The notes under the pieces were generated by a model. That model saw only the letters and a list, made by a program, of their open reading frames with translations, was not told the DNA's origin and made no database searches. A stretch of 64,000 nucleotides of DNA, taken from a virus. How positions within the stretch are numbered: position 1 is the stretch's first letter; every line of letters starts with the position of its first letter. Both the position numbers and the translations under genes were made by a program. The stretch is taken from IMG/VR virus record IMGVR_UViG_3300032173_000003, positions 23,021-87,020 of that record, one strand, 5' to 3'. Positions 1 to 64,000 of this stretch are shown here, one piece after another.

Positions 1-405
1 GACCATCTGCTTTTTGTTAGGGTTGTGGATGGTAGCCACATAGACCCGACCTTTCTGGGCACGAGCGGAGACGGCTTTGTTGCGGTAAAAGGCAAAGGTT
101 TTCTTTGTGGTAGAGGGCGCTTTGGCCACCACCGCTGCGAACTCGGCAGCTTTGACCTTAGCTTTGACCAGTTCGGTAACTCGCTTCAACTCCAGGGCAG
201 CAGCAGCCACTTCGGGGAACTGGGAGAAGTCAAAGACTTCCTGCTCCTTGACCTGAACGTAACCGTAGAGGGTCTCCACCTTCTTGAGGTTCTGAGTTTC
301 CATCTGGGCACCGATCTGGTCCCGCAGAGTTTCCTTCTGGGTGGTTAGGGTAGCGATCCGCTCTTCCAGGGAGCTGAGACGACGGACCTGGGTATCGAAG
401 TTCAT
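1..405 (-). CDS. hypothetical protein (runs off window edge)
   Basis: Manual translation from ATG at 405: MNFDTQVRRLSSLEERIATLTTQKETLRDQI..., open to window start; promoter upstream. Confidence 0.7.
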   Translation of the reverse strand, partial: MNFDTQVRRLSSLEERIATLTTQKETLRDQIGAQMETQNLKKVETLYGYVQVKEQEVFDFSQFPEVAAAALELKRVTELVKAKVKAAEFAAVVAKAPSTTKKTFAFYRNKAVSARAQKGRVYVATIHNPNKKQMV

Positions 406-429
406 TGGGGTGTCGTGTTGACTGAACCT

Positions 430-459
430 ATTGTAAACCATGGTTCCTGCCGGTGTCAA
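430..459 (-). promoter_or_regulatory. sigma70-like promoter
   Basis: TTGACA-N~17-TACAAT on minus strand. Confidence 0.65.
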
Positions 460-491
460 TACCCTTGTCCCTGTGTCTTGATTTCCTGTCT

Positions 492-896
492 CTACTGCTT
501 TACTCGGATACAGGAAACACCTGTCTCTTTTTCCACAGCCTTGCAGTTTTCCTCCTTATCGTCATACATTACGATGTTGTCTCCGTAGTTTTTTCTAAGG
601 ATGTTAATCTGTTCGACTTTGACTTCAGGGTCAGGGCGCGAGTCTCCGTGGCCACGCATTAGAACGTGCTTGGGTTTGAGGCCCATCTTCTTCAACCAAG
701 TTTCCGTAAGCTTCCTTGACTTTTCGTCACGAGCCGTAGTTATTACGACGGTACCTTCTGAGGGGCGTTGAAAGAACAGGGCCAGATTAAGAATCTTGTC
801 GTTAGGCTCCAAGTCTAAAATGTCCACTCCGGGTTGATTGATTTTGGTCAACGTTTTGTCAACGTCAAAAGCATAGACGGTAGGACTTTTCGCCAT
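492..896 (-). CDS. HAD-family phosphatase, T4 Pnk 3'-phosphatase-like
   Basis: FDVDKTL (DxDxT), ITTAR, MRGHGDSRPDPEVK, YDD motifs. Confidence 0.8.
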   Translation of the reverse strand: MAKSPTVYAFDVDKTLTKINQPGVDILDLEPNDKILNLALFFQRPSEGTVVITTARDEKSRKLTETWLKKMGLKPKHVLMRGHGDSRPDPEVKVEQINILRKNYGDNIVMYDDKEENCKAVEKETGVSCIRVKQ

Positions 897-939
897 GGTG
901 ACCGGGGGTATGAGGATGTAAGTAAGTTTACCCGTATAC

Positions 940-1194
940 TCAAACTAGCTTAGCCTGAAGCTTGTCCAACTGTTGGAGCAAGTCATTCATCTTTTTTGCT
1001 TCTGCAACAGCGTGGTCAAGTTGATTGCGGGTCACATATGTAGTAACAATTTGACTTTGAGTGGAGCGATAGGTGCCAGCAAAGGACTCTACGCACTGGG
1101 ATAAAATTAGCCAATCGTTGTTGGATAGGTTAACAGAACGAAAAATTTCTTCGGCCTCATCAGATTGAGGCACATTGACTACGATGGAACTCAT
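940..1194 (-). CDS. hypothetical protein
   Basis: 84 aa ORF in overlapping minus-strand gene run. Confidence 0.6.
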   Translation of the reverse strand: MSSIVVNVPQSDEAEEIFRSVNLSNNDWLILSQCVESFAGTYRSTQSQIVTTYVTRNQLDHAVAEAKKMNDLLQQLDKLQAKLV

Positions 1195-1436
1195 GTTGAA
1201 GCGTCAGATAGGTACTGTTTATGAAGCTGATTCAGAAAAAGGAACCCTTTATACTTGGCAAACACTTCTACAGGGTGCCAGTTATTAAAGTACCTAGATG
1301 ACAAATACCACCTACCATCCTGAGACTTATAAACCTTGCCGCAGATTTTCCGGGTTTTTAGATCTTTGTATAAGACAAAGGAAGGAAGGTTAGTTTCAAT
1401 GTACAGTGGGGACAAGTAAACAGCAGGTTCGTTCAT
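1191..1436 (-). CDS. hypothetical protein
   Basis: 81 aa ORF with ATGA overlaps. Confidence 0.6.
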   Translation of the reverse strand: MNEPAVYLSPLYIETNLPSFVLYKDLKTRKICGKVYKSQDGRWYLSSRYFNNWHPVEVFAKYKGFLFLNQLHKQYLSDAST

Positions 1437-1565
1437 AGTTCTTTATAAGAAAGTTTCAAACCGAGAAAAATAAACCCCAGAGCAAAATCTACTGAGGGGT
1501 TATAGGAATGGTCAAGTAACCAAGACCCAATACCAAAAATAAAGAAGAAGGTGGGAATCCACATA

Positions 1566-2273
1566 TCAACGGTAAAGGGGATTAGCTGGCTTGACAATTT
1601 GATGGTAAGTGTCTTGGGTGGCATTATAAGTGGTCAGGATGCCGGTGTAAAAGGCACCAGTATCAATACCTACTCGTTGATTGCCCACATCGGGCAAATT
1701 TTCTTGGATCGAGTGACCGTGAACAACTTTTTTAATGGTGTTGGTCCACTTATCAAGTTTGGGACCCAGTGTAAGGAAAGGTTCACGAATCCATACCAGT
1801 TTGTCTAGACCCGTATCATTCAGGGTAACCTGCGGGTCAACCCCCGGTACAACGCCAGCGTGGACGAACATAGTGTCGCCAACCGTAATCATTGCGGGCA
1901 GGCTATGTAGCCAACCTAGGTGGTTCCGGCTCATGTCAAGGATTTTTTCAATATTACCACCGTTGCCAATCCAGTCGGTCATTGAATACCTGTCGGTCTC
2001 TAGCATAGCATCAATGAACAATTGTTCATGGTTGCCCCTAACCATGCTAAAGCTTTCCAGTCCCCAAGCCTCAGGGTCATCTAGAAGGGTTTTGATACGG
2101 TCAAGGACGTCCATATCTTCCCCACCCCTGTCGATTACGTCGCCCAGCAGAATAACTCTGGCACCCGACCCTTTGACCCACTCAAGAAATCCGTCAAGGA
2201 TATCGTAACGTGCGTGGATATCGCCAACAGCAATAACATCGCCGGGATTTATTTTTTCTGTAAAGTTAATCAT
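1566..2273 (-). CDS. calcineurin-like metallophosphoesterase (phage Ser/Thr phosphatase type)
   Basis: GDIHA, LGDVIDRG, RGNHE, VHAG, HGHS, IDTG motifs. Confidence 0.9.
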   Translation of the reverse strand: MINFTEKINPGDVIAVGDIHARYDILDGFLEWVKGSGARVILLGDVIDRGGEDMDVLDRIKTLLDDPEAWGLESFSMVRGNHEQLFIDAMLETDRYSMTDWIGNGGNIEKILDMSRNHLGWLHSLPAMITVGDTMFVHAGVVPGVDPQVTLNDTGLDKLVWIREPFLTLGPKLDKWTNTIKKVVHGHSIQENLPDVGNQRVGIDTGAFYTGILTTYNATQDTYHQIVKPANPLYR

Positions 2274-2297
2274 TTAGTCCACCTCCTGGGTCAGACT

Positions 2298-2792
2298 TCA
2301 GTTATGTATGTATTGTACCACGGAAAAACCTTCCTTGTCAACCCCCCTCAAGGATGCCAGTAAGCTCTGGAACATCTTGTTGATAACATGCTCTGGGACT
2401 TGACGGGAACGGGCAGCGTTGCGGGATAGGCAGTCTGCTAGCGGGGTGTTGACTATCACAGCTTCCACCTCGGAATACCCGTAGCTTTGAAGCAAGGTCA
2501 GGGCGTCTCTCCGGTAGCTAGCGCGATAGTGAGTACCGTCCATGATAATGGTGCGGCCTACGTTCTCTTCCAAGGTTTCAACGATTTTGTCATGGATCTC
2601 CACCCAGTTGCCCTGAATGTTGGCATCACCGTAGAGTTGCTCACGGATGGTATCGCCGCAGATTACTACAGCACCTGGGTGCTCGGCTTTCAGTTTTTCA
2701 GAATGGGTTGATTTGCCGGAGCCTGGCGCCCCAACCATTACAAATGCTTTCATTGTTCTTGTTTCAATAAAGACCGGGCCACGGGGCCTCAA
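2298..2792 (-). CDS. P-loop kinase (AAA_33, Pnk 5'-kinase-like); likely start MKAF near 2753
   Basis: MVGAPGSGKST Walker A, DTIRE, MDGT, RNAARSRQVPEHVI lid. Confidence 0.85.
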   Translation of the reverse strand: MRPRGPVFIETRTMKAFVMVGAPGSGKSTHSEKLKAEHPGAVVICGDTIREQLYGDANIQGNWVEIHDKIVETLEENVGRTIIMDGTHYRASYRRDALTLLQSYGYSEVEAVIVNTPLADCLSRNAARSRQVPEHVINKMFQSLLASLRGVDKEGFSVVQYIHN

Positions 2793-3054
2793 CTATACTA
2801 GCATCCTTGGTCAAGTACTTCACAGTTTCCGGGTAAACTTGGCAGACTACCCAGAAGATGCAAAATCTGTTAGATGCCCTTGTCACATCCTTCACAAGCC
2901 AGCCGCTTTGCTTAGCAAAAGAGATGGCATCTTTTTTAAGGGCAAAAGTTGCCAAACCTTGCTCACGCAAGCTGGTTCCGGCTTTGCCCCTATGGTCGAG
3001 ATCGCGCATATTGAGAAAGGGATGGTGCAGGGTAGCCCCTGCTCTCATCCCCAT
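2764..3054 (-). CDS. hypothetical protein
   Basis: 96 aa minus-strand ORF. Confidence 0.5.
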   Translation of the reverse strand: MGMRAGATLHHPFLNMRDLDHRGKAGTSLREQGLATFALKKDAISFAKQSGWLVKDVTRASNRFCIFWVVCQVYPETVKYLTKDASIVEAPWPGLY

Positions 3055-3072
3055 TGTAGCACGGTTAGGCCG

Positions 3073-3303
3073 TCAGTATCCAGCGTTCAGAAAGAACTGA
3101 TACTTGTCTAACCAATTGACTAACGGGTTAGAGTCTTGTATGACATCATCACTTTGATTGACAAAGTTTTTGACAACCCAAATAATTTCTCTGAACTCTT
3201 GGTTACTCCAACACGGTTCCTTAAGTGGCACTTCTAAGTTAGGAGTTTTTTGCAAGAGAAGGTAAAGTTCTCTCTGTAGTGCCAAAAGCCTACCAGAGTT
3301 CAT
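3073..3303 (-). CDS. hypothetical protein
   Basis: 76 aa ORF with GGGTAAA motif upstream. Confidence 0.55.
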   Translation of the reverse strand: MNSGRLLALQRELYLLLQKTPNLEVPLKEPCWSNQEFREIIWVVKNFVNQSDDVIQDSNPLVNWLDKYQFFLNAGY

Positions 3304-3342
3304 GGTCCCTAAACTAAAGGTTGAAAGGTTTTACCCCCCCCC

Positions 3343-3615
3343 TTAGGCATCGACCGGCAGCGGGCCACCCGCAGCAACCGCACCTTCAACACCTTCAACA
3401 CCCTCAGGGTCAAGGTCAAGGTCGGTAATGTACAAGTCAAGCAAGTCACGGTAGCCAGCATCTACTACGGACTTGGCGAGGTCTTCAACGCTAAGTTCGT
3501 TAACGGCTGCGGTTACGGCTTCACCGTAGACCCTAACCAATTCACGAATAGGTGCGTTTGAGATTACTCTAGATACAAGAACATCAGTCAGTTCTTCTCT
3601 TTTTTCGATTTTCAT
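3343..3615 (-). CDS. hypothetical protein
   Basis: 90 aa ORF. Confidence 0.6.
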   Translation of the reverse strand: MKIEKREELTDVLVSRVISNAPIRELVRVYGEAVTAAVNELSVEDLAKSVVDAGYRDLLDLYITDLDLDPEGVEGVEGAVAAGGPLPVDA

Positions 3616-3711
3616 AGTTTTTTGTCAATGAGTGATAACGGCCCCTAGAGATTACTATAGGTTAGGGTACCGTAACGGAAAAGGGGGGGATTTGAACCCC
3701 CGGAGGCACCT

Positions 3712-4539
3712 TTAGTACCTCGGCGGTTTTCGAAACCGCTGCTTTAAGCCTCTCAGCCACCTTTCCAAGTGTCTAATAATTGGGAGTGAAATCAACAGGC
3801 CCGATGACGACAGTTGTTCAACGGGCTCACTAGTTCCAAACGTAGGGGTAATTCGTCCTTTCCAGTTGAGGCCGAGTCCTGGTTGGCTTTCCAGGTGAAT
3901 GACAACAATTTCCGGTAGCAGTTCTCTTCTCTCTCTGGACCATTTTTTACAATGGAGTACGTCTGTACGGTCGGCAAACCCGTGTTTATCCGGGTAACGA
4001 AATACACCTGAACTTTTTGGGTTCCATAGTTGGAAATACCCAATAGGCTCATATCCGCCTAGTGGAGTCTTATACTCTGCAATACGTACTCCAACGGGGA
4101 ATTTAGTCAGATGAATAAATATCCAAGAATCTTGAATTGGGGTGGGGCAGTTTACAAACTTTTGCCACTCCTCAAAACTAGGGCACATTAGGCGGTCTGC
4201 CCCATATATTTTCTTACCACGTAAAGGTAAGGACTCTAGAATAGACCTTGTTTGCGGGGGGAGGTAAATGTCAGCATCTAGATGAATCACCCAACCATCT
4301 AAACTAAGGTTTTTCAGCCCCTTATTAATGCCTTTACCTTTGTTGAAGACGTCGCCACCCTCGTAAAAGGCGTCTGTCTGAACACACTCCACATTGTAGT
4401 ATTCGCACAATGCCTTTGTACGTCTATCTTCAAGGTCTGTAACAACTACCAGTCTGTCAAACTGATTTCGTGTACTTGGCAAAGTATGGGCCAAAAAGTC
4501 TGAATAATTGACGCATACTATAACAGCTTCTAGCTTCAT
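3712..4539 (-). CDS. glycosyltransferase (GT-A/family 2-like)
   Basis: VIVCVNYSDFL, FNKGKGIN, HLDADI (DxD), GYFQL. Confidence 0.75.
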   Translation of the reverse strand: MKLEAVIVCVNYSDFLAHTLPSTRNQFDRLVVVTDLEDRRTKALCEYYNVECVQTDAFYEGGDVFNKGKGINKGLKNLSLDGWVIHLDADIYLPPQTRSILESLPLRGKKIYGADRLMCPSFEEWQKFVNCPTPIQDSWIFIHLTKFPVGVRIAEYKTPLGGYEPIGYFQLWNPKSSGVFRYPDKHGFADRTDVLHCKKWSRERRELLPEIVVIHLESQPGLGLNWKGRITPTFGTSEPVEQLSSSGLLISLPIIRHLERWLRGLKQRFRKPPRY

Positions 4540-5030
4540 TAGTTAATGTGCCTTTGAATTTTTTCTTCCTTTGTGGTACTCTAGTTTAATCCAGCTTAGT
4601 AAAGCCTGTGTATTTGCGACTTTTGCCGAATCTACCTCACAGTTTTTACCCTTCAATACACCGAGGTAATGATCTAGAGCTTCAATAGCAAGTTCGTGGT
4701 CTTGTAGAGAAATGAGAGACATCAGGGTGCATTCCATAGTGGGCGTGGAGCTAGCTTAGCCTTTTCAATTTTTACCCCCTCTACCTCCCTTTGTGCCGTC
4801 GCCAATTTCCTGGGACTCATCTGAGCTTCCCACTCTTTAGCCAAATCGCTCATGTCAATGTTGGATAGGTTTTTCATTTTGGACAGGGGATTAAGGTTTT
4901 GGCCAAAGGGTAAACCCGTGGCAATGCTCCTTGCGAGGATCGAACTTGCCTTAGGCGAATTAGGAGTTCGCTGCATTCGCCAGATTGCTAAAGGAGCTTT
5001 GACCCTATTATAGCATCTCTCCGGGGAAGG

Positions 5031-6416
5031 TCAACCCTCTTTCCAACCTCCCGGAACATTGACCCTTCTTTTTTGAGAGACTTCATTTTTGAGCCTAACT
5101 GCCCATACTGACCCTTCCTTTGAGATGGGGTTTTCTACGTCACAAAAAGATACAGGCCATACATCGAAGCGGTCTTTTAGCCGTTTAATCAGCTGGTAGA
5201 ACTCAGTGTCTGCTTCCGAGTTTGGTCCTAGCCTTGGCACTTGGATTTCCAAAGACCCAAAGAATCTGCCCATGCCTACATCGTAAGTTTCCAGAATCTT
5301 GCCATATGCTTTTCCACTTACAATATCATCTTCGGTCAGCTCCAAGAGACCTTCAATCATCTCTTTTGTGGGGGCTTTCCTGACATTTTCATCCTTGGAC
5401 GAGCGGCTAAATATAGAGTTATCAACAATGCGGTAGAATCTATTTAGATTGGCCAGCAAAGACTGCTTGTGCTCCCGAACCTTCCTTTGAACCTTCCTAA
5501 TGGTGTTACCTTTAAGCGGATTATAACCAACGATTTTGCAGAAGTACAGGTCTTCATAACTTTGGCCCTTCCTTAGGGTTTGAATCTCATTTGTTGCACA
5601 AGCGAGTAAGACTTGAAGTTCCCGTGAGCTGATTCCGTTAAACCCGCTAGGAAGGTTAGTAAGAACATAATCGGCAGCGGCTATCCAACCGAAATACGCA
5701 CGAGAGTAGTCACCCACCACTATCACATTGTCTGTATATGCCGTGTCATTGGGGTACTTTTCTAACCATTCTAGTCCAGGTAAGTACCGGGGGGCATGTT
5801 GATTGCTAGAGTAGGAAACTTTAAACTCAGGGATTAACTTAGCTACTTCTTCTTCAGTTTTTCTCTCTACAAGGGTAGGATCTAAGGGTTCTGAATGTCC
5901 GAGCAGATAGTACAAGTCCGGGGTAATAACATCCAGTGTCTCAGTCAGGAGCTTTAGGTCTTTCTTTCTCGATTCATACTCCTTCTGTTTAGTATTGTTT
6001 GATAGTGCCTCTAGCAGTTCTTCCCATTGCCCCTGAGTAATGGAGTCAACAAAATGCCAAAACTCTGACACCTTCCCCCAGTTTTCACCGAGGATTTTTT
6101 CAGGTTCGTTAAGTACGATGGCCGGACTCTGACTCGAAAGGTCATTAAACCTTCGCAGAAGAATGGAGTGAATCACACTTATTCCTAGGGTCTTGGCTGT
6201 AACTTCGTCAAGATTTAAGCCTGAGTTGCCGTACGTTAACCCTTTCCAAAAAGCTTGAAAGTCCATCACCCCCATACCCTTGGAAATCATAATCGCTTCA
6301 CTCTGGGCACAGGGGCTGAGACCGTTTTCCTCTCTCACCAGTTCGTATCCTTTGCCGGGCATACCCTCAAGCTGAGACCATTTTTTCGTGAGTTCTTTAA
6401 TTAGTGAAGTGTTCAT
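5031..6416 (-). CDS. hypothetical protein
   Basis: 461 aa ORF, no family recognised. Confidence 0.7.
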   Translation of the reverse strand: MNTSLIKELTKKWSQLEGMPGKGYELVREENGLSPCAQSEAIMISKGMGVMDFQAFWKGLTYGNSGLNLDEVTAKTLGISVIHSILLRRFNDLSSQSPAIVLNEPEKILGENWGKVSEFWHFVDSITQGQWEELLEALSNNTKQKEYESRKKDLKLLTETLDVITPDLYYLLGHSEPLDPTLVERKTEEEVAKLIPEFKVSYSSNQHAPRYLPGLEWLEKYPNDTAYTDNVIVVGDYSRAYFGWIAAADYVLTNLPSGFNGISSRELQVLLACATNEIQTLRKGQSYEDLYFCKIVGYNPLKGNTIRKVQRKVREHKQSLLANLNRFYRIVDNSIFSRSSKDENVRKAPTKEMIEGLLELTEDDIVSGKAYGKILETYDVGMGRFFGSLEIQVPRLGPNSEADTEFYQLIKRLKDRFDVWPVSFCDVENPISKEGSVWAVRLKNEVSQKRRVNVPGGWKEG

Positions 6417-6444
6417 TTTGTGAGTTTACTTGTTGTCGGTTAAA

Positions 6445-6534
6445 TAGGCGTGTAGGGAGTCGAACCCTAACTAGCCGGTAATCTGCCGGAGTGGTCTTCA
6501 TAAGGGACCCTGTGCTACCGTACACCACACGCCC
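6445..6534 (-). tRNA. atypical tRNA-Ile(UAU)-like with long variable arm
   Basis: GGGCGTG/CACGCCT acceptor, loop CTTATGA, extra arm CCGGCAGATTACCGG, T loop TTCGACT. Confidence 0.65.
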
Positions 6535-6784
6535 AAGAAAAAGAGTCAGTAGACTCTTTAGCACAAGTAGTTTACCCTGGGGGAGTCAAGCTGCGGCAGA
6601 TGCCACAGGTTGGTACTCGTTGAGAGCTTGATTTACTTCTACTGAGGTTTCCGCCTTATAGAGATTAAGCAGGAGGTAGGACGCTGCGGGGTCCTTTTCA
6701 GGGAGTTTAGCAAGCAGAGTAGCAATAGACTTTGCCATTTTGTTTGAGGTGTTTGTCGTTGGGATTTGGCTGCTTAGCAACCAA

Positions 6785-6858
6785 CGACCCCTGATGGATT
6801 CGAACCATCGACCGACCGCTTAGAAGGCGGTTGCTCTAGTCCACTGAGCTAAGGGGCC
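6785..6858 (-). tRNA. tRNA-Arg(UCU)
   Basis: Canonical cloverleaf, loop CTTCTAA. Confidence 0.95.
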
Positions 6859-6892
6859 TTGTTTGAGGGGTGTGCGCCCCTCCCTCCCTATT

Positions 6893-7177
6893 TTAGGAAG
6901 CACTGACCAGTCTGTAAACGTTTCCCAGCTTAGCCCGCATTGTGGGCTCCAGGATGGCATAGTTGGGGTCCTTTAGGGCCTTGTCTACCGAAGGTTGGTC
7001 CTTCCAAAAGATCAGGATGGTAATTTGACCAGCAGGGTACCTGACATACTGTTTATTGATGTAGCCCGGTTGTCTTTGCAACCACGATGTCCAAACCTCT
7101 TCATCAGCGGATATAAAGGTTTCAACCAACTCAGGGGCAACTTGGAAATGCAATCTTTCAATCTTCATTGGGCTCAC
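6893..7177 (-). CDS. TIGR03792-like cyanobacterial ABM-fold protein
   Basis: IERLHFQVAPELVETFISADEEVWTSWLQRQPGY signature. Confidence 0.7.
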   Translation of the reverse strand: MSPMKIERLHFQVAPELVETFISADEEVWTSWLQRQPGYINKQYVRYPAGQITILIFWKDQPSVDKALKDPNYAILEPTMRAKLGNVYRLVSAS

Positions 7178-7442
7178 CAGTCCACTCTTCCCACTTGTCG
7201 ATTGGGCAACGCATGTTTGCGAAAGATGCCTTTATCCCAAGTATGCATAAACATATGTCACACTGGTCTGTATTTTCCATGTAATGGTTACATTCATGGC
7301 AAATGTCTAACCTGTTTTTTCGTATTGACCTTGGGGCCAGTTTAGGGTTTTCTAGCACTCTCTTTGCGCTATCTCGGAGGGAGTCGCCAAAGGAACGTCT
7401 ACAACAGTCTTCAGCCATTCTCCTTTCTCCGTTTTTGAACAA
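7158..7442 (-). CDS. small Cys-rich zinc-binding protein (DUF6171-like)
   Basis: RLDICHEC...QCDICLC...CPIDKW. Confidence 0.65.
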   Translation of the reverse strand: MFKNGERRMAEDCCRRSFGDSLRDSAKRVLENPKLAPRSIRKNRLDICHECNHYMENTDQCDICLCILGIKASFANMRCPIDKWEEWTGEPNED

Positions 7443-8127
7443 GTTTCATCCTCTCACTTTGAGCTTTTTTGTCTTCTTCAGACCATTTTTTATATGGTCC
7501 CCTCTTCTTACCCGTTCGGGAAGCAGACATTTTAGCCTTAGATTCCACAGAAGCTTTCTTACCCGTAAGGGATTTCCTAAGTTTGTCTTTAGTTTCTTCT
7601 GTCAGGGTAACTCCCTTTCGGGAGCCGGGTTTACCTTTCTTGGCCTCCGAAACTTTTTTAGCCACTTTTGGATCTTTCATCGGGTTGTTGTTTTTCATTC
7701 GCTCTGAGTGAGCTTTTTTCATCTCAGGGGTCATCGGGGCCTGATTTTTGCCCTGATAGTCTGGGTTATTCGGGCCTCTAAACTTTTCTTTAGACTCCTC
7801 TGACCAAAACCGTCCAGGAACTCCCGGTTTGCCTCTACGTTGAGCGGCAACTTTTTCCGCAGTCTCTGGATTTTTCATAGGGTTTTCTTCAGTTTTAAAT
7901 CTTCTTGAGTGTTCCGCCCTGACTGCTGCCCTTAGTTCGGAGCTAAGGTATCTCCAACCCTCGTGCCTATAGTCAAACTGTCTATCAAGTCCCTGTACGT
8001 ACCTGTTAGCGTGGAGTTCAGCGTGAGTAATGAAGTCAATTTCCTCTAGGTTCCAGTCGTCGTCAGTGCCCCCTAAGTGCCGGGGTACTACGTGGTGATT
8101 GTGGTTTTTCATTATTTTGGCCAACAA
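7411..8127 (-). CDS. HNH homing endonuclease with NUMOD3-like DNA-binding repeats
   Basis: HHVVPRHLGGTDDDWNL...HAELH; SEETKDKLRKS-type repeats. Confidence 0.85.
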   Translation of the reverse strand: MLAKIMKNHNHHVVPRHLGGTDDDWNLEEIDFITHAELHANRYVQGLDRQFDYRHEGWRYLSSELRAAVRAEHSRRFKTEENPMKNPETAEKVAAQRRGKPGVPGRFWSEESKEKFRGPNNPDYQGKNQAPMTPEMKKAHSERMKNNNPMKDPKVAKKVSEAKKGKPGSRKGVTLTEETKDKLRKSLTGKKASVESKAKMSASRTGKKRGPYKKWSEEDKKAQSERMKLVQKRRKENG

Positions 8128-8146
8128 GGTTATCTTTACCCTTACC

Positions 8147-8842
8147 TCAATCCCAATACTTGTGCAGCGTCTCTACGTGCCTCAAGATGATAGAACTGTC
8201 CGTGAACCTATACGTATCTTTAAGACTTTGCGTATCTTTAAAGTGGGAAAGTTCTGAAAGTACCGCCCTAGTAACAGCACAATCCGAAATGTAGTCCCTA
8301 TACCAAAATGTGTCAAACTTCTCCAGGTAAATAAGGAAAGGGTCGGCATAGGTCCAGGTAAACTTGGGCTTTGCGTTTTGTTTACCGTGTAACGAATGGA
8401 TGTAACCCACTGGGGTATAATCGTTATCTTCATCGTGACCCAAGTCAAACTCCGAGTACTCACTGCTCTGGTGACTTTCGAGCCAACCCCAATTCAAGCT
8501 ACGCCAAAAGTCCCCCCTGTAAGAGCGTGACCACACATCCTCTTCAGAACTGGTGAGGGTGCGGCCCCAGAATTTTGTGATTTGGGGGATGATACGCAGA
8601 GCTTCACGGGGACTTGCTTTACGAAAGAAGCTTTCTAAAAGGTCAATGCGATGCTTCTCGGGATCGGCAATACTGATAACCCTTTGATAGTCTTCGGAAG
8701 CCGCCTGGAAGTGAACTTTAATGTATTCCTCTTCCTCCTTTTCAACTTTGAAAGTTATATTGACCCTTAGGAAAGGTATTGAGCCTGCTCCGTCAGAAGG
8801 GCGTTCATCCACCCTAAAGCTGGTGATTTGGATAAAACTCAT
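8147..8842 (-). CDS. hypothetical protein
   Basis: 231 aa ORF. Confidence 0.65.
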   Translation of the reverse strand: MSFIQITSFRVDERPSDGAGSIPFLRVNITFKVEKEEEEYIKVHFQAASEDYQRVISIADPEKHRIDLLESFFRKASPREALRIIPQITKFWGRTLTSSEEDVWSRSYRGDFWRSLNWGWLESHQSSEYSEFDLGHDEDNDYTPVGYIHSLHGKQNAKPKFTWTYADPFLIYLEKFDTFWYRDYISDCAVTRAVLSELSHFKDTQSLKDTYRFTDSSIILRHVETLHKYWD

Positions 8843-9087
8843 GACATACCCAGAGCAGCTCTAAAGAAACTGGTAATCTCAAGTTTGGAACCATGGTTGA
8901 CATTGTACTTATTGCATACTTCAATTAGTTTTTTCTCATAGTCAAGGTGGGGGTGCGAAAGACCAATAACCCTGAGCCTATCGACAAAGGACTCTTTGAC
9001 AACATCTGTCAATGCTGCAAGGTCTTCTTCATCAATGTTAACGGTTTTTGTGCATATGGCCGGGTGGTATTCGTATGTGATTTCCAT
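8839..9087 (-). CDS. hypothetical protein
   Basis: 82 aa ORF. Confidence 0.55.
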   Translation of the reverse strand: MEITYEYHPAICTKTVNIDEEDLAALTDVVKESFVDRLRVIGLSHPHLDYEKKLIEVCNKYNVNHGSKLEITSFFRAALGMS

Positions 9088-9146
9088 TGAGTGTCTCTGT
9101 GAGGGTAAAGTGGGGCAAAGTCAAACTCTACCCCACCGGTAAGCGA

Positions 9147-9980
9147 TCAGACGGCAGCCATCTCAGTCAAGACGCTCATTGCACGGCGGTTGATGGACGC
9201 CCCAGCACCGAAGTTGCTGTAGTTGAACCGACCAGCAACAGTCTTGCGGCTACGGTTAGAGCCGAAGTCGGTGATTCCGTTGAAGGCATCGTAGAAAGTC
9301 CTACCTTCATTACCGCCGCCCGTACCAGAGACAAACAGCTCGGTGAAGGTCTCAACGTTGCGCATCTTGGCGATATCTTTTTGGTAGACAGCTTCCAGAG
9401 CAGTTTGGAACTGGTCGATGCTGCAAGGAGCAGAAGCCAAGGTCTCAACTTTGGTTGCATAGATACGCATCGAGTCGTTGACATAGCTGACAACGGCATC
9501 AGAAGCCAGGACACGGTTGTTAACACCCTCCATGTGGCGATAGCGCTCACTCAGGTCACTGTAGGCCATTGCAAAAGTATTCCCGCAAATGACACGAGTG
9601 GCTGAGTTACCGATTGCCACACTGGCGTTACCCGTGTGCCCATTCAGCAAGGTGATGTAGGCTTTGTAGTCCTCACCAAGAACTTGGAACTCCTGGTTGA
9701 TGCGAGCTTGGATAAACACCTTGGCCCCGTGGTTAAGGAACCCGATGTTCTCAATGTTGAGCACACCTTCGGAAACCATTGGATCGACCAGCTTGCGGAG
9801 GTCGGCATTCTGAACCGTTTCATATGCAGAGGAAACAACGCCGAGGGCACGACCGGTATCGGCACGAACCACAGCGGCTTTCTCGTCCCACTGAACCGGC
9901 TGACCATCGTTGCCAGCGAAGAACAGAGGGCGCTTCTCAACGGCCCAATCCAGGTTATCGGTCAGAGCGAAAGTAGTCAT
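9147..9980 (-). CDS. DUF932 / TIGR03299-like phage-plasmid protein
   Basis: LDWAVEKRPL, VRADTGRALGVVSSAYETVQN, LLNGHTG, RVICGNT. Confidence 0.85.
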   Translation of the reverse strand: MTTFALTDNLDWAVEKRPLFFAGNDGQPVQWDEKAAVVRADTGRALGVVSSAYETVQNADLRKLVDPMVSEGVLNIENIGFLNHGAKVFIQARINQEFQVLGEDYKAYITLLNGHTGNASVAIGNSATRVICGNTFAMAYSDLSERYRHMEGVNNRVLASDAVVSYVNDSMRIYATKVETLASAPCSIDQFQTALEAVYQKDIAKMRNVETFTELFVSGTGGGNEGRTFYDAFNGITDFGSNRSRKTVAGRFNYSNFGAGASINRRAMSVLTEMAAV

Positions 9981-10075
9981 TTTGGTTTAGGGGTGGTGGT
10001 TTAGGGGGCGGGTCGCCTCCAGTGATTTAATTATAGCAGCCTAGGGGGCAAAAGTAAACCCCCTAGTTTAAGGGC

Positions 10076-10276
10076 TCACTGGCGTTCCCATCGCTGGCTG
10101 CAGCGTTGGTTGCAACGCAGCTCAGACACAGGGTAATCAAAGCCTTGCTTAAAGGCATTCTCCTGCACCTCCTGAGCGCTGTCGCCCGTGATAGTGCGCT
10201 GGGTTGAGGCTTGGGCGGGATAGCTCGTTATGATTGCTGCCAGGGCAACCATTGCTAGTGCTAGAGTTTTAGTCAT
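10076..10276 (-). CDS. small secreted protein
   Basis: Signal peptide MTKTLALAMVALAAIITSYPAQA. Confidence 0.6.
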   Translation of the reverse strand: MTKTLALAMVALAAIITSYPAQASTQRTITGDSAQEVQENAFKQGFDYPVSELRCNQRCSQRWERQ

Positions 10277-10280
10277 TGTG

Positions 10281-11147
10281 TCAGGGAACTAGGGAGAACA
10301 ATTTCAGGGATTTGCATTCCACATCATAGAGACAAAGGTTCATCTCGGATACGGGGACGGGGTCACGGGAGCTACCACCCATTTGCCCGTCAAGTACCAG
10401 GCTATAGTCACTGATATGAATTGCATGGTAGTGCCCAGCTACTCGAACCCAAGTGCGGTTAGGCTCTTTGTTCCACCAGTAAACACGCTCGTTAGGTCCC
10501 CCAGGAGTCGAATACGAAGGTCCGAACATCATTAGGTCCCGCTCTTTGCGACTAGCTTCCTTCACCAGGTAATGACCGTCGTACGCAGGTATTTCCATTT
10601 GGGAGGGGAAGCAGGCGTGAGAGCAGCGGTATTCCACCCCAGCGGAGTCACGGAAGACGATTCCGTATGGGAACGATAGAAGCCACGGCAAGAGTTCTCC
10701 CTTGGTGTCGATACCACCCTTTTCAAAGTCAGAGAGAGTCTGCCTAAGGTCTTGGAAGATGCGCACGTTGTTACCTTTCAGGTACCGCTCTAGCTTATCT
10801 TGGTGATTGCTTCGAAGAACAACCATACCGGGGAGAGACTCTTGAGCCTCCCGAACTGCTTTGTAAACAGCTACTGAGTCACTCGTATCGCACCGAGAAT
10901 CAAACAGATCTCCAAGCAAGATGGGCGTCAGCTTGTTGTTATAGCAGTGGTCCAGTGCTTCCAGCAAAGGTCCGGGTTGGGAATGAACATCCCCGATCAA
11001 GGCGTAGTTGTGTTGGGGCATTTTCATTAAATGGCTATACTGTATTATAGCACGGAAGCCCCGGCTGTCAAGCCCCCGTGTATTCAACCAATGTGACAAC
11101 AGCCCAGGGCTTGACATCCTTTGCGAACTGCTCCAGTTTGGCCACAA
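10281..11147 (-). CDS. metallophosphoesterase; likely start near 11027
   Basis: IGDVHS, LGDLFD, RSNHQ, SHA, AGHYH; sigma70-like promoter at about 11042-11071. Confidence 0.85.
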   Translation of the reverse strand: MWPNWSSSQRMSSPGLLSHWLNTRGLDSRGFRAIIQYSHLMKMPQHNYALIGDVHSQPGPLLEALDHCYNNKLTPILLGDLFDSRCDTSDSVAVYKAVREAQESLPGMVVLRSNHQDKLERYLKGNNVRIFQDLRQTLSDFEKGGIDTKGELLPWLLSFPYGIVFRDSAGVEYRCSHACFPSQMEIPAYDGHYLVKEASRKERDLMMFGPSYSTPGGPNERVYWWNKEPNRTWVRVAGHYHAIHISDYSLVLDGQMGGSSRDPVPVSEMNLCLYDVECKSLKLFSLVP

Positions 11148-11571
11148 TCAGTGCCTCATCGCCTCCGGCAAGTCCGCACCCAATCTTGGGGAAGCCGATC
11201 CGCATCGGTGAGAGGAACTCGTTGGCTAGCCGACCCGTGTACCCGCACAGACGGTTAAGCAAAGTGTCAAAGGCTTCGTATTCAAAAACGTCTTTGTTTC
11301 GGCTATAGGTATGTTGGGTGTAGGCATTGATAATGAAGAAGAAACCTCTGCCATTACCGCTAACAAGAGCATCGCTCCAATTGCCAAGTTTGTCCTTAGA
11401 GCCATAAACCGTGGCCTTATCAGCAGCAACTGCTGCGGGAAACTTCTTAGCAATCTGACCTGCAATGCCTGATTTCATTGCGTGAAAGCAGTTACAACCG
11501 TGAACAATCACATCGAACTGACCACCTTCTGCCAAAGCCAGTAAGTCACCCTCAATAACTTGCAAAGTCAT
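11068..11571 (-). CDS. macro domain (ADP-ribose binding/hydrolase) protein
   Basis: GDLL, VHGCNCFHAMKSGIA, NAYTQ, FPKIGCGLAGG. Confidence 0.9.
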   Translation of the reverse strand: MTLQVIEGDLLALAEGGQFDVIVHGCNCFHAMKSGIAGQIAKKFPAAVAADKATVYGSKDKLGNWSDALVSGNGRGFFFIINAYTQHTYSRNKDVFEYEAFDTLLNRLCGYTGRLANEFLSPMRIGFPKIGCGLAGGDEALIVAKLEQFAKDVKPWAVVTLVEYTGA

Positions 11572-11840
11572 TTCCTCTCCGCAACTTGAAAGTTAAGCTC
11601 AGCGTAGTGGTCAGTCAGATAGGACTTGATTTCTTTGAGTTTTGCAAGTTGGGCATCCCTATCTGCCTTCGCATTGTTGAAGGCGTCCGGACCTTGGACG
11701 TAGTAATCACGTGCGTGGAACTCAATGTCGTGGAACTTGTCAATGGCTTCTTCCAGGGCGCGGTAAGCGTTACGGTAGCCATCAAGCAGGGTACCACCCC
11801 CTGAGCCGTTAATGTGGACGGTAGGTAAAGTGCGAGTCAT
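11568..11840 (-). CDS. hypothetical phage protein
   Basis: 90 aa ORF, PTVHINGS...HARDYYVQ. Confidence 0.65.
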   Translation of the reverse strand: MTRTLPTVHINGSGGGTLLDGYRNAYRALEEAIDKFHDIEFHARDYYVQGPDAFNNAKADRDAQLAKLKEIKSYLTDHYAELNFQVAERK

Positions 11841-11849
11841 TTAGTCCTC

Positions 11850-12293
11850 TTAGTTAATAGTGTTGGTGCCGTCTAGCTCGGCGGTGATGGCGCGGGGTTG
11901 TCGTTGTACAAAGTGTGCAAGATCGTTACCCGGCCAAAATCTTTTTCTGTTGTTTGATGCTACTTCCCCTTCTTCGTTGAAAGTATCTAGCCAGTGGCTA
12001 TTGCGCCAATCATTGTGGAAACCCTTGTACCCTCCACGATTCTCCCGGTAGTACATAGTGATCTTTGAAGCATACCATTCGTCGTATTCGCCAACCTCAC
12101 GGGCAGACATAGTGAACTTACACTCGGGAATGTTATTTGTTTTCACTCCCCAAACTCCGGTGTGTGCTTCAGGGTTATTGTGCCATACGTCTCTGGCACT
12201 TAGCCATTCTCCTGAAATAGCGCACCAACTTTCAACGGGATGAAGACCACCTAAAGCTACTCGATAGTGAATGCAGGATGAACAAGGTGACAT
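11850..12293 (-). CDS. hypothetical protein
   Basis: 147 aa ORF. Confidence 0.55.
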   Translation of the reverse strand: MSPCSSCIHYRVALGGLHPVESWCAISGEWLSARDVWHNNPEAHTGVWGVKTNNIPECKFTMSAREVGEYDEWYASKITMYYRENRGGYKGFHNDWRNSHWLDTFNEEGEVASNNRKRFWPGNDLAHFVQRQPRAITAELDGTNTIN

Positions 12294-12538
12294 TAGTTAG
12301 AACCCTCCAGCTCGGCGGCGATGGCTAGCAAGTAGCCGCGAGTCGTATTCTGCGCTAACCACTGGCCATATTCAAACTCGATGTTTGGGTCGGGGCGATC
12401 CGAAATCGGCACCACCAGATCAGCAGCAGCCCGCAGGGCGGCGGCAGCAATCCAAGGTGCATAGCACTCGGCATTAACTTCAAACAAGGCAGCATCCAGC
12501 ACGGCCTGAGCGGCGGGGGATAGCGGTTGGTCAGTCAT
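12293..12538 (-). CDS. small protein, LSPAAQAVLDA paralog family
   Basis: Paralogous to 16547..16792 and 22348..22608. Confidence 0.7.
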   Translation of the reverse strand: MTDQPLSPAAQAVLDAALFEVNAECYAPWIAAAALRAAADLVVPISDRPDPNIEFEYGQWLAQNTTRGYLLAIAAELEGSN

Positions 12539-13013
12539 TTGGCAGGGCCTCGGCGGCGATGGCAGGCATCGGCAGCGCCCAGTGGGGGAGCCAGTGGGTG
12601 TGAATGGTCTGATTGATCCTGGTCAGCTTCCAGTGATCCAGTACAGGATTAAACGCCCACACTGCTTCAAAAGGATTGCAATCAGAAAACTCAGGCCACC
12701 GCTCGCTCACCGGCTCGGGCTGGGCCAGGGCGGCGCGGGCTTTTTCAAGCACGTCTTCGATATTCAGGTCTAGATATGCGCTGCCACCCCTATCTTCGTC
12801 CAGCAGGTGCGGGGCCTCACCCCAGACCATTGTGTGAAGTTCCTGCAGCTGCTGGATCAGCTCAGCGCACAGGGCTTTGTAATCGGGGTCAGGCATTGAA
12901 ACTTTCTTCACTTGTGGGACCAGCGGCGTGGTGCTTGAATAAGGTATTCGGTAGGGTCTTCTCCACTTCGCCAAGCATTGCGTATTGCTTTGGGAAAGAA
13001 TGTTTGCCCACAA
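12531..13013 (-). CDS. hypothetical protein, ALCAEL..ARAALAQPE paralog family; likely start MPDP near 12896
   Basis: Shares modules with 22798..23529 and 19611..19850. Confidence 0.6.
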   Translation of the reverse strand: MWANILSQSNTQCLAKWRRPYRIPYSSTTPLVPQVKKVSMPDPDYKALCAELIQQLQELHTMVWGEAPHLLDEDRGGSAYLDLNIEDVLEKARAALAQPEPVSERWPEFSDCNPFEAVWAFNPVLDHWKLTRINQTIHTHWLPHWALPMPAIAAEALPND

Positions 13014-13336
13014 TTACTATAGCCGGCGCAAGATGCACCACTTTGATATGCAGATCCCGCCATGGGTTTGTATAAACCAGCGGCTTGGACCCACTCGCTA
13101 AAGGTAAGTCCTTCGCAGTTGATGTCGTGATAGGCCATGTTTATTGCGTTTTTAGGGTTGGGTTAATAAAAGATACTGATTCAGACCAGTATTCATTTGT
13201 AAGAGCCTTTTTGTTCAATTCCTCAACTCTGTCTTCCGCTTCTTTCAAGGTCTGATAAATCTCAAATGGACGGGCGGAAAATCTGGCAAGTGGGCTTTTA
13301 CGCTCTGTCATGACAACGTACATTTTTGAAGTCATT

Positions 13337-13615
13337 TCAGCTGGCCTCCTCCTGCAAATAGCCGAACAGCTCCTGTAACAGGGCGTTACCCGCAAGGTCC
13401 AGAGGGGCGGGGGCGGCCTTCATGTTGAACTCTTTGAGCAACCAGCGAGCAGCGGCTCTCCCAGATTCGGAGTAGGGCTCGGCAGTGGCCAGTTGCTGGA
13501 AGAAGGATACCCTGGCAGAACGGTCGCCAATGAAGAACTGACCGATAGTGTGGAAACCGACCAGACCTACGGTTCCGAAGAAAGCGCCAGGGGCAGCAGC
13601 GTATATGGTGCTCAC
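13337..13615 (-). CDS. hypothetical protein
   Basis: 92 aa ORF with promoter upstream. Confidence 0.55.
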   Translation of the reverse strand: MSTIYAAAPGAFFGTVGLVGFHTIGQFFIGDRSARVSFFQQLATAEPYSESGRAAARWLLKEFNMKAAPAPLDLAGNALLQELFGYLQEEAS

Positions 13616-13695
13616 GGGGTCACTTGGTTGACTACCCCCATATCATACCACAAAACCCAGACGGGTGCAACCTGCCTGGGCTTGTGGATTTGGAA

Positions 13696-13814
13696 TGGGA
13701 CCGGCAGGATTCGAACCATGCAACCACTCCTTTAAACGAGGTATTTTTTAATTGCTGATGTATCTTGTACAAGATAACTTTTATTTAGTGCTCTACCAGT
13801 TGAGCTACGGTCCC
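13696..13814 (-). ncRNA. tRNA-like RNA (Lys-like body) with stem-CAGCAA module in anticodon arm
   Basis: GGGACCG/CGGTCCC acceptor, GCTC/GAGC D arm, TTCGAAT T loop; insert TATCTTG-TA-CAAGATACATCAGCAA. Confidence 0.75.
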
Positions 13815-13844
13815 AAGTTTCCGGGTGTCTACCCCGGTTTTAAC

Positions 13845-13898
13845 TAGATAGTTGTTTTTCCTTTGGGTTAGCGAGAAGGTGTTTAGCTGAACTATCTA
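13845..13898 (-). ncRNA. small stem-CAGC RNA (Y-RNA-like candidate)
   Basis: TAGATAGTT-CAGCTAA...AAAAAC-AACTATCTA. Confidence 0.6.
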
Positions 13899-13918
13899 CG
13901 TTTTTCAAAGAAAAACAA

Positions 13919-14041
13919 TCGAAGAGGCAAGATTCGAACTTGCGTATAGCGGTTCCCTTAGTGTATTTAATTGCTGAATCATCTCTATCGAGATAATTTT
14001 TTTTTTACATGACCGCTGCCTGACCACTCGGCTACTCTTCG
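13919..14041 (-). ncRNA. tRNA-like RNA with stem-CAGCAA module in anticodon arm
   Basis: CGAAGAG/CTCTTCG acceptor, GCGGT/ACCGC stem, GCAAG-TTCGAAT-CTTGC T arm; insert TTATCTC-GATA-GAGATGATTCAGCAA. Confidence 0.75.
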
Positions 14042-14047
14042 TTATTC

Positions 14048-14132
14048 AAGGTGAGTTTTGCTGGATTTGAACCAGCTAACTTGGGGTGTTAAACCCCGCG
14101 TATTAACCTATTTTTAATAGCTGCCTCACCTT
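14048..14132 (-). ncRNA. stem-CAGC RNA enclosing D-like, anticodon-like and T arms
   Basis: AAGGTGAG-GCAGCTA...GCTGG-TTCAAAT-CCAGC-AAAA-CTCACCTT. Confidence 0.7.
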
Positions 14133-14159
14133 CTGAGGTTGTTTCCGTTAAACGGAAAA

Positions 14160-14278
14160 TCGGGGAAGAAGGAATCGAACCTCCGTCACGTCCTGTCTGA
14201 TGGAATTTTAGTAATTGCTGTCTGTACCTTAAACAAGATAACTGTTAATTACGTGTGCTACCACTGCACCATTCCCCA
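14160..14278 (-). ncRNA. tRNA-like RNA with stem-CAGCAA module in anticodon arm
   Basis: TGGGGAA/TTCCCCG acceptor, GTGC/GCAC D arm, TTCGATT T loop; insert TATCTTG-TT-TAAGGTACAGACAGCAA. Confidence 0.75.
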
Positions 14279-14324
14279 TTGTTGCCCCGGTAAACTACCG
14301 GGGGAAATTGACTTTAGTGAAACA

Positions 14325-14375
14325 AGATGGTTGGGTTTCTGTTGAAAAGAAAGGTTTTTGATTGCTGAACCATCT
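14325..14375 (-). ncRNA. small stem-CAGCAA RNA, first unit of array
   Basis: AGATGGTT-CAGCAA...TTTCT-TTTCAAC-AGAAA...AACCATCT. Confidence 0.65.
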
Positions 14376-14380
14376 GGGTG

Positions 14381-14409
14381 TATTATAGCAGTGTTGCTTG
14401 GGCGGTAAA
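14381..14409 (-). promoter_or_regulatory. sigma70-like promoter driving the ncRNA array
   Basis: TTTACC-N~17-TGcTATAAT; predicted start about 6-7 nt downstream, at the first stem. Confidence 0.7.
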
Positions 14410-14413
14410 CGGC

Positions 14414-14599
14414 CTACTTCTCGTGAGTGGCAAGCTGTAAAATCAACCAGAGGGCCGTAATCCCCAGCAAAAAGACAGGCACAAGTGTGGGGGCCATCAC
14501 GGTAAGCCAGGGCCAGGAGACCTGACCCGTTACTTTCAAAGTTATGAAAACGGTCTGCAGAACAGTGTTTAGAGCGCCCAGCAGTTTGAATTGGGTCAT
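14414..14599 (-). CDS. small membrane protein
   Basis: FITLKVTGQVSWPWLTVMAP, paralogous to 26889..27143. Confidence 0.65.
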   Translation of the reverse strand: MTQFKLLGALNTVLQTVFITLKVTGQVSWPWLTVMAPTLVPVFLLGITALWLILQLATHEK

Positions 14600-14901
14600 G
14601 AATCTTTACCGACGCTAGGATTGAAGGACTAAAACTAGGTACAGGGCAGGTGCCATACCAAACCGGGCAATATCCCGTTTTTCTAAACGTTATTTACCCC
14701 AAAGAAGCTGGAATAAGTTCCTCTTTCTTTTTCGTTTAGGGACATCTGTCCAGAAGTTCCTCACCGTAACTGTTTCACCGTTACCTAGGTCTATGTTTGA
14801 CGTAGGTTTGGAACGGTCCCGATTAAAGAACCCTTGCTGAAAAGCCTCAGAAATTGCAGGGTTTGCTAAGATGGCCCTGAGCTGGGGGGAAATGATGCCC
14901 T

Positions 14902-16368
14902 TCACGATAACCCGAACGCTGTACCAACTGGGGCGTAACGCTCGGCATAGACCGCATTCTTCATAACCTCGATGGGAGTAATCACCTTGCCGGTAAGAAC
15001 CGATGTGAGGATTGAAGGGCTGCAGCCAGAAACAAGGCAAGTGCCCGTATCGTGCATCTTCATGGGGACGTTGCCCCCGGCGTTAACATTCCAGAACACA
15101 AGCTCAGGCAAAGAATATCCAGCTTGGGCGTACTTGATTCGGATTGCTTCAAAGTTTGTAACTGAAGCCCCTGTGCAACACCGGTCAAACTCCATGTCTG
15201 AAACAATGATGAGCTTGCGGGGCATGTCTCCTTCGGGGACATTGTTTCTAACCGCAGTATTCAACACCAGGTTAAATACCGCTTGAAGGTCCGTACTCAT
15301 CCCCCAAGCTGCATTGGAAAGGTTCCTGATGCGTTGGGCAATTGTTTGACCAGTTACAGTTTGCAGTTCGGGAGTTGAAGAGAAAGTCAAGAACTTGTCT
15401 TTCCAGATCCCAGTGTTGCGCTCCGAGATATACATCGCCATAGAGATGGAAACTGCCATAGGAGTTCCATACATGGAGCCAGAGACGTCAGCAACAACAA
15501 GTCCGTTAAACTCTTGACCCTCCATGTAGTTAGGCAGAGCCTCCCACATTAGGTTCAGGGTTTGGTCACTGGATTCACCTTTGTTCAGGTACTTGTCTAC
15601 GATTTCGTAAGGATAGATGGTGCCAGCATTAATCTTAGCCTCACCCTTTTCAACAGCATTGAGGTACGTTTGGTAACGTTCCCCATCACGTTTTGCGAAA
15701 GCCTTGCGATACATAAAGCCAGCCCGAGAAGGCAACTTGCTGTAATCAATATTTTCCCATTCACGGGAGCACATTGCTTGTTCGACAATTCGGATTTGCG
15801 TACGAAGGGCGGTGAGAGCCTTGCGGTATTGGCGCTCAGACCAACCCATTGCTTCGGCAATCTTGCGGCCGATGCGCTTTGATTCTTTACTGGAAGCATT
15901 AACCGAAGGCAGCCACTTTGCAAGTAGGGAAACAGAGTTTCCTACTTCCGTATTCAAGTCAGTGGTAAGCTGAGTCTTGATGGCGTTCAAGGCAACATCC
16001 CAGACCAGGGTTCCCTCAAGTACCACCAAGTCGTCCCAACGTCCGAACTCAGGAATCAGACCGACAAGTTTAGCGCCGATTGTAGCGTCACTGCGCACAA
16101 GTTCCTTAAACAGTTCACGGAAGATTTTGCGCTCACCTTGGCCTCCACGAATGTCGCGAGCCCAAAATAGAATCCTGGCTGCAGTTTCTGCGTCTTCGGC
16201 GTAAGCCAGGTTGAATAGGCGAACGGCTTCAGGCACATTGTCACGGCAGGCCGCAATCTTACCAAAAAGGTCAAGATTCTTGGAACCTGTGGACTTATAG
16301 GCTTTTGCGCCGTTTGCAGTCGTGGTGGTATTGAAGTTGTTCTCTAGAGCGTTTAGAAATGTCGTCAT
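14902..16368 (-). CDS. DUF2828 family Ro60/TROVE-like protein with C-terminal vWA domain
   Basis: TANGA..STGS..LDLF, FWARDIRGGQGER, GRWDDL, SLLAKWLPS, VADVSGSM (MIDAS), SDMEFD, VFWNV, VSGCS. Confidence 0.85.
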   Translation of the reverse strand: MTTFLNALENNFNTTTTANGAKAYKSTGSKNLDLFGKIAACRDNVPEAVRLFNLAYAEDAETAARILFWARDIRGGQGERKIFRELFKELVRSDATIGAKLVGLIPEFGRWDDLVVLEGTLVWDVALNAIKTQLTTDLNTEVGNSVSLLAKWLPSVNASSKESKRIGRKIAEAMGWSERQYRKALTALRTQIRIVEQAMCSREWENIDYSKLPSRAGFMYRKAFAKRDGERYQTYLNAVEKGEAKINAGTIYPYEIVDKYLNKGESSDQTLNLMWEALPNYMEGQEFNGLVVADVSGSMYGTPMAVSISMAMYISERNTGIWKDKFLTFSSTPELQTVTGQTIAQRIRNLSNAAWGMSTDLQAVFNLVLNTAVRNNVPEGDMPRKLIIVSDMEFDRCCTGASVTNFEAIRIKYAQAGYSLPELVFWNVNAGGNVPMKMHDTGTCLVSGCSPSILTSVLTGKVITPIEVMKNAVYAERYAPVGTAFGLS

Positions 16369-16380
16369 TTTTCTTTGTGC

Positions 16381-16430
16381 AAGTTGATTGTTTTGTGTGT
16401 TTAAGATACAAGTTATGGCTGTATCAACTT
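16381..16430 (-). promoter_or_regulatory. stem-CAGC module in DUF2828 5' leader
   Basis: AAGTTGAT-ACAGCCA...AAAACA-ATCAACTT ending 12 nt before ATG; promoter TTTACC..TATACT at about 16464-16492. Confidence 0.6.
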
Positions 16431-16546
16431 TGATCCCGATGGCTGAACCACCGTTCTGTGCCTAGTATAGCAAGGGGGGCTAAGGGGGTAAACTCCGTTC
16501 CCGCTTCCTGGGTCTATTGTAGCACGGTGGAGGGAGGGTAAATGCC

Positions 16547-16792
16547 TCAGCTTTCCAACTCGTTTGCGATGGCAAGAAGTTCGTGTCGTATTAGTTGAGC
16601 TTTATGGTTCATCCCCCATATCATAGTTTCCCTATGATTTTCAAGATTTTCCTGAGGTTTGATTTCCATAAAAGGTAACAGCTCATTTACAGCAGTTCGC
16701 AGGGCGGTGGCCACTGCCGCTTCCAATTCGTCACAGTTTTCGTAGGCATCCCTAATTGCCTGTGCGACAGGAGACAGTGATTGGTCAGTCAT
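16547..16792 (-). CDS. small protein, LSPAAQAVLDA paralog family
   Basis: MTDQSLSPVAQAI...LLAIANELE. Confidence 0.65.
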   Translation of the reverse strand: MTDQSLSPVAQAIRDAYENCDELEAAVATALRTAVNELLPFMEIKPQENLENHRETMIWGMNHKAQLIRHELLAIANELES

Positions 16793-16887
16793 TTGGCAGG
16801 GCCTCCAGGGCGCGGCGGATTAGCTTTTCTTGATTCGTTGGTCCAAGCATGTGATCTTCGATTTCGGAAGGGATGATGTCCATTGTG

Positions 16888-17370
16888 TCAGAGTTTGAAA
16901 GGAGAGACGATAATACGAGGTTCAACATAAACAGGGCGGGTTTTGCCATTACCACTGGGGTCTGAACACATCACCCAAGACCCTTCTGCACTACTCGGAG
17001 AGAACAAACCATCGGGGTCTGCTTGAGGGAGAGTTGCACCAGCAGTGCCTACATACTTCTCAGGATTGGTGTATTGTGTGGCAGCAGGAATAGCATAACC
17101 GACAGAGTTACACAGAAACACAGGACGACCAGTAGTTTCAGGAACAGTGTAAGTATAAGTTACCAAACCGTCTTGGTCACGCATCTCAATAATCTGCTTC
17201 ATCAACTTACGTGTGCGGAAGTTTTTGATAGCAGGCATACCAGTTTGTGCCGTGCCCTCTTGAAGCATACGTTCTTGTTGTACTCGTTGCGTATCATCAG
17301 AACTTTCTGCACATCCAGTCAAGGTCACACCGAGAAAGGCAATGGAAGCAATAGCAAGAAAGGGTTTCAT
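16888..17370 (-). CDS. putative lipoprotein
   Basis: Lipobox LTGC; TQYTNP, PQADPDGLF, VYVEP. Confidence 0.75.
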   Translation of the reverse strand: MKPFLAIASIAFLGVTLTGCAESSDDTQRVQQERMLQEGTAQTGMPAIKNFRTRKLMKQIIEMRDQDGLVTYTYTVPETTGRPVFLCNSVGYAIPAATQYTNPEKYVGTAGATLPQADPDGLFSPSSAEGSWVMCSDPSGNGKTRPVYVEPRIIVSPFKL

Positions 17371-17372
17371 AA

Positions 17373-17690
17373 TCAGTTAGGGAGGTTGGAAATAAAAGAC
17401 TGAAGACCAGAAGGCATAGCATCAGCAGGAACTTCAATAGCACGATGCCTAATCACATCAGCAAGTGCTTTTTTGTGTTCGGGAGATGCTTTAATGTACT
17501 CAAATTGCATATTTTGCAACTCTTGCACAGCACCAGTTCGGAAAGACTTTGATTGCTCAAAAGTATTCCTCCGAACATTCTCGTACTTGGGGGCAAAGAA
17601 TGAGGTGAATAAAAGGTCATGGTAGGTGATGCCCCAGGTCAGGGCACCGACGCCTACCACACCACCAACAATAGCAAGAAAGGGTTTCAT
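17373..17690 (-). CDS. membrane-anchored hypothetical protein
   Basis: N-terminal TM, ENVRRNTFEQSKS. Confidence 0.7.
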   Translation of the reverse strand: MKPFLAIVGGVVGVGALTWGITYHDLLFTSFFAPKYENVRRNTFEQSKSFRTGAVQELQNMQFEYIKASPEHKKALADVIRHRAIEVPADAMPSGLQSFISNLPN

Positions 17691-18158
17691 AAGTTTCAGT
17701 TGTGAGTATTCATGGAAAAATTTTCAGGGCCAGGGTGCTGGTTTTCCAAGTACCAGGGAGACGGTTACCCCGCTTCCCGACAATAACGGGCAAATCACCA
17801 ACCATTTCAACCACTGTGTCAATGTCGAACACCTCCAAAGTAGCCATATTGTGACTACCAAACCAACGAGTTCTACCCGTAGCTCTGGCAATCAGGCGGC
17901 TCCCCCTGGCATCTTCCAGGGCAAACTCCCCCTCTTCAAGACACAGGTCCTGGGGAGCTACAGGCAGAACATCCCACCAACCCCACCAACCACGTTTCCG
18001 GCCATTGGGGGCTGCGTCACAGTGACTAGCACTGAAACCGTTGCGAGTGATGGGACTGAAGGTTGCGGTGGCGAACATGGAAGACTCCGTGTTGGTTGCT
18101 GTGTATATTGTAGCACGACGGGGGAGAAAGTTCAAACCCCCCCCCCAACCCGTGACCA

Positions 18159-18815
18159 TCAGGCAGCCAGGATAGCATCCAGCAGATTAGCCGATTGGAA
18201 GTCCCGGAAATCTTCTTCCAGCTCGGCCCTGGCACCCTCACCAGCCATCTTAGCCAGACAGATGGGGCCGATGCCACCGAAGACGCTCACAGGGTCAACC
18301 AGGCCCCGACCGCAGCAGCTACAGGTTCCGGTCTTGCGGCCATATGCCACAGCAGCGTTCTTGGGGTCGTTGGCAACCTGGGCCAAAGTTTCAGCTACGC
18401 TGGTGCTACCGTCAAAGGTACCAGTGCGGCTAATTTTACCAACATAGGCCCCGTTCTGGTATACGTAGGCGGCACCGGCATTGTATCCCTTGGTGACTGC
18501 CTTGACGGTAGCACCTTCGAAGCGGAGGATAACCTGGCGCTTGGCTTTCTCCTGCATCTTGGCAGTCAGAGTAACCAATCCCAGGAAAGGTCCCACCGTC
18601 TCAGGAGCTTTGCGAGCATTCAGGGTATCCTGGGCAGTCTTCAGAGCCCACATCTGTTGCTTGTGGCTAGGGCTGCCAGCGTAGAAGCCAGCCAGGATCC
18701 AGTCAATGAAGCTGCTAGCGGGCAGAGTAGCCACGATCTCTTGGGCTTGCTCGATGCTCAAGTCAGTGGTGAAGGTGATGAGTTTGCCAGCAGCAGTGAC
18801 GACTTGGTAGTTCAT
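18159..18815 (-). CDS. DUF6011-like zinc-finger protein
   Basis: YGRKTGTCSCCGRGLVDPVSVFGGIGPIC. Confidence 0.75.
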   Translation of the reverse strand: MNYQVVTAAGKLITFTTDLSIEQAQEIVATLPASSFIDWILAGFYAGSPSHKQQMWALKTAQDTLNARKAPETVGPFLGLVTLTAKMQEKAKRQVILRFEGATVKAVTKGYNAGAAYVYQNGAYVGKISRTGTFDGSTSVAETLAQVANDPKNAAVAYGRKTGTCSCCGRGLVDPVSVFGGIGPICLAKMAGEGARAELEEDFRDFQSANLLDAILAA

Positions 18816-19610
18816 GAGGGGGAAGGGGTGATTGCCTTACCCCTTTATTGTAAACCATGGAAGGAGCAGTGTCAACCCCCTTGCCCTTAGTGGAGGATCG
18901 TGGCTGCGGTTTGACTTTTGAAAACTTTCATGGCTTCCGCCTTGATCTGGGCGCAAGTGAAAAAGCGTCCACCCATTCTGTAGTTGCGGTAAGGAAGCAT
19001 CGTCGGTTTCATCCCGGCTTCGGTGAGAACTGCCAGGGCTTGGCCGATGTTGAGTGACTGAGTGGCCATGGTGCCGTGATTGGTTGCGCTACCCTCAAAT
19101 TGTAGCAGCTTAATCTGTTAGGTGCAAGTCTGCGCAGCCGGTTCAGCTGTGATCTCACTTGAGGAGGCTTCCAACGGGGGTCAAGACTCTGGGTACGGCT
19201 CTCCAAAAATCATCTGATAGAAAAGCTTTGCTGCCTCACTGCTCCTGGCAAACTCGTCATCTTCCTCATTTAAGAGGTCGGAGTTAGGCTCTGTGGCGAG
19301 GTCGTCAGTGTCGTGTGCAAGTTGGTTTGACATTGAGAGGGGAGCTAATCCTTTATCTTAGCACAATGCTATAGCAAGGTCAAGGTGTGGATACCCACCC
19401 CCCACGAATGTCAGGCACATAGAGAAACTCTTCTCCATTGTCGTATGCCTGAGTTATGCTATAAGCCTCGGCCATCACAATTTCCAGAAGTTCTTGGTTC
19501 CCGTTCTCAAAGTGGAAATGTGTTTGATTGGCTAAATCAGTTAGTTTTACCAGAAGGATTTCCTCCAGAGTGTCGGGGTTCATTAGTCTCATCTACGATG
19601 TTTAAGGCAG

Positions 19611-19850
19611 CTATTGACTTCGCCATTTCAGTATGGCACGGGCGAACCTGATGGCTTCGTCATACAGAGAAAAATAGCGACTAGATTTATCCCACAGCCT
19701 GCATATTTCATCCTCTGTCAGTTCTTGCGGCTCGGGCTCAACATGTAGGGCATCATTCATTTCGTGAATGACGGTCCAATAGTCTTCACCATTGCCCCAC
19801 TTATCAACGAGTTTGGCGCACAGGGATTTCCAGTAGTTGGGGTCAGTCAT
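19611..19850 (-). CDS. hypothetical protein
   Basis: WKSLCAKL, LTEDEI..FARAIL modules. Confidence 0.6.
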   Translation of the reverse strand: MTDPNYWKSLCAKLVDKWGNGEDYWTVIHEMNDALHVEPEPQELTEDEICRLWDKSSRYFSLYDEAIRFARAILKWRSQ

Positions 19851-20143
19851 GGTAGCACCCTTGAATAGTGTCCGTGGGCTTTCAGAAGGTAGCGAATGCG
19901 GGGGAGAGCTTGGGCGGCACGTTCTTCACACCATTGCAAGTCATCTCCTTCCTCACGCTCAGCGTCCCCAATGTCAGCTAAGGCAGCTTCAGCATAGGCC
20001 AATGCGGAAAGTAAACCGTCACGGTCGTTTAAAGCATGGGAATAACTCCCGGCACTAAACTTGTCGTGATAGATAAGTTTTTCGCGTTCAGTGTCTGTTA
20101 AATTTTTGAAAACTACTGTGTGAAACTGGTTGGAGTCAATCAT
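19847..20143 (-). CDS. hypothetical protein
   Basis: 98 aa ORF in overlapping run. Confidence 0.6.
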   Translation of the reverse strand: MIDSNQFHTVVFKNLTDTEREKLIYHDKFSAGSYSHALNDRDGLLSALAYAEAALADIGDAEREEGDDLQWCEERAAQALPRIRYLLKAHGHYSRVLP

Positions 20144-20444
20144 TTGATCTCATTGATTTGATGAAGGGCCTAATGAAAGCCCAAGCCGTTTTAGCTATGT
20201 CCACAAGGAGAGGCTCTTGGGCGTCTACCCCAGGTTTGGGGAGACGGGGCTCATACCCAACAGCATCGGGACCGCATAGTTTTTTGTTTTCTCTAGCGGT
20301 CAGGCACCAATATTCGTCTTTGGTTGATGTTCCGTGCAAATAGTTATCGACGGTGAAAGTGTACTTCTTGCAGGTGGGGGTGAAATCATCGCTGTCATCG
20401 CAATGCTCGCAACTGTAGCAGGATTTTAAGGGGGTGTCAGTCAT
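20136..20444 (-). CDS. Cys-rich hypothetical protein
   Basis: SCYSCEHC...WC..R...CG. Confidence 0.6.
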   Translation of the reverse strand: MTDTPLKSCYSCEHCDDSDDFTPTCKKYTFTVDNYLHGTSTKDEYWCLTARENKKLCGPDAVGYEPRLPKPGVDAQEPLLVDIAKTAWAFIRPFIKSMRSND

Positions 20445-20903
20445 GGTCGGTGTTTATCAATCATAGATTTCAGTCTCGTTTTCAAGTTTGTTCAAGACGG
20501 TTCGGCGGGTCGGGATGCCAAGGGCCATTCTCAGGGTGTCCACCTCGTGAATGAGCAACCTCACCATGTCTAATGGAGCAACTTCACACTCAGGGTAAAC
20601 CTTGCTGACTTCTGAGGCGATGCGGAGGTATTCGGCCCTGTAGTAGTCTATTTCGTTTGGGATTGTCATTGCTCAACAGCAGTGTAAGGTGTAAACCCCA
20701 GCTCAAAAAGGTCCCCCTCCCTGTTGACGTATAGAAGTTTAGGCTCCTCACCGTCCGGATACCACCAAGCAAACCGGTTTCTCACAATTTTAAGTCTTTC
20801 TGACGGGGAGGTTTTCCCCCTTAACAGCGTGTAAATAAGGCCGTCAGGGTACTGAGTACAGGGGGGTAGCAGGTTCACGCCTTTTGCGCCATCGAACCCG
20901 GCT

Positions 20904-21191
20904 TCAGTTGGTGTCATCATTGTTATTTGTGTAAGGTCCAGGGATAATCCACTGTAGGTTTAAACTTTTGCATTGGGCGCAGAATTCATCGACCCCTTCA
21001 GCCCAAACATACCCGATTCCACGGGCATTTACGTAAATTGAGTCAGTGCCGGTCTCACATCGTGTGCTACAAACATCTCGGCACCCTTCATAGTCTACAA
21101 TGCAAACCACGGATTGGTTTTTTGCCAGCTCATACAAGGTTGCATAGTCTGAAGATAAATTGTAACCAGAAATGTCTCTTACTGAGGTCAT
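20904..21191 (-). CDS. hypothetical protein
   Basis: 95 aa ORF. Confidence 0.55.
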   Translation of the reverse strand: MTSVRDISGYNLSSDYATLYELAKNQSVVCIVDYEGCRDVCSTRCETGTDSIYVNARGIGYVWAEGVDEFCAQCKSLNLQWIIPGPYTNNNDDTN

Positions 21192-21299
21192 ATGTGTTAG
21201 TTAAGTGTTGTGAGGGTTGCAAGAATTACCGTTGACAGCCAGTCCAAGACTCGAATTGTACTGTCATCCATGGTTGGTTTCCGGGTTCACATGGTAGTA

Positions 21300-22139
21300 T
21301 CATACAGCATAGTCCCCCCTGTTGTCAAGGGGTTCCTGTAGGAGTCTCATTCTGTTTGACGTATCAATCCCCCTTGCTTTTTGGTAACTTGAAAGACTAC
21401 CAGCATTTGTAGTAAAACCAGTTACCGTGCATTGCCATCTCTGAGACAGGGCAATGGCTAAATTTTCTCTTGCCTTTTCTCTTTGCTCCGGGGTCTTACT
21501 TGCCGCCCTCTTCTTTGCAATTTCACTTCTTTGCTCCGGGGTCTTACTTGCCGCCCTCTTCTTTGCAATTTCACTTCTTTGCTCCGGGGTCTTACTTGCC
21601 GCCCTCTTCTTTGCAACTTCACTTCTTTGCTCCGGGGTCTTATTTGCCGCCCTCTTCTTTGCAACTTCACTTCTTTGCTCAGGAGTCATACTTGCCTGCG
21701 CCTTCCTTACCCTCTTACTTCTTTGCTCAGGAGTCATACTTGCCGCCGCTTTCCTTCCCCTCTTACTTCTTTGCTCAGGAGTCATACTTGCCGCCGCTTT
21801 CCTTGCCACCTCACTTCTTTGCTCCGGTGTTGAATTCTTCAAGTATTCCGTATTACAAAATCTCTCATTAGCATTGTGTTTATTGGCAAATTTCGGATTC
21901 AATCCAACGTCATAGAAACGGTGAAGAATCCTCTCATCCTTATTCGCCTCTTCTCTGGTCTCATAAGTCCCTAGTATAATCTTACTAGTTGGTAGAAATG
22001 ACTTATCGCTAAATGAACCAAAATACTTCACATCTTCTTCCGGCTTACAGTTACAGCTTCTCACCCCGATGTAACCCCTACCAAACTCTTCATACGAGTA
22101 GTAAGTATAATGGTATTTTTTGTGAAGGTCGGTTCTCAT
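21300..22139 (-). CDS. GIY-YIG (Seg-like) homing endonuclease with 16-aa tandem repeats
   Basis: HYTYYSYEEFGRGYIGVRSC...YFGS...; TPEQRS repeats; WQCTVTG tail. Confidence 0.85.
   Translation of the reverse strand: MRTDLHKKYHYTYYSYEEFGRGYIGVRSCNCKPEEDVKYFGSFSDKSFLPTSKIILGTYETREEANKDERILHRFYDVGLNPKFANKHNANERFCNTEYLKNSTPEQRSEVARKAAASMTPEQRSKRGRKAAASMTPEQRSKRVRKAQASMTPEQRSEVAKKRAANKTPEQRSEVAKKRAASKTPEQRSEIAKKRAASKTPEQRSEIAKKRAASKTPEQREKARENLAIALSQRWQCTVTGFTTNAGSLSSYQKARGIDTSNRMRLLQEPLDNRGDYAV
21478..21830 (-). repeat. 48-bp coding tandem repeat, 7 full plus 1 partial
   Basis: ctttgctc recurs every 48 nt; encodes TPEQRSEVAKKRAASK-type units. Confidence 0.9.
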
Positions 22140-22347
22140 GATTTTGCTTCTGCGGGTACTCGCAACTGTAGCAGGATTTTAGGGGGGTTTCAATTGTTCC
22201 AGTGCCGGATTACGCCAGCAACGATAAAGATGTTGGTAGTCAGGTAGCTGAGCAGGATGACTAAGCGGACCATAGCGATGCGGTCAGCAATGCTAGGGTC
22301 GGGGTGCGCCTTCTCGCCTAAGGCTTTGGCGAGGATACGCCAGCGGC

Positions 22348-22608
22348 TCACTGCGCAGCCTCCAGCTCGGCGGCGATGGCGAGGAAGCCCTCGGCAACAT
22401 CCATTGCTCCTTGTTTCCATCCTTTGCCCCAATCAGTTGACGGAATGCCTGTTACGACTGTTCGCCTAGCCTGATCAGCAGCAGCTCGCAGGGCGGCGGC
22501 GATGCCTTGGCGAGTTGTTCCGGCTTGGTCAAATGCGGAGTCGGCAGCATCCAGCACCGCCTGGGCGGCGGGGGAGAGTTGCGTATCGGGTGCGGTTGTT
22601 TTGCTCAT
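22348..22608 (-). CDS. small protein, LSPAAQAVLDA paralog family
   Basis: LSPAAQAVLDAA...IAAALRAAAD...LAIAAELE. Confidence 0.65.
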   Translation of the reverse strand: MSKTTAPDTQLSPAAQAVLDAADSAFDQAGTTRQGIAAALRAAADQARRTVVTGIPSTDWGKGWKQGAMDVAEGFLAIAAELEAAQ

Positions 22609-22797
22609 GAATCGCGCAGTTCGGCAGCATTCATCATCTCAGGACAATGCCGTTCCATTATGCCATAAAGTTCCTCCATAAGGTCTCCGTAGCAATTAAG
22701 ATCTTCAACCGGATTCAGGGCAGAGGCAATTTGTTCAAGAATTTCGTTTGGGGTGAGTTTCATGGGGAGTTGCATATCGGGGGTGATTGGGGGTTGG

Positions 22798-23529
22798 TCA
22801 GTCATTGGTGGCCTCGGGGGTGGGTAGGGCGTTGGTTGGGGCCGGCACAGGCACTATTTCAACTATTCCCGGTATCCAGTACCGCCCCTGTTCATCCCAC
22901 CATCCCTCACGCCCCGGCAGGCGCTCGCTTACCGCCACTGGCTGCGGCGTGGGGTTGTTGATTTCATGCAATCGCCTGACCACCTCAGCTAGTTCTGCTG
23001 GGGGTTGCGGCGTGGGGCGGCCCCAGCGGGCAACGACGGCTTTTAACCCGCGCAGGTGAATTTCGTCAGCAGTGCCACCTTCTGATAGACACGCCTTGTA
23101 AAATGCCTCTAGCAGTTCCTGGTCTCGGCCAGTGTGCTCAGCGTCGATGTAACTCGGGGGCAGCTCCGGCTGGGCTAGGGCGGCGCGGGCGCGGTTAATC
23201 ACAGCGGAGAGGTTTGCGGTCCACCGGCTAACCGACATGCCTTCATCGGCATCATGTGCGTCAATAATCTCAGCGCACAGGGCGCGGAAGGTGTCAGTCG
23301 CTACCGGCGAGTTACCAGGATCGTCTCGGTCTATGGCAATCAACCGATCCATCTTGTCCTGGGGAGGCTGCGCAGCCTCCAGCGCCTCGATGCGGTCGCG
23401 GAGTTCAAGGATGCAGGCGGCGGGATCGATGCTGTCGGCGTACAGCTCAATGAATTCCCACTGTTCGGGCGTGGCGCGGTGTTGATTAGTCATTGGGTAG
23501 GGCCTCCAGAGTTTCACGAAGATCATCAA
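22798..23529 (-). CDS. modular hypothetical protein
   Basis: HRATPEQW, FRALCAE..ARAALAQPE, PVAVSERLP modules. Confidence 0.65.
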   Translation of the reverse strand: MMIFVKLWRPYPMTNQHRATPEQWEFIELYADSIDPAACILELRDRIEALEAAQPPQDKMDRLIAIDRDDPGNSPVATDTFRALCAEIIDAHDADEGMSVSRWTANLSAVINRARAALAQPELPPSYIDAEHTGRDQELLEAFYKACLSEGGTADEIHLRGLKAVVARWGRPTPQPPAELAEVVRRLHEINNPTPQPVAVSERLPGREGWWDEQGRYWIPGIVEIVPVPAPTNALPTPEATND

Positions 23530-23707
23530 TAGCGTTTTGAGTACTTTGATACTTGTCTGCTACGTCCCTGATGTGCTCAAGTTTTTGTAACAGTTGTTCC
23601 TTCAAGCTCGGCGGCTCAGGGCGGCGGCGAGTGCCTGGCGCTCATCGTCGTCAACCACGAACCATTCCGACATGGCATCCAGCACCGCCTGAGCAGTAAG
23701 GGAAAGG

Positions 23708-24085
23708 TTAGACATACTGGTTTACCGCTCGATTGTAAAAGTCATTGAGTGCTTTGAGTACACTGGGCTCCAGCACAACTACAGGTTCGTTACGATGGTC
23801 GTTTACAGTTAGAGAAACGGAATACCCGTCAAACTGGGCATACACGCCGTGTCCTAGGTGTTCAGTCCAAGGGTCATTCATTTTAGGTTGAGGGATTAGT
23901 TTTACGGTTTGCTCCACCCATCCCCGATTAGTTGAGGGAGCTGTTAGCCTGAGTACGTGAGTAAACCAGTCCTTATACGAGCCGGTATAGAGGGAAATGC
24001 CAAGAATAGTGGATAGACCGTCAGCCTCGCCACTACACCACGTAGGGTACTTGTCCCCCACTTTGAGGGCATCGGTAATAACCAT
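23708..24085 (-). CDS. hypothetical protein
   Basis: 125 aa ORF. Confidence 0.55.
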   Translation of the reverse strand: MVITDALKVGDKYPTWCSGEADGLSTILGISLYTGSYKDWFTHVLRLTAPSTNRGWVEQTVKLIPQPKMNDPWTEHLGHGVYAQFDGYSVSLTVNDHRNEPVVVLEPSVLKALNDFYNRAVNQYV

Positions 24086-24516
24086 GATTTTGTTTAGTAG
24101 CTATGTTGGGGGGGGGTAAGTAAAATTACTTAACAACAACCCTGCTCAGGAAGTTGGAGCGGCTTGCTTTGGCCTGGCGGACAGCCTGGGGCTTTGCCTT
24201 GCCTTTGTGCTTACGTCCCTTTTGACGGGGACCCAGTTTGCAACGGATTGAATCGTTTTCCATCGGTGAACCGTGCCTTGTTCCCCCTATTGTAGCAGCT
24301 TATGACCACGGGGTCAACGGTTTGCCCAGCCTCACCCGAACCCGTGCTCATCCCAGAAAAGGTTAGCTTCATATAGGCCGCCGTACCAAATGGCCGTAAA
24401 TAACCAGAATAGGCATATAGTTGCAAGCAGGAAAGGATAAATAAGCAGTCGCCTCAGGATGACAAACCACGGCAACAAACCTGTGCGTCTGTTTTCGGGC
24501 CAGCGCAGAATCTTGA

Positions 24517-25551
24517 TTAGTTTTTGTTCTTTAATAGCCATTCGTTACTAATTACTTTGAATGAGAATGAGGAATCGTAGGATTTGAATACCAGACCTTC
24601 GCGCTTGACTTCAGGATTTAAAGAAGGGCCAGTGGCATAGCTGAGCAATGCTTCGACATTATCAAAGCGGCTAGCCACATAAGTGCGCAAATCCCAGATT
24701 GGAGTGTGCTCAAGGTTGGCCCCAAGGGCAATCAGAATGTCCTCAAGGAAGGCAAGACGTTGACCGGGCTTCATGTAGGTCCCGGCATCAATGTCAAAGA
24801 TGTCAAACAGGTACAGGCGTTGGCCTTGAATTTTTTCCTGATTACCCTGGATTCCTTCGCCAATGAGTTCACCTTGGATAGCCACATTGTGGCCAGTCCT
24901 TTTGTTGTAAGCAAGCAGTGCCTCAACGATGTTTTGATCTCGGGCAGCTTTCCAGAAACTGTTCCCTTCTGTCTCTATCAAATCAAGGTTACGGCTGCAT
25001 ACACCGACCTCTCCATCCTTGACGTAGATTGTGCAAGAGGAGCCGTCGAGTTTGATAGTGACCTCAAAGGACTCATCTTTGTGCTTCTCAAAAATGTCCG
25101 AAACAACGTTCTGGCAACGTTCCTGGTCAGTTTTTGGAATGAAGCTGGGGAAGTTGCCCCTAGCTGTACCTGCAAGGCAGGCAGGGACAGGTGCTTCCCA
25201 TTTTTGAATGCCCAGGGTTTCTGTAACATCGGTTCCAGGGTCACGGAAGAAGCTAAGCTCTACCGGCAGCAAAAGCCCCTGCGACAAAGTACCCCTGAGT
25301 CGGATAGTTCTCAAACGTTCACCTTTCACCCCATTATATTCACGGGGCTCTTTGCCTTTACTGAGGAATGGGGCAAGTTCGTGGGGGATCCATGAATCCA
25401 CCTCACAATAAATCACAAGGTCGTTTACTTGATACTTATTGATAGTATCAACAACCCACCAACCATCTACCCGATAAGCACAAATCTTATCTGCTTCTGG
25501 AATCGGTTTAATTTCTTCAATTTCTCGGATTGTTGCCAGTTTTCGTGTCAT
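24517..25551 (-). CDS. RNA ligase, DRB0094/Rnl2-like family
   Basis: RKLATIREI, SQGLLLP, PKTDQERCQN, KLDGSS (motif I), QGELIG, REGLVFK, FKVISN. Confidence 0.92.
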   Translation of the reverse strand: MTRKLATIREIEEIKPIPEADKICAYRVDGWWVVDTINKYQVNDLVIYCEVDSWIPHELAPFLSKGKEPREYNGVKGERLRTIRLRGTLSQGLLLPVELSFFRDPGTDVTETLGIQKWEAPVPACLAGTARGNFPSFIPKTDQERCQNVVSDIFEKHKDESFEVTIKLDGSSCTIYVKDGEVGVCSRNLDLIETEGNSFWKAARDQNIVEALLAYNKRTGHNVAIQGELIGEGIQGNQEKIQGQRLYLFDIFDIDAGTYMKPGQRLAFLEDILIALGANLEHTPIWDLRTYVASRFDNVEALLSYATGPSLNPEVKREGLVFKSYDSSFSFKVISNEWLLKNKN

Positions 25552-25940
25552 TTCTTAAGTAATTAATTGCGGATTCTAATAATTGAGGAGAGTCTTTGAA
25601 TAATCCAAGTCCTTTATTGCATCCATTACACAATAACCCCCGGATTTGTCCTGTATTATGGTCATGGTCCACGGCGACAACCTCTAAAGATTGACCTTTT
25701 CTTCTTTCTGGAAGTTTTTAATTATTCTCACATATGGAGCATTTTCCTTTAAAAACGATCTAATAACCCCAAAACTCATTTAGAGAAATTCCATACTTTT
25801 TGTTCAAAGTATGATTTCTTTGCATTTCGTAGTAGGTATCAATTTTTTTTTCTTTTTTCTCTACTGTGGGTAATACACATCTCACCATTAGTCAGAGTAT
25901 TACACCCATCTATTATACACTTTTTCTTTTTTCTTGGCAT
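25550..25940 (-). pseudogene. decayed endonuclease VII-like homing endonuclease
   Basis: Manual translation: KYGISLNEF..*..KGKCSICE..*..VAVDHDHNTGQIRGLLCNGCNKGLGLFKDS; stops and frameshifts; AT-rich. Confidence 0.8.
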
Positions 25941-25941
25941 T

Positions 25942-26046
25942 TTATTCACTTCCTACAATAGCGCACTCGATGGCGTCAGCGTCGGGGATGGGCTTAATGT
26001 ACGTGATTTCACGGATGGAAGCAAGTTTGCGGATTGTATCAGTCAT
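25942..26046 (-). pseudogene. relic N-terminus of an RNA ligase allele (34 aa)
   Basis: MTDTIRKLASIREITYIKPIPDADAIECAIVGSE* versus ligase MTRKLATIREIEEIKPIPEADKIC. Confidence 0.8.
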
Positions 26047-26301
26047 TTGCTCAGTTGGTTGTGTTCTTTTGTTCGTTGGCCCACTCTACAAACTCCTCTA
26101 CTTTTTCAGCAGAGGGGTATACTCTGTGTCCAAAGTCCTCTTCGACCTTTTCGTGATAAAAGTCCTTAAGCTCTACGTCAGTCAAGTCTTCGATGTCGTC
26201 TGCATCGATGTTAAAGTATTTGGGGCGGGCAGGTCCAGCGTACCCGTCATCAATCAGGTACTGGGCTCTAAAGGTTTCACTCACTGTTTTATGGTTGGTA
26301 A

Positions 26302-26892
26302 TTAGGAGGTGTATGTGCATTCATTGTCGCTCTCAATGAAAGTGCTAGGGCCGGAGCCAACACAATCAATCAAGTACCTGCTTTCCAGTTCCTCGGCCAA
26401 ACTAAAACCAACACCTTGCCAATGCCATCTACAGTCAGGGTCTGAGTGGGACAGGTAGTCGCTGTATGAACTCCACTGATGACCCGAACCTTTAGCTTCC
26501 CTCCTGTATACCCCAGAATCGTACTTAAAGTAATCCTGACGGAGACCCTCCATATGGAAGCGCTCCATGCGTTTAGAGTCAGGAATCTCTTCCAGCAGCT
26601 CCATGAGTCTACCCGGATTGTCCTTCAAGTACTCACAGATTTTCTCCAAATTTTCGTCCCGGTTAGTGCTCATTGTTAGTTGAGATTTGGTTTGTGGTTT
26701 TTGAAGTTGGCTATTCTGTTCAAGGTATGACCAAAGGAAATCACCGGGGTCAACTCTTGTGCCGCCCCAAGGACTGATATAAACTCTGTGCCCAGCTTCA
26801 CAGTGAATTGTGCTTTCACCTGTCTTAAAGTAGTGGATAGTATCTTCTAGCCACCGCTTGAACCAGCGTTTTACCGTACTGGTTGGTTTCAC
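26302..26892 (-). CDS. hypothetical protein
   Basis: 196 aa ORF. Confidence 0.55.
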   Translation of the reverse strand: MKPTSTVKRWFKRWLEDTIHYFKTGESTIHCEAGHRVYISPWGGTRVDPGDFLWSYLEQNSQLQKPQTKSQLTMSTNRDENLEKICEYLKDNPGRLMELLEEIPDSKRMERFHMEGLRQDYFKYDSGVYRREAKGSGHQWSSYSDYLSHSDPDCRWHWQGVGFSLAEELESRYLIDCVGSGPSTFIESDNECTYTS

Positions 26893-27143
26893 TTAAAGAA
26901 ACCTGTTGCCAAAGCAATCGCTAACATTATTGCGGCAATCGCTATAAAAATCAGAAAGCTGATCCAAATTGGAGACAAGACCCAGATCCAGGGCCATGCA
27001 ATATAACCCGTTAACTTAAGACCAACAAATAGTACGGTCAGCAAACCAGTGAAGCCAATGCCAGAAGAAGAAGAAGAAGAGCTGCCCATTGTTGAATACC
27101 GTGTTGCCCTAGTATAGCTCCTGAGGCGGGATCGTAAATTCAC
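26889..27143 (-). CDS. small membrane protein; likely start MGSS
   Basis: GIGFTGLLTVLFVGLKLTGYIAWPWIWVLSPIW. Confidence 0.75.
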   Translation of the reverse strand: MNLRSRLRSYTRATRYSTMGSSSSSSSGIGFTGLLTVLFVGLKLTGYIAWPWIWVLSPIWISFLIFIAIAAIMLAIALATGFFK

Positions 27144-27445
27144 CAGTCCCAGTCCCTTTCAATTAACTGCGTCACACCTTGACTTGCCAGCCACATCATG
27201 AACTTTGACTTGAAGCATTCGCCGCACATGTCAACCTCCACTTCCTGTCCGTAGCCGCCTTCGGGGTAGGAGTGCCCGTATTTATGCTTCACAGTAACTT
27301 CATCCACTTCGAAGCTTCCCTCAACAATACCCTTCCCGCAAAGGTCACAAACTACCTTTTCTTCAACCTCTCTTGTGTATTCAACTTTAACCGTCTTGTA
27401 GTGTTTCATTTTGCCAGTCCAATCATCGTTCAAGTCCCAGAGCAT
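27140..27445 (-). CDS. zinc-ribbon hypothetical protein
   Basis: CDLCG...MCGECF. Confidence 0.65.
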   Translation of the reverse strand: MLWDLNDDWTGKMKHYKTVKVEYTREVEEKVVCDLCGKGIVEGSFEVDEVTVKHKYGHSYPEGGYGQEVEVDMCGECFKSKFMMWLASQGVTQLIERDWDW

Positions 27446-27971
27446 TAACCTCTTCGTCAGTGAGTTTAGCTAGCGCACTTTGGCGAAGCACTCCTTTACG
27501 ATCTTCCCCTATTTTCCGACCGGTTTCTTTCCACCAATCGTAGATATTGCTGGTCTCGTCCAAGAGTTCAATCAAAAGCCCCTCGTATTCAATCAAAGTC
27601 ATTGCCTCCTCTAGATACTTGAAAAGAATTTCCGGAAGGTCTTTGTCTGAGACTTCCAACCCGTACTTTCGGAGGTTGTCGGTAGCTTGGTTTTTTTGGC
27701 TGGGGCGAGGTTCAAGAGTCTCGTTGCCAATAAGGTCCATGTAAGTCATGGGTCTTTTGTTTAAGGGTTCGTACTGACTCAGAAATTTTGACAAGGGGAG
27801 AATAATGTGGTTTCCCATGAAAAGGTACCGGACATTTAGTTCTGGTTCCTTCTCACCAGTCAACAGACGGTTGGTAAGAACTCGGGGAGGGTACAGAAGA
27901 ATTTGAACTTCATGCTTGGGGTGAAGCTGGTTTACCCAGTAAGAACCTGGTTGAGGGAGTGTATCAGTCAT
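27423..27971 (-). CDS. hypothetical protein
   Basis: 182 aa, SALAKLTDEEVNALGL tail. Confidence 0.6.
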   Translation of the reverse strand: MTDTLPQPGSYWVNQLHPKHEVQILLYPPRVLTNRLLTGEKEPELNVRYLFMGNHIILPLSKFLSQYEPLNKRPMTYMDLIGNETLEPRPSQKNQATDNLRKYGLEVSDKDLPEILFKYLEEAMTLIEYEGLLIELLDETSNIYDWWKETGRKIGEDRKGVLRQSALAKLTDEEVNALGLER

Positions 27972-28839
27972 TGTTAAAGAATCTCACTGACAGCCTCATC
28001 CGCAAGGTTACGGCAGTTGCTGCGTCGGTACAAGTATAGCACAGCCCAGTGGGGATGCCCGTAAGCACCACCCGTATAGCTGTTGTCACCCGTTTGGTAA
28101 TTCCAGCTTACTCCGGTTTCATCGATGGTTGCCCCAACAGTGACCTGAATACCCGGCACCGTATCATCCTCATCAATGCGATACTCATTGCTGATCTCGG
28201 GTTTGAGACCCTTGAGCAGGGACTCCACCTCATTGCGAAAGGTGGAGATTTGGCGTGGTTTCAGTGTCATTTGAGATCCTTCCATTGTTGAATAACTTGG
28301 GGTTGAACGAACCATTCTTTAGGGTTATTATCGGATCCTACCGCAAAGTCAATCTCCATAGTTTGATTTGACTTAACGATACGGGGAACTCCGTATTGCA
28401 CTTCACCTCCCGGAGTAGGAACATAATTCTTATGTACCCAAGCCCAAAACTCAGCGAGGTCAATTTCGATAGTGCCTTCAGCAGTATATGCCATTGTGTT
28501 ACTCAGTTACCGTTCAGAAAATCAGCCATCGCCTCCTCATACTCCTCGTAGGTGGCAAAGCGGTCCCTAAGCAGTGCGGGAACCTCACGGGCAGCCTTAG
28601 CAGGAGCCTGAGGCAGATCACGGGCTTTTTCCCGGTAGTAAGCGTGGTAGACGGAGCGGTCGCTTTCCATGGTTGGTGGTTGTTGGCTGGTATAGGTTAA
28701 TTGTAGCACTCTGCCACGGAGTTGGCAAGGGCGGCTCAGCGACCGCCTTGCTTGCATCAGTATAGACCTTCTGGCATCCTGAGTCAACCCTTAGCGCTTT
28801 AGCCCGGTTCTTCGCCCCATAGAATGGTGTAGAAGGTCC

Positions 28840-29103
28840 TTATTTTGTCCTTCGGACCAAGTTCAGCGAAGTTGAAGTCTCTTTCTCGCCTGTAGCTATT
28901 CCACTCACTTCCAGAAGCTTGGGAGGCAACCATTGCTCATAGGCATCGCACACCCTGTCCCGTTCTTCTGGGGAAGGGCCAACCATTTTGAAGGGATTGC
29001 CTAAAGGGGTACTGCGGTGAACTGCCGCTCTGATTGTTCCCTCCGGTGGTTTCATCGGTCGGTTCCCAATGTGGTACTTATTGACGACTTTTATCTCAGT
29101 CAT
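28840..29103 (-). CDS. DUF4326-like protein, possibly truncated
   Basis: VVNK..RSTPLGNPF..RDRVCDAYEQWL; lacks the usual C-terminal Cys/His motif. Confidence 0.6.
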   Translation of the reverse strand: MTEIKVVNKYHIGNRPMKPPEGTIRAAVHRSTPLGNPFKMVGPSPEERDRVCDAYEQWLPPKLLEVSGIATGEKETSTSLNLVRRTK

Positions 29104-29320
29104 TTTTCGACCATGAGGACAGACTGTCTAAGGACGTAGGGACTGAGAACGAGGATATTTCCCTTATCATCTTCAATTGAGAGGGAACCCTGATCATTAT
29201 GGCAGTTATCACCAACTCCCTCCATCTGAAGAATTAACTCTTCATACCGAGTTTCATTGAAAGGTTCGTGAGCGGTTTGAACGATTCCGAAATCTTTTGT
29301 AATGATTCTGATTCTCATTT

Positions 29321-30415
29321 TTAGATACCTAAAAGGTTGTCAAGTTGGGTGGGCCTAAGGGAACCTAACCACTGGCTAAAGTTGCCGTATTTGCCAGCAC
29401 GGAGAGCGAAACAAGCCCCAGAAAGTTCTTTGGACTCAGCTAGGACAACTTGGGCAAAGTCCTTCTGGTTAAGGTCTTTGTGGGCCGCAACAGTGGCATT
29501 TACCCAATGTCCCATCGTTTCGATAGAAGCAATGTAGGAATCGAATTGCTCCTTGTACTCGGGGAAATGAAGCAGAAACTCTTCTAGGTCGTCATTGAGA
29601 AACAACTCAGAGAAGTCCGGCTCACCGTTACCACGCACCCTGTGCAACTGGCAATAAACATCAGATTTTGCCTTAGCCCGCCCTGAGCCATCAAAGAGGA
29701 CAAACCCCTCATGGTCTGCTCCACGATTGTTAATCACGGACATCAAACCTTCCATGCTGCCAAAGTCATATGACTTTGCAACTTCGTAACCATGTTGCAG
29801 ACCAAAGTCTTCCAGGTCCAGTTCTTCAAAGTCCTGGGTACGGTCCCTAACAGCAAGCAGCGGTAGCTGCGGCTCAGCGTAATCCACTACAATGCGGTTG
29901 TCACGGTGGCACAGTTCAAAAATGTAGCAAAGGTCTGGATCCAGAACTTCTCGGGAATAACCAACTCCGTCGAAGACGGACCAGAACAACTCAGCAAATG
30001 AGCGCCCAGTCGCACCAACCTCTGCAGCAGCCGCAACTGTACCGGAGGTTGAAACAATCCATTCACCCCCATAGTTGAACATTTTTATTAGCGAGCCATC
30101 ATACTTTTCATAGACCTTGGTACTAGACCAGTCTAGTCCATGACAGTGGCCTTCGCCAACGTTGAAGAACCGGTCGAAAGCATACGCCGCTAGCTTGTAA
30201 CAGCCTGTGCTGTCACGCTCCACTACCGCACCACGGCAAGCGCAAACTAGCGGATTTGATTTATCCGCCAGTATAGAGCCGTATTTCAGGTTGAAGAGAT
30301 TCGGGTAGCGCTCATCTCGGCCGACACGAATGTCGTACTCAGCCAGTTCTTCCAGGGCATTAGAGCCCCGCTCATTCAGCCAGCCAATGAGGTAGTGGCG
30401 AAGATTCAGTTCCAT
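29321..30415 (-). CDS. T4 Rnl1-like RNA ligase
   Basis: CRGAV, FDRFFNVGE, EKYDGSLI, FEL, NRIVVDY, EGFV. Confidence 0.88.
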   Translation of the reverse strand: MELNLRHYLIGWLNERGSNALEELAEYDIRVGRDERYPNLFNLKYGSILADKSNPLVCACRGAVVERDSTGCYKLAAYAFDRFFNVGEGHCHGLDWSSTKVYEKYDGSLIKMFNYGGEWIVSTSGTVAAAAEVGATGRSFAELFWSVFDGVGYSREVLDPDLCYIFELCHRDNRIVVDYAEPQLPLLAVRDRTQDFEELDLEDFGLQHGYEVAKSYDFGSMEGLMSVINNRGADHEGFVLFDGSGRAKAKSDVYCQLHRVRGNGEPDFSELFLNDDLEEFLLHFPEYKEQFDSYIASIETMGHWVNATVAAHKDLNQKDFAQVVLAESKELSGACFALRAGKYGNFSQWLGSLRPTQLDNLLGI

Positions 30416-30445
30416 TGTTTTCAGTGGGTGGTTTACTTTAGTGAA

Positions 30446-30931
30446 TTAATCGTAACAGTACTGCATCCATTCCGGGACCTTGTTAAGGGTGCGGGAAGAG
30501 AATCGGATGTTTGGAGACGTTGGCCTCTTCATCAAAGGGACGCCCCATTCTTCAGGGGTTCGGTTGTCTTTGGTGTTGTTACAATCAACGCAAGCGCACA
30601 CAAGGTTTTGCCACTCATCTTTACCACCCCTTGACTTAGGGATTATGTGGTCAATAGTTAGCACATTCTTGGAGCCCCCGGATGTGCCGCAGTATTGACA
30701 CATGAAGTTATCGCGATGTTTGATTCGCTTGGGCGTGGGCTTACCTGCCATAATCCGGCCGAGGGGTAACCTAACGTAGTTAATCAAGCGGATAACCCTT
30801 TGGGAAACGACCCTCGCCTTGTTCTTCAAGACCAAAATAACTGCTCGGCGCCAGGAAGTTTCGTTGATTGGCTCATACGAACTATTAAGAACCAAGATAG
30901 TTTTTCTGTATGTCAGTTGGAGCGCATCCAT
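30446..30931 (-). CDS. HNH endonuclease (McrA-like)
   Basis: LVLNSSYEP, RDNFMCQYCG, TIDHIIPKSRGG, NLVCACVDCN. Confidence 0.9.
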   Translation of the reverse strand: MDALQLTYRKTILVLNSSYEPINETSWRRAVILVLKNKARVVSQRVIRLINYVRLPLGRIMAGKPTPKRIKHRDNFMCQYCGTSGGSKNVLTIDHIIPKSRGGKDEWQNLVCACVDCNNTKDNRTPEEWGVPLMKRPTSPNIRFSSRTLNKVPEWMQYCYD

Positions 30932-31247
30932 CGGCCTTCTCTCTTTACTTATAGTGAATAATACCTGTGTCAGTTCCGAGCAACTTTTTTATACAAAAAA
31001 GCAAGCAACCCGATAGATAGAGTTCCCAGCATTGCAATGAACAGGGTGTCCACGACAACATTGGGGAAAACTACCGGGTCGCCTGCGGTATTGGCTGGAA
31101 GTCCAGGTTGGTGGCTAGTCATGGGGGTTCCTTGCGGTTCCCACTTATTATAGCACGTTTTACCTGTAAGTCAACCTGCCCTATTGTAGGTTGTTTGCCA
31201 TAAGGTGAACTTGGTGGGGAGTCGTTGTCAACTCCCCAACACTAACA

Positions 31248-32213
31248 TCAGTTTCCGATACGCTTCACAGCAATCCTCGATTTATTGAGAATGCTACCGG
31301 CAAGGGGAACATAACCCAAGTCATCAGCAATCATTTGTGCCTTTGCGCTCAGAGCATAATTAAGTGCCTGTTGAATATCACTTGCTTTCCTAGCACCATT
31401 TCCGGTCTTATAGGCAAGAACCCAAGTCAGAGTAGAAATAGGATAAGCACCAGAAGCAGAAGGGTTGGGATTTTCTCCAGCAAGGTTACTATCAAGTGTA
31501 ATACTATTCAGAGCAATAGCACCAGATTTAGCATTAGGAAGAACAAACTGTCCTGCTTTGTTTTGAATTGCTGCTGCTTGGAGTTTGTTTGCTTTTACGA
31601 ACCCAGTATTCACATAACCAATAGAACCAGGAGTAGTCTTAACAGTACCAGAAACACCTTCGTTACCTTTGCCACCAATGCCAACAGGCCATTTTACTGA
31701 CTTACCAACTCCAGGTTTCCAACCACCAAAAGCATCCAGAGAATTAGTGAATGCAAAAGTAGTTCCAGAACCATCAGAACGATGAACAACGGTCATAGGA
31801 CCTGCAGCACATCCAAGTGCTTTCCAATCCTTGATGCGACCGGAGAATACATCCACAGTTTGCTTCTGAGTGAGTTTCAGAGTGCATCCTGGTTTGTTAT
31901 AAGCAATCGCAATCGTTCCACCTACCATCGGGATTTGAACGACACCACGCTTTACTTTACTTGCCTCTTTTGACGAAATAGGTTCATCAGTTGCACCGAA
32001 ATCAACAGTTCCTGCGACATGCTGACGGACACCAGCACCAGAGCCAACGGACTGGTAATTCACACGGTTTCCAGACGATTGTGCATAATCTTGGAACCAA
32101 CGCTGATAGATTGGTGCCGGGAAGGTTGCACCAGCACCGTTCAGAGCAGGTCCAGCAAGTGTTGCTACAGGAGCAGCAACCATACCTGCAACAATAAGAT
32201 TTTTAAGTTTCAT
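31248..32213 (-). CDS. pstS: phosphate ABC transporter substrate-binding protein
   Basis: LNGAGATFPAPIYQRW, NYQSVGSGAG, HRSDGSGTT, GKGNEGV, YPI. Confidence 0.95.
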   Translation of the reverse strand: MKLKNLIVAGMVAAPVATLAGPALNGAGATFPAPIYQRWFQDYAQSSGNRVNYQSVGSGAGVRQHVAGTVDFGATDEPISSKEASKVKRGVVQIPMVGGTIAIAYNKPGCTLKLTQKQTVDVFSGRIKDWKALGCAAGPMTVVHRSDGSGTTFAFTNSLDAFGGWKPGVGKSVKWPVGIGGKGNEGVSGTVKTTPGSIGYVNTGFVKANKLQAAAIQNKAGQFVLPNAKSGAIALNSITLDSNLAGENPNPSASGAYPISTLTWVLAYKTGNGARKASDIQQALNYALSAKAQMIADDLGYVPLAGSILNKSRIAVKRIGN

Positions 32214-32251
32214 AAAAAGTGAATAACTACAGAGTAATTGTAATGTAAGAA

Positions 32252-32282
32252 AGAACTAAAGTCCACTAAGATTTGGTTAAGA
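32252..32282 (-). promoter_or_regulatory. putative cyanobacterial Pho box upstream of pstS
   Basis: CTTAACC-AAAT-CTTAGTG-GAC-TTTAGTT repeats at about 11 bp spacing. Confidence 0.5.
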
Positions 32283-32336
32283 CAAAAAAAAAGCACCCAA
32301 AGAATGGGTGCTTCTACTCATATTATGAGTTGTTTA

Positions 32337-33815
32337 TCAGAAGGTGAACTTGGTTTGGATTACACCACCCCACTTGTTGGAATCTTGATAACGCTGATTG
32401 TTGTCAACGTAGAAGAGAGCGGGGGTGATGCTGATGTTATCGGTGACTTGGAACTTGTAGAAGAACTCAAGCATCGTAGCATCACTTACACCAGCGGTTT
32501 CGGCAGAAGGTGCTTGTCCAACGGCAATACCAGCGGCATTACCAGCAACAAAAGCATCTTGCCACTGAAGACCAACAAACCACGAATCAGAGTCCGTAGC
32601 ATCGGTAGCGCCAACAGTACCACTGACAAAGTTATAACCATAACCAGCCGAGATAGAAGGAATGAATCCACTCTCGGAAGGTTGCCAGTAAGCGTTCAGA
32701 GCAACGGCATTGGATTCTTGACCATTAACCAGAGCACCATTGGCACCAAGGATACCGTTGTAAGAACGAGGACGGGTGCCCTCAGAACCGTAACGATAGC
32801 CTACACCAACACCCCAGTTAGGGGCCTTATAGCCAACCTGAGCAAGGAAGTTCAGAGCACCATCAGAATCAAAGACACCGGTTTCACTGTCGTCACCGTT
32901 TTGGGCAACATAGATTAGACCAGCAACGATTCCGTTTTTACCGACATACTGAGCACCGACACCAGCACCAGTTGCCTTGTTATAGACACCAGGAGCACCA
33001 GCAACGGCAAAGAAGTCAAGGATTTCCGACTTATATGCGGAAGGAACCCATGCCATCTCAGTGTTACGAACCAAAGGACCAGCAGTCAGAGTTACACCCT
33101 TAGAGACTGGGAACTGATAGTAAAGACGATCAATCTCTACAGAGCTATCGGTAGATTCTGCCTTATCAAGTTTGAACAAAGAAGAACTGGAACCGAATGG
33201 ATCGCTGCTGAAATTACCAGAGCGGAGACGGGTACGAAGCAAATCCTTGCCTGTGAATGAAGTATCAAAGTTCAGACGGAGATCATAGTTAAATGCGGTG
33301 TTGCCAACGTTTCCACCATCATTTGTTTCTAGACCAGGAACTCCACCAAGGACGAAGGTTGCTTCACCTTTGAGTTTGGTTGTGGTTGAGAATTGAGTTG
33401 CCTCAAGTTGCCCAACCTTTGCATCAAGACCATCTACACGGGCAGTAAGAACAGTAAGTTCCGTCTTGAATTCTTTCAGCAGACGCTGAAGTTCATCTGT
33501 AGTTTCAGTCACACGGTCCAAGCAAGCATTTAGAAGTGCTGCTGCTTCGTAACGGGTCATTGCCTGACCACCGACGAAGGTGCCATTAGGATATCCAGCA
33601 ACACAACCATAACGTTGTACCAGATTTTCCAGCGCCTGATATGCCCAATCCGTAGGACGGACATCAGAGAATTGAGTAATACTCGTGACCTGATCCAAGG
33701 GACCTTGGGAGTATTGGTTAACTGCGTTGAGGTTGAGTTCTGAGGCAGAAGCTCCGATGGGGGCTGCTACGCTCAGTGCCGCAACACTGAAGCCAATAAA
33801 AGAGTTGAGTTTCAT
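32337..33815 (-). CDS. som: Som-type cyanobacterial outer-membrane porin (SLH + OprB-like barrel)
   Basis: QVTSITQFSDVRPTDWAYQAL, YGCVAGYP, QFSTTTKLKG, C-terminal TKFTF. Confidence 0.9.
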   Translation of the reverse strand: MKLNSFIGFSVAALSVAAPIGASASELNLNAVNQYSQGPLDQVTSITQFSDVRPTDWAYQALENLVQRYGCVAGYPNGTFVGGQAMTRYEAAALLNACLDRVTETTDELQRLLKEFKTELTVLTARVDGLDAKVGQLEATQFSTTTKLKGEATFVLGGVPGLETNDGGNVGNTAFNYDLRLNFDTSFTGKDLLRTRLRSGNFSSDPFGSSSSLFKLDKAESTDSSVEIDRLYYQFPVSKGVTLTAGPLVRNTEMAWVPSAYKSEILDFFAVAGAPGVYNKATGAGVGAQYVGKNGIVAGLIYVAQNGDDSETGVFDSDGALNFLAQVGYKAPNWGVGVGYRYGSEGTRPRSYNGILGANGALVNGQESNAVALNAYWQPSESGFIPSISAGYGYNFVSGTVGATDATDSDSWFVGLQWQDAFVAGNAAGIAVGQAPSAETAGVSDATMLEFFYKFQVTDNISITPALFYVDNNQRYQDSNKWGGVIQTKFTF

Positions 33816-33864
33816 GCTCTATAGTAAGTTTTCTGTACAGTCCCCTAATAGAGTTTTAGGGGGA

Positions 33865-33936
33865 AGCGGATGATCGGATTCGAACCGACGACGTTTAGCT
33901 TGGGAAGCTAACATTCTACCACTGAATTACACCCGC
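33865..33936 (-). tRNA. tRNA-Gly(CCC)
   Basis: GCGGGTG acceptor, loop TTCCCAA. Confidence 0.95.
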
Positions 33937-34199
33937 ATTGTTTGATTTAGGTTCTTGACCCGGATTCCAACGTCTTGGGTTTCTTCCTCACTCATGGAAT
34001 ACCACAGGGTGTCAAGCTGGTCAAGTAAAGCATCTTCGTTGAAGGAATCTCCGAGTCTTCGAAACTCCAAACACTGGCCTAGTCTTGGCCAGTATTGATA
34101 AACTTTGTTTGTATCATACATTGGAATCACCCTTGAAGATGTTCAACCAGGTTAGTGTAAGCAGGAACATAATAACGCAATCAAGTATGAGAAGTTTCG

Positions 34200-34562
34200 T
34201 CACAGGCGATAGATACAAACATTTGCAAGATCGCTAACGGTAAGACCGAGGCGACTAGCTGCACCGTGAGCGAGGTCAATGATTCGGCCACCGTAGTAAG
34301 GGCCCCTATCGGTAATTTTTACTGAGGCGACCCTACCATTATCTCGGTTTACGACTTTAACCCAGGAACCTAGGGGCAGGTACGGGTGGGCAGCAGTCAT
34401 TGTCCATTTGCGTAGTACCTCGCCGTTAGCGGTCAGGTTCCCGTAAAGACCGGGACCATACCAACTTGCTTGACCACAAACTTTTGCATGAGCTGGGTTG
34501 GTCCCCAAGACCAAAGTTCCAGCAATGCAGATTGGGGCAATAACGTTTTTAAAGAATTTCAT
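34200..34562 (-). CDS. RlpA-like DPBB lytic transglycosylase
   Basis: GQASWYG, TANGE, TAAHPYLPLG, ITDRGPY..RIIDL. Confidence 0.9.
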   Translation of the reverse strand: MKFFKNVIAPICIAGTLVLGTNPAHAKVCGQASWYGPGLYGNLTANGEVLRKWTMTAAHPYLPLGSWVKVVNRDNGRVASVKITDRGPYYGGRIIDLAHGAASRLGLTVSDLANVCIYRL

Positions 34563-34678
34563 GTAATGAGTAAAGAATCAACAATCACGGCTCTGCTTGG
34601 CTACCCAAGTTGGCCTCATTATAGGTGACCTGGTTGGGGTAGTAAAGGGCGGTTGCCCGCCCCCGTTGAAGTTGTTAG

Positions 34679-35389
34679 TTAAGCCCTTGGGGCGACTGGC
34701 TTTTTCAGGTTTTCGCAATTTTCAGAATTACTGAAATTTGATGAAACTTGAAATTCAGTGTCGGTTTTAGGGCACACTCTCACAACCTCCACTGGCTGTG
34801 ACACCATCCTACGAGCATAGCTATGGGCGTAGGAAGTCCTAGCTCCCTTTACCCCCCAGCCAAGCCAGCTATAGGAATAGTTCATGTAGCGATCAATGGA
34901 TTTACCCGGTGTTTTCAGTAAGCCTTCGATCCGCTTCCACTGAGGCTCTGTAACAATGTAGCTTAGTTGAGCTTCAAGAGTGGAAGGGTCCTTTTTAATC
35001 GACCTAGCATGATACCCCAGGCCGTTATAGCGGTCAGAGGAAGTGAACTGAATTAGACCGTATCCGCCACGACGGCAACCGGAATAACTTGTCCGAGCGC
35101 CACCTTCGCAGATGTTAGGTACGAAAGTTGACTCTTGTTTAATATTGCCCATAACTGTGGCAATAGCATTTTTGTCTTTGATTCCCCTCTCTTGAAGGAA
35201 AGCCAAAGTACGATTCTCGTTTTCATTACAACCTTTGCAAATGAAGCGTGAGTCTTTAGTTGGTTCTGGAACAATCTCTAGGATCGCGACTTGCTCAGGT
35301 TTGTTGCTACCGGAAGCAAGAGGTTGGGTCGAAGCGGTTGCAGCAGCCCCAAGTAGGGAAACAGCCACAAGTGTAGTAAGGCTAAGCAT
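34679..35389 (-). CDS. phage tail lysozyme-like cell wall hydrolase
   Basis: AIATVMGNIKQES, GGYGLIQFT, LEAQL. Confidence 0.8.
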   Translation of the reverse strand: MLSLTTLVAVSLLGAAATASTQPLASGSNKPEQVAILEIVPEPTKDSRFICKGCNENENRTLAFLQERGIKDKNAIATVMGNIKQESTFVPNICEGGARTSYSGCRRGGYGLIQFTSSDRYNGLGYHARSIKKDPSTLEAQLSYIVTEPQWKRIEGLLKTPGKSIDRYMNYSYSWLGWGVKGARTSYAHSYARRMVSQPVEVVRVCPKTDTEFQVSSNFSNSENCENLKKPVAPRA

Positions 35390-35842
35390 TTAGTTAAGTA
35401 GAAATCGACATCCGTATAGAGAGCGGTCACTCACCTGTTTCAAGGTGCATTTCTCCACGGCACATTTATTTAAGAGCACAATATTAGGCTCCGAGAATCC
35501 TTCTGCTTAGCAGAAGCCCCCTCATAAAGGGTGTCTTACCTTCGGAAAGGTGGACCGAACTCGCCCTTATTATAGCACGTTAGAGTCGGTTGTAAATCCA
35601 GAATCAATGGGGATGCCTTTACCAAACTATCAACTACCCTTATCACTTAAGGTTGTCATCGATGTTGTTAAGCCAAAGCCAGTCCTCTGGCTTTTTAGCC
35701 ATGACTGCCTGGCTCTCAAAAAGCTGGCCAATCATGTCCCTTTCTTCTCCTTTGGCCAGGTGGTAGAGTTTGCGGGCCGCCAAGCACCGCTTCCTGCTAA
35801 ACTCATTGGTTCTAAGGATTTCTGAAGCCTTGTCGAATAGTT

Positions 35843-37150
35843 TCATTTCATGCCCTCGTTAGTTCCGGCATTAGGTAATGCTTTGTCCACTGTCTCTTTT
35901 ACCCAGTTGTACAAAGGTTCATCGTGGTCTCTTAAGGCTTTAGGGTTGAATGTGTAGGCCACATATGCCTCAGCAAAGGTTTCAAGTTTAGACTCATGGG
36001 CATAGCGGGTTATCCCTGGTGCTAAACCTCTTGTCACGGACGGGCTGTTTTTCGGAGGATCTGACACACCACCCCTGAACTGGATTTGATGACCTACCTC
36101 GTGTACGTAGTTCATCAGTATCCTGTCATTTCCCCTCTCCCCTCTTTTCCCGGAGAAGGTAAAGGTATCTTTATCTAGAGTGGCAATGTCAGTAGATTCA
36201 TTCGCTTTACCCCGCATATCGATCACGCTGGCCACTCTAGATTGAAGTCTGGCTGAGTCTATCTTCTGAGATCTTGAGTAAGGAGTATCCCTATCCACTT
36301 TATTGTCGGCCATAAGAATTAATCGGCCCCCAGGGTTTGTACTCGCTCCAGACCCCGGACTTACAGCCACTACGTCTGCAAAAACTCTAAGCATGGAAGA
36401 TATCTTAGTGGCTGCATTCAGCCTTTTCCTCTCCAGGGATTCTAAAGAATACTCTTGGTCTTCTGTCTTCCACCCCCTCTTCTGCCTCATTTTTATGTTT
36501 TTTATGAGCTTTAGTTGTTCGAGCTTATACTCTCTGTTATGCTCTTTCCAGGACCTAATTCCACCTTTCACCTCCTCCATTGCCTTTGAGAAACTATTTG
36601 ACCAGGATGTATATATTCCGAGAGTTTTGCCCCAAGTTACAAAGTCTATGGACTTGTCCAACATCTCCAGGTACCTACTTGACTGAACCCACCTAGGAAT
36701 CCCCCCACCTTTAAAAGGTGCGTCATTACTGTTTGTACTCACGAATAAAACTTGTTTGTCATCTACAACAAACTTCCTCAACTTGTCGATGTTTTCTCTG
36801 GCCTCCCCAGTTAGGCCCTCAGCCGCTTGGTTCACCATGTTAGCTAAATCCTTACCTGTAAAACTCCTGCCGGGGACCTGAAAAGAATTTTCCTCTAAAT
36901 GTTTAGAGAAGTTAGTAGATAGCTTATCACCTTTGATACTCTTTCTAGAAGACACCATGATAGATGTTTTCTTTAAGGCAGATGACACGGGGTCAGCCAG
37001 CTCTACAGCACATATTTCATGTCTGGCAATGCAGGTAGCTCCGCACGACTTCCCTATCTTACACTTTTTCTTTACCCCTCGCAAAGAAGATAATCTTTTG
37101 GCCTGGGCTCGCTTAGCCTTCTTAATCCTTCGTCTTAGGTCACCATTCAT
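35843..37150 (-). CDS. protein with N-terminal Cys motif and C-terminal zincin HEXXH
   Basis: KKCKIGKSCGATCI; VHEVGHQI; ITRYA..ETFAEAY. Confidence 0.7.
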   Translation of the reverse strand: MNGDLRRRIKKAKRAQAKRLSSLRGVKKKCKIGKSCGATCIARHEICAVELADPVSSALKKTSIMVSSRKSIKGDKLSTNFSKHLEENSFQVPGRSFTGKDLANMVNQAAEGLTGEARENIDKLRKFVVDDKQVLFVSTNSNDAPFKGGGIPRWVQSSRYLEMLDKSIDFVTWGKTLGIYTSWSNSFSKAMEEVKGGIRSWKEHNREYKLEQLKLIKNIKMRQKRGWKTEDQEYSLESLERKRLNAATKISSMLRVFADVVAVSPGSGASTNPGGRLILMADNKVDRDTPYSRSQKIDSARLQSRVASVIDMRGKANESTDIATLDKDTFTFSGKRGERGNDRILMNYVHEVGHQIQFRGGVSDPPKNSPSVTRGLAPGITRYAHESKLETFAEAYVAYTFNPKALRDHDEPLYNWVKETVDKALPNAGTNEGMK

Positions 37151-37410
37151 TGTGCATCGCCCACGGGGGCACAGGATGTAGTAAAGATTATTACCCCCAT
37201 CAAAAGGTAGGTTCGTGTTTCCAGCATAGGGCTGGATGATCTTTGCAATATTTCCTGAATGCGTCTTTTACGGCCTGCCACTCTTCCTTATTTGCAGGTC
37301 TACCTAAAGCAGCAGCAGCCTGAGGTATATTCCACTTTGCTGTGAATAGTTTCCCCATAACTTCTCCGTAACTGCTATCTGGCATGGTGCCGATGTAACC
37401 AAAACCAGTC

Positions 37411-37782
37411 TTACCCAAAAAGACTTACGAGGCGGCGGATGAATGTGAACAAACCCCAAGCAGGCTCGCACTTCCACAGGGGCAAGTGGGAGAGTAGAAA
37501 GCGCTTCCCCTCCGGAACCACACAAGCGAGGGCACTAGGGTTATAGCCGTAGTAGTCAGGGTCGTGGAACTCTTCTGCGTGGACTCCGTGAGCCTTGAGC
37601 ATACTGTACAGGTGCAGAAGTTCGGCCCTGTCCTCCACAGTAATCCAAACGAAGTTGACATTCGGGTCTAGTGGCCCTTCGTTAGTATTAAACCAGTGGC
37701 AGTATTTGACTTGGGCGTGTGCCCCCTGAATAGCTTGTTGGTGTACAGGGAGGTCCCTGCGAGAGATTGCGTAGAAGTACAT
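37411..37782 (-). CDS. peptidyl-tRNA hydrolase Pth2-like protein
   Basis: YAISRRDLP..QQAIQGAHA, FHDPD, SALA, LSHLPL resemble Pth2-fold phage proteins. Confidence 0.6.
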   Translation of the reverse strand: MYFYAISRRDLPVHQQAIQGAHAQVKYCHWFNTNEGPLDPNVNFVWITVEDRAELLHLYSMLKAHGVHAEEFHDPDYYGYNPSALACVVPEGKRFLLSHLPLWKCEPAWGLFTFIRRLVSLFG

Positions 37783-37804
37783 TTTTTGTATAGGCTAGGT
37801 GGGA

Positions 37805-38155
37805 TTAAATACGGTTCAATCTTGTGGCAACCTCTGAAGCATCATTTGCAGCATCATCGACCTTTTGCCTTAACTCGATTATAATGTTTGCAATGTTGTT
37901 ATAAATTGCCCTTTCACTGCGGCTCAGGCCATCCCAACACCCCTCACATTCACCACCCTCTGTGACTTCTGACCCGTTGAAAATTTCCCTGAGGACTTGG
38001 TGGGTGTTCCAATTTTTTAAGTGGTCATAGTAGTCTTCTGGTTTTTTGAAATCAAGCCAAGACAAGCACTCGTAGTCAAGGGGTCCAAACTCTGAAGAAA
38101 GTTTCTTAAGTTTTGTCTTGCCAGAAGGTTTTAGTAGTTTAGGGTCGATTTCCAC
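37805..38155 (-). CDS. hypothetical protein
   Basis: 116 aa ORF. Confidence 0.55.
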   Translation of the reverse strand: MEIDPKLLKPSGKTKLKKLSSEFGPLDYECLSWLDFKKPEDYYDHLKNWNTHQVLREIFNGSEVTEGGECEGCWDGLSRSERAIYNNIANIIIELRQKVDDAANDASEVATRLNRI

Positions 38156-38181
38156 GGTTTACCATTGAGTCATAGACAGTT

Positions 38182-38203
38182 AAAGCAAAGGGGCCGAAGC
38201 CCC
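38182..38203 (-). terminator. intrinsic terminator after tmRNA
   Basis: GGGGC-TTCG-GCCCC-TTTGCTTT. Confidence 0.7.
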
Positions 38204-38204
38204 C

Positions 38205-38490
38205 GTGCAATGAGTCAGAGTGCGGTTGCTCAAACGGCAACGGCAATCCTCTCGAATTTGACGATTTTGTTAGCGTCTATTTTGTGCTTATGCAAGCGGC
38301 TTTCAGTGATTGGCTTGCTGTCGGTCGATTCCAGAGCGGACCCGTGGTGGAGAGGTGGGATTCTAACCCACATTAGACCTTTCCCCATGAGTAATAGTGA
38401 GGGAGAGCGGTCTAAGTTCTCTCAATGGATCCGAGGCGATTCGAACGCCTGTGTCGCTCAGTAGTTACAATCACCTACACCCAGTTTATA
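38205..38490 (-). ncRNA. ssrA: permuted two-piece tmRNA
   Basis: 3' part GAC-AC-AGGCG-TTCGAAT-CGCCT-CGGATCCA (ends 38426) precedes 5' part GGGTCCG-CTCTGGAATCGAC (starts 38343); G3-U70 pair; tag frame 38274-38230 ANKIVKFERIAVAV*. Confidence 0.88.
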
Positions 38491-38815
38491 GCCATATGGT
38501 AGGGCTTTACTTCACGGTTTGTAAGCTAACCAGGTACGATAGATTGGCCCATCATGCTGACGTCATCCAACCCATGGGATGACCTTGTGAGTTGACCGTC
38601 TGGTACACTCGGTGACCTTTCCAGAGCAGTGCAGTTTTGTACTCGTCAGAGAAACGGCGCGGGTCTAGGATGTGGTTTTCGGCTCGTCGGACAGCACAGG
38701 CTGCCAGGTTGATTTTGCTGAAATCAGTCATTGGGTGATTGCCTATCAAAGGTGAGTCAGGGGGACCGGATGGCATCCCCCGTGCCCCACCATCATAGCA
38801 CGTTGGGACCCGAAG

Positions 38816-39763
38816 TCAAACAAACTGGCCCGAATCAACCCACTCGGCCTTGACCATGGACCACCAGTCTGAGGTCAGACCGGCAGTGACATACTGGTAA
38901 GGCAGCCAGCCGTAGCCTCCCTGGCCCCAAGAGGTGCCCCAGGAGTTCCGGATGAGTAAAGCACCCGTAGTTTGAGTTCCGCCCGTGTTCGTGTTGATGA
39001 TTTTTTTGTTGTCATCGTACCCAACTACCAACATAGCGTGACCACCATCGAGGTAGTCGTTGCGGGTGGGGAACGGGAAGCACCCGCCATTGGTCTCTGC
39101 CTGAGCATAGGAGCTGTACACAGTGAAGCCAAACATTGCGGGCAGCCCTTTGAAGACATTGGTTTTAATCGCTGTCAGGAGAGCTGAGTTTGAAACTCCG
39201 GGTGTATCCAAGCGGTAGTAGGACAATGCTTGAAAATTCTGAGCAAATGAGTACAGAAACGCTGAGGGCTCATCATCAAACTTTGAGGTGTCGTAAGGAT
39301 AGAAGTTTTCAGGTGGTACTCCGAACAGCGTCAAAGCTCCCATCACATTACGCAGGTAGGCACCGGTATCTCCGGTAGTTTGCATAATGTTTCGGGTTAC
39401 TTTGTACAGAAACAAGCGAGAACCATCAATGTGCTTGCCGAAGGACTTGCGCTCAAAGTATTCAAGCATACCTATGGCAGCGTGAGCTGTGCAGGAGCCA
39501 ATGTCCCCTTGGTCCTCAATAGGGGAGCAAGAGGCTTTGAGGTCTACGGAAACAGGTAAAGCAAGTTTTGGAGTGGCGCCTGTAGTTGTCACAGCTCCCA
39601 CCTTAAGCAGCATTGACCTGACCGAGGGCTGACCGGCTGCGGATAACCGGGAAGGCACAGTATCTGTCCCCGCCGTAACGTCCCTAAAATCTGGCAGATC
39701 TCGCATCCACCCAAAGGTCCTTTTTTCCATTTTTATTGTGAGGTTATTCGATTTTACCCGCAA
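38816..39763 (-). CDS. papain-like (C1A) cysteine protease
   Basis: DQGDIGSCTA, GGHAM..VGY, IRNSWG..WG..GY. Confidence 0.92.
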   Translation of the reverse strand: MRVKSNNLTIKMEKRTFGWMRDLPDFRDVTAGTDTVPSRLSAAGQPSVRSMLLKVGAVTTTGATPKLALPVSVDLKASCSPIEDQGDIGSCTAHAAIGMLEYFERKSFGKHIDGSRLFLYKVTRNIMQTTGDTGAYLRNVMGALTLFGVPPENFYPYDTSKFDDEPSAFLYSFAQNFQALSYYRLDTPGVSNSALLTAIKTNVFKGLPAMFGFTVYSSYAQAETNGGCFPFPTRNDYLDGGHAMLVVGYDDNKKIINTNTGGTQTTGALLIRNSWGTSWGQGGYGWLPYQYVTAGLTSDWWSMVKAEWVDSGQFV

Positions 39764-39764
39764 A

Positions 39765-40304
39765 TCAGATGGCTTCGGTCAAAATGCGGCGACCATTGAA
39801 TTTAGCGCGAGCGCCCTTGTTCTTGGTATCGATGGCCTTGACTTGAGCGATTGCATAGCCGCCATTTGTCTTGTGGAGCAGTAAATCACCTTTGGCAATC
39901 TTGCCAGGTTCACCAATGTAATGAAGTTCCTTTCCAGCCAGCTCAACGCTGAAGGTATAGGGCAAAACTTCCTCAAGATCCTTAGGGTCTTTGATGACGA
40001 TTTCACCAGTTCCCTTAACTTCGACAATAAACTTGTTCTCGCTGTTGGTACCAATGTGGTTACCAAACACTGCTTTGCCGTCTTCGTCAGTGAATATATA
40101 AAGAGTTTTAGAATCCATGGATGTGTTCTCCGTTCCTTCGTAGTGAATTATAGATCGGGCTTGAGCCCATTTGTCGTTGTGTACATACTTCCCCCTATAA
40201 AGATCATAGTAAGTGGGACTACTAGGAATGTAAGTTAGGCGGAAAGGGTTCTTACCGCTGGGTGAAATTACGATATCACCGATTTCAAAGTGCTGTTGCT
40301 GCAT
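39765..40304 (-). CDS. hypothetical protein
   Basis: 179 aa ORF. Confidence 0.6.
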   Translation of the reverse strand: MQQQHFEIGDIVISPSGKNPFRLTYIPSSPTYYDLYRGKYVHNDKWAQARSIIHYEGTENTSMDSKTLYIFTDEDGKAVFGNHIGTNSENKFIVEVKGTGEIVIKDPKDLEEVLPYTFSVELAGKELHYIGEPGKIAKGDLLLHKTNGGYAIAQVKAIDTKNKGARAKFNGRRILTEAI

Positions 40305-40365
40305 TGTTTGTACCTCCTTGAGTAGTATAGCTTCTGCTTACGGCAAGTAAATGCTTAGCCAAGGT

Positions 40366-41859
40366 TCAAGCTCTCACGAGAGTGAGGTGACGCTTGGCAC
40401 GGGTCACTTGGACGTAGCACAGGTTGTCTTCCTGGGTCATCTCCCAGGGCTTGCGAGCCCAGCGGCTGGGGCTGTAGGACTCCATCCCGAGGGCAAATAC
40501 CCGGTTCCATTCCCTGCCCTTAGCACGGTGGATTGTGGACAGGGTGAGAATGTCTTGCTTAGAGCCACTGTCACCGAACAGGGATTCAATATGCGCAATA
40601 AGGTCGGTTATCGGGGCCTTGTAGTCACATTGATCCATCAGAACTCGGATGGTTTCTGCTTGGTCTTCAATGGAATCGCACCGGTCATTGTGACCTTTGG
40701 CCCGAGCTTTGGCGATTTCATGGTCACTCCACTCGGTAAGTTTTTCATCAAGTTCGGATATCTTGGTGAGTTTCCACTTATTGATTAGTTTGATTAGGCC
40801 CTTGCCGATAGACCTTCCTTCGACCTTGCAAGCAACGCCGTTCTGGATCAGTTTGAAGGCCAGGTCAACTAAGGGTTTGGTTTTGCGGCACAAGATGGCA
40901 TCCTCCGAGGTGAACTCAGAGTTTTTGATGAGGGTTTCGATATCGGAAGAATCGACGATGCCGTCAGGGGCAGTTTCAGCCGCTTCAATGTGGTTGACCC
41001 ACTGATTGGCCACCTCAACTACCAGTTTGGGGCAACGATAAGTTGTAGTCAGGGGCATTTTCACCGTGTTGAATTCTTCGCAGATGTTTTCCATCGAACG
41101 GCAGTCAGCACCGGTAAAGCCATAGATGGCCTGATGAGTATCACCCACAGCAACCAAACGGCCCTCGGGAGCAAGCATCATGCTGACCAGTTTCCTGCGG
41201 ACAGTGTTAGTGTCTTGGGCTTCGTCTAGAAACACCCAATCATACTTACGGGTGTTGAGTTTTTTGAGGACCGGCACATATATCATGTCGTCAAAGTCAA
41301 TGAGTTTGGCAACATTTTTGTTGCTAACGTCCAGAAGACGCTGTGCTTCAGCGAGGGCTTCTTCAGGGTGGGCATAACTTGGCAAAACATCTTGAAGAGA
41401 GTAATGATCTATCATCCTAATCCAAGCCCGATCATCATTGATGGGGCAAACAATGCCGATTCCCACTTGCTTAGCCATCGATGCTGCGTTGATGGCAAAA
41501 GTCTTAAGGAAGTGTTTCTCCATCGCCTTGTCAGCAATGATGCGCATTTTACCACCCTCTAGCTTGGTTTTAGCGTATGCGGCTTTTAGGGCAGCAAAAC
41601 CGAACGAATGCAAGGTACCAGTTTTGACCCGGTTACCTAAACCAAGGGGTTTCACCCTTTCACCGATCTCGATAGCAATAGCTTTGTTGAACGCCGAAAA
41701 GGCAACCTCACCGGTAGTACGGGTCAAGCTTTCAACCAGGGTGGTTGTCTTGCCAGCCCCTGCTACGGCTTCAATAACTGCGGAGCCAGAGCCATTGACG
41801 ATCCAGTCAAAGATGGTAGCTTGTTGGGGTGAAGGGACGAACACTTTGGTTTGAGTCAT
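40366..41859 (-). CDS. UvrD/Rep-family SF1 helicase
   Basis: AVAGAGKTT, DEAQD, VGDTHQAIYGF, STIHRAKGRE, YVQVTRA. Confidence 0.92.
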   Translation of the reverse strand: MTQTKVFVPSPQQATIFDWIVNGSGSAVIEAVAGAGKTTTLVESLTRTTGEVAFSAFNKAIAIEIGERVKPLGLGNRVKTGTLHSFGFAALKAAYAKTKLEGGKMRIIADKAMEKHFLKTFAINAASMAKQVGIGIVCPINDDRAWIRMIDHYSLQDVLPSYAHPEEALAEAQRLLDVSNKNVAKLIDFDDMIYVPVLKKLNTRKYDWVFLDEAQDTNTVRRKLVSMMLAPEGRLVAVGDTHQAIYGFTGADCRSMENICEEFNTVKMPLTTTYRCPKLVVEVANQWVNHIEAAETAPDGIVDSSDIETLIKNSEFTSEDAILCRKTKPLVDLAFKLIQNGVACKVEGRSIGKGLIKLINKWKLTKISELDEKLTEWSDHEIAKARAKGHNDRCDSIEDQAETIRVLMDQCDYKAPITDLIAHIESLFGDSGSKQDILTLSTIHRAKGREWNRVFALGMESYSPSRWARKPWEMTQEDNLCYVQVTRAKRHLTLVRA

Positions 41860-42134
41860 TGTGGTTTCTGTCTTTTAATATTGTAGCACTTTGTGCCAGT
41901 TAAGTCAACCCAGAACCACATCCCAGTTAGGGTCGTTCGCCAAGTCAACCCAAGCGCACCATTTGCCATTCGTTGAGACAAGGAAAACCTTGTTGCCAAC
42001 ACGCTGCTCTACCAACACGGTGGGGTCTGAGCCCATCATATTAGTCAGACGGTTCTTTGCCTTTGATGACAGGGGAATCACTCGTGCCATGGTTTCGGGT
42101 GCTGTTAGTAGTATTGTAGCACAGGTAGGGGTGC

Positions 42135-42911
42135 TTACGCTTCAGTTTGGGCAACGAGAACCGACGCTGGGCGTGTAGTAGCCCCGGTTAGTGGAACCAA
42201 GTTTTGATAAAAACTGTCATTGGATTTCCCTTTTGAATTTTCCAAGGGGGTTGAGAGAACTTCGTGAAGAAAATTTATTTCCTGAGTGTGTATGACAGAG
42301 GTGGTGAAAACTTTTTCCGATTTCCACTCATTTTTATCAAAACTTGGTTCCAGTTGGATTTTGGGTGGTTCTATCACTTTGACCTTAATTCCGTTGACCC
42401 TTCTGGATCTCCATACCCAGCCTGCTTCACTCATTTTCTTTTTCACAGTGGCATAACACTTAGAGGTCTTGCACACTTGTAGCTTCTCACTAAGGTACTT
42501 GGCTTCTACGAAACCTCCCTCACTGATACAAGGGGTTAGCACTTCCTCGACTTCTTTGAGGGTGGGTGCATCGGAGGACACTTTGAACGAAATCTGCTCA
42601 CTTGGATTAAGCTTTAGAGCTTTTATGACTTTTTTCAAACTTTTGTCCGACATTTTGTTGGTAAACCTGCGGGCTATTTGAAGGCGTGTCAACTTCTCAC
42701 CAGGGTAGCAAGCTTCGGATAGGTGAACACCAATGTCTCTGCACAGTGTAAAATGTTCAAACTTACGTTTGTTGATGTCATACACTTCAAACAGATAGTC
42801 ATTTTCGCTAGGGTCGTAATCAAACCTAACATTTTGAGCATCTTTGAGCATCTTAGGGAGCACTTCCCCTAGATATTCAATTTCTGCTTGCCAGCGTTTT
42901 AAGATTTCCAT
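42135..42911 (-). CDS. hypothetical protein
   Basis: 258 aa ORF. Confidence 0.6.
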   Translation of the reverse strand: MEILKRWQAEIEYLGEVLPKMLKDAQNVRFDYDPSENDYLFEVYDINKRKFEHFTLCRDIGVHLSEACYPGEKLTRLQIARRFTNKMSDKSLKKVIKALKLNPSEQISFKVSSDAPTLKEVEEVLTPCISEGGFVEAKYLSEKLQVCKTSKCYATVKKKMSEAGWVWRSRRVNGIKVKVIEPPKIQLEPSFDKNEWKSEKVFTTSVIHTQEINFLHEVLSTPLENSKGKSNDSFYQNLVPLTGATTRPASVLVAQTEA

Positions 42912-42968
42912 CGTTAAGAAGGTTGGTTGAGAGAGAGAGGGGGGGGGGGAGTGGCTCAGTGAACCGCA

Positions 42969-45305
42969 TCAGTTGGCGAGTCTTACCCAGGGTACCGAGG
43001 CGTTCGTTATGGTCAGATTTCCCAAGTTAACGCCTGTAAAAAGGGCAATTGCCTCATCCTGGTTTAACCCAGTCAGCTGCAGGGTGCCATCGTTATTTCG
43101 GTCCCAGTATAACACGGTATTTGCAGAAACGTTCCTAGTAAAATACTTACCGGGAACTAATTGCACTTTATCACTAAGCCTGTCGAAGTCACGTATTGTC
43201 AGAGAATCTCTGGACACAGATGAAGATGCAATGCTAGCGGTGTAAAAAACTCTTGGAGACCCTCCCCTAACTTCACCGAGGATGAAGACATCTGCTCCAC
43301 CCCTACCGGTAGCATGATCAACCTGACTCCTGCCGAGAGCTGAAGGAGTTGTGCCTGTTGCAGGCACACCTGATATGTAGTCTACATTGTTGGTCCCTAC
43401 TAACCTGTTGTTGCCGGCTGTCCCCCAGATGTAGTTGATACCGGTGGAAGTGTCTGCTATGGAGATAGTTTTGGAAGCAACTTGCTGAGTTCTTCCTGAA
43501 TCCGAGAAGAGTCCGAACAGCAAGTTCTCCGTCCCTTCTGGGGTAGTGTCATTCACGACAGTAAAAGATAAGGAGGCAGATCCTTCCGTTACTGTTAAAC
43601 TTCCTTGGAGGTTGGCGGGACTTATGTCCCCGGCCTGAATACCGGACATCCCCCAGTACAGCACCGTCCCACTGTTTACATTGTTCGTTGTTAGGTTCAG
43701 GGTAACGGTTGCTCCCTCATTAACTGAGGATGGCCCAGCTACAGAGTAGTAGGGAGCTGAGCTACCATAGCGGTTGTAGAGTTCAGTCAGACCCGCTTTC
43801 GTGTCCAACCTGCCGTTAGTGACAACTTTACCGTTGAGGGAGGTTGTGGCCCTTGTAGTTGAAAGCAATACATCTCTCAGCTCCCTTCTCCCTGCTTGGG
43901 GGAAGGATGCTGCGAAGAGAGCTAAAGAGCCAGCAACATGGGGGGCCGCCATGGAAGTTCCATTCAGAGAACCGTAGGTACCATTTAGTCTGGATGACTG
44001 GATGCCACTCCCAGGAGCCCCGATATCAACAGTTGTTGAGCCGTAGTTGGAAAACCCAGAGAGAGAACCACTGGAGGTCAAAGAGGATACAGCCGTAATG
44101 GCTTCCCAACCTGCAGCGGTCAAGGTTGAATAGTTCGAAGGGTAGCTAGGTACTGAGTTGTTGTTGGAAGAATCGTTTCCAGCCGCTGCAATAAAGTGAT
44201 TATTTACTGAGGCACCGTTTGAGATCGAAGTGCTAAGTAAGGAGGAGAAAGTTCCTCCACCCCAAGAGTTGTTAGTCCCAATAAAGACGGCAGTTGAAGA
44301 CGGATTGTAAGCCTTGTCTTGGGCTTGGGTGGAACTAGTATAGTAATCAATGGCCTGAATGGCGTCACTCAAAAAACCACTCCCGCTGCTACTGAGAAAC
44401 TTAATTGGCACAATCTGAACTTCCCAGTTTACCCCTGCAACACCAATTGAGTTATTGCCTAGGGCACCAATGGTGCCGGCGACGTGCGTACCATGGTAGT
44501 TATCGTCCATAGGATCATTATCACCGTTGAAAAAATCCCACCCCACCAAGTCATCGACAAAACCATTGCTATCATTATCAACCCCGTTCTCCCAACGAGA
44601 GTCATTAAGCAAGTCTCCGGCATCTATTCTACCATTAGAGTTAACGTCTGTGACATAGCTGGAGTTTGCAGCGTTGTTCAGGTCCCTGAATGTGATTAGT
44701 CCGTCCCCATCTGTATCTGTTAAAGAATTGAAGAAAGATAGGGTCTTTATTTCACCTTGGTTAAGGTAAATGTTTAAGTACAAATCTGGGTGCCTGTAAT
44801 CAACTCCGGTATCAATAACGCCGATAACAACTTTTGGACTCCCCGTATAACCTGAAGCCCACGCTTGTTCTGCTTGGCTGCCGTAGATGTTCGTGGTCCC
44901 GCTTGGGCCAGCCGGTGTGGAATCATCCGAGTACATACCCCACAAAGAACCATTGACATACAACGCATCGTTGCCAGTCGCTAGGGCATTTACAGTGAAA
45001 TTTGGCTCTGCTGTAAGAACTCCCGGAGTTTTCTTAAGAGCTTCAATCGATGCATTAATGTTTGCTCCCTCAGGTAGGGAAACTCTCTCAATAACTCCCC
45101 TTCCTTTCTTCCTCATGAGAGGGGTTTGAAACTGCTGTACCCGGCTCGCACCCAGGGATTTCAGAGTTGTTGACCTCTGAGAAAAATTATTTGTGTTAGA
45201 CCATTCTACCAAGATTTCTGGTTTAGGGCCTGGCGAAGCCAACGCAAAAGAAGAACCTAATAGGGGTATAAACGTGGCTAGGCCAATAGAATTTAAAAAT
45301 CTCAT
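42969..45305 (-). CDS. secreted subtilisin-like S8 serine protease
   Basis: Signal peptide; VIDTGVD, HGTHVAGTI, AAGN, GTSMAAPHVAG. Confidence 0.92.
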   Translation of the reverse strand: MRFLNSIGLATFIPLLGSSFALASPGPKPEILVEWSNTNNFSQRSTTLKSLGASRVQQFQTPLMRKKGRGVIERVSLPEGANINASIEALKKTPGVLTAEPNFTVNALATGNDALYVNGSLWGMYSDDSTPAGPSGTTNIYGSQAEQAWASGYTGSPKVVIGVIDTGVDYRHPDLYLNIYLNQGEIKTLSFFNSLTDTDGDGLITFRDLNNAANSSYVTDVNSNGRIDAGDLLNDSRWENGVDNDSNGFVDDLVGWDFFNGDNDPMDDNYHGTHVAGTIGALGNNSIGVAGVNWEVQIVPIKFLSSSGSGFLSDAIQAIDYYTSSTQAQDKAYNPSSTAVFIGTNNSWGGGTFSSLLSTSISNGASVNNHFIAAAGNDSSNNNSVPSYPSNYSTLTAAGWEAITAVSSLTSSGSLSGFSNYGSTTVDIGAPGSGIQSSRLNGTYGSLNGTSMAAPHVAGSLALFAASFPQAGRRELRDVLLSTTRATTSLNGKVVTNGRLDTKAGLTELYNRYGSSAPYYSVAGPSSVNEGATVTLNLTTNNVNSGTVLYWGMSGIQAGDISPANLQGSLTVTEGSASLSFTVVNDTTPEGTENLLFGLFSDSGRTQQVASKTISIADTSTGINYIWGTAGNNRLVGTNNVDYISGVPATGTTPSALGRSQVDHATGRGGADVFILGEVRGGSPRVFYTASIASSSVSRDSLTIRDFDRLSDKVQLVPGKYFTRNVSANTVLYWDRNNDGTLQLTGLNQDEAIALFTGVNLGNLTITNASVPWVRLAN

Positions 45306-45353
45306 TTTGCGCTGTTAGACAGGTACATACATTTACCCCCCTGGAGTCAACCT

Positions 45354-45821
45354 TTAACTGAAACTAGGGTCCAGCAACAATGAGAGCATTTCCTGAATGG
45401 TGCCGTAAATAGCATCTTCTTTAGTGAAGGAGAACTTTTCCATCGCCTTACTATCAGCCCATTCCCGGATGCCAGTACCAAACTCTGTAGATCGAGCATA
45501 CCAGTCACAAACCATTTCTGCCACATAGACTTTTGGCATGTTGTGGATGCTGCCCCAGTATTCCGGGTGATGGGGATTTATGGACTGGTGATGTTTGACT
45601 ACCTCTGGAAGCAAAGGGTCTGAGTAGAACAAGTGGTCAAACTCTATGCCCTTAAACTTTGAGTTGTCGTGGATTTGACCGTTGGCAATCAAGTTGCGGC
45701 CTAATTCAATATCTCCTTGTTTCATCAATTTAAGTCCCAGCTTGTAACAGCTTCGTTGGACGTTTTGAATGTGATTGAATACCAGTTCAATCTTGGCTAC
45801 GGAATCGGACTCTATGCTCAT
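45354..45821 (-). CDS. HD-like DUF5662-type protein
   Basis: HI..V, IHDNSKF, HHQSINPHHPEYW, EMVCDW. Confidence 0.75.
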   Translation of the reverse strand: MSIESDSVAKIELVFNHIQNVQRSCYKLGLKLMKQGDIELGRNLIANGQIHDNSKFKGIEFDHLFYSDPLLPEVVKHHQSINPHHPEYWGSIHNMPKVYVAEMVCDWYARSTEFGTGIREWADSKAMEKFSFTKEDAIYGTIQEMLSLLLDPSFS

Positions 45822-46492
45822 GTTGTTATAGAGGTAGGCTAAGTTTTACCCGTTTTTTCAAGGGTAATCCTCAGGACTAATGCCATCGATTGTGTACCCA
45901 CCGAACTGAATCATTGCGTGTGCTTTGGCTATTGCTTTTTCCATGGTGCTAAAGTATTTCCACCTCCGCTCCAAGTCCCCTTCCTTAAAGTAATCAATTC
46001 GATACCTTGTTGTGGCCTCTACCCACTCTGTGCCATTCCAGTGTTTTCCTTTTGTTAGTTCTTCGATGTTGAGTGTAGGTTCACTATCTCCCAGAACATT
46101 CTCCCAAAAGTCATCATAGCATTCTCCAGGACATTGGGTCATCTTCCTAACTGTGAAAAAATAACGTAAGCGATGAGGTAAACCAGACTAATACCAAGCA
46201 CAAACTTTTTTGACCTGTCGTCAAAAACTTGTACTAGCCAGATATTTGCAACAATAAATAAAAGTTGAGATTTAGTCATTGCTCCCCCATTGATAACACC
46301 AGTCATTGTCCCCATCAACAACTTGAGGTTTCCCTTGCAAGTGGCATTTTGTGATTGTCCGTGTGCTTGGCAAGAAGTTTTCTGCTAAGTCAGAGTATTC
46401 ACTCAGAAGCCCACTCGCAATGACAGGGTCTATGACTTGAGTTGAGCGCGAGTAACAGCAGCTACTACAGCGTCGAAGTTGGTTTTCAACCA

Positions 46493-46909
46493 TCAGAATT
46501 CCTCCTCAACCATTTGAGCAATTTCTTCAAATTTAAAGCCAAGGTCGTTAAACTTAGAGAGAGAGAATTCTTCATAAGTTTTAGTTAACTTAATAACTGG
46601 GTTTTGTATGTCAAGACCTGCCCATTCTTTTACAGATTCAGGAAGAATAGCAGATGCACCATCGAGGAAGTAATAAGGGAGTGGTCTACCGTCCCTAATG
46701 TATTTAGTTTTCCACTCAGTGCCAGTCTCTTTAGCATAAAGATCGCAGAGTACACCAAGACAGCAGAAACCTTGGTCGGATTTAAGAGTCCCCGTACCTT
46801 GGGCATACTCACCCGAGCGTAGAGCAGTAATCCACCGTTGTTTTACTTTAGAGTCCATAAGTTTCAGGGAATAAGGCTTTTGATTGAATTGTGGTAACTT
46901 GGAAGTCAA
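46493..46909 (-). CDS. conserved phage hypothetical protein
   Basis: WITALRSGEYAQG..L..FCCLGVLCDL..ND.G..F.EIA. Confidence 0.75.
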   Translation of the reverse strand: MTSKLPQFNQKPYSLKLMDSKVKQRWITALRSGEYAQGTGTLKSDQGFCCLGVLCDLYAKETGTEWKTKYIRDGRPLPYYFLDGASAILPESVKEWAGLDIQNPVIKLTKTYEEFSLSKFNDLGFKFEEIAQMVEEEF

Positions 46910-47166
46910 GTATCAATCTCATCGGCAGCATTGATTTCATCCAGGGAGATACGTTTCTGACGGAGCCGCTTTTCCTTGCGGTGGGTGACCTTGCCATAAG
47001 AGCACAGGGTACACTGGGGGTTCCCGCAGTCGAAAGGGTCCCTGCTGTAGACCTTGCCGAAGGTTACGCAATCAAGGCTGCGCTGAGGACTTAGGTTGCG
47101 TAGCAGCCTCAACCATTTGTTCCTCAGGCGCATAGCATGGTGGCGCCTCTGTGCTGACTTTGCCAT
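46906..47166 (-). CDS. small Cys-rich basic protein
   Basis: DCGNPQCTLC. Confidence 0.6.
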   Translation of the reverse strand: MAKSAQRRHHAMRLRNKWLRLLRNLSPQRSLDCVTFGKVYSRDPFDCGNPQCTLCSYGKVTHRKEKRLRQKRISLDEINAADEIDT

Positions 47167-47205
47167 TTTGGTTAGTTATACCGGGGAACCTTACAAAGTA
47201 AAAAA

Positions 47206-47287
47206 TACCGAATGTCGGACTCGAACCGACATGCCTTGCGGCAATCGCTTTTGAGGCGACCGTGACTACCAATTCCACCAATTCGGC
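47206..47287 (-). tRNA. tRNA-Leu(CAA)
   Basis: Loop CTCAAAA, long variable arm. Confidence 0.95.
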
Positions 47288-47307
47288 TTGTTGCCCCGGA
47301 GAGCAAA

Positions 47308-47389
47308 TAGGAGCAGGGGGACTCGAACCCCCACGGTCGAAGACCATCGATTTTTAAGACCGATGCGGCTACCATTACGCCATGCTCCC
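47308..47389 (-). tRNA. tRNA-Leu(UAA)
   Basis: Loop CTTAAAA, long variable arm. Confidence 0.95.
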
Positions 47390-47420
47390 TTTCCCTTAAC
47401 GTTTTGCTCCAAAGAGCAAA

Positions 47421-47494
47421 CTCCCAGACTAGGAGTCGAACCTAGAAATAACGGATTCAAAGCCCGCTGACTTTACCAGTTTGTCTACCTGGGA
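47421..47494 (-). tRNA. tRNA-Gln(UUG)
   Basis: Loop CTTTGAA. Confidence 0.9.
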
Positions 47495-48469
47495 ATGCAT
47501 ACTTAGTATAGCCCTTGCTGAGGGAAAGTAAATGGTTCGTACCTGAACTCGGCTTGGACTTGCTTGTAGATGCTGCGATGGTTGTTTGCTTCTACCACGG
47601 GTAAATTCTCGGGCAGCTCACTAAGAAGTTTGACTTTGATGTCCTTGTCTTTGGTGTTGATGAGGTAGGCCATTTGTTTTTGGGGGGAGGAAGTAGGAAT
47701 CAATCGAGCTAGTTTAGGCAGTGCCACCCTTGATTTTCTCAATAGTTGAAGTGCCACAGCTTACCTTCATCGTCCAAAGCAATCAGATGCCCCTCTGTTA
47801 CAAGGTAAGATTCAAAACCTTCATTGGAGAAATACTTAACAGCATTGCTAGGAATGACTTCGTAGGAGATAATTTTGGCGAGTTGGCGCTCAAGCTCCGC
47901 TTGGATAAGCTCAAGCAAAGCAGTGTTACCCACGTACCGGCTGAGGTCTAGGCGGGCACCACTTCCATCCTCATAGGCGCCAATGGAAAGGTTGTAGTGG
48001 TTATCCTTCTCATACTCGTCACCCCCCCAACGCTGAGGCTTGCATCTTGAATCCAGGGATTTAGGATGTTAAGAGCATCTTCGGTTTTTTGAATAAGTTT
48101 GAGGATAGCTTGGCCGGTTTTTAGCTGTTGTTCGTTCATTTTCTTAGAGGACCAAGGGATTGTGGGCGCCAGTTAATCTGAAAAATGACTTTGTCAACAA
48201 AGAAGTCATCGGTGTGACAATTGCCGTACATAGCTACGCAGTTGCGCAAGGTTTCCCGAATCAGTTGATGAGAGACTTCCCCTGATTGGATGTAATCGGC
48301 AAGTTCAGCAGCGATAGCAACGCAAAGCTCATTTTCTTCCCGGATGCTGAGGCAGTTGATGGCGGCCATGGTTTTGAAAGTGGTGGGTAGCTTGGCCGCC
48401 CTTACCCCCATATTATAGCACATTACCGAACCTTGTGCCAATGCACCAATTACGGTTCGGTGGCAGGGA

Positions 48470-49438
48470 TTAAAGCAGTCTCTCTCTAGCCAAATAGAAG
48501 TAGTTTTCCTTAACCTCACAAGCCAAAAATTTTCTACCCAACCTTTGAGCAGACACACTGGCAGAGGCCAAACCGGCAAAAGGTTCCCATAAGGTATCAC
48601 CAGGGTCAGTGCTTGCTTTGATTATTCTATCCATCAGCTCCAGTGGTTTTTGGTTCGGGTGAACAAGTTTATGACCGTCTCTCTTTCTCTCGGGACCTTT
48701 CAGCGGTGGGCAACTCCATACGTTGGTTACCCCGTACTCAAAGTTGAACTTTGACCTTATCTTATCCCATTGGTTTGAACTGATAACATGTACCCCATCT
48801 AAGGAAAAATAAGGTCTCCCTCCACCGTGTCCGAATGAGTTGGCATACTCTATTAACTTTGAGAACTCCTCTTTTGGGGGGAAGTACCACAGATGGTCCT
48901 TGGCAAAATACTTCCGAGATGCAGCGTTCTTAACCCCACAAGCCTTATTGGCCTCACTAAACGGCAAACCTGTTCTTTTCCACTCTGATCGCATCCAGTC
49001 CTGAAGGTTTAGCTTTCCCCCAGTTTTGTGGATAAACTCTTCTTTCCTGGTGTAGTGGGCACATACCTCCGTAACTACCGGAAACTTTCTCATTGTCTTT
49101 CCGTTACAGTTTCCTGCGATATGCTTAAGTCCTTTATCCCAAATGTTGCAACCCCTGTAAGTCCAACCGAGTTCTTCTAGTATGGGGTGAACCATTGCCC
49201 AGCCCACTTCAGTACACCAGAACCACAGAGTTGTCTGGGACGTTGCTGCTTTGGACCATGCGTCAATATGGGGGCGGTACATATCACCCAAAGTCTTGTG
49301 ACTGGAGCTATCGCCCTCGAACCCGCTAATCCCATAAGGACCATCTGAAACAATACAGATAGGGGGATCCCACTGACTGTAAAAATTTAGTGAATCTCCA
49401 CAGTACAGCACCCCCTCCCCAAACTCAGCTTTGACCAT
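48470..49438 (-). CDS. DNA methyltransferase (N6/N4, beta class)
   Basis: SDGPY, HPNQKP, WEPFAGLAS. Confidence 0.85.
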   Translation of the reverse strand: MVKAEFGEGVLYCGDSLNFYSQWDPPICIVSDGPYGISGFEGDSSSHKTLGDMYRPHIDAWSKAATSQTTLWFWCTEVGWAMVHPILEELGWTYRGCNIWDKGLKHIAGNCNGKTMRKFPVVTEVCAHYTRKEEFIHKTGGKLNLQDWMRSEWKRTGLPFSEANKACGVKNAASRKYFAKDHLWYFPPKEEFSKLIEYANSFGHGGGRPYFSLDGVHVISSNQWDKIRSKFNFEYGVTNVWSCPPLKGPERKRDGHKLVHPNQKPLELMDRIIKASTDPGDTLWEPFAGLASASVSAQRLGRKFLACEVKENYFYLARERLL

Positions 49439-49518
49439 TACTTTTTCTCTCTGAACTTATAGTAGTGGGCGGCCGTGCCGCCGTTGCCCCTGTGTTATAG
49501 CACATTACCGAGGGAAAG

Positions 49519-49592
49519 CGCCCTGTGCAGGACTCGAACCTGCGACCCCATCTTTAGGAAAGATGTGCTCTATCCAGCTGAGCTAACAGGGC
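49519..49592 (-). tRNA. tRNA-Arg(CCU)
   Basis: Loop TTCCTAA. Confidence 0.95.
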
Positions 49593-50175
49593 TTATTCCG
49601 GGAGGAATCAATCCACAATCATGGACCATTCTTCCTGGGAAGGGAATGCCTCGTCGTCGGCACCAAACATCATGTACCGGTTGTAATCGGAGATTTCGCT
49701 GGAAGTCATTCCTTCGTAGGAATCACGCCCAGCCATCGTGTTGGCTCTGACTTGGGCAACGGCGGTGGCAGCGGTCACGGGGCTTCTCTTCGGGACCCCT
49801 CTATTGTAGCACAATTTATGGGCGGAACAACTGCCGTAGATGCTCCTTATGCTGCTCAACACGCTCCCGTCGCTCTGGGCTAAGGCCCTCGGTAAGGTCG
49901 GAGAATGGCCTAGCTACGTTCCCAGAATGCAAATTATTGAGGGCATCCTGCACTCCTTCACCACCGTAGGTGGGGTCAATGCAAAGATTTGTGGGAGTTC
50001 CTGGGCGAGTGAACAGCGATTCCAGTTTCTCTGAGATTTGCTTAATTTCTGAAGCGGCCAAGCCATTGTGACCTACTGCATCTAAGTAACCTTTCAGGTA
50101 GATGCAGAAGTCTTTAGCGGAGTCCAATTGGTTGAGGTTTAACATTTTGCTCAGGTAAAGTTTCAATGAGAAAGG

Positions 50176-50264
50176 CGGAAGAGATAGGATTTGAACCTAC
50201 GGAGCCGCTTGCACGACTCGGCTGCTTTCCAAGCAACTGCCATAAACCACTCGGCCACTCTTCC
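50176..50264 (-). tRNA. tRNA-Ser(GGA)
   Basis: Loop TTGGAAA, long variable arm. Confidence 0.95.
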
Positions 50265-50290
50265 TCAAACGGTTTTCGTAAGAAAACCAA

Positions 50291-50379
50291 CGGAGAGCCA
50301 GGGATTCGAACCCTGGGAGCCACTTTCGTGACTCAACAGTTTAGCAAACTGTCGCCTTCAGCCACTCGGCCAGCTCTCC
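50291..50379 (-). tRNA. tRNA-Ser(GCU)
   Basis: Loop TTGCTAA. Confidence 0.95.
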
Positions 50380-50449
50380 TCATTTTGTTACCTTATTATC
50401 ATAGCCCGGTTTCAGGCGAAAGTCAAGGGGGGTTACCCCATCAAAAGAA

Positions 50450-50534
50450 CGGAAAGGGTGGGATTTGAACCCACGGTGCCTTTCGACACGCTAGTTTTCA
50501 AGACTAGAGCCATAAACCACTCGACCACCTTTCC
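50450..50534 (-). tRNA. tRNA-Ser(UGA)
   Basis: Loop CTTGAAA. Confidence 0.95.
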
Positions 50535-50559
50535 ACAGTCAAAGTCCGCATTTGCGGAA

Positions 50560-50692
50560 AGCCCGATGTCAGATTTGAACTGACGACCTATCGCTTATTG
50601 CAACCAACAGGAATCGAACCTGAACAATGCCAACTGAGACATTGAGACCGCTGGGAACCAAGGCGAGTGCTCTACCACTGAGCTAATCGGGC
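50560..50692 (-). tRNA. tRNA-Thr(UGU) interrupted by 61-nt insert in the anticodon
   Basis: Removing 50598-50658 gives GCCCGAT..CTCGC-CTTGTAA-GCGAT..ATCGGGCT. Confidence 0.75.
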
Positions 50693-50723
50693 GCATCTTA
50701 TCTATGTTTTTCCATTAGGAAAA

Positions 50724-50797
50724 AGTTCCAAGCCGGATTTGAACCGGCGAATGCGAGTTTTGCAGACTCGTGCCTTAAACCTCTTGGCTACTGGAAC
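50724..50797 (-). tRNA. tRNA-Cys(GCA)
   Basis: Loop CTGCAAA. Confidence 0.95.
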
Positions 50798-50814
50798 ATT
50801 TGATGTTTTTTTTT

Positions 50815-51351
50815 TTAACCGGAATTGCACCCCCTTTGTATTCGTTTCCTAACAGCATTGTCACTTACCCCAAAAAGTCTTCCGGTACCAGTGTAACCGT
50901 TTTCCATTACTAACCTTTGAAGTTCAGTAATTGAAGGCCAGTTTACTATTTCCTTACTTTTTTGAGAACATTTGAGAGAACAAAATTTTTGACCCGTTGA
51001 GATAGACTTCCCACATTGTTTGCAAGGGTGTTTAGTTTTTTCCGGAATTTGTTTTTCCGTGTATTCTTCATTGAACCGGGTAATGCTATCGGGAACGAGT
51101 GTTATACCTGCATGAATCTCACGATGGCAGTTAGAACAAACACAGATACATTTCCTGAGTTCGTTGATAAACCTTTCTCTGCTTACGGTAGATGCAGAAG
51201 TAGCAAACTCTTTTACTGTTGGGTCAGTATGGTGAAACTCTAGTGCTTCGACGCATTTATAATACCCGCAAATTCCGCATTTGCTACCAAAAGCTTCTAC
51301 AGCTCATAGTTTCCGTCTTTGTCGAAACTGAACTACTTTTTTACCTGACAT
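50815..51351 (-). pseudogene. HNH endonuclease with in-frame TGA at codon 16
   Basis: MSGKKVVQFRQRRKL*AVEAFGSKCGICGY..ALEFHH..KCICVCSNCHREIH..CKQCG..FCS; absent from the ORF track. Confidence 0.8.
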
Positions 51352-51403
51352 TTTGCTTAAAAACTGTTACATAAACTATACTATATTGTACTATAGTATA
51401 AAA

Positions 51404-51476
51404 CTCCCACCCTAGGTACCGCCCCTAGCAATCTCTGGTTAACAGCCAGGCCCGTTCACTTGCTCGGTCGGTGGGA
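51404..51476 (-). tRNA. tRNA-Asn(GUU), atypical D and T loops
   Basis: Loop CTGTTAA; T loop GGCGGTA. Confidence 0.8.
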
Positions 51477-51661
51477 ATTCACCCCGCCAGAGCATACTGG
51501 CGAGGTCAGGTGAGAGCGCGACTCCCACACTTATCCTTATTTTAACGTTGATACAGACTAGTAACGGGCTCATATCGGTCAAAGCCAGACGCTGGCAGGG
51601 TGCGCATTGCCAGGTTTTCACAGAGTGAAAACAATGACCCTTTTTCTAGATCGGGGTCAAA

Positions 51662-51733
51662 TACTCCGCTCCGGATTTGAACCGAAGACATCCCACTTGT
51701 AAGGAGGGCGCTCTACCACTGAGCTAGCGGAGC
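51662..51733 (-). tRNA. tRNA-Val(UAC)
   Basis: Loop CTTACAA. Confidence 0.9.
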
Positions 51734-51792
51734 TTAAAATTCAGGACCAACGGATGGATAGTTGCTCCAGGTGTTTTGCGTTAGCAAAACAA

Positions 51793-51866
51793 TGGCGAAC
51801 CGGGGAATCGAACCCCTATTCCTCCAGCTTATGAGGCTGGCGTGACTACCGTTACACTCGCTCGCG
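51793..51866 (-). tRNA. tRNA-Met(CAU), Met/fMet/Ile2 class uncertain
   Basis: Loop CTCATAA; C1 mismatch. Confidence 0.8.
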
Positions 51867-51895
51867 TCGTTGTAAGTTTTGCGCTAGCAAAACAA

Positions 51896-51967
51896 TGGCG
51901 GAAGCTGGATTTGCACCAGCGATCTTCAGGGTATGAACCTGACGAGATACTACTTCTCTACTCCGCG
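51896..51967 (-). tRNA. tRNA-fMet(CAU)-like
   Basis: CGCGGAG 5' end, C1 mismatch, loop TTCATAC. Confidence 0.85.
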
Positions 51968-51987
51968 ATGAGTTTGCCCGAGGGCAA

Positions 51988-52095
51988 TGAGTATGGACAG
52001 GATTTGAACCTGCGATGCCAGAGGCGACTGTTGTACATACAGTCCACTATACCCGAGAACCGTGTACACAATTCCTGTCTCAGTGAGACATACTC
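51988..52095 (-). ncRNA. aberrant tRNA-Tyr-like RNA with expanded D region
   Basis: GAGTATG/CATACTC acceptor, GACTGT-ATGTACA-ACAGTC arm, variable arm, TTCAAAT T loop. Confidence 0.55.
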
Positions 52096-52118
52096 GTGAA
52101 GTTTCCGTTAGGAAACAA

Positions 52119-52192
52119 TCGGAATGACAGGATTCGAACCTGCGACCTCTCGCTCCCAAAGCGAATGCTCTACCAAACTGAGCTACATTCCG
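52119..52192 (-). tRNA. tRNA-Pro(UGG)
   Basis: Loop TTTGGGA. Confidence 0.95.
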
Positions 52193-52223
52193 TTTTTAAC
52201 TGTGTCAAACCTTGAGGTTTGAA

Positions 52224-52298
52224 TGGACCTGACAGGATTTGAACCTGCGACCTTCTGCTTGCAGGGCAGACACTCTGGCCAGACTGAGTTACAAGCCC
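52224..52298 (-). tRNA. tRNA-Ala(UGC)
   Basis: G3-U70, loop CCTGCAA. Confidence 0.9.
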
Positions 52299-52330
52299 GT
52301 TATCTAAAATGTCAAACCGTAAGGTTTGAA

Positions 52331-52413
52331 TGGGAGCGGTAGGATTCGAACCTACGAAGCATTAAGCAACCGGGTTACAGCCGGTCTCCTTTGACCACTC
52401 GGAGAACACTCCC
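52331..52413 (-). tRNA. tRNA-Tyr(GUA)
   Basis: Loop CTGTAAC. Confidence 0.92.
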
Positions 52414-52433
52414 ATATTGAACTGTGTTTGAAC

Positions 52434-52517
52434 AAGGTGAGTTTTGTATTTTTTGCAAGCGCAAAAAGTTGGAATCGAACCAACAGTATCCAGTATAGGA
52501 TGTTGCTGCCTCACCTT
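52434..52517 (-). ncRNA. stem-CAGCAA RNA with T arm (paralog of 14048-14132)
   Basis: AAGGTGAG-GCAGCAA..GTTGG-TTCGATT-CCAAC..AAAA-CTCACCTT. Confidence 0.65.
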
Positions 52518-52535
52518 ATGGTTTCATAATTTAGC

Positions 52536-52588
52536 AAGATGGTTGTTTTTCTACCAAAAAGAAAGGTTTTAGATTGCTGAACCATCTT
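52536..52588 (-). ncRNA. stem-CAGCAA RNA (paralog of 14325-14375)
   Basis: AAGATGGTT-CAGCAA..TTTCT-TTTTGGT-AGAAA..AACCATCTT. Confidence 0.65.
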
Positions 52589-52625
52589 TGAAATGCTATC
52601 GCATTTCTTTTCCGTTAGGAAAAGA

Positions 52626-52697
52626 TGGGAGATCCCAGAATCGAACTGGGCACTCACGGGCTTCAACCGTGCGCTTTACCATTCAAGCTCATCCCCC
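52626..52697 (-). tRNA. tRNA-Phe(GAA)
   Basis: Loop TTGAAGC. Confidence 0.9.
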
Positions 52698-52737
52698 CAA
52701 CTTGTAAAGTATGCCTCAGGGTAAACCCTGTGACAAA

Positions 52738-52805
52738 TAGACCGCACGGGGTTCGAACCCGCAACCTTCACCGCAGTGATGCTCTGCCAATTGAGCTAAC
52801 GGTCA
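52738..52805 (-). ncRNA. tRNA-like RNA with tetraloop instead of anticodon loop
   Basis: Normal D and T arms; TCAC-TGCG-GTGA. Confidence 0.65.
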
Positions 52806-52934
52806 GTTCCCTCCTTATAAAAACCTGCAAGTTCCTTTAAAGAGGGGGTCAAGTAGTTGCAGCCACTCCACCTAAGGACTCGCACCTTTGTTGCCACTGG
52901 TCTCCCATGGCTTTGGGTCTCCCCGTAGGGGAAA

Positions 52935-53008
52935 CGACCTTGAGGGGATTTGAACCCCCGATCTCTGCCGTGACAGGGCAGCGCTTTCGACCGCTAAGCT
53001 ACAAGGTC
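52935..53008 (-). tRNA. tRNA-Asp(GUC)
   Basis: Loop CTGTCAC. Confidence 0.95.
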
Positions 53009-53270
53009 AGCTGCCCCCGAGGGGGCTGCCAGGGAACCACTCCTGGACTTTTGCTGGGCTATAGACCTCACCCATAGTGAATTGTCGGCCATATCGGGTA
53101 AATCACCAACCCTGCATCCGGGTTGACGCACCGGAAACCTCAACTTAATGGAGGAACGTCTGTTTCTTCCTGGTTAGGTGGCTAGCAGGGCCTTTTCCCG
53201 AGGGAAAAACTTCTATACTGGTTCACTTCTGGTCCCGAAGAACCGCACTAGCAAACCTGCTGGAAGCAAG

Positions 53271-53344
53271 CACCCAATGAGGGATTCGAACCCCCGCAAA
53301 ACCTACGTCCGTAGCGTAGTGCTCTTCCACTGAGCTAATTGGGC
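53271..53344 (-). tRNA. tRNA-Arg(ACG)
   Basis: Loop CTACGGA. Confidence 0.92.
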
Positions 53345-53537
53345 ATGGTGTAAATTGTCAAGTTTCTGGTCAAGTGTCTCGGCTCTTGTCGTGGGAAATT
53401 GACACAGCAGGAATCAAACCGAAGTCAGCACCCGAGACTGGAAGCTCCCACGGGAACATCCCTCAACCTGTCATTATTATAGCGTTTCTGCGGGGCAGAA
53501 ACAAGTCGGAAAACCGAACCGTTTGCTGGGCAAACGA

Positions 53538-53610
53538 CACGTGGTGAGGGCAACGATCCCCCAACCTCAGGTTTTGGAGACCTGCGCTCTGCCAATTGAG
53601 CTAACCACGT
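53538..53610 (-). tRNA. tRNA-Trp(CCA)
   Basis: Loop CTCCAAA; atypical T loop ATCGTTG. Confidence 0.88.
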
Positions 53611-53644
53611 ATTTGTGCTTATTGGTTTTATCCCGAAGGATAAA

Positions 53645-53716
53645 AGCGGGAGACGTGATTCGAACACGCGACTTTCTACTTGGAAGGAAGACACTCTACC
53701 ACTGAGTTACACCCGC
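53645..53716 (-). tRNA. tRNA-Gly(UCC)
   Basis: Loop CTTCCAA. Confidence 0.92.
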
Positions 53717-53736
53717 ATTCTTTTGCATTAGCAAAA

Positions 53737-53811
53737 GTGGGAAGGACGGGAATCGAACCCGCTAATCACTGGTTCACAACCAGTCGCCTAACCATTCGGC
53801 TTCCGACCCCA
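53737..53811 (-). tRNA. tRNA-His(GUG), irregular acceptor stem
   Basis: Loop TTGTGAA; TGGGGTCGG/CCTTCCCA. Confidence 0.85.
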
Positions 53812-53840
53812 TGCTCTGATAATAGTAAAACTAAATGACC

Positions 53841-53890
53841 ACGATGATTGTTTTTCCGATAGTTAAGGGAGTTAATTGCTGAATCATCAT
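53841..53890 (-). ncRNA. stem-CAGCAA RNA with its own promoter
   Basis: ATGATGATT-CAGCAA..AAAAAC-AATCATCGT; TGcTACAAT just upstream. Confidence 0.6.
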
Positions 53891-53937
53891 ATCTATTGTA
53901 GCAACATTTACAAAAAGTAAATGCTGACACCAACTTG

Positions 53938-54055
53938 AAACCAAGGTTGGACTTGAACCAACGGCTTGCTTTACCCTCCGGCATTACGGTCCTTTACCGA
54001 GGCTCTCTTAGAAAGCCTGAGGAGGTTGCTGCTCTACCAACTGAGCTACTTGGCT
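53938..54055 (-). ncRNA. tRNA-like RNA with multi-hairpin domain replacing the anticodon arm
   Basis: AGCCAAG/CTTGGTT acceptor, intact D and T arms; CCTCC/GGAGG enclosing two hairpins. Confidence 0.65.
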
Positions 54056-54063
54056 TATCTCAA

Positions 54064-54657
54064 CTACCACGCTCTAAGCCGCATGGCAGGCAAATTATCA
54101 ATTTGACCAGCCCCCATTGTTAGTGACAACTTTAGTGTGCGATGGCGCAATACATGCTTCATCACCCACCCTTGCCGCAGGTATCGGTCTTGAGTTCCAA
54201 CCGGCAGCGTATCAAAATCGCGAATTGTTCCACGGCACAGCGCAGAGCCACACTGACAGTCTTTCATTTCCCAATGCCGTTCCAGCATTGTTGTGCTGTA
54301 GTCGATGACTAATTCCTCGTCAGCTTCAATACGCCGAGCAGCTACTAGCCATAGATCAGAGTTTATGTAGCAGTTTGGATGGCAGGAGTGATTGGTGTAC
54401 AGACCTGGAGCTTCGGGATTGAGGTACAAGTCCTCTCCAATTTGAAGCGTATTAGCTTCGTCGTCTATCTGGCACTGCTCATTGAAGCTCAGGCGTTCAC
54501 CTTCAAACTTCAGAAGCAATTCCCCCTTAGGCACTGGTGCCACGGCGAATATGCCACGACCCAAGCGGCACTTTCTGACTTGGACGCAGGGGAAACGCTT
54601 TCCGTGTGCTACATTGATCAATAATGCTTGCTCATCGTCCACGTGGATATCCCCCAA
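54064..54657 (-). CDS. SET-domain (post-SET) methyltransferase
   Basis: GRGIFA, YTNHSCHPN, EELVIDY, CQCGSALCRG. Confidence 0.9.
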   Translation of the reverse strand: MGDIHVDDEQALLINVAHGKRFPCVQVRKCRLGRGIFAVAPVPKGELLLKFEGERLSFNEQCQIDDEANTLQIGEDLYLNPEAPGLYTNHSCHPNCYINSDLWLVAARRIEADEELVIDYSTTMLERHWEMKDCQCGSALCRGTIRDFDTLPVGTQDRYLRQGWVMKHVLRHRTLKLSLTMGAGQIDNLPAMRLRAW

Positions 54658-54768
54658 AACTAAGCCGCTGAATCATCATACCTATTTTAGCAACATTTAC
54701 AAAAAGTAAATACCAACTGAGCTACTTGGATTCTCTCAACTACCACAGGTTTAAACAACTGTGGCAAA

Positions 54769-54849
54769 TACCCACCGGGGGACTCGAACCCCCACGCCTT
54801 GCGGCACTGGAACCTAAACCCAGCGCGGCTACCATTACGCCAGGTGGGC
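54769..54849 (-). tRNA. tRNA-Leu(UAG)
   Basis: Loop TTTAGGT. Confidence 0.95.
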
Positions 54850-54871
54850 TAACTTTTTGCCGAAGCAAAAA

Positions 54872-54944
54872 TGGGTTTGGTGGGCCTCGAACCCACAACT
54901 TTCCGGGTAAGAGCCGGATACTCTTCCAATTGAGTTACAAACCC
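54872..54944 (-). tRNA. tRNA-Lys(CUU)
   Basis: Loop CTCTTAC. Confidence 0.92.
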
Positions 54945-55010
54945 GCGCCCCCATCTTAGAAAGAACTATGTCAGGTGCTGGGGTAACCTAAGTCTTCCTG
55001 AGGAAGACAG

Positions 55011-55083
55011 TGGGAACGGCCCGATTTGAACAGGCGACCTATCGGTTATCAACCGATTGCTCTTACCGCTGAGCTACGCTCCC
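55011..55083 (-). tRNA. tRNA-Ile(GAU)
   Basis: Loop TTGATAA. Confidence 0.92.
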
Positions 55084-55111
55084 TTTGTCAACTTCGCACT
55101 TTGCGAAGCAA

Positions 55112-55195
55112 AACCCTTACCAGGGGTCGAACCTGGGTCTCCGCCATCCGGTTTCAAGCCGGGTAGGCAGCGAGTTACCACTTCTCTATAAGGGA
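55112..55195 (-). ncRNA. tRNA-like RNA with double-length anticodon stem (loop CTTGAAA)
   Basis: CTGCC-T-ACCCGG-CTTGAAA-CCGGAT-GGCGG. Confidence 0.6.
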
Positions 55196-55286
55196 CTCAC
55201 TCTTTATTCTGGGGTCGGTCTACCCCTAAGTAAACTACCAGAATCCGAATGAGATGGATTTGAGGTATTAGGGCACCTCGCACCAA

Positions 55287-55358
55287 TGGGACATCTCGGA
55301 TTTGAACCGAGGACTAATCGGTTAAAAGCCGAATACTCTACCGCTGAGTTAATGTCCC
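55287..55358 (-). tRNA. tRNA-Lys(UUU)
   Basis: Loop CTTTTAA. Confidence 0.95.
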
Positions 55359-55389
55359 GTTATCAACAAAGATTTCGTTAGAAATCTAA

Positions 55390-55465
55390 TGGATCGCTAA
55401 GAAATTGAACCTTAGAACAACATAACCAATTGGGCGCCTAAGTTAAGTTGCTAACCATTCGACCC
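55390..55465 (-). ncRNA. D-armless tRNA-like RNA with G3-U70
   Basis: GGGTCG/CGATCC-A, long irregular stem, CTAAGG-TTCAATT-TCTTAG. Confidence 0.55.
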
Positions 55466-55720
55466 GTAGGTTGTTGCCAGGGTAGCCAACCCCGGCGAGC
55501 ACCCTGTGTACACAGGGCTAAGTGTCCCACCTTACGGCGGGCACGGGAGGCAATCCCCGTGGCTTTAGCAAGCTAAAGACTCAATCTCATGGTTTCAGAG
55601 AAACCAGAGCAACGATAGTTGGTCTACCCTTTTTACCACCCCAGACTACGGAAACCAACAAATGGCATCTGAGGATGAGCCACTGGCGCTCCGGTTTATC
55701 TTTCCGGCGCTAGGTGGCAA

Positions 55721-55789
55721 TGGGGGAGGCAGGATTCGAACCTGCAATGAGTACTCTGCGATGGGCTTTACCAATTTGCCTACTCCCCC
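55721..55789 (-). ncRNA. tRNA-like RNA lacking a canonical anticodon arm
   Basis: GGGGGAG/CTCCCCC, D arm GGC/GCC, perfect T arm. Confidence 0.6.
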
Positions 55790-55879
55790 GGTGTCCATTT
55801 TGTGCTAGGGTGGACACACCCCACTTGCCTTGCGATTAAACCGTACCAGGGTTAGCCGGTGGGTTAATCTTGGGGCAAA

Positions 55880-55950
55880 TTGACACGGCAGGAGTCGAAC
55901 CTGCTACCGCTGACTTTTACGCCTCAGCTCTACCGATGAGCTACGTGTCG
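55880..55950 (-). ncRNA. tRNA-like RNA with non-canonical anticodon arm
   Basis: GACACG/CGTGTC, D and T arms intact, TGA-GGCGTAAAAG-TCA. Confidence 0.55.
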
Positions 55951-56119
55951 CTTTCGTAAAACGAAAGGGATCGCTCTGTCTTCCTAAGCATAAGAAGCTA
56001 AGCAATCCTGGGGACATCGAACCCCTTGCGAAGTTTCACCGGCAACCTTAAGGCTGCGAGTGCTTTTGCGTTAGCAAAAGTTCCTTACACTGCTTCGACA
56101 GTGTTTACCCTGCGGCAAA

Positions 56120-56193
56120 TATTCCAGACGGGATTCGAACCCGCGATTTCTTGCTTGAAAGGCAAGTGACTTAGACCGCTTGTCCACTGGAAC
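56120..56193 (-). tRNA. tRNA-Glu(UUC)
   Basis: Loop CTTTCAA. Confidence 0.93.
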
Positions 56194-56297
56194 TTATTCC
56201 CGTGGAAAACCACGGGTTTAGATTTTCAAGTTTCTTAGTGAGTCAACCCCACCGTTTACCTATTGTAGCTTGCCGAAGCAATTAGTAAACGTCGAGG

Positions 56298-56564
56298 TCA
56301 GACCATACGGTTCATAGCCTCGTGGAGCTTGAAACCGTCTAGGCGCAACCTGTGAAACTTCATAGCTTCGCACCAGAGTTGTGGGCGGTTGTACTGGGGG
56401 ATTCGCTCAGTGCCTACGTAGGCAAAGTCCTTATCCAGGTTGCCATAACGGCCAGCCTCAAGCTCTTGGGTGAGCCATTGCAGCCGCTCTTGCTTCCACT
56501 CAGTGTCCGGCCATTGCTCCTCCTCTTGCAGGCAGAGCCGCTCAATTGTTGTTGTGGTTATCAT
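56298..56564 (-). CDS. hypothetical protein
   Basis: 88 aa ORF. Confidence 0.55.
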   Translation of the reverse strand: MITTTTIERLCLQEEEQWPDTEWKQERLQWLTQELEAGRYGNLDKDFAYVGTERIPQYNRPQLWCEAMKFHRLRLDGFKLHEAMNRMV

Positions 56565-56571
56565 CGCCGTG

Positions 56572-56826
56572 TCAATTACCTGTATTTAGGAAGGCCACAA
56601 GCTCTTGCAACGTCTCGTTAACGTGAGCGAGGGAGCCCACGTGGCCCCAGTTAATGGCTACGTCGCCGTCAGGGGAGGGAGCGTTCTCCAGGCGCATTTG
56701 AAGTTGGCTCAGAAGGTGCATGGCTTCAGCGTGTTGCCTGGTGTAGGCTTCTTCGGCTTTGGTCACGGTTTCAGTGAGAGTGCTATACCCCTTTATTGTA
56801 TCACAGATTCCGGGTGCTGTCAACAT
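56572..56826 (-). CDS. conserved phage hypothetical protein
   Basis: INWGHVGSLAHV motif. Confidence 0.65.
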   Translation of the reverse strand: MLTAPGICDTIKGYSTLTETVTKAEEAYTRQHAEAMHLLSQLQMRLENAPSPDGDVAINWGHVGSLAHVNETLQELVAFLNTGN

Positions 56827-57102
56827 GTGTTCCTCAGAAGAGGTTGGCCCATTCTAACAGGTCCGCCCGATTGCACATAGCCATGCAAGACCATTCAGGC
56901 TCAGACCACTCAGGATTTCCCTTGGCATGGATACCGTAGAGACCTTTGCAGAGCTTGGTGACCCTAACCCTATCGTGGGTGCTGAACCGGTCGATGACTT
57001 GTTTGACGGTGGTGAAGGTCATGGTTTTAGGTGGGTGGGGGCTCCGCCCGTTACATAACAATGATACTCCTTTGTGTCAGGGGTGTCAACCCCCCCTGGG
57101 AT

Positions 57103-57366
57103 TCAGCTCAAGGCATGGCGCCGCATTAGTACGCTGACAGCGCTGCGGACGGAACCCGTCAGGTATTCCAACAGGTGCTCCGCATCTGGGTCGGTAACCT
57201 CAGCGAGGGCATCGTCGGTCGTGATCCCATAGTGGCGGGCAATGTTACTCAGTACATCCCGGCGGGTGGTAACGTCGGTAGCGGAAAGGAAAATGGCGTT
57301 TTTCTGGGAAGCGGTCATTGCCTTGGAGCGGTGCGGGCTAACCCGCTTACTTGCATATTGTACCAC
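57103..57366 (-). CDS. hypothetical protein
   Basis: NIARHYGIT..EV...AEHLLEY. Confidence 0.6.
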   Translation of the reverse strand: MVQYASKRVSPHRSKAMTASQKNAIFLSATDVTTRRDVLSNIARHYGITTDDALAEVTDPDAEHLLEYLTGSVRSAVSVLMRRHALS

Positions 57367-57390
57367 CTTTGGCGAGGGGGCGCAACCCCT

Positions 57391-58581
57391 TTAATCAGTA
57401 TAAATGATTGCCTCGCAAAGTTCATTAATGATGGAGCGGTCAATGTTCCCTGGCAAAACACACTCATTTTTAATAACGTGCTCTGACAGCTCAAACAACT
57501 GGTTAACCATTTGGTTTAGCTCACCGTAGGAAACCCTGCCATACTTAATGTCCAGGAGCAGCTGATGGTCCCCAGCCCTTTTCCGGTTGACAATGATTTC
57601 CCCGGTACGCAATCCTTCAATAGCCATATTCATCAACCTAACGCAATGGCTGGCATTTTTACCATCGTACCCGCAGACCCTCTCAATTTCCGAACGTTTG
57701 ACGTTACGATTCGTTAGCCAATCCTGGTAGTTGCTCCAACGTTTGCAATCAGAGCGGTACTGCTGGCTAGCCCTAAGCAACGCCATGTAATCGTCGTTAG
57801 CCCTGGTCATTTCCTGGGACAAGTCAAAGCATTCATCCGGGAGGATGCTTTGCTTAAGGACTCCTTTCCAATCAACCCTGTCATTCAGAAGCTCATACAA
57901 ATCCTTGGCCACCTGGTAATACTCAATTCTGTCTTTAATCAGCAGATACAAGTATTCAATAAAGGCTTCGATCTGGGTGCTTGCAAGGTTACTGGATGGA
58001 ACCCCATAGTCCTCCCACTCAGGTTTTTTCATAGGGGGGTCAAGCAACCACTTCCTGTGAGTCTCCATCTTTTTGATTTGAGCCCGTGCATACTGCACAA
58101 AGGTTCCCGCAATCTTCTTTGAAATCAGCCTGTGTTTGTTTTCAACTAGGATTTTTCCAAAGTCATTGATGTAGATGTAATCTTGAGGCTCTTGCCACAG
58201 CATTTCCAGAATGTTTGGGTTTTGTGACTGTAGCAACCTTAGGTAACGCCTAACTTCGTAAACAGCCGTATCTGAACCATCAAGTTCTGGGAACTTTGAC
58301 TTAGGGGAGGGCTCAGCGTCCCAACCCTTATCCTTCTGCTCAAACTCTTCTAGGGAGACGTAGAACCTTAGTGGGGCAATACAAATCCCTTTATAGTCCC
58401 TGTCAGACATTTCCGTGTTAAGACCATAAGCATGGGACCCTGACGTACAGAACAGGATCATGCCGTCTTCAATTTCTTTCCTAGTGATTGACATTTTTCT
58501 CTGTGTCAGGATACATTGGGCCAAGTATAGATAACCGGGGGCACAGCCCCAAAGAACCCTTGCAGCCAGGGGCACAGCCAC
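57391..58581 (-). CDS. Pol-beta superfamily nucleotidyltransferase (RlaP/YcgL-like); likely start MSIT near 58494
   Basis: SGSHAYGLNTEMSDRDYKGI, NPNILEML, GYDGKNASHCVRL. Confidence 0.85.
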   Translation of the reverse strand: MAVPLAARVLWGCAPGYLYLAQCILTQRKMSITRKEIEDGMILFCTSGSHAYGLNTEMSDRDYKGICIAPLRFYVSLEEFEQKDKGWDAEPSPKSKFPELDGSDTAVYEVRRYLRLLQSQNPNILEMLWQEPQDYIYINDFGKILVENKHRLISKKIAGTFVQYARAQIKKMETHRKWLLDPPMKKPEWEDYGVPSSNLASTQIEAFIEYLYLLIKDRIEYYQVAKDLYELLNDRVDWKGVLKQSILPDECFDLSQEMTRANDDYMALLRASQQYRSDCKRWSNYQDWLTNRNVKRSEIERVCGYDGKNASHCVRLMNMAIEGLRTGEIIVNRKRAGDHQLLLDIKYGRVSYGELNQMVNQLFELSEHVIKNECVLPGNIDRSIINELCEAIIYTD

Positions 58582-58856
58582 ACTGGCATATCTGTGAGAC
58601 GGTCTTTGTAGTTGGTGCCAGAGTCATTTGTGGATATGAACTCCAAAGCTGTGATTGCTTCAGGGAACGGCTCAGTGTCAAGGGTGAAGGTCATTTGGTC
58701 TCCAACCTTAGGCTGATTACCCGTAGCGAGATAATAATAGTAGTCGATTGCAGCTTCGGTCCCATTCATTAGGGCCTCACCCACGGTATCCCCGTGGGCA
58801 TGGTCAAAGGCCCAGATTCCCTGGGTTGTCTTGTACGGATTGACAATAAGTCTCAT
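58506..58856 (-). CDS. DUF6717-like protein
   Basis: NPYK..GIWAFD..EAL..G; VWLCPWL..FFG..P..IY. Confidence 0.7.
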   Translation of the reverse strand: MRLIVNPYKTTQGIWAFDHAHGDTVGEALMNGTEAAIDYYYYLATGNQPKVGDQMTFTLDTEPFPEAITALEFISTNDSGTNYKDRLTDMPVWLCPWLQGFFGAVPPVIYTWPNVS

Positions 58857-58883
58857 TTTTCTGTAGTGAAAGATCCGTGGGAA

Positions 58884-59594
58884 TTAATACCCGGCCAGGG
58901 CCAAGTTGCGACCACCCGCAGCTTGCTTATTTAGCGAAACACTGGAGCCAGAGCTGTAACCAGCCTTGGCACCGTCGCCTTTGCAATAGGAGGTTCCACC
59001 TTTACTAAACTTGCGTTCAGCGACAGCAAGCGCAGTTGCATCTGCGTCGTCGTGTTTCCGGTTGTCTACTTCTTTCATTTCACCCAAACGTCGGGAAACC
59101 CTTGAGGAGAAAGCTTTGCGGAAATTTGCCTTAAATCCCTTCGACAGGGTACCACCAGTTAGTTCAGCAAGGATTTTCTCAGCTTTGTGGGCTTTGTCGC
59201 ACTCTTTCTCCATGACTCCCAGCAGGAAATCGTAATAGAGTCGGGTCTGAATTTGCTGCCCTTCCGACCCAATGACAACGAGAGATTTCTTCCCGTTACG
59301 GACAGACTTGGAATAAGCCACAGCGTCGTAAAAGATGGCCACAGCATTCAGCAAAATGCCCGCTGCCACGCTGATTTTACCGCCTTCGAAAAAGACTTCA
59401 TCCGTCACCCTAACCTCAGTAGCTTCAGTGACAGTGACTCCGTATTGCTTGCAAAGACGGTCAATAAGGTTGGCGGCAGCGGCAGCTTCACCGTCAAAGT
59501 CAGTATTCTCTTGGAGAGCCAGCATTGCCTTGATTTTGGCGAGGGCTTGAGTGCGGTCCATGGTAGTTCGTCGCTTACTTCTTAATGGTAGCAC
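58884..59594 (-). CDS. DUF2786-like protein
   Basis: KIKAMLAL...EAAAA..L...Y N-terminus. Confidence 0.7.
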   Translation of the reverse strand: MLPLRSKRRTTMDRTQALAKIKAMLALQENTDFDGEAAAAANLIDRLCKQYGVTVTEATEVRVTDEVFFEGGKISVAAGILLNAVAIFYDAVAYSKSVRNGKKSLVVIGSEGQQIQTRLYYDFLLGVMEKECDKAHKAEKILAELTGGTLSKGFKANFRKAFSSRVSRRLGEMKEVDNRKHDDADATALAVAERKFSKGGTSYCKGDGAKAGYSSGSSVSLNKQAAGGRNLALAGY

Positions 59595-59632
59595 GGGGGG
59601 TCAGGTGCTGTCAACCTTTTGTAGAGCAAAAG

Positions 59633-59821
59633 TCAGTAAGGCCCCGGAAAGCATTGCTGCCAGTGAGCCAATACTGTGGCCGCTTCCTGTTTGGTAAGCT
59701 CTGGATACTCTCGCACCAGGTAAGGGCGGGCACCAAACATGTTGGTTTCTCCGCTCTCTCGCAAATCGTCCAGGTATTCCAAGTATTCAATTTTGATGAA
59801 ATCGGGCGCTTCAGTTTTCAT
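59633..59821 (-). CDS. conserved phage hypothetical protein
   Basis: YLDDLRESGETNMFGARPYL; paralog at 59811..60056. Confidence 0.7.
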   Translation of the reverse strand: MKTEAPDFIKIEYLEYLDDLRESGETNMFGARPYLVREYPELTKQEAATVLAHWQQCFPGPY

Positions 59822-60007
59822 GTGCTTTCTCTAAGTATTTGTAAGGGTTTTCAATGAGCCATATGCGGAAGATGGCATCCGCCTGTTTCGGGGAGAGATT
59901 CGGGAATCTTCTAGTTAGGGAGGACTCTATGTTAAAAATGTTTACTTTTTTGTTATCCCTTAGGAAAGTCAAGTAGTTCAAGTGAACTTCTATTACGGGC
60001 ATTGCGG

Positions 60008-60862
60008 TCATAGGGACAAGAACCAATCCAATGATAACTTGTCCGGGGGCACCCATTCGGACACCACTGTTCGGATAACCGGCTCAGTCGGTTTGTATGC
60101 CTCGGGGATTTTCTCCAGGGATGGATCATCCGGCTGAATAAGGACTCTTTGCCTACGGACATAGGTTCCGTGAGTGAAGAACCTGGGCAGCTCCTCCCAA
60201 GGATTACCCGAGTTGCGGAGCAAATCCTTCATCTCATTGCAAGTTTCCCCTTGGAGGAACTTATGTGAAAAATGATGGTAGGCATACATAGACACAGAGT
60301 TCTTAGTAGCATCATTCAACCGCCACAGGAAGTTCTTGTAAACATGCTCAAGGTCTGGCACGTTCCATACTCGGCAATCAAACACCGGGTATTGTCCGAC
60401 TTTTTCCGGCAGATACCTTGGGAGGTTGCCGGCAAAGAAGGAGGATGCCGTGGCTGCCAACACTGAAGTCAATTTCTGAAACTTGCCACCGAACCAATAC
60501 TCCCTATTTGAATACTGCTCCTTGTCCAGGTGCCAGTATAAAGATATTTCGTCAGATTGGCAAAACCCGAGCAAAGCCTCACTCTCTTCAACAAGGTGCT
60601 TAGTTGTAGCAACCATCAGGCGAACAAAACGTTCGTCAAATGGGCGCTCCAACCCCTTAGTGAATTTGGAAAAGCACTTGCCGTCAATGCGAGCCATCAA
60701 CGGGAGGTAAGGATTTGCCTTACGTCCTGCCTCTGCCTGCTCTTGAACCTTGAGTAAATCCCCAAGGGTATCCTTATAGTTTGATTCAGTCATTTGAAGT
60801 CTTTCCATTGCGGTGTCTGCCCACAGTTTTGTTTTTCCAACGGGTAGCGGGCAACCACACAA
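60008..60862 (-). CDS. thg1: tRNA(His) guanylyltransferase Thg1-like (3'-5' polymerase); likely start near 60793
   Basis: ARIDGKCFSKFT, QSDEISL, GGKFQKL, FDCR, WRLNDATKNS. Confidence 0.9.
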   Translation of the reverse strand: MCGCPLPVGKTKLWADTAMERLQMTESNYKDTLGDLLKVQEQAEAGRKANPYLPLMARIDGKCFSKFTKGLERPFDERFVRLMVATTKHLVEESEALLGFCQSDEISLYWHLDKEQYSNREYWFGGKFQKLTSVLAATASSFFAGNLPRYLPEKVGQYPVFDCRVWNVPDLEHVYKNFLWRLNDATKNSVSMYAYHHFSHKFLQGETCNEMKDLLRNSGNPWEELPRFFTHGTYVRRQRVLIQPDDPSLEKIPEAYKPTEPVIRTVVSEWVPPDKLSLDWFLSL

Positions 60863-61038
60863 TTCTGGTGCGCTTCCAAAGAGTTTAGATAGAGGTCGGA
60901 CTTAATTTGAAGAATGTCCCGCTCTTTGCAGTCACTTTGGTTTTTGTATGGGCACGGTTGAGGATTAGGTTTAGGTTCCTCGTGGCTGCACCCTGTTAAA
61001 ATAATAAGGGGCAACACAATCAATAGCAGATACATCAA

Positions 61039-62406
61039 TCAATCCTCAATAACGTGTAAAGTTTTGGCAGCTCTCGTCATACCCACGTAGGCCAGCTGAT
61101 TCTGGATATGTAAAGGATAAGCATCATCAATGTCCCTATGCAGGAACACATTTTGAAAGGTTGAACCTTGACTCTTGTGAATAGTTAGAGCCGATGCAGG
61201 TTCCAGTTTGCCAACCAAGTCCTTTCGCTTAAAGAAGGCTCCCCACTTACTTTTCCGACTCCCGATGTCTCTGGCTGCTTTTGCTTCCGCAGCCATCTCA
61301 TTTAGCTTGAAGAACCAACGTTTTTCTTCACTTTTGTCTAAAACCCTTATGTCAACAACAGAGTCTTTGTTTGTAACAGGGGCGGCCTTAAGCAGCCAGG
61401 TATCCCAGAGAGAATCATCCAGGGAATCACCCGGAAACTTCATCTGCTCAGGGGTCGCACCCAAAATGTAAACATCCTCCGTACTGTTAAACAAAGGGGT
61501 TTTACCGTAAGGGTCAGGGATAGAGTCCACAGTTACGCAAATCATCCCTGGAACGAACGTAGGGGCTTCTTCCCCGTATCTTTCCTCATGGATCATCTTA
61601 TTCAGCCTGCTAACGTCGGCATTGGTCCAGGCCAAAGCCCTACAGAAATCTGGATCTCCCATAGCTTCCTTGGACTTCATCACTTCCAGCAGATGCCTCA
61701 GCCATTTGGTATAGGTTGGGTGAGCAATCACACTTGACCCCCCACCGTCCGAACTGGCGAAAGGTGCCCTCCCCTTCCCTAGCTCCCTGGTGTTAGTGGC
61801 AAGATTCAAGATAGCCCCATCGTGACGTAATACCTCAGTGAGCTTATAGGTAGACGTTGCCTCAGTGAATGCTTTGCAAGCACCGTCTTCCTTCACAGGG
61901 AACAATTGCCTGTCGTCTCCCACGAAGATTACGGGTCTGTCCCCCGCTTCCTCTTTCAGCATTGCGTAAAGCTCGGAGTTAATCATTGACGATTCATCAA
62001 TGATGACTACGTCCGGTCTTTTGTTTTTACTTTTACTAGAAGGGTTAAGCAGATTGCCCGCTTTGGTGTCCGGGGCAAAGGATTCCTTACCATCATCTTC
62101 GCTACGCACTTGCTTAAGGCCCAGCAAACGATGGATCGTAACGACTTCAAAGCCATTGGCACCATTCCTCAGCAAAGCCCTTTCTACTTGAAAGCGGGCT
62201 TTATGCGTCGGGGTTGCTACGATGACTTTTAACTTTTGGTTAGAGAGGCGGGACACCAGGGCTGCTGTGGTTACGGTTTTGCCCGTGCCTGCATAACCGC
62301 ACAGCATAGGTCTTGCCGCTTTCTTCTTAATGTCTAAGAGGATGCCTGCAACAGCTTTTTCTTGATCGTTTGTCAGTTTCATTTGCTTATCGTAAAGTGG
62401 CACCAA
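61039..62406 (-). CDS. Dda/RecD-like SF1B helicase
   Basis: GYAGTGKT, ATPTHKA, IDESSM, VGDDRQL, TIHKSQGSTF, YVGMTRA. Confidence 0.9.
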   Translation of the reverse strand: MVPLYDKQMKLTNDQEKAVAGILLDIKKKAARPMLCGYAGTGKTVTTAALVSRLSNQKLKVIVATPTHKARFQVERALLRNGANGFEVVTIHRLLGLKQVRSEDDGKESFAPDTKAGNLLNPSSKSKNKRPDVVIIDESSMINSELYAMLKEEAGDRPVIFVGDDRQLFPVKEDGACKAFTEATSTYKLTEVLRHDGAILNLATNTRELGKGRAPFASSDGGGSSVIAHPTYTKWLRHLLEVMKSKEAMGDPDFCRALAWTNADVSRLNKMIHEERYGEEAPTFVPGMICVTVDSIPDPYGKTPLFNSTEDVYILGATPEQMKFPGDSLDDSLWDTWLLKAAPVTNKDSVVDIRVLDKSEEKRWFFKLNEMAAEAKAARDIGSRKSKWGAFFKRKDLVGKLEPASALTIHKSQGSTFQNVFLHRDIDDAYPLHIQNQLAYVGMTRAAKTLHVIED

Positions 62407-62788
62407 AGGAAGTCCGGAAGGTATCCCATGCCACTGGTTGAGTCACTTTGAAGTGATGGTAGATTTGCTTAATAGCAAATTCCATACGTTCCCGCCCCAC
62501 AGGATTAGCAGAATGGACTGTCATCACTGGTGGGATGAAGGGATTGTAAAAGTCAAATGCTAGCTCAAACACCCTTTGTTCCACATAAAGACAAACATCG
62601 TAGCCGGTGCCAGCTGCGTCCGGTCCCAGATCATGGTCCAGGGACAAGTGCGTTACTTTGCCGGTTTCCAGCATCGCAATAGCTTCGGGGGCTGTGTATG
62701 CCCGTACCCAGCCTTCAGGGGTGGGCCGCTCATCATCAAGGAAGAGTTTCATTGCCCAAACTTTTGGGCATAAGAGCGAATAATCCAT
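62387..62788 (-). CDS. cyclic-phosphate-processing receiver-like domain protein
   Basis: LFLDDERP..GW, LSLDHDLG, TGYDV, VHSANPVG. Confidence 0.8.
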   Translation of the reverse strand: MDYSLLCPKVWAMKLFLDDERPTPEGWVRAYTAPEAIAMLETGKVTHLSLDHDLGPDAAGTGYDVCLYVEQRVFELAFDFYNPFIPPVMTVHSANPVGRERMEFAIKQIYHHFKVTQPVAWDTFRTSFGATLR

Positions 62789-63039
62789 TCCTGGATTTGA
62801 ATAATGTCGGCTTCGCAGAGAATACCGCCATCATAGATTTGCTCCCAGTATCCCCGCCCCTGGGCAGTATCCTCCCACTCAAAGGCTCCTTCGAGGTCTA
62901 CAGCCTTGCGGCTTTCCAAATACCGGAGGGCGCATTCACGGTCGAACCCACTGGGGACACTCTCTTCCTGTCGTTTCAACATCTCAATTTCTTTTTGCAG
63001 CTCTTTGACTTGAAGTTCTAGCTCTTGGGATTTTTTCAC
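62749..63039 (-). CDS. hypothetical protein
   Basis: AFEWEDTAQGRGYW motif. Confidence 0.6.
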   Translation of the reverse strand: MKKSQELELQVKELQKEIEMLKRQEESVPSGFDRECALRYLESRKAVDLEGAFEWEDTAQGRGYWEQIYDGGILCEADIIQIQEWIIRSYAQKFGQ

Positions 63040-63466
63040 GGTGGTAATCAGTTGATGTAATAGTGGGAAACTTCCATAGTTTCACAGGATCTGAAGGTTT
63101 CGTTCAGGTACTCGATTGCCTCTTCTTCAGAGCCAAACTCTTGGGGTAACGGAATCCAGTTGTTGGGGACGGGTTTTCCGTTAATGTGCATCATACTTTC
63201 TGTAGGGTAGCCTGGAAAAAGTGCTTTCAGAGTTAGCTGACTTGAAACAAACTGTTCAATTACCCAGTGGACAGTACCATCATACCACACCCTACGAGCG
63301 AGACGATAGTCCTTGTTTTTGGGTTTGGGCATTTCTTCCTCTTCTGTCTCCTGAGGGAACGATACGGGTACCCTCAGCAAAGCTGCTACGAGTTGGACTA
63401 TGAACTTCCTAGTCATTTGCTCTCGGTAGGGTAACTTTTCATGGTTGCGGGAGAGGCTGACGCCCC

Positions 63467-63853
63467 TCAATAAGGTTGGCGGTATAAGTAGTTGCCAGCC
63501 CAAGCCAAGGGCTTACCGGCAGCCTCGTAGCAGGCTTCAGGGCTCTCCAGGAGGTTGTATCGGGCGCCCTTTGCTGGAGCTTGCCAGGTGGCTGCCTTGT
63601 AGACTTGGCCCGTGATTTTATCTACAAAGGCATGGACAGACCGGTCGTTGCCAGTAGAAGATTGTACGATCTTCAGGTACTTCTTACCGGCACTGATGGT
63701 GTACTTAGGGGGGAACTTGCTGTCAGGGCTCCAACGGATGTAACCAGCTTCCAGAACTTCGCAGAGTTTCAGAGTGGCGTCAGCGACGGTGGTAAGGGTG
63801 TCGGTCATTGTAGTAGTCATGGCAAGCTCCCAGCGATGAATCAATGATAGCAT
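63467..63853 (-). CDS. conserved large-phage hypothetical protein
   Basis: GKKYLKI..SVHAFVDK.TG.VYKAATW.APAK.ARYNL. Confidence 0.75.
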   Translation of the reverse strand: MLSLIHRWELAMTTTMTDTLTTVADATLKLCEVLEAGYIRWSPDSKFPPKYTISAGKKYLKIVQSSTGNDRSVHAFVDKITGQVYKAATWQAPAKGARYNLLESPEACYEAAGKPLAWAGNYLYRQPY

Positions 63854-64000
63854 GGAAAAGGAGGGGCCGCAACCCCCCCCCCCGGTTCACTGAGCCATAG
63901 TGGCATCTAGGCGCAGTCCGTCCCTGAACATCGCTTCCTGGGTGTGACTAGGGAGTTCTCCCAGCAGGCGCATACTGTGCAAGGTGTTCGCACGGAACAT

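What the first reader, a model, noticed from the sequence alone, without database searches (positions are those of the whole stretch)
16381..16455. Stem-CAGC module in the DUF2828 5' leader suggests autoregulation
Seen: AAGTTGAT-ACAGCCA...AAAACA-ATCAACTT lies between a TTTACC/TATACT promoter and the ATG, ending 12 nt upstream of it; a second GGTTCAGCCA lies at about 16440-16450. Inference: the protein binds its own mRNA leader and is titrated by the array RNAs. This is the strongest internal link between motif and protein.
Basis: partly seen in the sequence, partly recalled or inferred. Interest (0 to 1): 0.75.

Follow-up and report, generated by a model that had tools for sequence, protein, structure and literature searches.

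The report
Partner-RNA handle in Ro60-like gene leader
A lake phage keeps a stripped-down copy of the short RNA "handle" carried by its Y-RNA-like small RNAs directly in front of the start codon of its Ro60-like protein gene, perhaps so that the protein limits its own synthesis, though no binding has been shown.

Summary
On the minus strand a promoter-like site (16492-16464) is followed by GGTTCAGCCA (16449-16440) and by AAGTTGAT-A-CAGCCAT...ATCAACTT (16430-16381), which ends 12 nt before the ATG of a DUF2828/DUF7788 gene. That protein's model folds like Ro60.

The element is not chance:
- The same arms plus CAGC sit 6-12 nt before the ATG in 9 of 10 distinct leaders of homologs at least 64% identical, Synechococcus phage B3 included. 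The tenth is decayed.
- Of 89 distinct homolog leaders, 33 carry a stem+CAGC module on the sense strand, 1 on the antisense strand, and shuffles give a mean of 1.2. Thirty end within 40 nt of the ATG, with 25 different arms.

- The second CAGC is a truncated remnant of an upstream module.
- The 8-bp stem is not the minimum-energy fold.
- Covariance models score this copy only weakly.

Autoregulation and titration remain inference. The main rival is a co-transcribed partner RNA, as with Y RNAs encoded upstream of rsr.

The family is absent from Rfam 15 and from the papers I searched. It resembles YrlA and dictyostelid Class I RNAs. This scan has noted the system on other DNA (40 notes, at least 37 genomes); one note gives the same leader reading.

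The parts
16464..16492 (-). Promoter-like site: TTTACC, 17-nt spacer, TATACT, with TG before the -10 box
   Evidence: It resembles the array promoter TTTACC-16-TATAAT at 14409-14382. A metatranscriptome contig of a relative (about 92% alike) covers 15854-16460 and stops about 4 nt after the -10 box. That is a weak hint only, because contigs cannot show a transcript start.
16437..16453 (-). Remnant of upstream module A. It holds the 'second' GGTTCAGCCA (16449-16440) and folds as the small hairpin CGGUGGU-UCA-GCCAUCG.
   Evidence: The fold is. Relatives have an intact module here: L001, the L002 group, L011 and phage B3. The window keeps the 5' arm and CAGC but lacks the interior and the 3' arm.
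16381..16430 (-). Leader module B: 5' arm 16430-16423, A 16422, CAGC 16421-16418, unstructured A/C-rich interior, 3' arm 16388-16381
   Evidence: Its arms and CAGC are invariant in 7 aligned clade leaders, while the arm spacing varies by roughly 25 to 50 nt. RNAalifold gives this 8-bp stem as the only shared structure.
16405..16425 (-). Competing local hairpin GAUACAG-CCAUAAC-UUGUAUC, which sequesters part of the 5' arm and CAG of the motif
   Evidence: It is part of the minimum-energy fold of the leader: -14 kcal/mol, z-score -0.38. By eye the same pairing is possible in L002, L004 and L005.
16366..16380 (-). 12-nt A-rich spacer (16380-16369) and the ATG (16368-16366)
   Evidence: There is no room for a separate promoter between the module and the start codon.
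14902..16368 (-). Gene for the Ro60-like protein (DUF2828 + DUF7788/vWA), 488 aa
   Evidence: Pfam hits. AlphaFold2 model with pLDDT 88.9 and pTM 0.89. The 12 best listed Foldseek PDB hits (ranks 1-13, one rank omitted) are all Ro60/TROVE chains, E 4e-8 to 3e-4. The MIDAS residues D294, S296, S298, T359 and D391 are invariant in 44 sequences.
13696..14409 (-). Context: a second, similar promoter (14409-14382) and the array of handle RNAs and tRNA-like RNAs that would be the competing ligands
   Evidence: R1 seeds lie at 14325-14375 and 13845-13898. tRNA bodies with inserts of about 58 nt carrying CAGCAAT lie at 14160-14278, 13919-14041 and 13696-13814.

Best explanation
Shown: the leader element is a real, conserved, payload-less copy of the 'handle' shared by this phage's small RNAs. 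The handle is a closing stem, then CAGC next to the 5' arm, then an A/C-rich strand before the 3' arm. The element lies inside the 5' untranslated region of the Ro60-like gene and ends 12 nt before the AUG.

Inferred: the Ro60-like protein recognises this handle on its partner RNAs. When protein exceeds free handle RNAs it also binds the leader copy, fixes the 8-bp stem against the competing local hairpin, and blocks the ribosome at the adjoining start region. This would be negative feedback by molecular mimicry. Abundant array RNAs would draw the protein off and relieve it.
For: 1. Orthologous conservation. AAAGTTGAT-N-CAGC...ATCAACTTG lies 6-12 nt before the ATG in 9 of 10 distinct leaders of homologs at least 64% identical: WIN, L001, the L002 group, the L007 group, L009, the L011 group, L087, L089 and Synechococcus phage B3. 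The interiors differ in sequence and length.
2. B is kept where module A is truncated (this window) and where my scan finds no A (L007/L008).
3. In the same starred clade, L093/L094 (48-49% identity) have promoter, module A, module B, GGAGG, ATG. Their arms are AAGATCATT/AATGATCTT, so pairs changed on both sides at the same position.
4. Leader census. 33 of 89 distinct leaders have stem+CAGC on the sense strand, 1 of 89 on the antisense strand, and 100 shuffles give a mean of 1.2 and a maximum of 4. 30 of the 33 end within 40 nt of the ATG, with 25 distinct 5' arms. The other 11 letter orders of CAGC give 0-4 of 89. An SD-like tetramer starts within 3 nt after the arm in 12 of 33.
5. The 100 nt before the start codon is the densest place: 40 modules there, against 21 in -300..-100 and 16 in the first 100 nt downstream, over 93 distinct loci.
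6. Leader-proximal copies have shorter and less structured interiors than other copies. Median length is 32 against 40 nt (p 0.0013) and median MFE is -1.3 against -3.2 kcal/mol. A T-arm box occurs in 0 of 33 against 20 of 202. This window's copy has an interior MFE of 0.
7. The protein folds like Ro60.
8. Modules cluster around the gene in complete genomes: 6 of 6 R1 hits lie within 6.4 kb of a 258-kb genome, and 4 of 4 lie within 2.2 kb in phage B3.
9. An RNA-library contig of a relative bridges the coding region, module B and remnant A.
Against: - No binding or repression data exist.
- The stem is not in the minimum-energy fold, and the leader folds no better than shuffles (z -0.38).
- There is no covariation within the close clade; all 8 pairs are invariant.
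- Model scores are weak: R1 gives E 0.047, and R2 gives no window-wide hit.
- R1 recognises only 3 of the B-type leader sequences (WIN, L009, L011 group) at E<=10.
- Modules in arrays are also packed 4-13 nt apart by eye, so closeness to the start codon may be mere compaction.
- 56 of 89 distinct leaders lack a module by my scan, and the label needs at least 17 changes on the protein tree.
- L088 let its copy decay.
- Y RNAs encoded upstream of Ro60 genes are a known layout with no feedback claimed.
- The motif here is CAGCCA, not the usual CAGCAA, which 23 of the 33 leader copies have.
Confidence: 0.4

Rival explanations
1. Co-transcribed partner RNA. Module B is simply the last unit of an upstream handle-RNA array. 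It is transcribed with the gene, cut out of the precursor, and then acts in trans as one more ligand of the protein. There is no feedback on translation.
For: - Y RNAs lie upstream of Ro60 genes. In M. smegmatis they are 'processed from a single precursor', in D. radiodurans they are upstream of rsr (passages read), and in Thermus phage phiLo Yrl1/Yrl2 are upstream (passages read).
- Many homologs have 2 tandem modules before the gene: L011, L024, L078, L093 and L100.
- In L011 and L009 the modules follow a tRNA, so processing must occur there.
- Tight spacing is usual in these arrays.
Against: - This phage already has a separately promoted array downstream.
- Module A in the same leader was allowed to decay while B was kept.
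- Leader-proximal copies are payload-poor.
- A contig from an RNA library bridges module B and the coding region. This is weak, because DNA can be present in such libraries.
Confidence: 0.35
2. A cis element that does not involve the Ro60-like protein. It could be a 5' stem that stabilises the mRNA, a processing site for a host or phage RNase, or an A/C-rich translation enhancer held in a loop.
For: - The interior and spacer are A/C-rich and unstructured.
- Transcripts appear to begin close to the first module at both promoters.
- The protein-RNA link rests only on neighbourhood and on analogy with Ro60.
Against: - CAGC is as invariant as the arms in the clade.
- CAGC is specific among its 12 letter orders: 33 of 89 against 0-4 of 89.
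- The same handle is carried by free RNAs that travel with this gene in very different phages.
Confidence: 0.12
3. A decaying relic of an ancestral upstream array with no present function in this phage, like remnant A beside it.
For: - The motif is non-canonical (CAGCCA) and model scores are weak.
- The stem is not in the minimum-energy fold.
- L088 shows that decay happens.
Against: - The arms and CAGC are letter-for-letter invariant across relatives down to 64% protein identity, while the interior has turned over.
- CAGCCAT is also the motif of array modules in phage B3.
Confidence: 0.08
4. A DNA-level inverted repeat, such as an operator for a transcription factor, or a chance match.
For: The two arms form a perfect 8-bp inverted repeat near a promoter-like site.
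Against: - The spacing between arms varies by roughly 25 to 50 nt among orthologs. An RNA stem tolerates this; a dimeric DNA site does not.
- Strand bias is strong: 164 sense modules against 13 antisense.
- Chance is excluded by the conservation and by the shuffles.
Confidence: 0.03

Closest known systems
Ro60/Rsr with Y RNAs: bacterial and phage YrlA/YrlB (Rfam RF02553; Chen et al. 2014, PMC4201824) and Thermus phage phiLo Ro60 with Yrl1/Yrl2 (PMC12135203)
   Same: A ring-shaped HEAT-repeat plus vWA protein, here by fold. Small RNAs are closed by a stem joining their 5' and 3' ends, some carry tRNA-like parts, and they are encoded next to and often upstream of the protein gene on the same strand. 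In mycobacteriophage Breezona the middle of three stem-CAGCAA modules behind the 'Ro-like RNA binding protein' gene gets a sub-threshold YrlA match: 21.7 bits against a cut-off of 69.
   Different: The protein matches Pfam DUF2828/DUF7788, not TROVE. No Rfam family reaches E<=5 on the leader or the free modules. The conserved letters are CAGC(A)A next to the 5' arm, not the CGAA motif quoted for Y RNAs. No feedback through the gene's own leader is claimed in the passages I read, nor in the listing.
Translational operators that mimic the protein's main RNA ligand (E. coli thrS operator, ribosomal-protein operators, T4 gp32 and RegA). These are recalled from general knowledge, not from a call.
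   Same: A weaker or simplified copy of the ligand's recognition element sits in the protein's own mRNA at the ribosome-binding region. Free ligand competes with it.
   Different: Here neither binding nor repression is shown. The element ends 12 nt before the AUG and does not cover it.
Class I RNAs of dictyostelid social amoebas (PMC7919456; search pattern printed in PMC5054030)
   Same: They are 42-65 nt long. A short stem joins the 5' and 3' ends, with structure conserved rather than sequence. A conserved motif of about 11 nt lies next to the 5' arm, the remainder is variable, and the RNAs start with AAG. The pattern printed for D. discoideum is GTTGRCCTTACAGCAA, then 0-120 nt, then GTCAACTG. 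That is a stem, a few letters, then CAGCAA. The window's leader arms AAGTTGAT/ATCAACTT are close to it.
   Different: They are eukaryotic and have their own promoter element. The only direct binder reported is the RRM protein Rnp1A. That paper found no Class I RNAs outside Dictyostelia. I did not test whether dictyostelids carry DUF2828. The likeness of the arms may be coincidence.
Bas63 gp130 (PhageMaP preprint, PMC11482910)
   Same: A Felixounavirus protein described as structurally like Ro60. It sits directly upstream of the tRNA genes, counters the Ppl defence system, and its authors guess that some 'tRNA' genes are Y RNAs. In Felixounavirus EC6 I find 4 stem-(tta)-CAGCAA modules among the tRNAs behind the DUF2828 gene.
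   Different: I did not verify that gp130 is the DUF2828 homolog. EC6 has no module in the gene's leader.

Membership tests
Stem-CAGC(A)A 'handle' RNAs that accompany DUF2828 genes (not in Rfam 15) | Closing stem of at least 7 bp joining the two ends of the element | tested here: met
   8 Watson-Crick pairs, 16430-16423 with 16388-16381. It is the RNAalifold consensus of 7 clade leaders. It is not in the single-sequence minimum-energy fold.
Stem-CAGC(A)A 'handle' RNAs that accompany DUF2828 genes (not in Rfam 15) | CAGCAA within 0-4 nt after the 5' arm | tested here: inconclusive
   CAGC follows the arm after 1 nt, but the next letters are CA, not AA. 23 of 33 leader copies have CAGCAA. CAGCCAT also occurs in array modules of phage B3.
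Stem-CAGC(A)A 'handle' RNAs that accompany DUF2828 genes (not in Rfam 15) | A-rich strand before the 3' arm | tested here: met
   CACAAAACA precedes the 3' arm. The mean A fraction in the 8 nt before the arm is 0.56, against 0.40 for the whole leader, over 33 leader copies.
Stem-CAGC(A)A 'handle' RNAs that accompany DUF2828 genes (not in Rfam 15) | Significant match to a covariance model built without it | tested here: inconclusive
   R1: 20.4 bits, E 0.047, best non-seed hit. R2: no hit window-wide at E<=10; 13.7 bits with filters off, above the accepted array member 13845-13898 at 11.8 bits.
Stem-CAGC(A)A 'handle' RNAs that accompany DUF2828 genes (not in Rfam 15) | Same strand as, and next to, a DUF2828 gene | tested here: met
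   It lies 12 nt upstream on the same strand. Family-wide strand bias is 164 sense against 13 antisense.
Y RNA / YrlA (Rfam RF00019, RF02553) | Match to the Rfam model | tested here: not met
   There is no Y RNA or YrlA match at gathering threshold in the window, nor at E<=5 in 12500-17500.
Y RNA / YrlA (Rfam RF00019, RF02553) | tRNA-like domain (T and D arms) inside the stem | tested here: not met
   The leader interior is 29 nt, unstructured (MFE 0), and has no T-arm box.
Autoregulatory translational operator (molecular mimicry) | The element resembles the protein's RNA ligand and lies in the translation initiation region of the protein's own mRNA | tested here: met
   It shares the handle with the array RNAs. 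It ends 12 nt before the AUG with no room for a promoter in between. That the array RNAs are ligands of this protein is itself inferred.
Autoregulatory translational operator (molecular mimicry) | The protein binds the element and represses its own translation | not testable with these tools
   Binding and reporter assays are needed. No protein-RNA fold tool was available.
Ro60/TROVE proteins (for the gene product) | HEAT-repeat ring plus vWA domain with a MIDAS site | tested here: met
   Full-length Foldseek matches to Ro60 chains, TM 0.35-0.56. DxSxS, T and D are invariant.
Ro60/TROVE proteins (for the gene product) | Sequence match to Pfam TROVE | tested here: not met
   Only DUF7788 and DUF2828 are found at E<=0.01.
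Dictyostelid Class I RNA | Short terminal stem plus the conserved 11-nt motif next to the 5' arm | tested here: inconclusive
   Architecture and size fit (50 nt). The printed pattern ends in TTACAGCAA, whereas the leader has TACAGCCA. No model was run.

The most novel reading that the evidence does not exclude
The handle in the leader is a translational operator. Through it a phage Ro60-like protein measures the free pool of its own handle RNAs and sets its synthesis accordingly. This would be the first feedback loop described for any Ro60-family RNP. It would recur in about a third of phage DUF2828 genes. It would be built on an RNA handle that may be the same as that of the unexplained Class I RNAs of social amoebas.
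Probability: 0.3. Interest if true: 0.75.

Novelty: new variant of a known kind. Interest (0 to 1): 0.6.

Why it matters
Ro60-Y RNA particles are known from animals to bacteria, yet how their protein and RNA levels are matched is unclear. Here a Ro60-like protein is present in 711 of 50,697 deposited phage genomes and in phages of E. coli, Salmonella, Listeria, Mycobacterium and cyanobacteria. It travels with a small RNA family that is absent from Rfam.

The leader copy gives a simple, testable handle on the system. One 50-nt RNA, one protein and a reporter would show whether the protein recognises the stem-CAGC handle and whether it controls itself. A Felixounavirus Ro60-like protein has been reported to counter the Ppl defence system, so the RNP probably matters in phage-host conflict.

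Tried and rejected
- Simple motif counts in the window were not significant. A loose stem+CAGC scan had a high background of 19 and 26 hits. I therefore dropped both as evidence.
- MAFFT could not align modules with different interior lengths. Two attempts left one row out of register, and I used the third.
- The pair counts show 98.8% of cells paired, all 7 pairs with changes on both sides, and 0 of 500 shuffles as high. They were made on sequences that my scan had picked for pairing. They document diversity of arms, not independent proof of the stem.
- R2 did not find the leader window-wide.
- R1 found nothing in Felixounavirus EC6, although the pattern scan finds 4 modules there. R1 is too narrow for distant members.
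- R1 found no further copy in the 23 kb of the phage record outside the window.
- The protein atlas gave only DUF2828 clusters and nothing on eukaryotes.
- RNA runs: only two metatranscriptome runs held small shares, and only as contigs. They cannot show starts, ends or levels, and parts without cover mean nothing.
- Paper searches for DUF2828 (5 papers, none on phages or RNA), Ro60/Y RNA/bacteriophage/tRNA-like, Ro60/phage/noncoding RNA/anti-phage, Felixounavirus+Ro60 and Ro60/Y RNA/autoregulat/own mRNA gave no description of this RNA family or of a leader operator.
- Supplements were closed. Supplemental Table S2 of Chen et al. 2014, which lists phage YrlA RNAs, may already include some T-arm-bearing members.
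- My scan needs at least 7 contiguous pairs, so it misses real copies with 6 pairs, for example L095 and L100 by eye. The figure of 33 of 89 is therefore a lower bound.
- The leaders dropped before the count are the 11 of 163 with under 150 nt upstream.

Full report
**What is there.**
The finding lies on the minus strand, in the 178-nt gap between a small ORF (ending at 16547) and the 488-aa ORF 14902-16368. Reading 5' to 3':
- a promoter-like site, TTTACC (16492-16487), 17 nt, TATACT (16469-16464), with TG before the -10 box;
- GGTTCAGCCA (16449-16440);
- AAGTTGAT (16430-16423), A, CAGC (16421-16418), a 29-nt A/C-rich interior, ATCAACTT (16388-16381);
- 12 nt, then the ATG.

**The protein.**
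Pfam finds DUF7788 (4.6e-49) and DUF2828 (5.2e-35), and no TROVE domain. An AlphaFold2 model from a 44-sequence alignment is confident, with pLDDT 88.9 and pTM 0.89. Its 12 best listed Foldseek matches in the PDB (ranks 1-13, one rank omitted) are all Ro60/TROVE chains: Xenopus and human Ro60, D. radiodurans Rsr, and Thermus phage phiLo Ro60. They have E 4e-8 to 3e-4, match over the full length, and have TM 0.35-0.56. The MIDAS residues of the vWA domain are invariant. It is therefore Ro60-like by fold, in a different sequence family. Homologs are in 711 of 50,697 deposited phage genomes. Some mycobacteriophage copies are annotated 'Ro-like RNA binding protein'.

**The RNA family.**
Downstream of the gene a second, similar promoter (14409-14382) heads an array of small RNAs. 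More copies sit in the tRNA cluster 38 kb away. The free units share three features:
- a closing stem;
- CAGC(A/T)A directly after the 5' arm;
- an A-rich strand before the 3' arm.

Rfam 15 reports only tRNA-type matches in this region.

The same handle accompanies the gene in very different phages:
- Synechococcus phage B3, in the leader and downstream;
- Felixounavirus EC6, with 4 modules among the tRNAs;
- mycobacteriophage Breezona, with 3 modules behind the gene, the middle one with a tRNA-like core and a sub-threshold YrlA match.

Over 93 distinct loci (of 162), 69 hold at least one stem+CAGCAA module on the gene's strand outside the coding region, against 12 on the other strand. That is 164 modules against 13. 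In a complete 258-kb relative all 6 R1 matches lie within 6.4 kb around the gene. In phage B3 all 4 lie within 2.2 kb.

**Is the leader copy real?**
Taken alone it is weak.
- R1 was built from 12 free modules without any leader copy. It ranks the leader as the best non-seed match in the window, at 20.4 bits and E 0.047.
- R2 was built from 12 leader modules of distant homologs. It does not report the leader window-wide. With filters off it gives 13.7 bits, still above one accepted array member.
- The minimum-energy fold uses two local hairpins instead of the 8-bp stem and is no better than shuffles.

Comparison settles it.
- In 9 of 10 distinct leaders of homologs at least 64% identical, cultured phage B3 included, AAAGTTGAT-N-CAGC...ATCAACTTG lies 6-12 nt before the ATG. 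The interior changes in sequence and length. The tenth, L088, has a decayed copy with CAAC and one arm mismatch.
- RNAalifold finds the 8-bp stem as the only structure shared by 7 of these leaders, with no covariation because the arms never vary.
- One step further out, L093/L094 (48-49% identity, same starred clade) have promoter, module A, module B, GGAGG, ATG with arms AAGATCATT/AATGATCTT. Pairs there have changed on both sides.

**The wider census.**
I had 152 leaders with at least 150 nt upstream, which reduce to 89 distinct ones.
- 33 carry a stem (at least 7 bp, at most 1 G-U) plus CAGC on the sense strand. One does so on the antisense strand. 100 dinucleotide shuffles give a mean of 1.2 and a maximum of 4.
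- The other 11 letter orders of CAGC give 0-4 of 89.
- In 30 of the 33 the last 3' arm ends within 40 nt of the ATG. There are 25 different 5' arms. An SD-like tetramer begins within 3 nt of the arm in 12 of the 33.
- The 100 nt before the start codon is the densest place for these modules.
- On the protein tree the leader copies are scattered on both sides of the midpoint and need at least 17 changes, so the layout is old or recurrent and often lost.
- 56 of 89 distinct leaders have none by my scan. An 18-row gut-phage clade carries a different conserved hairpin instead.

**The second CAGC.**
Relatives have an intact module A between the promoter and B (L001, the L002 group, L011, B3). The window keeps its 5' arm and CAGC but has lost the interior and the 3' arm. 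What remains folds as a 7-bp hairpin. It is a remnant, not a second module.

**Mechanism.**
Shown: a conserved handle copy lies inside the gene's 5' untranslated region and abuts the start region. There is no room for a promoter between it and the ATG. A contig from an RNA library of a relative about 92% alike bridges the coding region, B and remnant A, and stops about 4 nt after the -10 box. This is weak, since contigs cannot show transcript starts.

Inferred: the Ro60-like protein binds the handle. Bound to the leader, it would hold the stem against the competing hairpin 16405-16425 and hinder the ribosome. Free array RNAs would compete.

Three observations favour a cis role over 'just another partner RNA':
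- B is kept while A decays.
- B is kept although a separately promoted array exists.
- Leader-proximal copies are shorter, less structured and never carry a T-arm. Median interior is 32 against 40 nt (p 0.0013), and 0 of 33 against 20 of 202 have a T-arm box.

Three observations weigh against it:
- Arrays are tightly packed anyway.
- Y RNAs upstream of Ro60 genes, processed from one precursor, are an established layout.
- Nothing here measures binding.

I put the operator reading at 0.4 and the co-transcribed-partner reading at 0.35.

**What is known.**
The closest system is Ro60/Rsr with YrlA-type Y RNAs. The closest logic is feedback by molecular mimicry, which I recall from general knowledge. 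The closest RNA by form is the dictyostelid Class I RNA. It has a short terminal stem and an 11-nt motif next to the 5' arm, and the printed pattern is GTTGRCCTTACAGCAA...GTCAACTG.

For all papers I read passages found by term search, not whole texts. Supplements were closed.

Earlier notes of this scan describe the same RNP on other genomes: 40 notes in at least 37 genomes. One gives the same leader and ribosome-binding-site reading on another cyanophage.

Noticed in passing
window 14160-14279 (minus strand): A 130-nt contig from a metatranscriptome run covers the tRNA-like RNA. It then runs on with letters that equal the RNA's 3' end plus two non-templated C, joined to its 5' end. A second contig 'goes back 37'. 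This looks like a CCA-tailed molecule read across a circular or tandem junction. Depth is about 2.5-4, from one run only.
   Followed up: no
L027, L035, L047-L056, L058, L063, L066, L070, L073, L079: the last ~50 nt before the ATG: An 18-row gut-phage clade of DUF2828 genes has no CAGC module in the leader. It has a conserved hairpin CCTCTTG-TCC-AAGAGG between a TATAAT box and the SD. L056/L058 have a compensatory variant, CCTCTCG...CGAGAGG. This may be a different leader element for the same gene.
   Followed up: no
L163 (Mycobacterium phage Breezona, KC691254) 2915-3172: Three stem-(taa/ta)-CAGCAA modules follow the 'Ro-like RNA binding protein' gene. The middle one (2976-3100) holds T and D arms and gets a sub-threshold Rfam YrlA match (21.7 bits, cut-off 69). 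This links the handle family to YrlA-type Y RNAs.
   Followed up: partly
L082 (Escherichia phage EC6, NC_027369) 4665-5433: Four modules of the form AGACCGN-tta-CAGCAAA...NCGGTCT lie between tRNA genes behind the DUF2828 'RNA-binding protein' gene. No Rfam family covers them.
   Followed up: partly
window 14382-14409 and 16464-16492 (minus strand): The two promoter-like sites are near-copies: TTTACC...TGCTATAAT at the array and TTTACC...TGCTATACT at the leader. Each is followed after 6-11 nt by (A/G)G(A/T)GGTTCAGC(A/C)ATC. This suggests duplication of a promoter-plus-module-start cassette.
   Followed up: no
L088 (64% identical homolog), leader: The orthologous leader module is decayed. CAGC has become CAAC, one arm pair is broken and the interior is about 16 nt, directly after a TTGACA-17-TACTAT promoter.
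   Followed up: no
window 16381-16430 compared with the pattern in PMC5054030: [quoted passage not shown] This may be coincidence.
   Followed up: partly

Follow-up and report, generated by a model that had tools for sequence, protein, structure and literature searches.

Can a phage tRNA gene whose anticodon is interrupted by a second, tRNA-shaped fold still yield a usable tRNA, and if so, by what route? The question is raised by a 133-nt locus on the viral contig IMGVR_UViG_3300032173_000003 (IMG/VR), within a stretch of 64,000 nucleotides—here called the window—that spans positions 23,021 to 87,020 of that record. The source contig (designated G000; 87,020 bp; 31% complete according to CheckV) looks like that of a cyanophage, as it encodes a PstS-like binding protein, an OprB/SLH porin and a permuted tmRNA. 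An original prediction, made from the bare sequence, held that a tRNA-Thr gene is split in its anticodon by a 61-nt insert and that deletion of positions 50598-50658 restores tRNA-Thr(UGU).

Both points were confirmed by direct reading of the sequence, and ARAGORN places an interrupted tRNA gene at the same coordinates. On the minus strand, on which all genes in the window lie, the 5′ half of the tRNA reads GCCCGAU-UA-GCUC-AGUGGUA-GAGC-A-CUCGC-CUUG; the 61-nt insert follows, and the 3′ half then continues with UAA-GCGAU-AGGUC-GUCAG-UUCAAAU-CUGAC-AUCGGGC-U (Table 1). With the insert deleted, the two halves make up a complete tRNA body in which the acceptor stem (7/7), D stem (4/4, GCTC/GAGC), anticodon stem (4/5, CTCGC/GCGAT) and T stem (5/5) are paired around a 7-nt anticodon loop, CUUGUAA, and uninterrupted homologues share this junction. 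The insert thus lies between anticodon nucleotides 35 and 36, and the outer gene ends in ...ATCGGGC-T-TTC, without CCA.

Table 1. Positions in the window of the interrupted tRNA-Thr gene, the parts of its insert and candidate RNA-repair genes.
Feature	Position	Strand	Evidence
Whole interrupted tRNA-Thr(UGU) gene, 133 nt	50560..50692	minus	ARAGORN -i and direct sequence reading
Exon 1: acceptor 5′ strand, D arm, anticodon stem 5′ strand, C32 U33 U34 G35	50659..50692	minus	Sequence; 34/34 identical in G002
Exon 2: U36 A37 A38, anticodon stem 3′ strand, AGGTC, T arm, acceptor 3′ strand, discriminator U; no encoded CCA	50560..50597	minus	Sequence; 36/38 against G002
61-nt tRNA-shaped insert (putative intron)	50598..50658	minus	Boundary from uninterrupted homologues joining 50597 to 50659
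Acceptor-like stem, 5′ strand GUUCCCAG, starting at insert nucleotide 1	50651..50658	minus	6/8 positions pair with 50607..50600; homologous stem in G002
Extra hairpin CAAUGUC-UCAGUU-GGCAUUG, variable middle of insert	50625..50644	minus	In every fold; absent from G002
Inner T-arm-like hairpin CAGG-UUCGAUU-CCUG	50608..50622	minus	15/15 identical in G002; pair probability ~0.09
Acceptor-like stem, 3′ strand UUGGUUGC, directly abutting the inner T stem	50600..50607	minus	Sequence and fold
Unpaired 2-nt tail AA, discriminator-like, no CCA	50598..50599	minus	Sequence
T4 Rnl1-family RNA ligase, putative sealing enzyme	29321..30415	minus	PF09511, E = 8.3e-18; also in G002 and G003-G006
Second RNA ligase, Rnl2-like (RNA_ligase and PHA02142 OB fold), alternative sealing enzyme	24517..25551	minus	PF09414, E = 8.6e-26; PF21189
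Polynucleotide-kinase-like P-loop kinase (AAA_33)	2298..2792	minus	PF13671, E = 3.9e-22; common to unrelated G005
PNKP-type HAD phosphatase (HAD_PNKP)	492..896	minus	PF25109, E = 1.4e-9
cREC receiver domain (cyclic-phosphate processing family)	62387..62788	minus	PF20274, E = 1.4e-26; common to G005

When introns were allowed, ARAGORN placed a gene at exactly 50692..50560 with a 61-nt intron and cut it one base later, so that the gene was labelled Pro(UGG). This identity was rejected: the tRNA body has G1-C72, C2-G71 and U73; the 40 matches listed for its two halves include annotated phage tRNA-Thr genes but no tRNA-Pro; and uninterrupted homologues read TGT. The only tRNA-Thr of the window is invisible to routine annotation, being detected neither by ARAGORN without the intron option (32 genes in the window) nor by the Rfam tRNA model run on the window. 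ARAGORN found no other tRNA-Thr in the window, as had been predicted, nor in the rest of the 87,020-bp contig (31% complete, CheckV). The accompanying claim that the other 19 amino acids all have uninterrupted tRNAs here was wrong: ARAGORN finds such tRNAs for 18, with Asn missing as well as Thr.

Both stems first noted within the insert (CAATGTC/GGCATTG and CAGG-TTCGATT-CCTG) are present in the sequence, and they are enclosed by a further stem that starts at the first nucleotide of the insert. The closing stem (8 positions) and the T-like stem (4 positions) add up to 12, with no gap between them, and end in a 7-nt loop, UUCGAUU. Folded as a whole, the 133-nt RNA is better than 200/200 shuffles (z = −3.18), while for the insert alone z = −1.97 and 8/200 shuffles fold as well. 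The CCAG/UUGG pairs of the closing stem have probabilities of 0.97-0.99, and its G-C and U-G end pairs 0.57-0.59. When the outer tRNA is enforced in the nearest-neighbour model, another pairing is preferred to the inner T stem (probability ~0.09), so that support for the T arm comes from comparison and not from energy. Two mismatches in the eight positions of the closing stem exceed our automated limit of ≤1 mismatch, and the window copy is the weakest of the class described below.

CCA is absent both from the tail of the insert and from the end of the outer gene. CUUG and UAA make a 7-nt anticodon loop if the cut comes after the 2-nt AA tail; with such a tail, a cut directly after the discriminator would leave an 8-nt loop, so the window insert needs a cut one base past the usual RNase Z site. 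Over 50560-50692 there was no match to the tRNA-like YrlA RNA (RF02553), whose sub-threshold matches fell only on ordinary tRNAs.

The tRNA introns described so far in bacteria and phages are group I ribozymes, and a self-splicing or self-cleaving ribozyme would therefore have precedent on its side. This insert is only 61 nt long (44 nt in a second phage), and Rfam offers no match to it at E ≤ 1 from any family, whether group I intron, ribozyme or other; the original judgement that it is too short for a group I intron holds, and we consider a ribozyme of any kind extremely improbable.

A second viral contig with the same interrupted gene, G002, was found with a pattern built only from outer-tRNA features. 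It can be aligned with the source contig over only 8,524 nt, in 25 pieces with 73% identity, and the flanks of the tRNA are unalignable, yet the exons are identical at 70/72 positions (exon 1, 34/34; exon 2, 36/38). Both differences fall in the T stem (GUCAG/CUGAC in G000, GUCGG/CCGAC in G002), where they compensate each other by turning an A-U pair into G-C. The two inserts agree fully in their first five bases (GTTCC) and in the 15-nt T arm, and the middle has been remodelled by indels, leaving 61 nt in G000 against 44 nt in G002, where the extra hairpin is missing. The G002 insert follows the stem rule fully (6 + 6), and only 1/500 shuffles score as well. Identity of exons and T arm despite unalignable flanks indicates that the outer tRNA-Thr is under purifying selection and that the insert is old and constrained. 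Where the original prediction had allowed that the insert might prove unique and unconserved, comparison with related phages finds it conserved in G002 and, as set out below, part of a large class.

Uninterrupted relatives fix the boundaries of the insert. Contigs from four sequencing runs covering 50100-51100 (one RNA run and three DNA runs) include look-alikes that join 50597 to 50659 without ambiguity, giving the junction CUUG|UAA. The RNA run shows the 61-nt skip at a depth of 4, with 27 nt on one side; as the same skip occurs in all three DNA runs—a comparison made on assembled contigs rather than raw reads—it most likely comes from uninterrupted genes of other organisms. Relatives of the SET-domain gene were found at two loci, neither with the interrupted tRNA and one with an unrelated intact tRNA-Thr(UGU), and 90 other letters replace 50563-50718 in a related contig. 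Searches for relatives anchored on the 116-aa neighbour protein found none, no viral contig searched contains an exact copy of a 25-mer taken from the insert, and among cultured and deposited phages no record matches the insert.

The same build recurs well beyond these two contigs. Scans with outer-tRNA patterns and relaxed forms of them returned dozens of unrelated phage tRNAs of this kind, and ARAGORN -i, run on whole contigs, added further interrupted tRNAs. One family of 107-120-kb phages (G001 and G003-G006) has one to four interrupted tRNAs per genome, with three or four each in G003, G004 and G006; no cultured or deposited phage matched genes of the G001 type. A 312-aa ORF beside the interrupted tRNAs of G001 has no Pfam, PHROG or PDB relative.

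The architecture was assessed on 11 independent inserts chosen by outer-tRNA patterns only, the structure of the insert being ignored. For 8/11, the closing stem starts at insert nucleotide 1 and a hairpin stands directly against its 3′ strand; this hairpin has a 7-nt loop in 7/8, and stem and hairpin together total 11-12 bp in 7/8 and 9 bp in the remaining one (L057). With the stem start fixed at nucleotide 1, between 0 and 4 of 500 shuffles matched the score of each of these eight. The acceptor-plus-T stack of a tRNA is 12 bp long. Several tails read N-CCA or nearly so (ACCA, UCCA, ACAA, ACUA), and one insert (L078) comes close to a whole small tRNA with a 5-nt "anticodon" loop. Inserts lacking the half-tRNA shape were L067, which equals L184 in a Parcubacteria MAG, and L126.

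Covariation speaks for the stem. A variant in G003 has C35 in place of U35 before the stem and G in place of A after it; the stem takes in nucleotide 35, the cut moves to 34|35, the tail gains one A and the loop stays at 7 nt. This compensatory change shows that the stem is real. Across the 36-pair structure in the G001 family, all 324 pair cells stay paired, and the 16 intron pairs include five GU-compatible changes and one double change.

For a broader survey, viral contigs were scanned with a pattern in which an inner T loop is followed by 12 nt, CCA, a further 3-4 nt and the 3′ portion of an outer tRNA; this gave at least 120 loci. The 5′ strand of the stem was taken as the best complement within 160 nt upstream, and the outer anticodon stem was sought only afterwards. 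Among the matches listed, ARAGORN -i made 59 intron-containing tRNA calls, and 30/39 distinct CCA inserts have a flush outer stem and loop bases before the stem and after the CCA that sum to 7; the split among the 30 flush inserts listed is (4,3) 18 times and (3,4) 12 times. Restored anticodons among the inserts listed are UUU, UAU, GAU, GUU, UCU, UAC and UGU, and the restored loop ends in U36 A37 A38 in 29/30 inserts among the matches listed, which makes them tRNAs for A-starting codons. Uridine precedes the insert (position −1) in 28/33 of the CCA-type introns listed, by hand tally.

A matching scan for CCA-less forms gave 49 loci, from which 16 distinct inserts passed the filters; 8/16 have a 1-nt tail with four loop bases before the stem, and L425, a Thr(UGU) gene in a 332-kb phage, has a 2-nt AA tail like that of the window insert. 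Neither scan constrained the outer 3′ end. When only genes with a fully verified outer tRNA are counted, the gene itself encodes CCA in 28/33 cases of CCA-type introns among the matches listed and in 0/9 cases of CCA-less introns, an association with a hypergeometric probability of ~5e-6. A scan of genome contigs gave at least 120 loci, of which four passed the filters: three tandem tRNAs and one Parcubacteria insert that lacks the half-tRNA shape. The window insert is a new, CCA-less and somewhat degenerate member of a widespread but barely described class.

Might such genes never be spliced at all? One reading is that the 133-nt RNA acts unspliced as a two-elbowed tRNA mimic that diverts tRNA-binding enzymes or defence nucleases, or that the half-tRNA, set free by RNase P and Z, serves as a small RNA. 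The phage that carries the window gene does have free-standing tRNA-shaped RNAs without a normal anticodon loop (52738-52805, 55721-55789, 55880-55950, 53938-54055 and 13696-14278), alongside a large set of tRNA-repair genes. A decoy, however, has no need to keep the loop halves CUUG and UAA, and it leaves unexplained both the 7-nt loop with U33 and A37 A38 that is always restored in members of the class and the way the split shifts by one base at both ends together. We therefore think this reading rather improbable.

Quite improbable, too, is that the gene is dead, destroyed by a small cassette, for example a hairpin or tRNA fragment, that came in as mobile DNA or through recombination. Interrupted genes are patchy among close relatives, the replacement of 50563-50718 in the related contig would fit such traffic, and inserts like L067/L184 of the Parcubacteria MAG and L126 have no half-tRNA shape. 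Homing-type nucleases are also at hand: the source contig encodes an HNH protein (30446-30931) and a NUMOD3 protein (7411-8127), and an HNH gene lies within the G001 tRNA cluster. Yet a destroyed gene does not account for exons that agree at 70/72 positions, and differ only by a compensatory pair, in phages whose neutral sequence has reached saturation; the inner part, lacking an anticodon arm, cannot be a replacement tRNA; and mobility of the element is compatible with splicing.

If the insert is removed, its own build suggests how. Its splice sites coincide with the sites at which a tRNA is trimmed, at the foot of the 12-bp stack on the 5′ side and behind the discriminator or CCA on the 3′ side, and its tail follows the local style of tRNA 3′ ends, from which we infer that the half-tRNA is processed as a tRNA. 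The nested half-tRNA would be read as a tRNA by the cell's tRNA end-maturation enzymes: RNase P would cut where the stack begins on its 5′ side, so that G35 ends in a 3′-OH, and an RNase Z-type 3′ endonuclease would cut after the tail, leaving U36 with a 5′-phosphate. The acceptor, D/T and anticodon stems would hold the halves together around a nicked anticodon loop, and one of the two phage ligases—Rnl1 or the Rnl2-like enzyme (Table 1)—would seal the nick to give tRNA-Thr(UGU) with the loop CUUGUAA.

Several known properties of these enzymes bear on the scheme. RNase P and RNase Z both leave a 3′-OH and a 5′-phosphate, so that neither kinase nor phosphatase would be needed and a nuclease-plus-Pnk route is not required; a nicked anticodon loop is what Rnl1-type ligases act on; and U is favoured at −1 by bacterial RNase P and just after the cut by RNase Z. 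Against the scheme, for introns that end in CCA, no bacterial endonuclease known to us has been shown to cut, as a general activity, precisely behind an encoded CCA. The full pathway of excision by RNase P and an RNase Z-type enzyme followed by sealing with a phage RNA ligase seems to us evenly poised between right and wrong; that the insert is removed in some way we hold with greater confidence.

The source contig is unusually rich in RNA-repair genes. By profile match it encodes a complete predicted T4-type heal-and-seal set of Rnl1 ligase, polynucleotide kinase and phosphatase, and further RNA-repair genes include a Metallophos esterase (PF00149), RlaP and a Thg1-like enzyme. Rnl1 is present in G000, in G002 and in 4/4 near-complete genomes of the G001 family, where it adjoins a 336-aa protein with a kinase domain, and a PF09414 ligase occurs in 6/6 near-complete genomes that carry CCA-less introns. 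Among six near-complete genomes whose introns are of the CCA type, three have ligase matches below threshold only. No clear excess of RNA ligases is seen in intron-bearing contigs: 8/16 of these have one over the family cut-off, against 5/13 pattern-matched contigs without a recognised intron, in a comparison in which many contigs are fragments or close kin.

The same gene set lends itself to another route, in which a different endonuclease, of phage or host, leaves a 2′,3′-cyclic phosphate and a 5′-OH, the AAA_33, HAD_PNKP, Metallophos and cREC proteins heal these ends and Rnl1 seals them. This would be the T4 Pnkp/Rnl1 repair pathway used for splicing, and the nuclease may itself recognise the nested half-tRNA. 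Every healing and sealing part is encoded in the source contig, and the AAA_33 kinase is needed only if the cuts leave a 5′-OH. Moreover, the only proteins that G000 has in common with the unrelated G005 are Rnl1, the Pnk-like kinase, cREC and a UvrD helicase, with the kinase and Rnl1 genes one small ORF apart in G005; counting against the trimming-enzyme pathway, a kinase and cREC common to both unrelated lineages fit cyclic-phosphate ends at least as well.

Against this route, no candidate endonuclease was found: EndA (PF01974) has no match in the source contig (31% complete), RtcB was found in 0/21 genomes or records searched and, by inspection, no bulge-helix-bulge can be drawn around 50659|50658 and 50598|50597. 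It also leaves unexplained the start of the insert exactly at the foot of a 12-bp stack and the agreement of its tail with the CCA or non-CCA style of the outer gene, and healing enzymes are to be expected anyway as a defence against host anticodon nucleases. On balance it appears unlikely. The original proposal of a protein-spliced intron handled by phage Pnk and ligases thus survives in part: an intron is favoured by the selected exons, the old structured insert and the 7-nt loop rule, and Pnk parts and two ligases are indeed encoded; the nuclease-plus-Pnk route, on the other hand, is not required, and the build of the insert points to end-trimming enzymes.

Taken across the class, trimming-enzyme excision may amount to a third tRNA splicing pathway, operating in bacteria and phages, in which half-tRNA introns borrow RNase P and a 3′-end endonuclease and a ligase reseals the exons; the class would be widespread in phage tRNAs for A-starting codons (Thr, Lys, Ile, Asn and Arg-AGA), with the window gene as its CCA-less form. 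We put this forward tentatively, with rather less than even confidence. To our knowledge, textbooks treat the tRNA introns of bacteria and phages as self-splicing without exception and reserve tRNA splicing by proteins for archaea and eukaryotes; a class of tRNA-shaped introns fits neither category. Its rules—a 12-bp stack counted from the splice site, a CCA-matching tail and a 7-nt loop left behind—give a precise biochemical prediction, namely that a mature tRNA should arise from one transcript once RNase P, RNase Z and a ligase act on it. If true, phage RNA ligases would gain a housekeeping substrate besides damage repair, and the under-counting of phage tRNAs by standard tRNA finders would be explained.

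How does the window gene compare with systems already known? Group I introns are ribozymes, usually of at least 200 nt with a conserved P3-P8 core; those in tRNA genes resemble the window insert in interrupting the anticodon loop of a bacterial-type tRNA gene, and differ from it in that the latter has 61 nt and no Rfam match. Archaeal and eukaryal tRNA introns usually lie at 37/38 and are removed through a bulge-helix-bulge motif—two 3-nt bulges, 4 bp apart, that hold the splice sites—by the EndA endonuclease, with RtcB or Trl1 for joining. They too are short, sit in the anticodon loop, are spliced by proteins and need a ligase, protein splicing being our proposal for the window gene; in contrast, the window gene has no bulge-helix-bulge by inspection, its contig no EndA match, and RtcB was found in 0/21 of the genomes or records searched.

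Closer in its enzymes is tRNA repair by phage T4, in which a break made at 33/34 by the host nuclease PrrC is repaired by Pnkp and Rnl1. There, as proposed here, the tRNA serves an A-starting codon and its broken anticodon loop is sealed by an Rnl1-family ligase, and the source contig encodes Rnl1 and Pnk-type parts; the break in the window gene, by contrast, would be programmed by the gene, would lie at 35/36 and would involve removal of a piece.

Closer in its signal is the use of a tRNA-shaped fold within a longer RNA to mark cuts by RNase P and RNase Z, as in the tRNA punctuation model of mitochondria, the t-elements of plant mitochondria and the mascRNA of MALAT1. The plant mitochondrial t-elements are described in PMC1920247. 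All of these share with the window gene a tRNA-shaped fold in a longer RNA as a cutting mark; their flanks, however, are simply released, whereas those of the window gene need rejoining, and only in the window gene does the signal lie inside the anticodon of another tRNA.

The nearest relatives appear to be the "enigmatic" tRNA introns of Lak megaphages (Devoto et al., 2019, Nat Microbiol, PMC6784885; preprint 10.1101/356790), the only precedent for the class in print that we found and one that comes without explanation. According to that paper, these phages of Prevotella have genomes of ~540 kb; one of the introns, which "itself may encode a tRNA", is in a tRNA-Thr(TGT) gene; alleles that lack the intron occur; and the actual boundary of an intron lies one base away from that predicted by software. 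Its passages on introns state no mechanism or structural rule, and our literature search found neither elsewhere, this being the only description that it returned. The window insert differs in belonging to an unrelated cyanophage-like contig and in being reduced to a stem and a T arm, with a 2-nt tail and no CCA. The two nonetheless resemble each other: both are cases of phage tRNA genes with short non-ribozyme inserts, and on the window gene, too, ARAGORN is offset by one base.

In an RNA library (run X20, record 9), a related phage is represented by a 10-kb contig that matches both flanks of the interrupted tRNA-Thr and carries 90 other nucleotides where the window has 50563-50718. The interrupted gene has therefore been replaced in that related phage, possibly by an ordinary tRNA.

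The interrupted tRNA gene at L291 (1535-1683), from G003, a member of an unrelated phage family with interrupted tRNAs, has the same body as that at L049 (600-745); the two differ before the insert (CTTC in L291 versus CTTT in L049) and after the intron stem (G versus A). These differences form a compensatory pair, which places nucleotide 35 in the intron stem; the mature anticodon of this tRNA would therefore be UAU (Ile) rather than the UUU or UCU called by tRNA finders. An insert of another shape occurs in L067 and L184, from a Parcubacteria MAG contig, where a tRNA-Arg(UCU) is interrupted at 35|36 by a 61-nt GC-rich double hairpin; this insert lacks the half-tRNA shape and possibly represents another type of element.

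Further tRNA-like features and neighbouring genes are listed below.

Features of the window discussed in this section
Feature	Position	Strand	Remarks
tRNA-Ile(UAU)	6444-6535	minus	92 nt, long extra arm
tRNA-shaped RNAs (three, ~120 nt each)	13696-13814, 13919-14041, 14160-14278	minus	Rfam tRNA, 41-46 bits
Permuted (two-piece) tmRNA, phage-encoded	38230-38475	minus	Rfam RF04321, 55.8 bits (gathering score 47)
Free-standing tRNA-shaped genes without normal anticodon loop	52738-52805, 55721-55789, 55880-55950, 53938-54055	minus	
SET-domain (lysine methyltransferase-like) protein	54064-54657	minus	mid-tRNA array
Gene cluster adjoining tRNA array	57391-62788	minus	
RlaP nucleotidyltransferase	57391-58581	minus	in cluster
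DUF2786 protein		minus	in cluster
Thg1-like 3'-5' polymerase	60008-60862	minus	in cluster
PIF1/AAA_30 helicase	61039-62406	minus	in cluster
cREC	62387-62788	minus	in cluster

The three ~120-nt tRNA-shaped RNAs, in which ~57 nt take the place of the anticodon loop, have in common a CAGCAAT motif along with a small hairpin, and lie directly downstream of a gene for a DUF2828/DUF7788 protein (14902-16368). Four copies occur in G002, a distant viral relative (20158-20904). Neither set obeys the minihelix-intron rule (an acceptor-like stem stacked on a T-arm-like hairpin); these RNAs may be Y-RNA-like partners of the DUF2828/DUF7788 protein.

The same relative keeps the tRNA-Ile(UAU) (14992-15083), whose long extra arm is unusual in an Ile tRNA. 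The permuted tmRNA was absent from the ARAGORN output, and the SET-domain protein has counterparts at 76-77% identity in two further viral contigs, both without the tRNA array.

The free-standing tRNA-shaped genes all fall within the tRNA array, close to the Thg1, RlaP and cREC genes; one carries a 4-nt loop on a 4-bp stem, another has a 2-nt 'anticodon' within a 6-nt loop, and in a further one, 118 nt long, the anticodon region is expanded. The adjoining gene cluster resembles an RNA-repair module, as Burroughs and Aravind use the term.
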